From contig JAAZGX010000077.1 in assembly GCA_012511005.1 (NCBI GenBank), positions 1 to 30,227 on the forward strand: 30,227 bases of DNA, in the 5' to 3' direction. The stretch is from Clostridiales bacterium (GTDB taxonomy: Bacteria > Bacillota > Clostridia > Oscillospirales > Acutalibacteraceae). The notes under the pieces are model-generated. The model was not told the origin of the DNA. It did not search any database and saw nothing but the letters and a program-made list of their open reading frames with translations. A program made the translations under genes and the position numbers. This document shows positions 1 to 30,227 of the stretch, piece after piece; positions within the stretch are counted from its first letter, which is position 1, and every line of letters begins with the position of its first letter.

Positions 1-22
1 CTTTTACGGCAACTTTTTCCAT
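1..22 (-). CDS. 5' end of a gene running off the left edge (MEKVAVK...), product unknown
   Basis: ATG at 22-20, preceded by GTGGTG (SD-like) and a TATAAT at 47-42. Only 7 codons are visible. Confidence 0.45.
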
Positions 23-79
23 ATACAGCACCACTTTTTTTATTATAATATGCGAGTATACGGAAAAATGTTTTTGAAA

Positions 80-553
80 CTATTTTTCTAAAAGACAAAT
101 TGAATAAGCTGCTATACCCTCTTTTTTGCCCGTAAAGCCCATGCCTTCCTCTGTGGTAGCTTTTATACTTATTCTGTCTGTACCGCATAAAAGAGCATCT
201 GAAATATTGCGGCGCATTTCATCTATAAATGGGCACATCCGAGGCGTTTCGGCAACGATTGTAGCATCAATATTTGTGATGCTATAACCGTTTTCGGAAA
301 TAAGCTCTGCTGTCTTTTTTAGTAAAGTCAGACTACTGATATCTTTATATTTTTCGTCCGTATCGGGAAATAGTTTACCGATATCACCTAAAGCCGCCGC
401 GCCTAACATACTGTCAGCTATGGCGTGAAGCAAAACATCTGCATCGGAATGACCGAAAAGCCCAAATTCAAACGGTATATCCGCTCCGCCTATAATTAGC
501 TTTCTGCCTTTTGCGAAACGGTGTGCATCATATCCAAACCCTATTCTTTGCAC
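80..553 (-). CDS. ispF: 2-C-methyl-D-erythritol 2,4-cyclodiphosphate synthase
   Basis: [29 protein letters not shown] and IKATTEE motifs; 157 aa; GTG start with an AAAGGAG SD. Confidence 0.97.
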
Positions 554-568
554 AGTATCAGCTCCTTT

Positions 569-1849
569 TTACTTCTCGTTAAGCATTGCCTCAAGACAGG
601 CAAGCTTAACAGAAACACAAAGAATTTCCGCCGCCGTTTTAAGCTCGTCAATCGGCGGGTAAGTCGGCGCTATTCTTATATTTCTGTCAAACGGGTCAAT
701 GCCGTATGGATATGTAGCGCCTACGGAAGTAAGCTTCAATCCTACCTCCTTGCACAGCCCGCCCACTCTTAAAGCACTGCCCTCTATAACATCAAGGCTT
801 ATAAAGTACCCGCCGGACGGTATATTATATGACACAATTCCTTTACCGGAAAGCTCTTTATCAAGCGTATCAAGCACGACGGAAAACTTAGGCTTTAATA
901 TTTCCGCATGAAGCTTCATATGCTTTTTAAGCCCGCTTAAATCTTTGAAATACCTTGCGTGGCGCAGTTGATTAATTTTATCATAGCTTATTATTTGATA
1001 AAAAAGCCTTTTAGATATCTCTTCAATATTCCTTTTAGAAGTACCTATAACGGCAACGCCCGCCCCGGGAAAAGTCATCTTTGATGTTGAGGCAAACTGA
1101 ACAACCATATCCTCGTTGCCGTTTTTTACAAGCTCAGGATAAATACTCAACAGCTTATCGGGATTATCCGTAAAATCATGAACACAGTACGCATCATCCC
1201 ATATAATTCTAAAATCCTTTGCGGCAGGTTTTAGTGCTGCTATTCTTTTTACAACCTCGTTAGAATATGTTATGCCTTGCGGATTTGAGTATTTCGGTAC
1301 GCAGAACATACCTTTCACGCTTTCGTCTTTAACATATTCTTCAATCATTTTAACATCCGGACCGTCAGCGTTCATATCTATATTAATCATATCTATGCCG
1401 TAATATTCGCAAATTGCAAAATGACGGTCGTACCCCGGCGCAGGGCAAAGGAACCTTATTTTCCCCTGTTTGCTCCAAGCAGGGCAGCTTGATACACCTT
1501 TAGTTAAACATTGTGTAATGTAATCAAACATAAGCTGCAAACTTGAGTTGCCGCCTACGATTATATTATCAGTATGAAGCTCTAAGATTTCCGCAAAAAG
1601 GCGCTTGCATTCAGAAAGTCCCGTAAGAGTGCCGTAATTGCGGCAATCAAATCCCTCCTCGGTCAAATAACCCGTTTCGTCGGTTACAGTATTCAATATG
1701 CTCGTTGAAAGATATAGCTGGTCATCCCCCGGCTTTCCCCTTGACATATCAATTCTCAGCTTTTGTGCAGCAAAACGCTCAAATCTTGCACGCTCACGAC
1801 TGTATTCCTCAAGCAGTGCCGCTCTTTCCATTTCACGGTATAAATTCAT
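569..1849 (-). CDS. PLP-dependent aminotransferase, class I/II fold (aspartate aminotransferase-like)
   Basis: DMSRGKP, DCRNYG, PKYSNPQG, WDDAY, STSK (PLP lysine), GGYF and IRIAPTYP motifs. Confidence 0.88.
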   Translation of the reverse strand: MNLYREMERAALLEEYSRERARFERFAAQKLRIDMSRGKPGDDQLYLSTSILNTVTDETGYLTEEGFDCRNYGTLTGLSECKRLFAEILELHTDNIIVGGNSSLQLMFDYITQCLTKGVSSCPAWSKQGKIRFLCPAPGYDRHFAICEYYGIDMINIDMNADGPDVKMIEEYVKDESVKGMFCVPKYSNPQGITYSNEVVKRIAALKPAAKDFRIIWDDAYCVHDFTDNPDKLLSIYPELVKNGNEDMVVQFASTSKMTFPGAGVAVIGTSKRNIEEISKRLFYQIISYDKINQLRHARYFKDLSGLKKHMKLHAEILKPKFSVVLDTLDKELSGKGIVSYNIPSGGYFISLDVIEGSALRVGGLCKEVGLKLTSVGATYPYGIDPFDRNIRIAPTYPPIDELKTAAEILCVSVKLACLEAMLNEK

Positions 1850-1905
1850 AAATAAACCCCTCAGTAAGTCTTTGTAACTAATGCTTTTTTTAATAAATAT
1901 ATAGG

Positions 1906-3300
1906 CTAAAAATCCGCAAAGCCTGTCGTTCTTGGGAATAAAAGCACATCCCGTATATTTGATATACCCGTAATATACATAACGAGCCTTTCAAAACCAA
2001 GCCCAAATCCCGAATGCTTCGTGCCGCCGTAGCGTCTTAAATCAAGGTACCACCAATAATCCTCTTTATGAAGTCCCGTTTCTGCAATACGCTTTTCAAG
2101 AATATCGAGCCTTTCCTCTCTCTGGCTGCCGCCTATTATTTCGCCTATTCCCATAACGAGCAAATCCATAGCCGCCACTGTTTTTCCGTCATCATTAAGG
2201 CGCATATAAAAAGCTTTTATTTCTTTCGGGTAATCCGTTACGAAAACGGGACGCTTGTAAAGCTTTTCTGTTAAATATCTTTCATGCTCTGTCTTTAGGT
2301 CACAGCCCCAATATACTTTGTTTTCAAATTCATCATTATGCTTTTTCAGCATTTCTACGGCATCTGTATATGAAACTCTTGAAAAATCTGATGAAACGAC
2401 GGCATTAAGTCTTTCAAGAAGTCCCGTATCCACAAATTTATTCAAAAACTCAAGCTCTGCCGCACAGTTATCTAACACATATATTATGATATATTTTATC
2501 ATCGCCTCGGCAAGCTCCATATTATCATTTAAGTCGGCAAAGGCAATCTCAGGCTCTATCATCCAAAACTCCGCCGCGTGGCGCTGGGTATATGATTTTT
2601 CTGCTCTAAATGTGGGACCGAATGTATATATTTTACCGAAAGCCTGCGCCATAACTTCACCTTGAAGCTGACCCGAAACGGTAAGATATGCCGATTTTCC
2701 GAAAAAGTCTTTAGAAAAATCTACTTTCCCGTCATCAGTCTTAGGTATATCGTTAAGGTCTAAAGAGGTTACCTTGAACATCTCTCCCGCCCCCTCACAG
2801 TCACTGCAAGAAATAATCGGAGTGTGGGCATATATAAACTCATTTTCCCTAAAAAAGCTGTGAATAGCAAAGGAAACAGCAGAGCGAACTCTAAATGCCG
2901 CATTATAAATATTTGCCCTTGGGCGAAGGTGCCCAATTGTCCTCAAATATTCAAGTGTATGCCGTTTTTTCTGCAAAGGATAGTCAGGGAGAGACGCTCC
3001 CTCAACTTCTATTGAAGTTGCGTTTATCTCAAAAGGCTGCGCCGCGTCCGGCGTTAAAAGCAGCTTGCCTTTAACAACAACGGCGGCACCCGCATTTAAT
3101 TTGCATACCTCTTTGAAATTCCGGACCTTCTCATCCTCAAAAACAACTTGCAGACTATTAAAACTGCTTCCGTCGTTTATTTCAAGAAAACCTAATGTTT
3201 TTGAATTCCTTTTCGTTCTAATCCAACCGCATACGGTAATATCGTCTTGTGTAAAGCTTTCGGGTGTCTTGTAGATTTGTGAAATCAGCGCCCTTTTCAT
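1906..3300 (-). CDS. asnS: Asparagine--tRNA ligase
   Basis: N-terminal OB fold (GWIRT, F-E-NDGS), [39 protein letters not shown] and GFGLGFERL motifs; GAGGAG SD. Confidence 0.97.
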
Positions 3301-3313
3301 AATATCTCCTCGT

Positions 3314-4621
3314 TTATTTTCTGCGTGCAGTTTTTGCGGGTTTTATAATCGGTTTTTTCTCATTTGCTCTTTCCATTTCATTTATGAGCATCTCTTTTAG
3401 TATCGTACGCTCCCGCTGATATTCAGGTGACTTTATTAAATTTTTCTTTTGATGCGGGTCTTTTTCCATATCATAAAGATAATCCTCATAATAAACATTT
3501 GCCGAATGGCGTATATATCCATTACCCCTTGCTCTTATTGCATAAAGATACTTTTTCGTGCGCACAGCTCTGCCTATTTGTGACTCACTTACCTGAATAA
3601 AGGCAAAATCCCTCTGATTTTCACGAAGCAGCGACATACCCATGTAGTGGCTCGGTATCTTTATTCCTGCTAAATCTAAAACGGTAGGCGCCATATCAAT
3701 AAGGCTTGCCATTCTGTCATCTTTCTTCTTGCCCTTATATGCACCGCCAAATATTACTAAAGGTGTGTGTATAGAGGCGTCGTGCGGGCTGCGCTTATAC
3801 TCCAAATTTCTCGTCTTAAAGTGACAGCCGTGGTCACTCGTATAAATAATAACTGTGTTATCGTATAGATTTCTTTCTTTTAAGGTATTTACAAGCCGCA
3901 AAAGGTTTTCATCAATCGCGTTAATTGCTGAAATATAATCGGGATATTCTTCTTTATAATCCCCTTTTAGAAAAGCTAAATCCTCCGGAATAGGGTAATC
4001 TCTGAAATTTTCTATTGTTTCCTTTTTTCCCCTAAAATGACCGCTGTTGTTTTGATGGTGCGGCTCAAGCTGTGATATGAAAAGGAAAAACGGTTTATCT
4101 GAAGTCTTTTTATCTATAAATTCTATCGCAAAATCATTTATACAATCAACCCTATATCCTGAAAATTCACGCTTTTCATTATGTTCATCAAAAACATAGC
4201 CGCCGTATTCATTTGAAGTAAACTCCAACACATCTGCCGCGCGCCAAAAATCTTTATATCCGCCGCGTCTGTCTTCCGGTATAGCCTCTTTCTCAAAATG
4301 ATAACCGGCTAAAGGAATTCTATCAGAAGCAAGGTGCCATTTTCCAACATAGGCAGTTTCGTACCCCGCTTCGTTCAAATACTCTGCAAGAGGTTTAAAG
4401 TCTTTTGACAATGCGACCCCATTCCAATAGCTTTTGTTCTGGCTTGCATAAACTCCGGTTTGAATACATGCCCTTGCCGGTCCGCAAACGGGCTGGCAGG
4501 TAAACGAATTTTCAAACATTGTACCGTCTTCTGAAAAATCAGTGAGGTTTGGCATTACTGTACTGTTTAGCGTGTCATGACGCTGTTGGTCGGAAAAATA
4601 AAATATTATGTTTGGCTTCAT
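3314..4621 (-). CDS. Cys-type sulfatase family hydrolase
   Basis: [18 protein letters not shown] (CxPxR formylglycine motif), GKWHL, PHH and SDHG motifs. Start moved to ATG 4621 (AAGGGGG SD). No signal peptide. Confidence 0.9.
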
Positions 4622-4632
4622 CGTTTTCCCCC

Positions 4633-4660
4633 TTTTCACAAGTTATATAACACTTGAAAA
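4633..4660. promoter_or_regulatory. Interrupted palindrome, candidate operator
   Basis: TTTTCA-caa-GTTATATAAC-act-TGAAAA; 22 of 28 positions are symmetric; lies between the predicted promoter and the SD of the sulfatase gene. Confidence 0.4.
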
Positions 4661-4671
4661 AATTATCATTA

Positions 4672-4700
4672 ATAATAACATGTACATCTGATTTTTGCAA
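4672..4700 (-). promoter_or_regulatory. sigA-type promoter for the sulfatase-asnS run
   Basis: TTGCAA-N17-TATTAT with TG extended -10. Confidence 0.55.
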
Positions 4701-4740
4701 CAATAAAGAACAAATTAGAAGAATTTACGCTGTAATATAC

Positions 4741-4769
4741 TTGAATTTCACACAGTTACATGCTACAAT
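4741..4769 (+). promoter_or_regulatory. sigA-type promoter for the metallophosphoesterase/flavoprotein run
   Basis: TTGAAT-N17-TACAAT with TG extended -10. Confidence 0.6.
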
Positions 4770-4789
4770 TTCCTATAGGGTGGAAGAAG

Positions 4790-5626
4790 ATGAGAAAAAT
4801 ACGCATAAGTAAAAAAGCTGTATTAATAACGGCTGTTGCCGCAGCGGCATTAACGGCATTTTCATTATGGCAAAATAATGATATAACCGTTTCAAATTAT
4901 GAATACAAATCGGATAAAATCAATAAAACGCTTGACGGATACAAAATCGTACAAATATCTGATTTACATAACAAGATGTTCGGCAAAGAACAAAACCGTC
5001 TTTTAGCGGAAATAAAAGCGCTTTCGCCTCATATTATCGTGATAACAGGCGATATTGTTGACTGCCGCCGTACTGATATAAAACCTGCTCTTGACCTTGT
5101 AACGGGCGCCGTTAAAATAGCACCCGTTTATTATGTTTCGGGAAATCATGAGGAGCTGCTTTCCCTATCTGATAAAGAAAGTCTTATAGACGGCATAAAA
5201 CAAGCCGGTGCAAAGGTTTTAATAAATCGTGCCCTATTTATAGAGCATGGCGGTGAAAGCTTTTATATTTTAGGAGTTAAAGACGGCTCTGAAACGGATG
5301 ATTTGAAACATTTGCTTTATACGCTCGATACGCCTCATGCTCTCAAGATTTTACTCGCGCACAAGCCGCAATATATGGAGAGCTACAGCGAAAACGGTAT
5401 TGACCTTGTCTTTTCGGGTCACGCGCACGGCGGACAGGCAAGGCTTCCGTTTATAGGAGGATTAATAGCTCCTGAGCAAGGGCTTTTTCCTGAATACTCG
5501 GCAGGCGAATATGTTTTAGGTGACACTGCTATGATAGTAAGCCGCGGGCTTGGAAACAGCATTATTCCAATAAGAGTGTTTAACCGCCCTGATATTGTTG
5601 TTGTAAAGTTAAAGTCAGTAGAGTGA
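4790..5626 (+). CDS. Calcineurin-like metallophosphoesterase (YkuE/YaeI-like) with N-terminal hydrophobic anchor
   Basis: SDLH, TGDIVD, GNHE, LAHKP and GHAHGGQ motifs; N-terminal AVLITAVAAAALTAFSLW. Start moved to ATG 4790 because the ORF-track start lies inside the promoter. Confidence 0.88.
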   Translation: MRKIRISKKAVLITAVAAAALTAFSLWQNNDITVSNYEYKSDKINKTLDGYKIVQISDLHNKMFGKEQNRLLAEIKALSPHIIVITGDIVDCRRTDIKPALDLVTGAVKIAPVYYVSGNHEELLSLSDKESLIDGIKQAGAKVLINRALFIEHGGESFYILGVKDGSETDDLKHLLYTLDTPHALKILLAHKPQYMESYSENGIDLVFSGHAHGGQARLPFIGGLIAPEQGLFPEYSAGEYVLGDTAMIVSRGLGNSIIPIRVFNRPDIVVVKLKSVE

Positions 5627-5636
5627 GGACATTAAA

Positions 5637-7406
5637 ATGAGCGTATTTGAAACGATTGAAAAAAATTGTGATTTTTGCGTAATAGGCGGCGGACTTTCCG
5701 GCGTTGCGGCAGCGGTAGCGGCGGCAAGGCATGGCGCAAAAGTTATTCTTGTTCAGGATAGACCTATGCTCGGAGGTAACGCGTCCTCTGAAATGCGCAT
5801 GTGGGTTTGCGGCGCTTCCGGCGATAATATGCGTGAAACAGGAATAATTGAGGAGATTATGCTTAAAAACCAATACAGAAACCCTTATAAAAACTACTCC
5901 ATATGGGATAGCGTTATTCTTGAAACGGTTATGGATAATGAGAATATAACCTTACTTCTCAACTGCTCTTGTATGGACGGCATGGCAAACGAAAGCTCCA
6001 TAGAATATGTTTTGTGCTGGCAGACTACAACACAAAGGTTTTTTAAGATACATGCCAAAATATTTGCCGACTGCTCCGGAGACAGCGTTTTAGCCCCTAT
6101 AAGTAAAGCTTTTTACAGGGTAGGCAGAGAAAGTAAAAATGAGTTCGGTGAACAATTCGCAGTCGAAACTGCAGATAATAAAACTATGGGTATGAGCTGC
6201 CTTATACAAGCGCGTGAATGTCTTGAAGAGAAAATCTTTATACCGCCCGTATGGGCAAAAAAGCTTACTAAAGACGACCTTTTGCACCGTTTTCCTAACC
6301 TTTATAGCGACAGTGAAAACTTTTGGTATTTAGAGCTTGGCGGCGACAGAAATTCTATAAAAGACACTGAAGATATAAGAGATGAGCTGCTAAAGCTTGC
6401 TTACGGCTTTTGGGATTTCATAAAAAATGATGAAAGCTGCAAAGAAAAGCATAAAAATTTCGACCTTGATTGGATAGGCATTCTGCCCGGCAAAAGAGAG
6501 TCGCGCCGCTATGTAGGCGACTATATTTTAACACAAAACGATGTTTTGACTAAAAGAGATTATCCCGACACCGCAGCATATGGCGGCTGGCCGCTTGACG
6601 ACCACGACCCAAAAGGCTTTAACCGCTCTGACGGTAAACCTAATCGTGCTATGAAAGTAAACTCGCCCTATCCTATCCCCTTCAGATGTATGTATTCAAA
6701 AAACATTTCAAATTTAATGTTCGCAGGCAGGAATATTAGTGCTACTCACACGGCTTTAAGCTCCTCAAGAGTAATGGCTACTTGTGCCGTAATAGGGCAA
6801 GCTGTCGGTACGGCGGCGGCGATTGCTGTAAAGAAAAATATTACACCGCGAAAGATTTATAGTGAGCATATCAAAGAACTCCAAAAACTGTTAATGTATG
6901 GCGACTGCTATATTTTGCACACAATTCGCCCGCTGACAGAGCTTACAAAGTCTGCTGTTATAAAGTCCAATATGAGTAACCCCGAAAACCTGAGAAACGG
7001 GATTGACCGCCCTATTGACGGTGAATATAACGGCAGTGTGGGGAAAAAATCTTGCTTCTTTGAGTATGATTTACAAAAAGCAGAATATGTTGACAAAATA
7101 AGAATTGTGTTTGACAGTGACCTAAACCGAAAAACGCTGCCGGAGCGTGAAAGTAAACTAAACCGCAATATGTTCCATAATATACTCTTAGGCAGAAAGG
7201 CATCATATGTGCCTAAAACCATTGTAAAAGAATTTCGGGTTATACTTACTTTAGAGGACGATAAAGAAAAGATAATAAATATCACGGATAACTACCAAAG
7301 ACTTGTTTATATTTCGTGCGGTGAAGCGGTAAAATCAGTAAAACTGATATTTAACGAAACACACGGAGACGAAAATTGCCGTGTATTTGCTATAGACCTT
7401 GTTTAG
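5637..7406 (+). CDS. FAD-dependent oxidoreductase (FAD_oxidored/PF12831-like) with a C-terminal extra domain
   Basis: VIGGGLSG dinucleotide-binding motif, LGGNASSE, ADCSGD, RESRR, IPFRC and FAGRNISATH...SSRVMATC; about 170 aa of C-terminal extension, possibly discoidin-like. Confidence 0.82.
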   Translation: MSVFETIEKNCDFCVIGGGLSGVAAAVAAARHGAKVILVQDRPMLGGNASSEMRMWVCGASGDNMRETGIIEEIMLKNQYRNPYKNYSIWDSVILETVMDNENITLLLNCSCMDGMANESSIEYVLCWQTTTQRFFKIHAKIFADCSGDSVLAPISKAFYRVGRESKNEFGEQFAVETADNKTMGMSCLIQARECLEEKIFIPPVWAKKLTKDDLLHRFPNLYSDSENFWYLELGGDRNSIKDTEDIRDELLKLAYGFWDFIKNDESCKEKHKNFDLDWIGILPGKRESRRYVGDYILTQNDVLTKRDYPDTAAYGGWPLDDHDPKGFNRSDGKPNRAMKVNSPYPIPFRCMYSKNISNLMFAGRNISATHTALSSSRVMATCAVIGQAVGTAAAIAVKKNITPRKIYSEHIKELQKLLMYGDCYILHTIRPLTELTKSAVIKSNMSNPENLRNGIDRPIDGEYNGSVGKKSCFFEYDLQKAEYVDKIRIVFDSDLNRKTLPERESKLNRNMFHNILLGRKASYVPKTIVKEFRVILTLEDDKEKIINITDNYQRLVYISCGEAVKSVKLIFNETHGDENCRVFAIDLV

Positions 7407-7470
7407 GATTTCAGATTGCAGGAAAACGCAAAGCGTTTATTAAATTGAAAATGGAGAATTGAGAATTGTG
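7407..7470 (+). repeat. Heptamer-repeat element flanking a small hairpin
   Basis: GATTTCA GATTGCA, then AAACGC-aaa-GCGTTT, then AATTGAA AATGGAG AATTGAG AATTGTG. Confidence 0.55.
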
Positions 7471-8691
7471 AAAAAAATAGCTATAATCGGCGGCGGCGCC
7501 TCCGGACTTGCTGCCGCGATTGAAGCGTTAAGGCTTTCAAAAAAGCGAAATATACCCGTTTCTGTTACTATATATGAAAAGCTGCCGCGTATTTGTAAAA
7601 AAATACTCGTAACCGGTAACGGCAGGTGCAACCTTTGTAATGCCGATATTAAAACAGAGCATTACAGAGGCGATAAATCGTTAATTAGCGCCGTTATTGA
7701 CAGCGGCTTTTCAGATACTCTTTCTTTTTTTAATTCATTGGGGCTTTTGTTAAAACAGGAAAGCGGCAGAGTATATCCAAAATCGGGAAATGCTTCGTCA
7801 GCAGCAGACGCTTTAAGGTTTATGGCACTTTCACTTGGCTGTAAAGTTTTTTCAGATACTGAAATCAATAAAATAGAGAAAAGGGAAAATGGTTTTCTTT
7901 TAAATGATAAATATGCGGCAGATGCCGTAATTTTAGCCGGCGGCGGCGCGGCGGCGCCATATTGCGGCACTGACGGGAACGGCTATACACTTTTAAGGTC
8001 ACTTGAGCATAGGGTGACAGAGGTCCGCCCCGCTCTCGTTCCTGTTAAATGTGAGGACTTGTTTTTTAAATCGTTAAAAGGTATAAGGGCAGACGCTATA
8101 GCAACGCTTTTCTGCAATAGCGAAAAACTATACGAGGAAATGGGTGAAGTTCAATTTACTGAATACGGACTTTCGGGAATTCCTATATTAAATATGTCGG
8201 GACTTATAGATATGGATGAAAAATTGAAATATAGAATAACTCTTGATTTGTGCCCCGATATGGATTATAACAGCTTAAAGGAGTTTTTAGAAACAGCCTT
8301 TTCACGGGGCAAGCCTACTGCGGCAGATGTTTTAACGGGGATTATTCCGAAAAGGCTCGGTGAAGTGCTGTTAAAACGAATTGATATTTCACCTTTAGAA
8401 ACTCCAAATAATATAACATCGGATGCCATAGCAAAAATTACAAACATTATAAAATGTTTTGATGCCTCTGTAATAGCCACGACCGGATTTAAGAATGCGC
8501 AAGTAACAGCAGGCGGTTTATCGGCAGAGGAAATAGAGCTTTCCACACTTTGTTCAAAACATATTGACGGGCTTTATATCTGCGGAGAGCTTCTTGACGC
8601 TTATGGCATTTGCGGCGGGTACAACCTGCATTTTGCATGGACTTCGGGAAGAATAGCGGGATATTCCGCCGCTTTGAAGGTAACTGAATGA
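7468..8691 (+). CDS. HI0933/YhiN-family NAD(P)/FAD-dependent oxidoreductase
   Basis: IIGGGASG, KILVTGNGRCN, GRVYP, QVTAGG and GELLD-G-CGGYNL-FAW-SG motifs. GTG at 7468 is preferred because of the GGAG at 7453-7456. Confidence 0.88.
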   Translation: MKKIAIIGGGASGLAAAIEALRLSKKRNIPVSVTIYEKLPRICKKILVTGNGRCNLCNADIKTEHYRGDKSLISAVIDSGFSDTLSFFNSLGLLLKQESGRVYPKSGNASSAADALRFMALSLGCKVFSDTEINKIEKRENGFLLNDKYAADAVILAGGGAAAPYCGTDGNGYTLLRSLEHRVTEVRPALVPVKCEDLFFKSLKGIRADAIATLFCNSEKLYEEMGEVQFTEYGLSGIPILNMSGLIDMDEKLKYRITLDLCPDMDYNSLKEFLETAFSRGKPTAADVLTGIIPKRLGEVLLKRIDISPLETPNNITSDAIAKITNIIKCFDASVIATTGFKNAQVTAGGLSAEEIELSTLCSKHIDGLYICGELLDAYGICGGYNLHFAWTSGRIAGYSAALKVTE

Positions 8692-10292
8692 TTAGATTAA
8701 ATGAAATAAGATTGCCGCTTGAAGCGGCAAAAGAGGATATTCTGAAAGAGGCGGCAAGGCTTCTTAATATAAATAAAAGTGATATATTATCTTTATCCGT
8801 TTATAAAAAGTCTTTGGACTCACGAAAAAAGCATGATATTCATTTCGTTTATTCTGTTGATATTGAAACACAGCTTGACGAAAAATCTGTAATATCTTCA
8901 TTCCCGGAGAATAAAGCCTCTGTTGTTGAAAAGTATAGCTATACTCTGCCCGAGATGCGGCGAAATTCAATTTTCCGCCCTGTTGTAGTAGGCTTTGGTC
9001 CCGCCGGTATGTTTTCTGCTTTGCTGCTTGCCGAGGCAGGGCTTAATCCGCTGATTTTAGAGCGCGGCGACGATGTTGACACACGCATAAAAAAAGTCAG
9101 GAATTTCTGGGAGAATAAAATTCTTGACGAAAATTGCAATGTTCAATTCGGCGAGGGCGGCGCCGGCACTTTTTCTGACGGAAAGCTTACGACAGGCATA
9201 AAAAACCCCTTATGCCGCGAAGTACTTTTACGGCTTTATAAATATGGCGCGCCTGAGGAAATACTATGGAATAAATCGGCGCATATTGGTACGGATGGGC
9301 TAAGGGATGTTGTAAAGGCAATAAGAAATAGAATAATTGAGCAAGGCGGCGAGGTTAAATTCGGGTGCCGAATGACCGATATTATTAAGGCAAACGGGTG
9401 GGTACACGGCGTTTCTTATATTGATAAAAACGGCAGTAAAACAGATTTTGAAACGGATACAATAGTTCTTGCTATCGGTCACTCTGCAAGGGATACTTAT
9501 ATGTATTTGCACTCTGCAAATATAGAGCTTGAAAGAAAGGCTTTTTCCGTAGGGCTTAGGATTGAGCATCCGCAAGAATATATAAATAAATGCCAATACA
9601 GCAAAGAATATAAAAATCCTTTGCTGCCACCCGCTGACTACAAACTTTCAAACCATTCTCTCCACGGCAGAGGCGCTTATACATTTTGTATGTGCCCCGG
9701 CGGCACAGTTGTAAACGCCTCGTCTGAAAAAGAATGCGTAACCGTAAACGGAATGAGCGAATTTGCGCGTAATGCCGAAAACGCAAATTCCGCTATACTC
9801 GTAGGACTTCTGCCGGAGTTTTTCCCAAGTGAACACGCTCTTTCAGGTATGCATTTACAGCGTGAAATTGAAAAAAAGGCTTTTACTGTAAGCGGCGGAT
9901 ATTTACCTGTTTCTCAACTTCTTAAAGATTTTCTAAATGACGCACCGTCAAAAAAAGCGGGCGCCGTTACACCGTCTTGTCCGACGGGTGTTTCGTTCGG
10001 CAACATACGCTCTGTTTTACCGAAATGGGCGTGCGACACTATTTCTGCCGCAATTTATAGCTTTGACAGAAAACTAAATGGCTTTAATTTTTCTGACGCC
10101 GTTCTAACTTCTCCTGAAACGCGAAGCTCCTCTCCCGTCAGAATAAAGCGCGACGAGTTTATGAACTCTGTCCGTCTTTTCGGGCTTTACCCTTGCGGCG
10201 AGGGCGCAGGCTATGCGGGCGGCATTGTATCTGCCGCCGTTGACGGAATGAAAGCGGCAGAGAAAATTATAAGCGGAGAATACCCGTATTAA
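8688..10292 (+). CDS. Uncharacterised FAD-dependent dehydrogenase (COG2509-like)
   Basis: VVGFGPAG, LERG, QFGEGGAGTFSDGKL, HIGTD, FCMCPGG, ETRSSSPVRI and PCGEGAGYAGGIVSAAVDG motifs; ATGA overlap with the upstream gene. Confidence 0.85.
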   Translation: MIRLNEIRLPLEAAKEDILKEAARLLNINKSDILSLSVYKKSLDSRKKHDIHFVYSVDIETQLDEKSVISSFPENKASVVEKYSYTLPEMRRNSIFRPVVVGFGPAGMFSALLLAEAGLNPLILERGDDVDTRIKKVRNFWENKILDENCNVQFGEGGAGTFSDGKLTTGIKNPLCREVLLRLYKYGAPEEILWNKSAHIGTDGLRDVVKAIRNRIIEQGGEVKFGCRMTDIIKANGWVHGVSYIDKNGSKTDFETDTIVLAIGHSARDTYMYLHSANIELERKAFSVGLRIEHPQEYINKCQYSKEYKNPLLPPADYKLSNHSLHGRGAYTFCMCPGGTVVNASSEKECVTVNGMSEFARNAENANSAILVGLLPEFFPSEHALSGMHLQREIEKKAFTVSGGYLPVSQLLKDFLNDAPSKKAGAVTPSCPTGVSFGNIRSVLPKWACDTISAAIYSFDRKLNGFNFSDAVLTSPETRSSSPVRIKRDEFMNSVRLFGLYPCGEGAGYAGGIVSAAVDGMKAAEKIISGEYPY

Positions 10293-10342
10293 TAAAAAGA
10301 TTGGACTGCATCGTTTTTGTGAAATGATACAGTCTTTTTATT
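10291..10342. terminator. Probable bidirectional intrinsic terminator between convergent genes
   Basis: GACTGCATC / GATACAGTC stem flanked by AATAAAAAG and TCTTTTTATT. Confidence 0.6.
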
Positions 10343-11620
10343 TTACAGCACTTTAATTACATTGTACATTGAGTTTAAGACAATCCAATTTTGCGGAAAA
10401 TAGCTGTTAAGCGTCCAATAGCTTACACCTGCAAGACCGTATTCATTTACGGTGTAAAGCTTCGCTCTTATACTTCGGGCATCCTCAAACCACACAACAT
10501 GCTCGTTACCGTTATTATCAAAGTAGTTAAAAAACGGTGATTGCGCTTTTAAATCGAACTTAATTTCTGCTCCAACAGAAGAGGCTAAGTTTGCCGCCGC
10601 CGTGTTTGACAGCACTCTTGCAGACGAGCCCTGTACGAAAGGCAGCGTCCAGTCGTAACCGTAGTTCGGTATGCCCATCAGTATTTTTTCGGGCGGTATT
10701 GCCGTTACGGCATAGTCTAATACTCTTCTGACCTCATTAAGCGGCGCTACCGCCTGTGCGGGTCCATATGTATAGCCCCATTCATATGTCATAAGTATTA
10801 CAAAGTCCACCGTTCTGCCGTGAAACGGGTAGTCGTGCGCTTCATAAAGCGTTCCCTGTTGGTCTGCTGATATTTTCGGAGCAAGGGAGGTAGTTACAAT
10901 ATAGCCTTGCGCTTTTAATGTTTCTGTCAAACGCGCTATAAATTGATTATAGCTTTCACGGTCATACGGAAAGATGTATTCAAAGTCCACATTTATTCCG
11001 TAATACCCTTTAGGAAGGGTTTGCAGTATATTGTTTATAAGATTGTTCTGGGCAGCCTCATTTGTGAGTACGGCATGGGCTATGTCGCCGCTAAAGCCGC
11101 CGCCCTCACGGATATTAGTAATAACCATTAACGGCGCAACATTCGCCGCTCTTGCCGCGTCTATTATAGGCCGGTCGTTAAGATTTGAAAGACTGCCGTC
11201 CGCTCTTACTTCATAACTGAATATGCTTATAAAAGTAAGGTTTGGTAAAGTTTTTTGCAAAGTATCGGTGCTAATACCGGGAAAAACATAACCGTTAACA
11301 TAAATAGAGCCTATTTTTTCATCCGATAGCGGTATCGTAATCACTTGACCTGCAAAAATCTGTGCGGGGTTTGTGATTTGCGGATTTGCGGCTGCAATAG
11401 CGTCCACAGTAACAGAATACATTTGTGCTATGCTGTAAAGGCTTTCTCCCGCTAAAACCGTGTGCCGTACACTCGTTACGGGTACAACTATTGCCTGCCC
11501 CACCATAAGCCTTTCTGGGTTTGATATGGCATTGTCCGTAATTAACCGCTCTGCCGAAACGCCGTAACGCTGCCCAATTTTGTATAGTGTGTCCCCCGGT
11601 CTTACAATATGAATTAGCAT
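10343..11620 (-). CDS. Two-LysM + GH18 spore cortex/coat glycoside hydrolase (YaaH/SleL/YdhD-like)
   Basis: Two LysM repeats (HIVRPGDTLYKIGQRYGV; HTVLAGESLYSIAQMYSV); GH18 GINVDFE, LMTYEWG, GIPNYGYDW and VWFEDARS motifs. Confidence 0.92.
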   Translation of the reverse strand: MLIHIVRPGDTLYKIGQRYGVSAERLITDNAISNPERLMVGQAIVVPVTSVRHTVLAGESLYSIAQMYSVTVDAIAAANPQITNPAQIFAGQVITIPLSDEKIGSIYVNGYVFPGISTDTLQKTLPNLTFISIFSYEVRADGSLSNLNDRPIIDAARAANVAPLMVITNIREGGGFSGDIAHAVLTNEAAQNNLINNILQTLPKGYYGINVDFEYIFPYDRESYNQFIARLTETLKAQGYIVTTSLAPKISADQQGTLYEAHDYPFHGRTVDFVILMTYEWGYTYGPAQAVAPLNEVRRVLDYAVTAIPPEKILMGIPNYGYDWTLPFVQGSSARVLSNTAAANLASSVGAEIKFDLKAQSPFFNYFDNNGNEHVVWFEDARSIRAKLYTVNEYGLAGVSYWTLNSYFPQNWIVLNSMYNVIKVL

Positions 11621-11658
11621 GTAATCAATCCTTTATGTATATTTAAATATGCCGCTAT

Positions 11659-11688
11659 TAATATATGAGGATTGATATTTTTTGATAC
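11659..11688 (-). promoter_or_regulatory. sigE/sigK-like mother-cell promoter for the LysM-GH18 gene
   Basis: GTATCAA-N14-CATATATTA; resembles the B. subtilis sigE geometry (ATA...CATACA-T) and the sigK -10 (CATA---TA). Confidence 0.5.
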
Positions 11689-11728
11689 AAAAAGGCTGTG
11701 ACGAAATTTTCATTTTGTCACAGCTTTT
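11689..11728 (-). terminator. Intrinsic terminator of the DUF2804 gene
   Basis: GCTGTGAC...GTCACAGC stem followed by CTTTTT on the minus strand. Confidence 0.75.
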
Positions 11729-11743
11729 ATATTTTTTATTATT

Positions 11744-12898
11744 CTACCACCTGTTATCGGAGTATTCGCAAAACGCAAACATATCTTTAATTTCAAGCCT
11801 GCTGCCGTCATCTAATATAACATATCCATTAAAATGACCGAACACCTGATGGCATATATTGCCGACGAAAAGTACGCGTGTTTTCGTATAATTATCGAAA
11901 TACGGCGTCATAACCATTTCAAATCGTCCGTCTTCTGAGGTGAATATCCAGTCAGACATATAGTCGCCTTCCTTTTCAAGGGATACGCTTATTTCGCCAA
12001 GCTTCTCGGCTTTTCCGTCAATAAACATCATATTCCCCGTCGTTTTTGACGCGTCGCCAAAGCCCCATGTAATCTCAAATCCGAACATCTTCCCGTTTGG
12101 GAGCAGAGTTGTGCCGTTGCCCCAATACCAATCGCCCGCATAGGGCCATACTCCTCTGCCCCAGTCAAGACAGCAGAATGTGTCGGAGGGGTCGAACTCG
12201 ATTACAAGGTCACCTATTGTAATAGTGCCGCTGACAGGCATACTCGTAAATTTATTGTTTAAATAGAAATATTTATCGCTAACGCTTGTAAAAGGCGTTG
12301 CCGTTGTGATAGTTTCAAGTCCGTCCATCATAAAAATATCAAGGTCTGCCTTATATGAAACGCCTTTATGCGTACTGTCTAATGTTATGTGCCTGTGGTT
12401 TTTATCAACATTTACACTTAAATCAAACTTTTTATTTTTATAGCTTAAATTATGAGGCTTTATAGCATTAGTTTCCATACCCATATTGCCGAAAGTGAAC
12501 AGCTTTACAAAAGGCACCTCATACCTGTCGCCCGTTTTCATATCGCAAAGAACTATTGAGGCATAGCCTGCCATTGAAATATCCGCAATAACAACTTGCA
12601 CAAAATAGCGCTCGTTGCAAAACTGATAAAAATCCCACTCCTTTATCCTTAGCGGATTTGTTTTTATATCAGAGCGGGAATATTCATAAAGATTATTTTC
12701 ACAGTAACCGGACTTTGTAAGCGTACCGTCCTTTTGCAAAAGAGGAGTAACCTCGGTTATCCTTACCTGTTCATCTGTTTTGCCGCTGTAACCTATGTAT
12801 TTGTCACGCTGAAAACCCGAAAACGCAATAGTTACTACTGCCGCAAGTAAAACGAATACGAGTGAGACAATGAAAAGAGTAATGTATAGATTTTTCAT
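11744..12898 (-). CDS. DUF2804-family protein with an N-terminal transmembrane segment
   Basis: PLLQKDG-L...RIKEWDFY, LDWGRGVW and YWGNG motifs. Start moved to ATG 12898 (GGAGGA SD). Hydrophobic stretch LYITLFIVSLVFVLLAAVVTIAF. Confidence 0.75.
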   Translation of the reverse strand: MKNLYITLFIVSLVFVLLAAVVTIAFSGFQRDKYIGYSGKTDEQVRITEVTPLLQKDGTLTKSGYCENNLYEYSRSDIKTNPLRIKEWDFYQFCNERYFVQVVIADISMAGYASIVLCDMKTGDRYEVPFVKLFTFGNMGMETNAIKPHNLSYKNKKFDLSVNVDKNHRHITLDSTHKGVSYKADLDIFMMDGLETITTATPFTSVSDKYFYLNNKFTSMPVSGTITIGDLVIEFDPSDTFCCLDWGRGVWPYAGDWYWGNGTTLLPNGKMFGFEITWGFGDASKTTGNMMFIDGKAEKLGEISVSLEKEGDYMSDWIFTSEDGRFEMVMTPYFDNYTKTRVLFVGNICHQVFGHFNGYVILDDGSRLEIKDMFAFCEYSDNRW

Positions 12899-12953
12899 AT
12901 TTATTCCTCCAAAACCGTTTTTATAATAATATCTTTTATTTTTCTGCAGCTTG

Positions 12954-12982
12954 ATTATAAATAAAAAATCGGTCTTAGTCAA
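12954..12982 (-). promoter_or_regulatory. sigA-type promoter for the DUF2804 gene
   Basis: TTGACT-N17-TATAAT. Confidence 0.75.
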
Positions 12983-13003
12983 ATGATTTTAGTCGATAAA
13001 CAA

Positions 13004-14056
13004 TTAATCCTCTAAAATCTCGCGAAATCCGTAAACCCTGCTGTACTCTTTCGTTTCTGTATTTTTAATTACAGCACTTCTGTTTTTCGCAAGTAATTTT
13101 GTTATAGGGAATACATCAATCCAAATTTCGCTTTTGCAATTCTTTTGCGACTCGTCAAAAATTAGCTGAAGCCCTATGTGTAAATGTGCCACATCAATGT
13201 TGTTTACATTTTCTTTTATACTGTAACCCGTTCTTCCAAGGTATCCTATAACATCTCCCGCCTGCACCTCGTCTCCAATTTTTAAGTCCTTATTATACGG
13301 GAAATCCTTACGGAAGTGCGCATAGTAATAATACCTTTTTTTATCATGAGTTCTTATCCCCACTCGCCAGCCGCCGTATTGATTCCACCCCAATTCTTCT
13401 ATTGTTCCGCTCTCAACAGCCACGATTGGAGTTCCGACAGAGCCTATCATATCATGACCTAAATGCACTCTATTAAAGCCGTATGAGCGGCCTGCCCCAA
13501 AGTCGTCATACTCTCTGTAATAAAAGCCTTTGGCAAACGGTGAAAATGCTTTTATTCCGTATTTCCTTTCCCACCTTTTGCCCGTTTCAGATAACTCATC
13601 CTCAACCTCTATTTCATACTCGCCTACAAGCCCTGAGAGAATAGCGGTGTATGCCTCATAATAAAAATCATAATACTTTAGCCCTGTAGAAAGGCATTCC
13701 ATAGTTTCTCCCGATTTTATTTTATCAACGAGCGCGTCAAGCTGCGCAGTCTTAAACCCTTTGAAGTTGTTGCCGTTTTTAGCGGCTGTGTAAGCTAAAA
13801 TCTCTATATAGCTTATAGGAGTATCCGTTGTGCGGTACTTTATATCAAGCTTTACCGCATATTCGAGAGCCTCGTAAGGCACATTAAAATCAACCCATTT
13901 TATAAAGTCTTTCTTTTCGTTATTTTCTCCAACACTTTTTATCGCTTCAGCTTTTTTCGGTACACCGGAAATCAGAGCTATTATGATAAAAAGCATAACA
14001 AACATAACGGCGCCGACGGCAATATAGGATTGCTTGCGCCCTAAAAGAACGAACAT
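13004..14056 (-). CDS. Membrane-anchored M23 (LytM) family metallopeptidase
   Basis: HLGHD (HxxxD), YYYYAH and HLH Zn-ligand motifs intact; N-terminal TM IAVGAVMFVMLFIIIALISG. Start moved to ATG 14056 (GAGGGGG SD). Confidence 0.85.
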   Translation of the reverse strand: MFVLLGRKQSYIAVGAVMFVMLFIIIALISGVPKKAEAIKSVGENNEKKDFIKWVDFNVPYEALEYAVKLDIKYRTTDTPISYIEILAYTAAKNGNNFKGFKTAQLDALVDKIKSGETMECLSTGLKYYDFYYEAYTAILSGLVGEYEIEVEDELSETGKRWERKYGIKAFSPFAKGFYYREYDDFGAGRSYGFNRVHLGHDMIGSVGTPIVAVESGTIEELGWNQYGGWRVGIRTHDKKRYYYYAHFRKDFPYNKDLKIGDEVQAGDVIGYLGRTGYSIKENVNNIDVAHLHIGLQLIFDESQKNCKSEIWIDVFPITKLLAKNRSAVIKNTETKEYSRVYGFREILED

Positions 14057-14086
14057 CGTCTTTCCCCCTCGGTATACGGTTATTAA

Positions 14087-14112
14087 GCGCAAGACAAAAA
14101 TTCATCCTGCGC
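14087..14112 (-). other. Hairpin between spoIIIAH and the M23 gene (weak terminator or processing stem)
   Basis: GCGCAGGAT-gaattttt-GTCTTGCGC, a 9-bp stem with two GU pairs and only a short U tail. Confidence 0.35.
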
Positions 14113-14139
14113 TATAAATGTTTTTTTAAGAGCAAAACA

Positions 14140-14709
14140 TTAACCCGCTTCAGTAATAGTAATTCCCTCTGCCGAAATTTTGCTGTTTTTTAAGACTATA
14201 TCCTTAATTTGAAGTACACTTTCTTCGTTTACCTTGCCCTTTTCCACAACGACCTGAACGGCATCGTTACCGCACACAACAACACAGTCACAGCCAAGTT
14301 TTGCAGAAACGAGCGTTTCAATCGCGGACTCTGTTTCAATATTGGCGACTATTTTGTCGAGTGATGCGGCTACATTGACGGCTAACTTTGAATCTACCTC
14401 GGCATTGTCTAAAACGGCGTTTATGTTATCCATCGCATCGCCTCGCGCGTTTTCCCTATTGAGTTTTATTGCCGCGAAGCCTTCGTTTGGGGAAGCGGCG
14501 TCCGTGCCTTCCGTCGTATCATTTTTGGTGCCCACAAGCTGCGCCTCGCCAAGGTTCGGCGTCTTTTCGCCCGTTACGCCCGTATTCTCCTTAGATAGGT
14601 TTGAATCATAGTTTGTGAAGTACCAGTTTACAAACACCGCCGCTGCAAGCACAACAATCAATGCTCCCATAATAAGCTGTCTTCTTTTAATCAGAACATT
14701 CAAGTTCAT
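14140..14709 (-). CDS. spoIIIAH: Stage III sporulation protein AH
   Basis: RQLIMGALIVVLAAAVFVNWYF TM segment, C-terminal RBM-like region (E-AIETLV-AK...IKDIV); last gene of the A-H series. Confidence 0.9.
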   Translation of the reverse strand: MNLNVLIKRRQLIMGALIVVLAAAVFVNWYFTNYDSNLSKENTGVTGEKTPNLGEAQLVGTKNDTTEGTDAASPNEGFAAIKLNRENARGDAMDNINAVLDNAEVDSKLAVNVAASLDKIVANIETESAIETLVSAKLGCDCVVVCGNDAVQVVVEKGKVNEESVLQIKDIVLKNSKISAEGITITEAG

Positions 14710-15269
14710 TCCTCCCTGTTACTTTTCATTTTTGCAACAGACACCTTATTGCCTCTTATCGAAAAAAGAGCCGTTACAGTATCCGTAATTGCCTCTTTAA
14801 TTAAGTACGAGTCCCCGCCCTCGCAAACAACCGCGACCCCTCGAATTTTCGGCTCCATAACCGTAATTAAAAGCCCGCCTTGTGTAGCTCCGTCTGACTT
14901 TATTATTATATATTCTCCCGTACCGTTTTTAATGTCTTTATCTTCATATGATTCTATTTCGGATTTCACATTTTGCGCATAAACCTTTTCAACAGCACTC
15001 TCAAGAGTAATCATTACGCGGCATTTGCCCGCGCCCGATATATCTGAAATAATCGTTTCCAGATTTTTTTCAAGCGACTTTGTGTATTCGCTTAAATATA
15101 TATCGTTTTCGCCCGTTATTACTTTATTTTCCTTTTTTGCGGCAGGTAAAACTTCGCTTAGCATAAGAAGTAAAGAGCCTGCTGCCGCTAATATAAGTAT
15201 TGCCATTAGTTTTTTATCACTTTTAAGCTTGTTAAAAAAGTTATTTAATTTGTTTTTAGTGTCATTCAT
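14706..15269 (-). CDS. spoIIIAG: Stage III sporulation protein AG
   Basis: LE-NLE-IIS-ISGAG-CRVMITL and EPKIRGVAVVCEGGD motifs. Start moved to ATG 15269 (GGAG SD). Confidence 0.9.
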   Translation of the reverse strand: MNDTKNKLNNFFNKLKSDKKLMAILILAAAGSLLLMLSEVLPAAKKENKVITGENDIYLSEYTKSLEKNLETIISDISGAGKCRVMITLESAVEKVYAQNVKSEIESYEDKDIKNGTGEYIIIKSDGATQGGLLITVMEPKIRGVAVVCEGGDSYLIKEAITDTVTALFSIRGNKVSVAKMKSNREE

Positions 15270-15738
15270 AAATAATCTCCGCCGCAAATCCTATTTCTTT
15301 AGAAATCGTGTTTTGTATTTCCGTTTCTTTCTTTTTATACTCGTCCTTCAAATATATGCTGACTTTGCTTATGTTTATTCCGTATTCGCCGTATCCGTTT
15401 GCTTTCACTTTTACTTTGTGTTTTGATATTCCCATTGTATTTAATAAATCTTCTATTATGTCTTTAACCGCAAGCTCATAATTCTTTATAAGATTTTCAT
15501 TAAGACGCTTCTTTTCACTGTCAAATCCTTCTTCCTCTGCCTGTTTATAATAGTGAAATATCTCTTTTTTCATACCGCCGTTTGAAATAAACGGAGTTAT
15601 TATAATTACTATCATCGTAAGGCTTAAAAGCACTCTTAAAGCTTTCCTAAAAGCCTCTTTTTCAACTAATGAAAGCACAATAGCGCTTATTATTGAGCAT
15701 ACCGCTATATTTATAATCGTTTCTTTTAGTATTTCCAT
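15262..15738 (-). CDS. spoIIIAF: Stage III sporulation protein AF
   Basis: Two N-terminal hydrophobic helices then a soluble domain; lies between AE and AG. Confidence 0.8.
   Translation of the reverse strand: MEILKETIINIAVCSIISAIVLSLVEKEAFRKALRVLLSLTMIVIIITPFISNGGMKKEIFHYYKQAEEEGFDSEKKRLNENLIKNYELAVKDIIEDLLNTMGISKHKVKVKANGYGEYGINISKVSIYLKDEYKKKETEIQNTISKEIGFAAEIIYE
15351..15380 (-). promoter_or_regulatory. sigE-like internal promoter in spoIIIAF, upstream of spoIIIAG
   Basis: GAATAAA-N15-CATATATT, about 80 nt upstream of the AG start. Confidence 0.5.
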
Positions 15739-15742
15739 ATTC

Positions 15743-16867
15743 TCACACTAACTTTAATATTATTCCGCACGATATAATAAGCACCGTAAGAGTTATCGCC
15801 GTTCCCGCTAAAAGAAGTGATGTGCAGGAATAGATGTTTTTTAGGAGTGTTTCTTCCTTTTCGCACCCAAGGGCTTTGGCTATTACGGCAGAAAACTGAA
15901 GTAAAATAAGCCATGCAATTATTTCTGTTAATACAGGAAAAAATATAGCAAAAAGAGCCACTATTCCAAAAACTCCAACAGTACTTTTCAGAAGTCCTAA
16001 CCCTGCCGCAATAGACGCTAACGCTTCGTTTACAGAACTCCCGACAACGGGGATACTTGCACCGATTAAAAATTTAATTCCCTTTGCCCCGACACTATCA
16101 GTACCAGAGGCTAAAACGCTTTTTATGGATAAAAGTCCTGAAAAAATAGTAGCTCCAAGACCTAAAATTAATGTTATTCCTTTTTTTATTGCCGAAATGA
16201 TATTTTCACAGTCAAAAAGGTCTGAAATGCCGCCAACGAGTGCAAGGCAGAAAATCATTCCCGTAAAAGGCGAGTATAAGTTATCAACAAAATAGACAAT
16301 AAATTCTCCAAGCGCCAAAACAGCAGTATTAAACGAAAGTGCAAGCGTAGGTTTGCCCGATACGGCAATTACGGCGGCATATATCGGAATAAAGACTTTC
16401 ATAAACCCTAAAACAGAAGAGAACAAGCTTTTTACAATGGATAAAAACGAAATAAACGGTATACCAACAACAAGCGCAAGTATGGAATATCCTATTAAGT
16501 CAGTCCCCTTTTTCTTTTCGGCGCCGGAAATTGAGCCTGCGATTGAAATTATGAGCATACAAGCTACGAGTGATGTAAATGTAAAAGCCTTGTCCTTCAA
16601 TGAGCCTGAAAGCAAGTCGAAAAATGAGCCTAAAACACGGTTAAAGCCTATATTAAACAGCTCGTTAAATTCAACATCTGTTATACCAAGCTCATATAAA
16701 AGCTCTTTCGCATCCTCGTCAAGAGATGAATATATCTCTTGTTTTTTCGATGTGTCTAAGTAGCTGTCTATATTGTTAGAAGATGCTGACGCCAATTTCA
16801 CAAAAAATGGTGTAATCAGAATAAAAACTATTACAGTATAAATTTTAAATTTAATATTTTTCTTCAT
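15743..16867 (-). CDS. spoIIIAE: Stage III sporulation protein AE
   Basis: Polytopic membrane protein with FIPIY-A-IA-SG and KFLIGASIPVVGSSV...LLKSTVGVFG motifs; expected position in the operon. Confidence 0.9.
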   Translation of the reverse strand: MKKNIKFKIYTVIVFILITPFFVKLASASSNNIDSYLDTSKKQEIYSSLDEDAKELLYELGITDVEFNELFNIGFNRVLGSFFDLLSGSLKDKAFTFTSLVACMLIISIAGSISGAEKKKGTDLIGYSILALVVGIPFISFLSIVKSLFSSVLGFMKVFIPIYAAVIAVSGKPTLALSFNTAVLALGEFIVYFVDNLYSPFTGMIFCLALVGGISDLFDCENIISAIKKGITLILGLGATIFSGLLSIKSVLASGTDSVGAKGIKFLIGASIPVVGSSVNEALASIAAGLGLLKSTVGVFGIVALFAIFFPVLTEIIAWLILLQFSAVIAKALGCEKEETLLKNIYSCTSLLLAGTAITLTVLIISCGIILKLV

Positions 16868-17256
16868 TTTAATAAAGAGAAGGCCATTTGTAAAAGCAGT
16901 TTTATAACAGGCAGTGAAAGTGATATCACAATAGCCTTTACAATAAGCTCTAAAAAACCGGCAAGGGCATTTTCGCCGCTGTCTTTACAAACATCACAGG
17001 CAAGGCTGCCCGCTATTGTAATGCCGCTTGCCTTTAGCAGTATTCCCGTGTATTTTATCTGTGAATTTTCGAACTCTGAAATCTCTTTTACGGCGCTTAT
17101 TATTTCAAAGAAATAGCCTGCGGAAAATGCGAACATAATGCAAATTATTGCAAGCTGTGTGACAAGCGCTATTTCCGGAGAGCTTTTTTTAATAATTGCT
17201 GCAACGGCAACACCTATAATTGCAAATCCTATAATTTCCGTAATTCCTATTTTCAT
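16864..17256 (-). CDS. spoIIIAD: Stage III sporulation protein AD
   Basis: 130-aa hydrophobic protein with LLKASGI...ACDVCKDSGENALA motif. Confidence 0.9.
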   Translation of the reverse strand: MKIGITEIIGFAIIGVAVAAIIKKSSPEIALVTQLAIICIMFAFSAGYFFEIISAVKEISEFENSQIKYTGILLKASGITIAGSLACDVCKDSGENALAGFLELIVKAIVISLSLPVIKLLLQMAFSLLK

Positions 17257-17447
17257 ATTCCGAACATCTCCTTGAGCTCAGAAATCAGTTCCCCTATTTT
17301 CGGCAAAATCATTGCAACAGCAATAAGCAGCCCCGCTATCGTCGTCGCTACCGCATACTCATCCTTTCCCGACTTTGTAAGCACTTGATTGAGTATCCCT
17401 ACAATAACACCTATTGCCGCTATTTTGATTACGAACTCTATACCCAT
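17253..17447 (-). CDS. spoIIIAC: Stage III sporulation protein AC
   Basis: 64 aa, VIKIAAIGVIVGILNQVL-KSGKDEYA. Confidence 0.92.
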   Translation of the reverse strand: MGIEFVIKIAAIGVIVGILNQVLTKSGKDEYAVATTIAGLLIAVAMILPKIGELISELKEMFGI

Positions 17448-17464
17448 TGTGACTTCCTTCCTGC

Positions 17465-17980
17465 TTAAATTAATAGTATTAATATTACTGCCGCACCCGC
17501 CGCCGCTAATGTTAAATACAGCTTAGAAAGCCTTGCTTTTTCTGATATGGCAAACTCCCTTTTCTTCAAAAATAGCTCCTCGCATTTTCCACAGATTAAA
17601 AGCTGTCCTGCTGTATCCGTAGTTCCAAGGGTTTTTCCGAAAGAGATTAAAGCGCTTATATCATCGGGCAGAAGATACTCTTTTATCATCTCGTTTTCCT
17701 TTACAGAACGCTCCCACACAAAGCCAAAGGAATAACCGTCATTTTTAAGCAAGTTAAGGCATTCGCCTAAAAACGAGAGCCTTTTAAAACTTTCATTACC
17801 GCAAAGCGATGCTATAAGCTCTCCCGTCGTGGGATTGTCAAATTGCAGACGCATTTTTACGGTTGTAAGCATTTCGCAGATTTCCTGAAAGAAATCGGCT
17901 CTGAATTTAAGCCCCTTTAGCTTATCGCCCGAAAGAATTAAGGGTATCAAAGCAAGGCAAATAATTGCCGCATACCTCAA
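17465..17980 (-). CDS. spoIIIAB: Stage III sporulation protein AB
   Basis: 171 aa with FG-TLGTTD--GQL motif and C-terminal TM; TTG start with an AGGAG SD. Confidence 0.85.
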   Translation of the reverse strand: MRYAAIICLALIPLILSGDKLKGLKFRADFFQEICEMLTTVKMRLQFDNPTTGELIASLCGNESFKRLSFLGECLNLLKNDGYSFGFVWERSVKENEMIKEYLLPDDISALISFGKTLGTTDTAGQLLICGKCEELFLKKREFAISEKARLSKLYLTLAAAGAAVILILLI

Positions 17981-17991
17981 TGTTAAAACTC

Positions 17992-18921
17992 CTAAAGTAA
18001 TGTTTTACAGTCTATTATTTCTTTTACCTCGCACGGCTTTTCCTTGCCGCAAAGAATAGCCGCCTTCTTAAAAGCTGTACTTTTTATCAGCATTTTTATT
18101 TGCGGTCTTGTTATCGCCTCGTCTATTGACGAGCCATGTGCCGTAGCTACAAAGCCTACGCCTGAGTTTACGCCCTCTATAATCTTTTTCGCCTCTATTA
18201 AATTCCCTACCTCGTCAAGAATGATAATATCGGGAGAAAAGCACCTTAGCGCTATTTCAATTCCTACCCCCTTTGGATAAAGAGATAACACATCAGTATT
18301 TATCCCTAAATCCCTGCCCTCGCCGCCTGCACCATATGCCCCGATTTCATCACGCTCGTCAACTACCGTTATCTTTTTCGGATTTATCGGCTCATTTGAA
18401 AAATACCTGCATATATCACGAAGAAGCGTTGTTTTTCCCGACATAGGCGAGCCGATTATCAAAAAACTGTCGCAATCGCCAAGTTGTGAAAGGAGCTTTT
18501 TACTGCAACCGTAAAAATCCCGTGCAATCCTTATATTTATTGAGGTAAAGCACCTTACTGCCGTAATTTCACTGTTTTTTACGGATGCCGTACCGCAAAT
18601 CCCCGCCCTGTGTCCGCCGGGGAGCGTAATATATCCCCTATTTATACACTCCGTATAGGAATGAACGGAGTATCGGCAGAGAGCCGCCGCCGCCTGCTCA
18701 AGATTTTCAGCACTCAAAATTATGCCGTTTTGAGGGTAAATTGAAGAAAGGCGACCTCCTGTGCATAAATACATAACCAAACCGTCAACAATAAATGAGA
18801 CTGCTCTTTTCGACCTAAGTCTTATTTCATTTACTTTAGACATCTTATCTTCGCCGATTGATAAAAGCTCACCCCTTAAATCCCTTGGTAAAAGCGAAAC
18901 GGCGTCCTTGTAGTTTTTCAT
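17992..18921 (-). CDS. spoIIIAA: Stage III sporulation protein AA (secretion-type ATPase)
   Basis: EIRLR, GYITLPGGHRAG, Walker A GSPMSGKTTLLRD, VVDERDEI, SPDIIILDEVG and ATAHG motifs. ATG 18921 is preferred because the ORF-track start overlaps the predicted promoter region; the exact start is uncertain. Confidence 0.93.
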   Translation of the reverse strand: MKNYKDAVSLLPRDLRGELLSIGEDKMSKVNEIRLRSKRAVSFIVDGLVMYLCTGGRLSSIYPQNGIILSAENLEQAAAALCRYSVHSYTECINRGYITLPGGHRAGICGTASVKNSEITAVRCFTSINIRIARDFYGCSKKLLSQLGDCDSFLIIGSPMSGKTTLLRDICRYFSNEPINPKKITVVDERDEIGAYGAGGEGRDLGINTDVLSLYPKGVGIEIALRCFSPDIIILDEVGNLIEAKKIIEGVNSGVGFVATAHGSSIDEAITRPQIKMLIKSTAFKKAAILCGKEKPCEVKEIIDCKTLL

Positions 18922-19004
18922 ATTTAATTTTATTAACACTTGTCCTAAAATAGAACGGATTTTCTTTAAGCCATAACAGAAATACCATCGCGCCATATTT
19001 GTTA

Positions 19005-19033
19005 TATATATTGAAATAGCAGAGCTAATATGG
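19005..19033 (-). promoter_or_regulatory. sigE-like promoter for the spoIIIA operon
   Basis: CCATATT-N14-AATATATA. Confidence 0.5.
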
Positions 19034-19039
19034 TACTAT
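19011..19039 (+). promoter_or_regulatory. sigA-type promoter for yfhO-comM
   Basis: TTGAAA-N17-TACTAT with TG extended -10. Confidence 0.55.
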
Positions 19040-19075
19040 TTGTTATAGTCTAATCTAACGAAAGAAGGTTAATGA

Positions 19076-22027
19076 GTGGATAACGAAAAAAATGTCGCTC
19101 CTCTTACGGCAAAGAGCGAAGAAACCGGTAAGAAAAAAAGAAAGTTTAAGATAGATTATAATTTAATAAAAAGCGCGGCATACGAAAACAGGTTTATGTT
19201 TCTTGCCGCACTTTGCACGGCTCTCATTATGCTTGTGGTTTATTATTGCTATAACCTTTTCCCGTTTGGAGAGGTAACTATACTTAGAATGGATTTGTAC
19301 CACCAATACGGACCGCTTTATGCCGAGTTTTATGACAGGTTGACGAGCGGCGCATCTTTTCTTTATTCATGGACTACCGGCGGCGGAAGCGGCTTTTTAG
19401 GTAATTTCTCAAACTATATATCCTCACCGTTTTCACTGTTAATACTGTTTTTTGGGCATAAAAATATGCCCGAGGCTATTGCCGCTATAATTTTACTGAA
19501 ATCTGCTGCCGCCTCTTTCACATGCTCTTATTTTCTTAAAAACTCGCAAAAGCACAACACGCCGGCAACGGCAGCTTTCGGTGTTTTATACGCGTGCAGC
19601 GGCTTCTTTATAGCTTATTACTGGAATATTATGTGGCTTGACGCGTTTTATCTACTGCCGCTTATAGCCCTTGGAATTGAGCAATTGATAGGAAAAAGAA
19701 AATCCCTGCTCTATTACATCGCTCTCATTCTTGCTGCTTTAACAAACTACTATATGGCGTATATGCTTGCTATTTTCTCCGTTTTATACTTCTTGAGCTT
19801 TTATTTCGGTCATTACTCTTTAGCCGACACATATTTCGGTAAGCTTGCTAAAAACAAAGATAAAAAGCCGTTAAAAAGAATTAGCGGAAATTTTGTGCGG
19901 ATAATTAGAAACTCCCGTTTTCTTGACAGCGGCATTAGGTTCGCTTTTACGGCTTTAGGCGCCGTGCTTTCTTGTGCTTTTTTACTCATTCCCCTTTATT
20001 ATATACTGAGCGTTTGCTCCGCCACCTCTGATTCGTGGCCTCAAAACTGGAAAGAATATTTTACTGTTTTTGACTTTTTAGCAAATCACCTTGCGCACCT
20101 TGACCCGACTATCAGAAGCAGCGGAGAGGATGTGCTGCCGAATATTTATGCCGGTATTTTACCGCTTATGCTCGTACCGCTATACCTTTTCTCTAAAAAA
20201 ATATCTATAAGGGAAAAAGCAGCGGATGTCGCTTTACTTGGTGTGTTCTTTGCATCGTTTTATATAAATAAAGTTAATTTTGTGTGGCACGGGTTTCATT
20301 TCCCTAATGATTTGCCGTACAGATTTTCAAATATGTACTCACTCCTCCTTATTGCAATCGCATTTAAGGCTTACAGGAACATTAAAGAGTTTACAAGCAG
20401 GCAAATTCTCGGCTCCGGTTTAGCTATTGTGATTTTCGCCATTCTTGTACAGGAGATAGGCTCTAAAAACTTTTCTGAGCTGTCACTATGGATAACAATA
20501 GCGTTCGTCGGTATTTATGTAGCTTCGTTATATTTAATTAAGGATAAAAGATATCCGGCATTTGCCGCCGCAACCCTTTTACTGTGCGCTGTTTCTGCAG
20601 AATATACGATAGCTAACACTAATCACTACAGCATGGACCAGACAAAATCATCTTACGCAGGTGACTACAATGATTTTACAGTATTAAAAGATGTGCTTGA
20701 CACGCGTGAAAATAATCGGTTTTACAGAATGGAGCTTTCAAAAATAAGGGCGCGCATGGACCCCGCGTGGTACAATTACAACGGTGTTTCAACCTTTTCT
20801 TCTATGGCTTATGAAAAGGTGTCTAATCTGCACTATTATTTGGGACTGTACAGCAACTATATAAACAGCCACACATATAATCCGCAGACGCCAATATATA
20901 ACTCAATGTTTTCCTTGAAATATATTGTTGACAATGCCGATAAACTAAATAACGACACGCTTTATACGGAAGTTGCTTCCTCAGGTGTTTTTAAGGCGTA
21001 TCGCAATAACTTTTATCTGCCGATAGCATATAGAGTAAACGCTGATATAGCTTTTTGGCAGCATGAGGGCACAAATCCGTTTGCTATTCAAAATGACTAT
21101 ATTAAAAATGCCGCGGGTGTTGATGAGGTGCTTGTAAACATTCCGTCATTCGGCACGGAATATAACAATATTGATTTGTTCACTAACGAGGAGTTTGCAA
21201 CGGGTATATTTTATTACAATAAAACTGAGGGTGTTGAGGAAGGCACCGTAACGATGAATTATATAACTACAAAGTCTCAAAACCTTTACCTTTTCTTAAA
21301 ATCTTCCACTTCGTCAGTCAAGTCTATTGAGCTTTCGAGCGATTACGGATATTTTACTACTCAGTCTGTTGATACAAAGCCATATGTCTTTGACCTTGGC
21401 ATGCGTGAGGCGGGTGAGATTATCTCCGTTAAAGTGCCGATAACGGGAGCGTCTACCGGTATTTTGTACATCCATATGGCAGGTCTTGATATGGATGCGT
21501 TTAGAGAGGCATACAGCACATTACAATCTGATGCCATTAACATTACAAGCTTTAGTGATACGAGAATTAAGGGTGATATTAATGTATCTGAAGACGGTGT
21601 TTTATATACCTCTATAAACTATGACAGAAGCTGGACTGTGTTTATAGACGGTAAAAAGATAAATCCCGACACTTATATAAAAGTAGGTGATGCACTTCTT
21701 TCTGTACCTATAACTGAGGGTTATCATACGGTTGAGTTTAAGTTCTTTCCTTACGGAATGCCAATAGGAATAGCAATTACAGTCATTACGCTTGCTATCG
21801 TCTTTGTTTTATATCTTCTTCACAAGCTTCATGCGTTTAAGTTTGACCCGAAAACCGCAAAGCAGGAGCGTAAAGAGCAATTAGCTTTAGAAGAAGCCTT
21901 GCCGCCCATAACACTATATTCAGGAGATATTAATACCGAGGACGAGATATTTTACTTTGACAGCGAAAAGTATAATAATTCTTTAGAAGACGGGGCGCAA
22001 GAGGAAGATGAAAATCCTGAAACCTGA
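19076..22027 (+). CDS. YfhO-family polytopic membrane protein (GT-C type glycosyltransferase, teichoic-acid glycosylation-like)
   Basis: MDLYHQY-P-Y, Y-W--G-G--F, Y-SSPF, NIMWLD, NYYMAYM, W-GF-FPN---YR, FSS and SINYD--W motifs; many TM segments and an acidic C-terminal tail. Confidence 0.85.
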   Translation: MDNEKNVAPLTAKSEETGKKKRKFKIDYNLIKSAAYENRFMFLAALCTALIMLVVYYCYNLFPFGEVTILRMDLYHQYGPLYAEFYDRLTSGASFLYSWTTGGGSGFLGNFSNYISSPFSLLILFFGHKNMPEAIAAIILLKSAAASFTCSYFLKNSQKHNTPATAAFGVLYACSGFFIAYYWNIMWLDAFYLLPLIALGIEQLIGKRKSLLYYIALILAALTNYYMAYMLAIFSVLYFLSFYFGHYSLADTYFGKLAKNKDKKPLKRISGNFVRIIRNSRFLDSGIRFAFTALGAVLSCAFLLIPLYYILSVCSATSDSWPQNWKEYFTVFDFLANHLAHLDPTIRSSGEDVLPNIYAGILPLMLVPLYLFSKKISIREKAADVALLGVFFASFYINKVNFVWHGFHFPNDLPYRFSNMYSLLLIAIAFKAYRNIKEFTSRQILGSGLAIVIFAILVQEIGSKNFSELSLWITIAFVGIYVASLYLIKDKRYPAFAAATLLLCAVSAEYTIANTNHYSMDQTKSSYAGDYNDFTVLKDVLDTRENNRFYRMELSKIRARMDPAWYNYNGVSTFSSMAYEKVSNLHYYLGLYSNYINSHTYNPQTPIYNSMFSLKYIVDNADKLNNDTLYTEVASSGVFKAYRNNFYLPIAYRVNADIAFWQHEGTNPFAIQNDYIKNAAGVDEVLVNIPSFGTEYNNIDLFTNEEFATGIFYYNKTEGVEEGTVTMNYITTKSQNLYLFLKSSTSSVKSIELSSDYGYFTTQSVDTKPYVFDLGMREAGEIISVKVPITGASTGILYIHMAGLDMDAFREAYSTLQSDAINITSFSDTRIKGDINVSEDGVLYTSINYDRSWTVFIDGKKINPDTYIKVGDALLSVPITEGYHTVEFKFFPYGMPIGIAITVITLAIVFVLYLLHKLHAFKFDPKTAKQERKEQLALEEALPPITLYSGDINTEDEIFYFDSEKYNNSLEDGAQEEDENPET

Positions 22028-22042
22028 TAGGAGAAAGTAATT

Positions 22043-23584
22043 TTGTTTGCAAAAGTTAACAGCGTTGGGCTTTTAGGGCTTGACTCTTATATGGTTGAGG
22101 CAGAGGTGGACTTATCTCAGGGTAAGTACAGGTTTGATATTGTAGGTCTGCCTGATGCCGCGGTAAGTGAATCGCGCGAGCGTGTTGTCTCGGCAATAAA
22201 AAACAGCGGTATGCTTTTTGAGCCTACGCGCCATGTTACTGTAAACCTTGCCCCTGCTGACACTCGAAAAGAGGGCGCTTTATATGACTTGCCTATTCTA
22301 ACGGCTATTCTTGCCGCAACAAAGCAGATAAATGCTGACCTTTCCCGCTCTGCATTTATAGGCGAGCTTTCACTTTCGGGGGAACTAAGGCGCATAAACG
22401 GCGTACTTCCTATGGTTATTGCGGCAAAAGAAAATGGTATGCGCGTTATTTATGTCCCGTTTGATAACGCCGACGAAGGCGCCATTGTAGAGGGAATACA
22501 AGTTTATCCTGTAAGAACTATTAGGGAGCTTGTAAGCCATTTGAACGGCAAAAGCTTTATAAAACCAGTACCTCTTAAAAAGTTTACAATGGCGGCGCCT
22601 GACCCGCTGTTGCCTGACTTTTCTGATGTTAAAGGGCAGTACGAAGTAAAGCGCGCGCTTGAGGTTGCCGCTGCGGGCGGGCATAATGTAATTATGATAG
22701 GTCCTCCCGGCTCCGGTAAAAGTATGCTTGCTAAAAGAGTTTCAGGGATTTTGCCTGATATGACATTTAATGAGGCGCTTGAAACAACAAAAATCTACTC
22801 CTTGGCGGGCGAGCTTAAAAGCGAAACACCGATTATAAACAGCAGACCTTTTCGCTCTCCGCACCACACCGTTTCTTCTGTCGGTCTTTCGGGCGGCGGC
22901 TCCATTCCAAAGCCGGGTGAGCTTTCACTTTCACACAATGGGGTTTTGTTTTTAGACGAGCTGCCCGAATTTCCAAGGGTGACTATGGAAGTATTGCGCC
23001 AGCCTATGGAAAATGGCACAATTACAATTTCAAGAGCTGCATGCACGCTTACATATCCGTGCGATGTTATGGTTATATGCGCTATGAATCCATGCCCGTG
23101 CGGATACTACGGTCATCCCGTAAAACAGTGCCGATGTCCGAAAGGCGCGGCAGCGAAGTATTTAGCCAAAGTATCGGGACCGCTTCTTGACAGACTTGAT
23201 ATACATATCGAAGTGCCGCAGGTAGAGTATTCACAGCTTTCAAACAGAGCGCCCGCTGAAAGCTCTGCCGCTATTCGGGAAAGAGTGAATAAAGCGCGCA
23301 AAATACAACAGGAGCGTTTTTCAGGCACAGGCATAAACTGCAACGCGAAAATGACTTCCGGAATGACGAGAAAATACTGTGAATTATCTGCTGACGCCGC
23401 AAAAATACTTGAAACGGCGTTTGAAAGACTTGACCTTTCCGCAAGGGCATATGATAAAATTTTGCGAATATCAAGAACGATAGCCGATTTAGACGGTCTT
23501 TCACATATTAGTACCTCTCATATTATGGAGGCTGTTCAGTACAGAAGTCTTGACAGAAAATTTTGGAGTATGGGCAGAAATTAA
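22043..23584 (+). CDS. comM: YifB/ComM Mg-chelatase-like AAA+ ATPase
   Basis: IVGLPDAAV-ESRERV, NLAPAD-RKEG, GPPGSGKS, RSPHHT, LFLDELPEF, AMNPCPCG, SGPLLDRLD and LSARAYD motifs; TTG start with an AGGAG SD. Confidence 0.92.
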   Translation: MFAKVNSVGLLGLDSYMVEAEVDLSQGKYRFDIVGLPDAAVSESRERVVSAIKNSGMLFEPTRHVTVNLAPADTRKEGALYDLPILTAILAATKQINADLSRSAFIGELSLSGELRRINGVLPMVIAAKENGMRVIYVPFDNADEGAIVEGIQVYPVRTIRELVSHLNGKSFIKPVPLKKFTMAAPDPLLPDFSDVKGQYEVKRALEVAAAGGHNVIMIGPPGSGKSMLAKRVSGILPDMTFNEALETTKIYSLAGELKSETPIINSRPFRSPHHTVSSVGLSGGGSIPKPGELSLSHNGVLFLDELPEFPRVTMEVLRQPMENGTITISRAACTLTYPCDVMVICAMNPCPCGYYGHPVKQCRCPKGAAAKYLAKVSGPLLDRLDIHIEVPQVEYSQLSNRAPAESSAAIRERVNKARKIQQERFSGTGINCNAKMTSGMTRKYCELSADAAKILETAFERLDLSARAYDKILRISRTIADLDGLSHISTSHIMEAVQYRSLDRKFWSMGRN

Positions 23585-23587
23585 AAC

Positions 23588-23606
23588 GCGCCGCAAAAAG
23601 CGGCGC
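23588..23606. terminator. GC-rich hairpin between convergent comM and nagB
   Basis: GCGCCGC-aaaaa-GCGGCGC, followed by GTTTT on the minus strand. Confidence 0.65.
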
Positions 23607-23629
23607 ATAATTATTTAACACAATATATT

Positions 23630-24361
23630 TTATAAAAGTGAAGCGGCTTCTTTATCAAGTAAAACAGTCACATCACTATGGCTTTGGAGTATTGACGCGG
23701 GAACTGACGGAGTAATCTCACCTTTTATCATATTCTTTATTGCCTTTGCTTTTTTCTCTCCCATTGCAAGCAGTATAATGGATTTTGCTTTGCAAATGTT
23801 TTCTACGCCCATTGTCAGCGCATATTGAGGCATTTCCGACTCTGTAAAATAAATCTTATTTGCTTCAATCGTGCTGTCAGTAAGCTTAGTTTTATAAGAG
23901 CCTTTTGAAAACTCGTCTGACGGCTCGTTAAAAGCGATATGAGCATTGTTGCCTATGCCGAGAATTTGTAAATCTACTCCGCCTTTTTCCTCCACAAGTG
24001 CGTCATACCGCGCACACTCAGCTTCCGTATCGGCGGCGTTACCATCATGAAAATTAACATTTTCTTCTTTTATATCAATGTGATTGAAAAGTGTTTCATG
24101 CATAAATGTGTAATAGCTGTTTTTATCATTTTTAGGAATATTGCAATATTCGTCAAGATTAAATGTTGTAACATCCTTAAAAGACAGTTCATTTTGTTTA
24201 TACATCTCAATAAGTGCCTCATATGTCAAAATAGGCGACGCACCCGTCGCAAGCCCTAAAACACTGTCTGGCTTGCTTTTTATTTGAGTGGCAATCATTT
24301 GTGCCGCCTCTTTTGCTATTTGCTCCTTCGTATCAAAAACCTTTATATTAATCGTAATCAC
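23630..24361 (-). CDS. nagB: Glucosamine-6-phosphate deaminase
   Basis: LGLATGASP, TFNLDEY, DLQILGIGNNAHIAFNEP, ALTMGV and PASILQ-H motifs. The start is ambiguous (GTG 24361 or ATT 24352). Confidence 0.95.
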   Translation of the reverse strand: MITINIKVFDTKEQIAKEAAQMIATQIKSKPDSVLGLATGASPILTYEALIEMYKQNELSFKDVTTFNLDEYCNIPKNDKNSYYTFMHETLFNHIDIKEENVNFHDGNAADTEAECARYDALVEEKGGVDLQILGIGNNAHIAFNEPSDEFSKGSYKTKLTDSTIEANKIYFTESEMPQYALTMGVENICKAKSIILLAMGEKKAKAIKNMIKGEITPSVPASILQSHSDVTVLLDKEAASLL

Positions 24362-25059
24362 TCCTTGATTATTTTTCTTGCTATTGCTATCGGTGTTTGC
24401 TCCCTGCCCTGCCCTAATGGGTTGTCCTCAAATATGGCTTTGCACATTTCAACGGATAAAAATTCATCAGAAACGCCAAGTACATCTCTGCCTAAATCGT
24501 TAGCATCCATTATAGCGACCATACATCCCGTATACTCCATTAACTCCTTTGCAACCTTTTCTGGATTTAACGGCGCAAGCTTTGCTGCGTGGTTATAAGG
24601 CGGAATAGTATAGTCACACGGTCCGTCAATAGCCCTTGCTCTCGTTCCCGCAATCTTATAAAACACTCCTCTTACTCCAAACGGTTTAGTAACAGCAGAG
24701 CAAAAGGCGGCAAAAAGTATTCTTGGTATACCTACATCCTTTAGCGCCAACTCCATAGTCCATGGACTTCCAAGTCCGATACCATAGGGTGTTTTCACAA
24801 CGAACTTGCAAAGCAGTTTAGCAAGCCGCGACGGCTTAATATCATCAATATCAAACGACCTGCCTTGGCTAATAGCAACAATTTTTTCGCTTATAAATAT
24901 CATATCCCCGTCTTTTATATGCGGCTTTACATACTTGTCCATCATATCTTTAAGACTATCCCCTTTTACGACTACATGCGTTTTAACGGGGAACCTTAAA
25001 AAGTCACCATACGGTGTGGATATTTTTAATTCTTTATTCTCATTAGGAACAAACTCCAT
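24358..25059 (-). CDS. CofE-like (F420-0:gamma-glutamyl ligase family) amide ligase, substrate unknown
   Basis: TH-V--GD, ISEKIVAISQGR, AIDG, DAND-G and DNPLGQG-EQTPI motifs; 233 aa single domain. Confidence 0.78.
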   Translation of the reverse strand: MEFVPNENKELKISTPYGDFLRFPVKTHVVVKGDSLKDMMDKYVKPHIKDGDMIFISEKIVAISQGRSFDIDDIKPSRLAKLLCKFVVKTPYGIGLGSPWTMELALKDVGIPRILFAAFCSAVTKPFGVRGVFYKIAGTRARAIDGPCDYTIPPYNHAAKLAPLNPEKVAKELMEYTGCMVAIMDANDLGRDVLGVSDEFLSVEMCKAIFEDNPLGQGREQTPIAIARKIIKE

Positions 25060-25080
25060 ATTAAATCCTTATCTTTCGTA

Positions 25081-26532
25081 TTATTGTTTGTTTTTAGTAT
25101 TTTGCGTTTTTTTATACATATTTTCAAAAACCTCTGCGATTTTTCCTGCCGTTTTTACACCGAGTGAGTTAGTTTCCTCATAATGATTGCGCCCGTGAAT
25201 ATCCTTAGCGCGGTTAAGGTACGGCATATCAGTATCAAGCAGAAAGTCATTTGGCGGGATTATATAACCTACCTCGTCATTAGCAAGCCCAAATACTAAC
25301 AGCTCTTTATCATCGCATATTTCGACTAACGGCTTTGGATTAACTTCCGCTCCTTGACCCGTTGCGCTTTCTTCACTGCTTAAATACCCTCCGTATAAAA
25401 GCTCCGGAAAAAGTTCTCCAGGGATAAAAAGCATTTTTAGGCCGTCAAGCTCGAAATAAGTCATCTCCGACTTTAATGCAATCTTTAGCGGTGCATTATG
25501 AGAAATATATTTATCTACTTTAAGTATTCCTGCCATACCTGCTAAAATAAGCACAGTATTGTCCGCCTCAAAGTAAAAGCGTTGTTTCATCATACTCAAA
25601 TTTGGCTTTAGCTTTTTCTCATTTTTAATGGAAAGGGCATATTCGGCTAAATTTTCGCCAATCATTTTAGTCGATTTCGGTCTATCGTCATCAAGCAGAT
25701 GCATCGTTATCATTCCGCCTATTGCGCCTACAAAATATATAGTTTCCGCTCCCGTTTCTTCAAAAACCTTTCTTCTTAAATAGCACGGAAAATCAGCGCT
25801 TACGAGTGAGTTTTTACTTGAAAGTGATTCTGAATGGGCGGCAAAGTTTATAAAATACACCTGTCTGCCGCCGTCTTTGGGAACAAATCGAAGCCTCGTC
25901 AGCGTTTTCGAGAAAACTTCCGGTGTTCTAATATCCTTTTGCATATCAGGCACTTCAACTCGCCCCAAGAATATATCTCCGTCTTTTCTGTCCATATATG
26001 CCTTTTTAACAGCAGAGCGTACACCTGCTCTTAAGACTTCCATATAGTGCTTATCCCTACCCGTAAAAGGCAGCGGACCCCATATACCCATCGTATCTAT
26101 TCCTGCATGGCTGTGAGTGCTTAGTATTTCAACAGAGCGGCAGCCTGTTTCACTTATAAACTCTGAAAGAGAGGATTTTATAGCCTCTACATCTTTATTT
26201 AGCATACCTACATTATCAATAGAAACGAACACGACGGCGCCCCTGCCGCTATTGTCATCTATCCACACGGCATGTGCAAACGGGGTGTCCAAAACACCCG
26301 TTGCGGGGTTGTTTATATTGTATCCCGCAACATAATATTTTTTCTTGTCTAAGTCGCCGGGAAGGATTTCAGTTTTGCCAAATCCCACTGTAAACTTTTT
26401 GCCTTTTACATCCTTTATATAATCGAATTCGCTTTCCAGAATAGGTTGTATTTCTTTCGATTTAGATACTGCTTTTGCTCTTAACTTAACGCCCGCTCTT
26501 ATTAAATCAGATGCTTTCTTCCCTTTGCTCAT
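25081..26532 (-). CDS. Neutral/alkaline ceramidase-like metallo-amidohydrolase, paralog A (no signal or TM segment)
   Basis: AGY, SID-VG, STHSHAG, FAAH, SADFP, PGE, GLAND--GY and HYEE motifs in the order seen in the neutral ceramidase fold. Start moved to ATG 26532 (GGTGGTGAG SD). Confidence 0.65.
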   Translation of the reverse strand: MSKGKKASDLIRAGVKLRAKAVSKSKEIQPILESEFDYIKDVKGKKFTVGFGKTEILPGDLDKKKYYVAGYNINNPATGVLDTPFAHAVWIDDNSGRGAVVFVSIDNVGMLNKDVEAIKSSLSEFISETGCRSVEILSTHSHAGIDTMGIWGPLPFTGRDKHYMEVLRAGVRSAVKKAYMDRKDGDIFLGRVEVPDMQKDIRTPEVFSKTLTRLRFVPKDGGRQVYFINFAAHSESLSSKNSLVSADFPCYLRRKVFEETGAETIYFVGAIGGMITMHLLDDDRPKSTKMIGENLAEYALSIKNEKKLKPNLSMMKQRFYFEADNTVLILAGMAGILKVDKYISHNAPLKIALKSEMTYFELDGLKMLFIPGELFPELLYGGYLSSEESATGQGAEVNPKPLVEICDDKELLVFGLANDEVGYIIPPNDFLLDTDMPYLNRAKDIHGRNHYEETNSLGVKTAGKIAEVFENMYKKTQNTKNKQ

Positions 26533-26561
26533 ACACTCACCACCAATCATTTATATTCATA

Positions 26562-26590
26562 ATATTAGCACCGCAGAAAAAAAATGTCAA
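26562..26590 (-). promoter_or_regulatory. sigA-type promoter for paralog A-cofE-like-nagB
   Basis: TTGACA-N17-TAATAT with TG extended -10. Confidence 0.7.
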
Positions 26591-26615
26591 CTTGATATAC
26601 ACAAATCTTAGAATA

Positions 26616-26626
26616 TGTGGTAATAT
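26616..26626 (+). promoter_or_regulatory. Extended -10 promoter for paralog B-metallophosphoesterase
   Basis: TGTG-g-TAATAT (TRTG motif); the -35 position reads TACACA, a weak match. Confidence 0.45.
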
Positions 26627-26658
26627 TATTATATTAAGTAGTAAAGGTTGTGTTTATT

Positions 26659-28272
26659 ATGAAAAAACTTTCAATTCTTGCCGCTTCTGCCGCCGTTATC
26701 GGCGCTGGTGCAGGGTATATTGCTTATAAAAATATAGATGATGGAAAAAAGAAAAAAGTTAAGTATGACCTTGGCGATAAAGCTATAAGAAGTGCTGTTC
26801 GCGCCCTTTTTCACGCTTATCCCGGGGGGAGTTGGCAGCTAAAGCAAGAATATATTCCGCGAAACTTTTTTGAGGGAACAGAAACCTTTATTGACAAACC
26901 GAAACCTAACGCGAAGTGGTCTTTAGGCTACGCCTCCGACTCTCTTTTATCTTCAATAGACTTAATGGCAAGCAAGCATTTTATGGGTGGATATTTAGCT
27001 TTCCCGCCTAATGTTGTTGATGGTGTTATAGATGACCAATGTGTGCGTGTTATTGCACTTGATGACGGCTCTGGGCGCGGTATAAGCGTTTTTGCCGTAA
27101 TTGACTGCATAGGGCTTGCAAGTACCGATGTCCGCAGGATTCGTGAAAGGCTTTCTGATTTTACCAAGCTCCACAACATAAACTGCATAAACATCTCCGC
27201 TACACACTGCCACAGTGCCGTTGATACACAAGGGCTTTGGGGCGACCTTATCCCCGGTGCTATTATAGAGAATTTTAAGAAGCTCAGAAAAGGTGATACA
27301 GATACATTACAGTCCGGCAGAAATCCTGAATTTATGGAAAACCTTTATGCAGTAACGGTAGATACAATTAAAAAAGCCGTGGAAGATATGAAAAAGGGCG
27401 TATTATACTGTAGTGTCAGCGATGAAAAGAAGTATTCTCGCGATAAGCGCAAGCCCGATGTTACGGAAGATGACCTTACGATGTTGCGATTTGCGCCAAG
27501 TGACAAAAGCCGTGAGACTATTGCCGTATTCGCCGCTGTTCATCCGATTGCTTTAGGCTATAGAAATACTAAGGTTAGTGCCGACTTTCCCTATTATATG
27601 GTAGATGAGCTTGATAAAAACAACTATAACGGCATATTCTTTCAAGGTCCTCAGCTTGCCGTTACTACATCTGACGAGGTCGTTGGTGAGGAGCTTAAAA
27701 ACTCTGAACAGGAAAGATATGCGAAGTTTGGCAGGGGTCTTGCCCGTTATGCTATGTCACTTGTGAAAAGTGATAAGGAAAAGAAAGTAAAACCCATACT
27801 CAATGTTAAGATAACAGAGGTTTTCGTACCTTGTGAAAATGAGATTTTAATGCTCGTCGGAAAAGCCGGTCTTGTTACTAACAATATTTTAAGAAACGGC
27901 AGCTCATCGTCTGATATTGTTTTCGTTACAGAGGTAGGCTATGTAGAGCTTGGCGAAAATCAGTGCTTTGCTTTAATCCCGGGTGAATTTGCGCCGGAGC
28001 TGCTTCTTGGCGGTGCTTATGATGCCGACAATGCGTATAACAAGCAAGATTGGCACCTGCCTGCTATGACATCTATGGTAAAACCCGACTGTAAATTAAC
28101 CGTAATAGGATTATGTAATGACTCAATAGGATATATTTTGCCCTCAAATGATTACGGCAGCATAATAGCGCCGGAACATTATGAAGAAGCCGTTTCAGCG
28201 GGTGCTAAAGCCGGTGAGGTTATTGTTAATGCTTTCAATTTTTTAACAGAAAGGTCTAAAAATGAGCGGTAA
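26659..28272 (+). CDS. Neutral/alkaline ceramidase-like metallo-amidohydrolase, paralog B with an N-terminal hydrophobic anchor
   Basis: GGY, IDCIG, ATHCHS, AVHP, SADFP, PGE, GLCND--GY and HYEE motifs; N-terminus MKKLSILAASAAVIGAGAGYIAY. Start moved to ATG 26659 (AAAGGT SD). Confidence 0.65.
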   Translation: MKKLSILAASAAVIGAGAGYIAYKNIDDGKKKKVKYDLGDKAIRSAVRALFHAYPGGSWQLKQEYIPRNFFEGTETFIDKPKPNAKWSLGYASDSLLSSIDLMASKHFMGGYLAFPPNVVDGVIDDQCVRVIALDDGSGRGISVFAVIDCIGLASTDVRRIRERLSDFTKLHNINCINISATHCHSAVDTQGLWGDLIPGAIIENFKKLRKGDTDTLQSGRNPEFMENLYAVTVDTIKKAVEDMKKGVLYCSVSDEKKYSRDKRKPDVTEDDLTMLRFAPSDKSRETIAVFAAVHPIALGYRNTKVSADFPYYMVDELDKNNYNGIFFQGPQLAVTTSDEVVGEELKNSEQERYAKFGRGLARYAMSLVKSDKEKKVKPILNVKITEVFVPCENEILMLVGKAGLVTNNILRNGSSSSDIVFVTEVGYVELGENQCFALIPGEFAPELLLGGAYDADNAYNKQDWHLPAMTSMVKPDCKLTVIGLCNDSIGYILPSNDYGSIIAPEHYEEAVSAGAKAGEVIVNAFNFLTERSKNER

Positions 28273-29689
28273 TAATCAAATAAAATTTATCGTAGTCGCT
28301 GATTTACACCACTACTCTCCCACTCTTGGAATAACGGGAAATGCGTATAAAATGAGAAGTGAATCAGACCAAAAAATGCTTGCAAAGACGGGCGCGCTCA
28401 TTCGTGCGGCGTTTGATGAAATGACTGCTGCTGACATTGACTTTATCCTCATAGTCGGTGATGTTACTAATAACGGCGAAAGGGCGTCTCACGAAGAATT
28501 TCGTGAAATGATGTATGAGTATCAACAAAAAAAGCCGATTTACATAATAACCTCTACTCATGATTGGTGCAGTGACAATAATCCAAGGCGGTATGACGGC
28601 GACAATGTGTACGACGATGTACCAAACCTTAAAATTGATGAGCTTACAAAGTTTTATAAAGATTTCGGGCTAACTGATGCCCTTTCCGTTTATAAAACAT
28701 CTGCGGGAAATGCCTCTTACTCCGTAAGACCTTGTGAGGGGCTTACTGTACTTTGTCTTAATGATGATTTTAATGAAGAGGGCGGCTCCGGATTTTCAGA
28801 CGAACATATTGAATGGATAAAAACACAGTGTGACGAGGCGAAAAAACGAAATGATAATATAATAGGCGCTAATCATCATCCATACCTTTTAACAGAATTT
28901 GATAAGCTTATTAATAACAGCAAAACAGTCAAATACAAGAATGAGCTTGCCCTTAAAGTCGCAAAAGCGGGAATGCCAATAGCCTTTGTGGGGCATACAC
29001 ATATGCAGCACATAACAAAGCTTGAAACTGACGGCAACGAATTTTATGAAATTAATGTCGCTGCTCTTTCAGGCTACCCTGCCGCTATGGCTTACTGCAC
29101 AGTAACGGACAATGAGCTGAAAATTAATGTTAAGCACCTTCAAAGGTTTACATATGACGGAAAAGAATATACGAATGAATACCTGAGAAACCACGCAACA
29201 AACTTATTTACAAAGGTGGTAAAAGCTGCCGCAAATAACAATTTAGATGAATTTATAGCTCTTGTAGCATCTATTGGAATGGGCAAAAAAAAGGCGTCAA
29301 AACTTTGGAAATATTTGCGGCTTCCAATCAAAAAGCTTGATACGGCAACAGTCAAAGGAACGGCAAAGCTTATAAACGCACTTACATTTGGAAAGGCTAT
29401 TGATAAAAAAGCGGCTAAAGAAGTTGGCAGCGAGCGCGTCCTTGATGTTGCGCTTCAGGTATTTTTGAATATTCTTGACGGCGGAATAGAAACGGTAAAC
29501 GAAGATGACGCAAAATTCAAGATAGTACGAGACGCCGTATCTCTGCCTTATAGGATTGTAACGGCTTTCAGAATAAAAAACAGCTCTCTCATAAATACGC
29601 TTAATAAAATACAAAATGTAGTAGGACCCATTATGACGGGCGGCGAAATCAACTCTAATAATGCTGTTATTAAATTCCCTAACCAATAA
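28262..29689 (+). CDS. Calcineurin-like metallophosphoesterase with a helical C-terminal extension
   Basis: ADLH, VGDVT, STHD (GNHD variant), NHHP and GHTH motifs; overlaps paralog B by 11 nt. Confidence 0.85.
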   Translation: MSGNNQIKFIVVADLHHYSPTLGITGNAYKMRSESDQKMLAKTGALIRAAFDEMTAADIDFILIVGDVTNNGERASHEEFREMMYEYQQKKPIYIITSTHDWCSDNNPRRYDGDNVYDDVPNLKIDELTKFYKDFGLTDALSVYKTSAGNASYSVRPCEGLTVLCLNDDFNEEGGSGFSDEHIEWIKTQCDEAKKRNDNIIGANHHPYLLTEFDKLINNSKTVKYKNELALKVAKAGMPIAFVGHTHMQHITKLETDGNEFYEINVAALSGYPAAMAYCTVTDNELKINVKHLQRFTYDGKEYTNEYLRNHATNLFTKVVKAAANNNLDEFIALVASIGMGKKKASKLWKYLRLPIKKLDTATVKGTAKLINALTFGKAIDKKAAKEVGSERVLDVALQVFLNILDGGIETVNEDDAKFKIVRDAVSLPYRIVTAFRIKNSSLINTLNKIQNVVGPIMTGGEINSNNAVIKFPNQ

Positions 29690-29710
29690 CTGATAAATTC
29701 ATTAAAATTA

Positions 29711-29739
29711 TTGACAATAAAGAGCCGTTGTGCTAACAT
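29711..29739 (+). promoter_or_regulatory. sigA promoter of the tRNA-Ser pair
   Basis: TTGACA-N17-TAACAT with TG extended -10; ends 12 nt before the first tRNA. Confidence 0.8.
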
Positions 29740-29751
29740 ATCTAAGGTAAT

Positions 29752-29840
29752 GGAGAGATACCGAAGTGGTCATAACGGAACGGTCTTGAAAACCGTCGTG
29801 CGGCAACGCACCGTGGGTTCGAATCCCACTCTCTCCGCCA
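29752..29840 (+). tRNA. tRNA-Ser (anticodon TGA)
   Basis: Acceptor GGAGAGA/TCTCTCC, anticodon arm ACGGT-CTTGAAA-ACCGT, long variable arm GTGCG-GCAA-CGCAC, T arm GTGGG-TTCGAAT-CCCAC, discriminator G and encoded CCA. Confidence 0.98.
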
Positions 29841-29841
29841 A

Positions 29842-29946
29842 TTCAGATTTCAGACGGCAGATTTCAGATATCAGATTTATAATAAAACATCCGCGCCGCA
29901 AACCATTAATTTGCAGTTTGCAATTTGCCATCTACAATTTCAAATC
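29842..29946. repeat. Two oppositely oriented heptamer arrays in the tRNA spacer
   Basis: TTCAGAT TTCAGAC GGCAGAT TTCAGAT ATCAGAT (29842-29876) and TTTGCAG TTTGCAA TTTGCCA TCTACAA TTTCAAA (29910-29944). Confidence 0.75.
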
Positions 29947-29957
29947 CTGTTACCTAT

Positions 29958-30048
29958 GGAGAAGTACTCAAGTTGGTGACGAGGCGCCCCTGCTAAGGGC
30001 GTAGGTCGGGTAACCGGCGCGAGGGTTCGAGTCCCTCCTTCTCCGCCA
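29958..30048 (+). tRNA. tRNA-Ser (anticodon GCT)
   Basis: Acceptor GGAGAAG/CTTCTCC, anticodon arm CGCCC-CTGCTAA-GGGCG, long variable arm, T arm GAGGG-TTCGAGT-CCCTC, discriminator G and encoded CCA. Confidence 0.98.
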
Positions 30049-30061
30049 GAATATTTTGTCG

Positions 30062-30099
30062 AAAGAAGTCGATTCATAAATGAGTCGACTTCTTTTTTT
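30062..30099 (+). terminator. Intrinsic terminator of the tRNA operon
   Basis: AAAGAAGTCGATTCA-taaa-TGAGTCGACTTCTTT stem (one GU pair) followed by a T run. Confidence 0.9.
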
Positions 30100-30131
30100 C
30101 TTTCTTTACTGCGCAGCAAATTTTGAACAAG

Positions 30132-30169
30132 TAAAAGCGTACACAAGTACTGCTCTGTGTACGCTTTTA
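30132..30169. terminator. Perfect 14-bp inverted repeat, probably the terminator of a convergent gene beyond the window
   Basis: TAAAAGCGTACACA-agtactgctc-TGTGTACGCTTTTA. Confidence 0.5.
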
Positions 30170-30227
30170 ATGTTATTCAATGTAGATTTTTATTGCATTG
30201 TAATTATTTAAAATCTCCTTATCAAGA

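Follow-up and report, generated by a model that had tools for sequence, protein, structure and literature searches.

Two divergent, tightly packed units, five genes in all, lie in the window, by which is meant the whole stretch of 30,227 nucleotides that was analysed. The leftward unit consists of cerA, a CofE-like gene and nagB, with a gap of 21 nt between the first two and an overlap of 4 nt between the second and the third. The rightward unit consists of cerB and a gene for a calcineurin-like metallophosphoesterase (MPE), which overlaps the cerB stop by 11 nt (Table 1). Each unit is presumably co-transcribed. An earlier note, made from the letters of this DNA, had given the same five ORFs, spacings and family assignments, and the ORF check and profile scores bear all of them out. 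The note was also right that no nagA, transporter or regulator gene lies within 23630-29689, and literature searches, like the note's author, found no characterised locus of such composition.

Table 1. Coordinates of the genes and other features at the locus
Feature	Positions	Strand	Remarks
Hairpin, two-way intrinsic-terminator-like	23586-23608		between ComM (end 23584) and nagB (end 23630)
nagB	23630-24361	-	243 aa; ORF confirmed
CofE-like gene	24358-25059	-	233 aa; ORF confirmed
cerA	25081-26532	-	483 aa from Met7; longest ORF starts at 26550
Divergent intergenic region cerA/cerB	26533-26658		126 nt between preferred starts
cerB	26659-28272	+	537 aa from ATG 26659, or 540 aa from GTG 26650
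MPE gene	28262-29689	+	475 aa; ORF confirmed
Two tRNA-Ser genes	29752-29840, 29958-30048	+	bound the rightward unit (cerB-MPE)

Where do the two units begin and end? The longest ORFs of cerA and cerB would leave 99 nt between them. The internal starts, Met7 of cerA (26532) and ATG 26659 of cerB, give the longer divergent region listed in Table 1, which matches the 126-bp control region of the earlier note; Met7 is also the start of the 483-aa database form of cerA. Upstream of cerA there is a promoter-like TTGACA-17-TAATAT (26590-26562, minus strand), a match to the consensus only. The end of the leftward unit is marked by the terminator-like hairpin. A 97-aa ORF after the MPE gene (29711-30004) overlaps both tRNA-Ser genes and was therefore rejected as spurious. 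In each of two metagenome studies unrelated to one another, of a digester (2016) and of a bioreactor (2019), single contigs span 22000 to ~29790 with at most 11 differences each, so the locus is not an assembly chimera. The sole “RNA” run that contains the locus is probably DNA, and contig depths are uninformative on co-transcription. The host is an uncultured digester Clostridium that sporulates; cortex and engulfment genes are found in the window.

Predicted products of the five genes

On the basis of sequence and modelled structure, the cerA and cerB products are predicted zinc amidases with the catalytic fold of neutral ceramidases. The cerA product scores 45.6 bits against PF04734 (cut-off 32.1) and the cerB product 25.4 bits, below the cut-off, and the match spans only positions 3-218 of the 509 in the profile. 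With an AF2 model of cerA (pLDDT 90.6), the only matches in the PDB and Swiss-Prot are neutral ceramidases (2zws, 8.8e-26; 4wgk, 1.5e-24), and the H-x-H motif and second His of cerA align with those of human neutral ceramidase. The cerB product is 30% identical to cerA and shares with it the invariant H-x-H, His, Glu and Tyr columns (alignment A1). In the family alignment, Glu373 and Tyr423 are invariant in 34 of 34 members, cerB included, and may correspond to the Glu and Tyr ligands of ceramidases. No match to the C-terminal domain was found in cerA (483 aa) or cerB (540 aa), and the structural matches cover the catalytic domain only. The family tree splits into two deep subfamilies, with cerA in the short one and cerB in the long one. 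Signal peptides are absent from four of the five products; cerA is presumably soluble, and cerB is membrane-tethered by an N-terminal hydrophobic anchor that is kept in its orthologues. A complex prediction for a short/long heteromer of cerA and cerB residues 41-540 gave a score of 0.00, which counts neither way. An Atlas feature search with cerA returned its own family only, and a literature search on ceramidase-like proteins in Clostridia, PF04734, the GH84, BadF and SIS combination and UPF0309 found nothing on this family.

The product of nagB is a type I NagB at equivalog level (TIGR00502, 281 bits; cut-off 236.9). The gene is the main orthologue of the host, the sole other match in the genome being 34% identical, and 38 of the 40 other genus genomes have an orthologue with 59-75% identity, in most cases the only gene on its strand in a housekeeping neighbourhood. 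The genus has this one nagB orthologue as a core gene, which is joined here to the end of the cerA-CofE-like unit. The MPE (PF00149, 39.6 bits; cut-off 21.5) carries the motifs D-x-H, GD, H-D, HH and GH-x-H. Its nearest solved relative is Lmo2642 (PDB 2xmo; E 4e-26 over residues 6-280), which is also the only significant match in the PDB search; sphingomyelin phosphodiesterases are not among its closest relatives. Matches in NCBIfam are weak and point to nucleotide phosphodiesterases and anti-phage phosphoesterases. The MPE gene, like nagB, belongs to the core of the genus, with a single-copy orthologue in 41 of 41 genomes. In other genus members, the two genes share a strand and are separated by 9-17 kb, and their proximity here may therefore partly be inherited synteny.

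The CofE-like protein has the CofE fold and a substrate other than F420, and its clostridial subfamily is divergent but strongly conserved. It matches PF01996 in its N-terminal part only (45.8 bits; cut-off 25) and falls far short of the cut-offs of the CofE equivalogs (TIGR01916, 28 bits against 181; NF009809, 25 against 274). In profile and PDB searches the sequence match is confined to residues 23-87, the N-terminal ~60 residues, and Foldseek with an AF2 model (pLDDT 83) retrieves only CofE of A. fulgidus (E 3e-9, TM 0.55). A role in making the F420 tail was rejected because the genome, 90% complete, gave no match to CofD (TIGR01819) or CofG (TIGR03550). There are more than 4000 homologues, the best 120 of which share 64-88% identity. 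The gene is usually on its own: in the flanks examined, many of them on short contigs, its four partners are all missing at 79 of 80 metagenome loci, and it is likewise unlinked at the Faecalibacterium and Acutalibacteraceae loci that were looked up. Of the 36 other genus genomes sampled, only 3 have a close orthologue. A CofE-like match (40-52% identical) occurs without any cer-like gene in at least six order-level genomes, and this CofE-like orthologue is lacking in most genomes of the genus that carry cer-like genes.

Conservation of the block and setting of the amidase family

The five genes are kept together in a small lineage. Their order, with cerB-MPE divergent from cerA-CofE-like-nagB, recurs only in ~7 closely related genomes or contigs, with differing flanks (L027, L028/G001, L029/G010, L015-L017, G030 and L117/L118); L030, cut by a contig end, has cerA-CofE-nagB only. 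The more distant block of L117/L118 retains identities of 54% for MPE, 55% for cerB, 63% for nagB, 66% for cerA and 76% for CofE. This block has additional genes, namely Fer4, a ROK sugar kinase and a SIS gene after MPE and a cupin gene after nagB, and the rightward string of L117 continues into a housekeeping series of tmk, DJ-1, MltG and ApbE. Order and tight spacing are thus kept at 54-76% protein identity in at least three different flanking contexts.

At every locus with the full block, cerA is at least 66% identical. None of 34 loci with cerA homologues of at most 61% identity has the block, nor has any of 17 cerB-like loci, and it is present at 1 of 80 CofE-like metagenome loci. The earlier note had made co-occurrence in other genomes its test, and the outcome is divided: the same order is found in ~7 relatives, and elsewhere the genes cluster at 0 of these 34 cerA, 1 of 80 CofE-like and 0 of 17 cerB-like loci. 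Around cerA homologues of at most 61% identity lie housekeeping genes (AlaX-like, YgjP, RNase H, RNase J) and none for amino sugars; the “core” homologues of Acutalibacteraceae, with 53-55% identity, have housekeeping neighbours and give no functional clue. One locus (L021) has the cerB/cerA pair without the other three genes. As a general pair, cerB-MPE was rejected, since MPE is absent at the 17 cerB-like loci of other species; MPE orthologues in other species have no cer-like neighbour.

What company does the amidase family keep elsewhere? All 36 other genus genomes have cer-like genes, with as many as 10 matches in a genome. Of 24 further families in the order, 1 has them. In 26 of the 31 genus genomes with GH84, a cer-like gene lies less than 6 kb from it on the same contig. 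Every such locus that was fetched is an operon of the amidase with a MurK/NagK-type kinase, a GH84 without a signal peptide and, usually, a SIS protein of the NagS family; the genes follow one another on a single strand as short-cer, long-cer, BadF kinase, SIS and GH84. Among solved structures, the BadF kinase is closest to a MurNAc/GlcNAc kinase (8zo3, 1e-33). The SIS protein belongs to UPF0309, the NagS family (9eol, 2.5e-43), and is not MurQ (18.9 bits). NagS (SCO4393) of Streptomyces is a SIS-fold GlcNAc-6-P dehydratase of UPF0309, and distant NagS homologues outside Streptomycetaceae are reported to have no NagS activity (PMC12680351; PDB 9eol).

Further copies point the same way. Cer-like genes lie 4-7 kb from nagA at three loci (L099, L102, L103), and others diverge from genes for a hexosaminidase-like 746-aa protein and a NagB-like protein, both in this genome (C232 plus C40) and elsewhere (L056, L062, L095; the sequence of L097 ends before the position of the NagB-like gene). 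No signal peptide is present in this genome's GH84 and 746-aa protein, in the GH84-operon amidases of L104-L110, in cerA or in MPE. Most family forms examined lack one and some are secreted, and short and long forms repeatedly travel as pairs. In several species the C40-type paralogue is followed by a PlsC-type or lyso-lipid acyltransferase.

The first model of the earlier note was that the amidase replaces NagA in feeding amino sugars to NagB. The check for nagA elsewhere in the genome, which the note had proposed, found it: of 41 genus genomes, 37 have a nagA that scores above the cut-off, this one among them. Replacement of NagA by a cer-like amidase was therefore rejected, and the amidases must do something else. 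The amino-sugar part of the model gains comparative support, because the family sits with GH84, NagK/MurK-type kinase, SIS, nagA and NagB-like genes genus-wide.

Readings of the locus

Tentatively, we favour a lineage-specific assembly of two co-transcribed units for the intracellular processing of an N-acetylhexosamine-type conjugate. The substrate class and order of steps that we infer are as follows. The cerA and cerB products would cleave an amide carried by or linked to an amino sugar, either an N-acyl group other than that of NagA or a sugar-peptide or sugar-aglycone amide. The Lmo2642-like MPE would remove a phosphate or phosphodiester from the same substrate class. The released amino sugar would then take the normal NagK/NagA route to NagB, giving fructose-6-phosphate and ammonia. 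The genus-wide gene context favours a role as amino-sugar-conjugate amidase that would feed NagA/NagB, and the tight packing of the five genes and the persistence of the L117/L118 block despite differing flanks count for the reading as a whole. Counting against it are the confinement of the block to a small lineage, the lack of amino-sugar neighbours at the more divergent cerA homologues, the mostly unlinked CofE-like gene, the possible inherited synteny of nagB and MPE, and the PlsC gene after the C40-type paralogue, which is a lipid hint. The CofE-like protein, widely conserved, is most likely an amide-forming enzyme with a function of its own, whose gene was captured into an operon with the resident nagB.

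The most serious alternative, itself unlikely, is a mosaic locus with no shared pathway. An accessory amidase pair in head-to-head orientation and a stand-alone CofE-like gene would have been inserted between the resident MPE and nagB genes, with the overlaps reflecting compaction and promoter sharing. The single-copy nagB and MPE core, which in no other species examined lies with cer-like genes, would fit such an origin, as would the scarcity of close CofE-like orthologues in the genus and their independence elsewhere, the isolated cerB/cerA pair of L021 and the passage of the L117 rightward string into housekeeping genes. However, the order and tight spacing have persisted through considerable protein divergence and several flanking contexts, and the additional sugar kinase and SIS enzyme of the L117/L118 block fit a sugar pathway. 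The amidase family is, moreover, independently and repeatedly linked to GlcNAc genes, making nagB a plausible functional partner.

Breakdown of N-acyl lipids is improbable. Here the amidases would work at the membrane, taking the N-acyl chain off ceramide, amino-lipids or an N-acylated glycolipid, and MPE would remove the head group. The characterised proteins of the fold, as retrieved by structure from the PDB and Swiss-Prot, are all ceramidases, cerB has a conserved membrane anchor, and the acyltransferase next to C40-type paralogues would suit such a pathway. Characterised neutral ceramidases, however, act outside the cytoplasm, whereas cerA lacks a signal peptide; genus-wide, the family is flanked mainly by genes for amino-sugar enzymes, and no lipid genes were seen except PlsC; and MPE is closest to a nucleotide phosphodiesterase rather than a sphingomyelinase. 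The second model of the earlier note, sphingolipid breakdown with a sphingomyelinase, found no support for the same reasons, among them the missing ceramidase C-terminal domain (483-540 aa in total, against 630-780) and signal peptides.

A write-and-erase cycle, the third model of the earlier note, is very improbable. Here the CofE-like enzyme would add an amino acid to a carboxylate, for example the lactyl group of a muramic-acid-type compound by analogy with F420-0, and the amidases would remove it as in the recycling of peptidoglycan fragments. In its favour, CofE ligates glutamate onto a lactyl-linked carboxylate, the CofE fold is confirmed by the predicted structure, the sister-operon kinase is closest to a MurNAc/GlcNAc kinase and the host sporulates. 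Against it, the SIS protein is not MurQ, and the idea is weakened by the independence of the CofE-like gene from the amidases almost everywhere, in phyletic distribution as in neighbourhood.

A broader form of the preferred amino-sugar reading is rather unlikely as it stands. The short and long ceramidase-fold proteins, mostly without signal peptides, would be a new class of amino-sugar-conjugate amidases. Together with the signal-peptide-less GH84, the MurK/NagK-type kinase and the NagS-family SIS protein, they would form an undescribed intracellular catabolism of GlcNAc conjugates or cell-wall fragments, wired here to NagB and to a CofE-fold ligase that works on the same carboxylate/amide chemistry. 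Candidate activities would be de-N-acylation of unusual N-acyl hexosamines and cleavage of GlcNAc/MurNAc-peptide or GlcNAc-Asn amides.

What are the implications? First, a large bacterial offshoot of the neutral-ceramidase fold has been found in a genus of digester and gut Clostridia, in a context of amino-sugar breakdown and not of lipid metabolism; to our knowledge, the fold has so far been tied to ceramide hydrolysis only. Second, should conjugates of GlcNAc or MurNAc be the substrates of the amidases, these would be a new enzyme class in amino-sugar or cell-wall recycling, and thousands of proteins now labelled “ceramidase N-terminal domain-containing” or “hypothetical” would gain a function. 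Third, the five-gene set of the window is best regarded as one lineage-specific wiring of the amidase family to NagB, a pointer and not a widespread pathway. Fourth, the CofE-like subfamily is a separate unexplained item.

Comparison with known systems

The MPE resembles Lmo2642, the cyclic-nucleotide phosphodiesterase of Listeria monocytogenes, in all calcineurin-type metal motifs, but its C-terminal ~190 residues have no match there and it lacks the N-terminal anchor. The CofE-like protein has the same full-length fold as CofE, the F420-0:gamma-glutamyl ligase of A. fulgidus (PDB 2phn/2g9i/7uld), but is 17% identical to it, scores below the equivalog cut-off and occurs in a genome without detected CofD or CofG. 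Its subfamily stands apart from CofE, with records in Oscillospiraceae, Acutalibacteraceae and Faecalibacterium.

Like canonical NagK-NagA-NagB catabolism of GlcNAc, the cluster ends in a bona fide NagB. The sister operons of the genus combine a BadF kinase and a SIS protein with a beta-N-acetylglucosaminidase, and BadF-type NagK and SIS-fold NagB-II are likewise found in the Nag variants of Shewanella (PMC2996990, PMC10201695). However, Nag pathways as described have no ceramidase-fold amidases, and the block here has no transporter or regulator. In the ong pathway for oxidised chitin, the deacetylase is of the D-aminoacylase type, not of the ceramidase fold (PMC9537276). The SIS protein of the cer-like/GH84 operons is of the same UPF0309 family as NagS; it lies outside the window and bears on it through the context of the amidase family only.

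The nearest known counterparts of cerA and cerB are the neutral ceramidases (Pseudomonas aeruginosa PaCD, 2zws/2zxc; human ASAH2, 4wgk; PF04734; EC 3.5.1.23). The catalytic fold is shared, with Foldseek E values of 1e-24 to 1e-26 for cerA and a TM by query of 0.65, and the metal-site H-x-H and second His align. Nevertheless, identity is 12-16%, cerA and cerB are shorter and have no C-terminal immunoglobulin-like domain, and neutral ceramidases are secreted or ecto-enzymes, whereas cerA lacks a signal peptide and cerB is tethered to the membrane. Finally, the neighbourhood of the cerA/cerB family is that of amino-sugar catabolism and not of lipid metabolism.

The block and its setting

The five ORFs of the block and the spacings between them are exactly as the earlier note described (see table). 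From left to right they encode NagB, a CofE-like ligase, amidases of the short (cerA) and long (cerB) subfamilies of the ceramidase fold (PF04734), and a calcineurin-like metallophosphoesterase (MPE); any relative of cerA or cerB is called cer-like here. The 126-nt divergent region claimed earlier matches internal starts, Met7 of cerA and the ATG at 26659 of cerB, and the Met7 start gives the 483-aa form found in databases. Consensus matching finds a promoter-like site upstream of cerA, a two-way terminator-like hairpin after nagB, and a weaker promoter-like site from which, judging by sequence, the CofE-like gene and nagB could be driven separately.

Features of the window and of related loci
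Feature	Source	Coordinates	Remarks
nagB	window	23630-24361 (-)	
CofE-like gene	window	24358-25059 (-)	
cerA	window	25081-26532 (-)	
cerB	window	26659-28272 (+)	
MPE	window	28262-29689 (+)	475 aa
Weaker promoter-like match	window	25286-25259	within 3' end of cerA; consensus match only
Two tRNA-Ser genes	window	29752-30048	anticodons TGA, GCT; 117-nt spacer between
LysM-GH18 protein, DUF2804, M23 peptidase	window	10343-14092	directly downstream of spoIIIA operon
Sulfatase, 288-aa metallophosphoesterase, FAD-dependent oxidoreductase-type genes	window	3314-10292	
Cer-like gene and kinase-SIS-GH84	own contig C262	397-5256	divergent
Third arrangement	own contig C232	373-3339	
Third arrangement	own contig C40	1-2135	
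MPE paralogue and GH3 glycosidase	own contig C72	817-3890	4-nt overlap
Split MPE gene	L015	3378-4794	

Positions 22000 to ~29790 are covered in one piece by contigs of two unrelated metagenome studies. Because these single contigs span the block, its arrangement is not an assembly artefact. The genome itself is 1.65 Mb in 305 contigs, of which the window is C140, and is ~90% complete. The host is a sporulating Clostridium, and the spoIIIA operon, YfhO and ComM lie immediately left of the block. The nearest public records to the window are uncultured MAGs of Oscillospiraceae, Acutalibacteraceae and "Eubacteriales", and near-identical DNA is found in metagenomes from poultry litter, a digester, compost, a bioreactor, manure and wastewater.

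Several features of the window lie outside the block. An ORF downstream of MPE was rejected as spurious, its site being occupied by two tRNA-Ser genes; metagenome contigs have alternative spacers between these and joints that skip 106-116 nt, so the spacer is either variable among strains or collapsed by assemblers. The LysM-GH18, DUF2804 and M23 genes are probably sporulation- or cortex-related. Farther left, two divergent genes encode a sulfatase, whose C-terminal domain is of the N-sulphoglucosamine sulphohydrolase kind, and a 288-aa metallophosphoesterase. Downstream of the latter are three genes of the FAD-dependent oxidoreductase type (FAD_oxidored, HI0933-like and FAD-dependent C-terminal domain); together these may be another glycan-related set.

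Two core and three accessory genes

Does the block exist elsewhere? The proposal that the five genes cluster in other genomes holds within a narrow lineage; beyond it, the parts separate. The order MPE<-cerB, cerA->CofE-like->nagB recurs in four species representatives (L027-L030; cerA 75-84% identity), read where the flank suffices, with two of the four cut at the contig end. Further cases are G030 (cerA 68%), the ADurb.Bin300-type contigs L015-L017 and, at a greater distance, the metagenome pair L117/L118. In L015, an NCBI MAG, the MPE gene is split in two frames and its product annotated as 208 aa, probably through assembly error or strain-level frameshift; in L016, a Logan contig whose CofE-like protein is identical, MPE is intact at 473 aa.

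Where do the parts go outside this lineage? First, cerA homologues of up to 61% identity lack all four partner genes out to 9 kb or the contig end (0 of 34 loci have any), and about 20 of these loci have one housekeeping context in common (AlaX-like, MBL-fold, YgjP, RNase H, RNase J). At L021 (cerA 65%) the head-to-head cerB/cerA pair alone is kept, and of 17 cerB-like loci in other species none has any of the partners. Second, the CofE-like protein belongs to a very strongly conserved subfamily of its fold, with more than 4000 homologues that are usually encoded singly. The best 120 (64-88% identity) are in Oscillospiraceae, Acutalibacteraceae and Faecalibacterium records, and the gene is by itself in the loci looked at from Faecalibacterium and Acutalibacteraceae. 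Among 80 metagenome loci (L121-L200; 56-91% identity), nagB adjoins it in one, the 91% one, and cerA or MPE in none of the flanks covered. A close orthologue is present in 3 of 36 other sampled genus genomes, and at least six genomes of the order have a CofE-like match (40-52% identity) yet no cer-like gene. A second PF01996 fragment in the own genome, on C263, looks more canonical. Third, nagB and MPE are core genes. The window nagB is the genus orthologue; 38 of 40 other genomes have it (59-75% identity), alone on its strand amid HAD, GGDEF, Nnr and Obg genes; MPE is in 41 of 41 genus genomes. A 437-aa MPE paralogue (27% identical) precedes a GH3 glycosidase on own contig C72.

Twelve non-block species with MPE and nagB on one contig were checked (G002, G014, G020, G021, G022, G024, G027, G028, G032, G035, G062, G064). 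In these, MPE and nagB share a strand, 9-17 kb apart, housekeeping genes fill the interval, and MPE has no cer-like neighbour. MPE and nagB are core and the other three genes accessory, so the block combines two residents with three accessory genes; and since the two core genes lie so near each other in non-block species, the block species rearranged a region already holding both. Their proximity may thus be partly inherited synteny.

The main rival to a functional reading is a mosaic, in which accessory genes were inserted between core genes and share no pathway. This seems rather unlikely, though it is the strongest of the alternatives. Pure accident is at odds with a block that stays intact at 54-76% identity (L117/L118 against the window: MPE 54%, cerB 55%, nagB 63%, cerA 66%, CofE-like 76%) and in several flanking contexts: ComM-YfhO-spoIIIA in the window, L027 and L029, inositol-type genes in L015, other genes in G030, and in L117 a rhamnosidase at one end and tmk at the opposite end. 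In L117/L118 the units run on outward, with Fer4, ROK sugar kinase and SIS genes on the MPE side and a cupin on the nagB side; of these, the sugar kinase and SIS genes likewise speak against pure accident.

Amino-sugar genes beside the cer-like family

The cer-like family has at least six genes in the own genome. All 36 of the other genus genomes carry it as well (up to 10 matches per genome), but only 1 of 24 other families in the order does. In a maximum-likelihood tree, 62 members fall into two deep subfamilies with 100% SH-aLRT support each, short (cerA, C40 and C262 types) and long (cerB, C32 and C179 types). Pairs of a short and a long gene come from two clade combinations that are unrelated: those in the block are head-to-head, those elsewhere tandem. 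N-termini differ within the long subfamily, with a Sec signal peptide in the C179 type, a conserved hydrophobic anchor in the cerB type, and neither in the GH84-operon type.

Of the 31 genus genomes with GH84, 26 have a cer-like gene on the GH84 contig and within 6 kb of it, by comparison of hit coordinates; the remaining five include fragmentary contigs. The arrangement varies. In L105-L110, short and long cer-like genes, a BadF-type kinase, SIS and GH84 are all on one strand; L104 lacks the long and SIS genes but has the short gene, kinase and GH84; and in own C262, L091, L092 and L096 a cer-like gene is divergent from kinase-SIS-GH84. No transporter was seen beside the operon in any of these loci. 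In L104-L110 the operon is followed by genes for a 186-aa protein, a HAD-like phosphatase and a flavodoxin-like protein. Three species without GH84 (L099, L102, L103) have a tandem cer pair 4-7 kb from nagA.

A third arrangement, PlsC<-cerC40, 746-aa protein->NagB-like, occurs in L056, L062, L095 and the own genome, where it falls on C232 and C40, which relatives show to be adjacent; in L097 the contig ends inside the 746-aa gene, upstream of any NagB-like gene. PlsC here is a PlsC-type acyltransferase, and the NagB-like protein is 34% identical to nagB. The 746-aa protein has no Pfam match; as a lead, language-model features (Atlas) place it nearest GH20b, GH67N, DUF4838 and NAGLU. No signal peptide starts this protein, the own GH84 or the GH84-operon amidases of L104-L110.

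What might the amidases do? The suggestion that they replace NagA fails: nagA is over cut-off in 37 of 41 genus genomes, the own genome included, and because it is kept, the amidases are no stand-in for it. Tentatively, we favour a reading in which the bond that cerA and cerB break, in the cell or at the membrane, is an amide either on an amino sugar or attached to one, the lineage having wired the pair to the phosphoesterase and NagB; we infer the substrate class and the order of steps. A lipid role for the amidases, suggested by their ceramidase fold, by the anchor of cerB and by PlsC next to one cer-like paralogue, is improbable. Least credible would be a cycle of ligase and amidase, which draws on chemistry by analogy and sits badly with the phyletic independence of the CofE-like gene.

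The locus is classed as a cluster for amino-sugar catabolism whose amidases are of an uncharacterised class. A literature search gave no paper that deals with the five-gene combination or with the family of short bacterial proteins of the ceramidase fold. The five-gene "pathway" is local, and the family-level association of cer-like genes is the part worth following.

Relation to known systems

The product of nagB is a true NagB, as claimed (TIGR00502, 281 bits; cut-off 237). Only the N-terminal part takes the CofE-like protein over the Pfam threshold, and the protein is far under the CofE equivalog cut-offs; its model (pLDDT 83) has Archaeoglobus fulgidus CofE as sole match, over the full length (17% identity, E 3e-9, TM 0.55). 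Neither CofD nor CofG was found in the own genome (~90% complete), so F420 is not its substrate. MPE has the complete set of calcineurin-type motifs, and its only significant solved relative is Listeria Lmo2642 (4e-26). In the cer-like/GH84 operon, the best solved relative of the BadF-type kinase is the MurNAc/GlcNAc kinase 8zo3 (1e-33), and the SIS protein is of UPF0309 and matches NagS 9eol (2.5e-43). The one characterised member of UPF0309 is the GlcNAc-6-P dehydratase NagS of Streptomyces, whose activity is reported to be absent from distant homologues (PMC12680351).

The amidases resemble neutral ceramidases without their C-terminal domain. cerA is over the PF04734 threshold and cerB under it, at 25 bits; the two are 30% identical. 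An AlphaFold2 model of cerA (pLDDT 90.6, from a 34-sequence alignment) matches only neutral ceramidases in the PDB (2zws, 8.8e-26; 4wgk, 1.5e-24; TM by query 0.65), and these are also its sole matches in Swiss-Prot. In the family profile, THTHSG and FAIHPVS of human neutral ceramidase align with tHnHag and faSHseS, and His140, His142, His233, Glu373 and Tyr423 do not vary among the 34 aligned members, cerB included.
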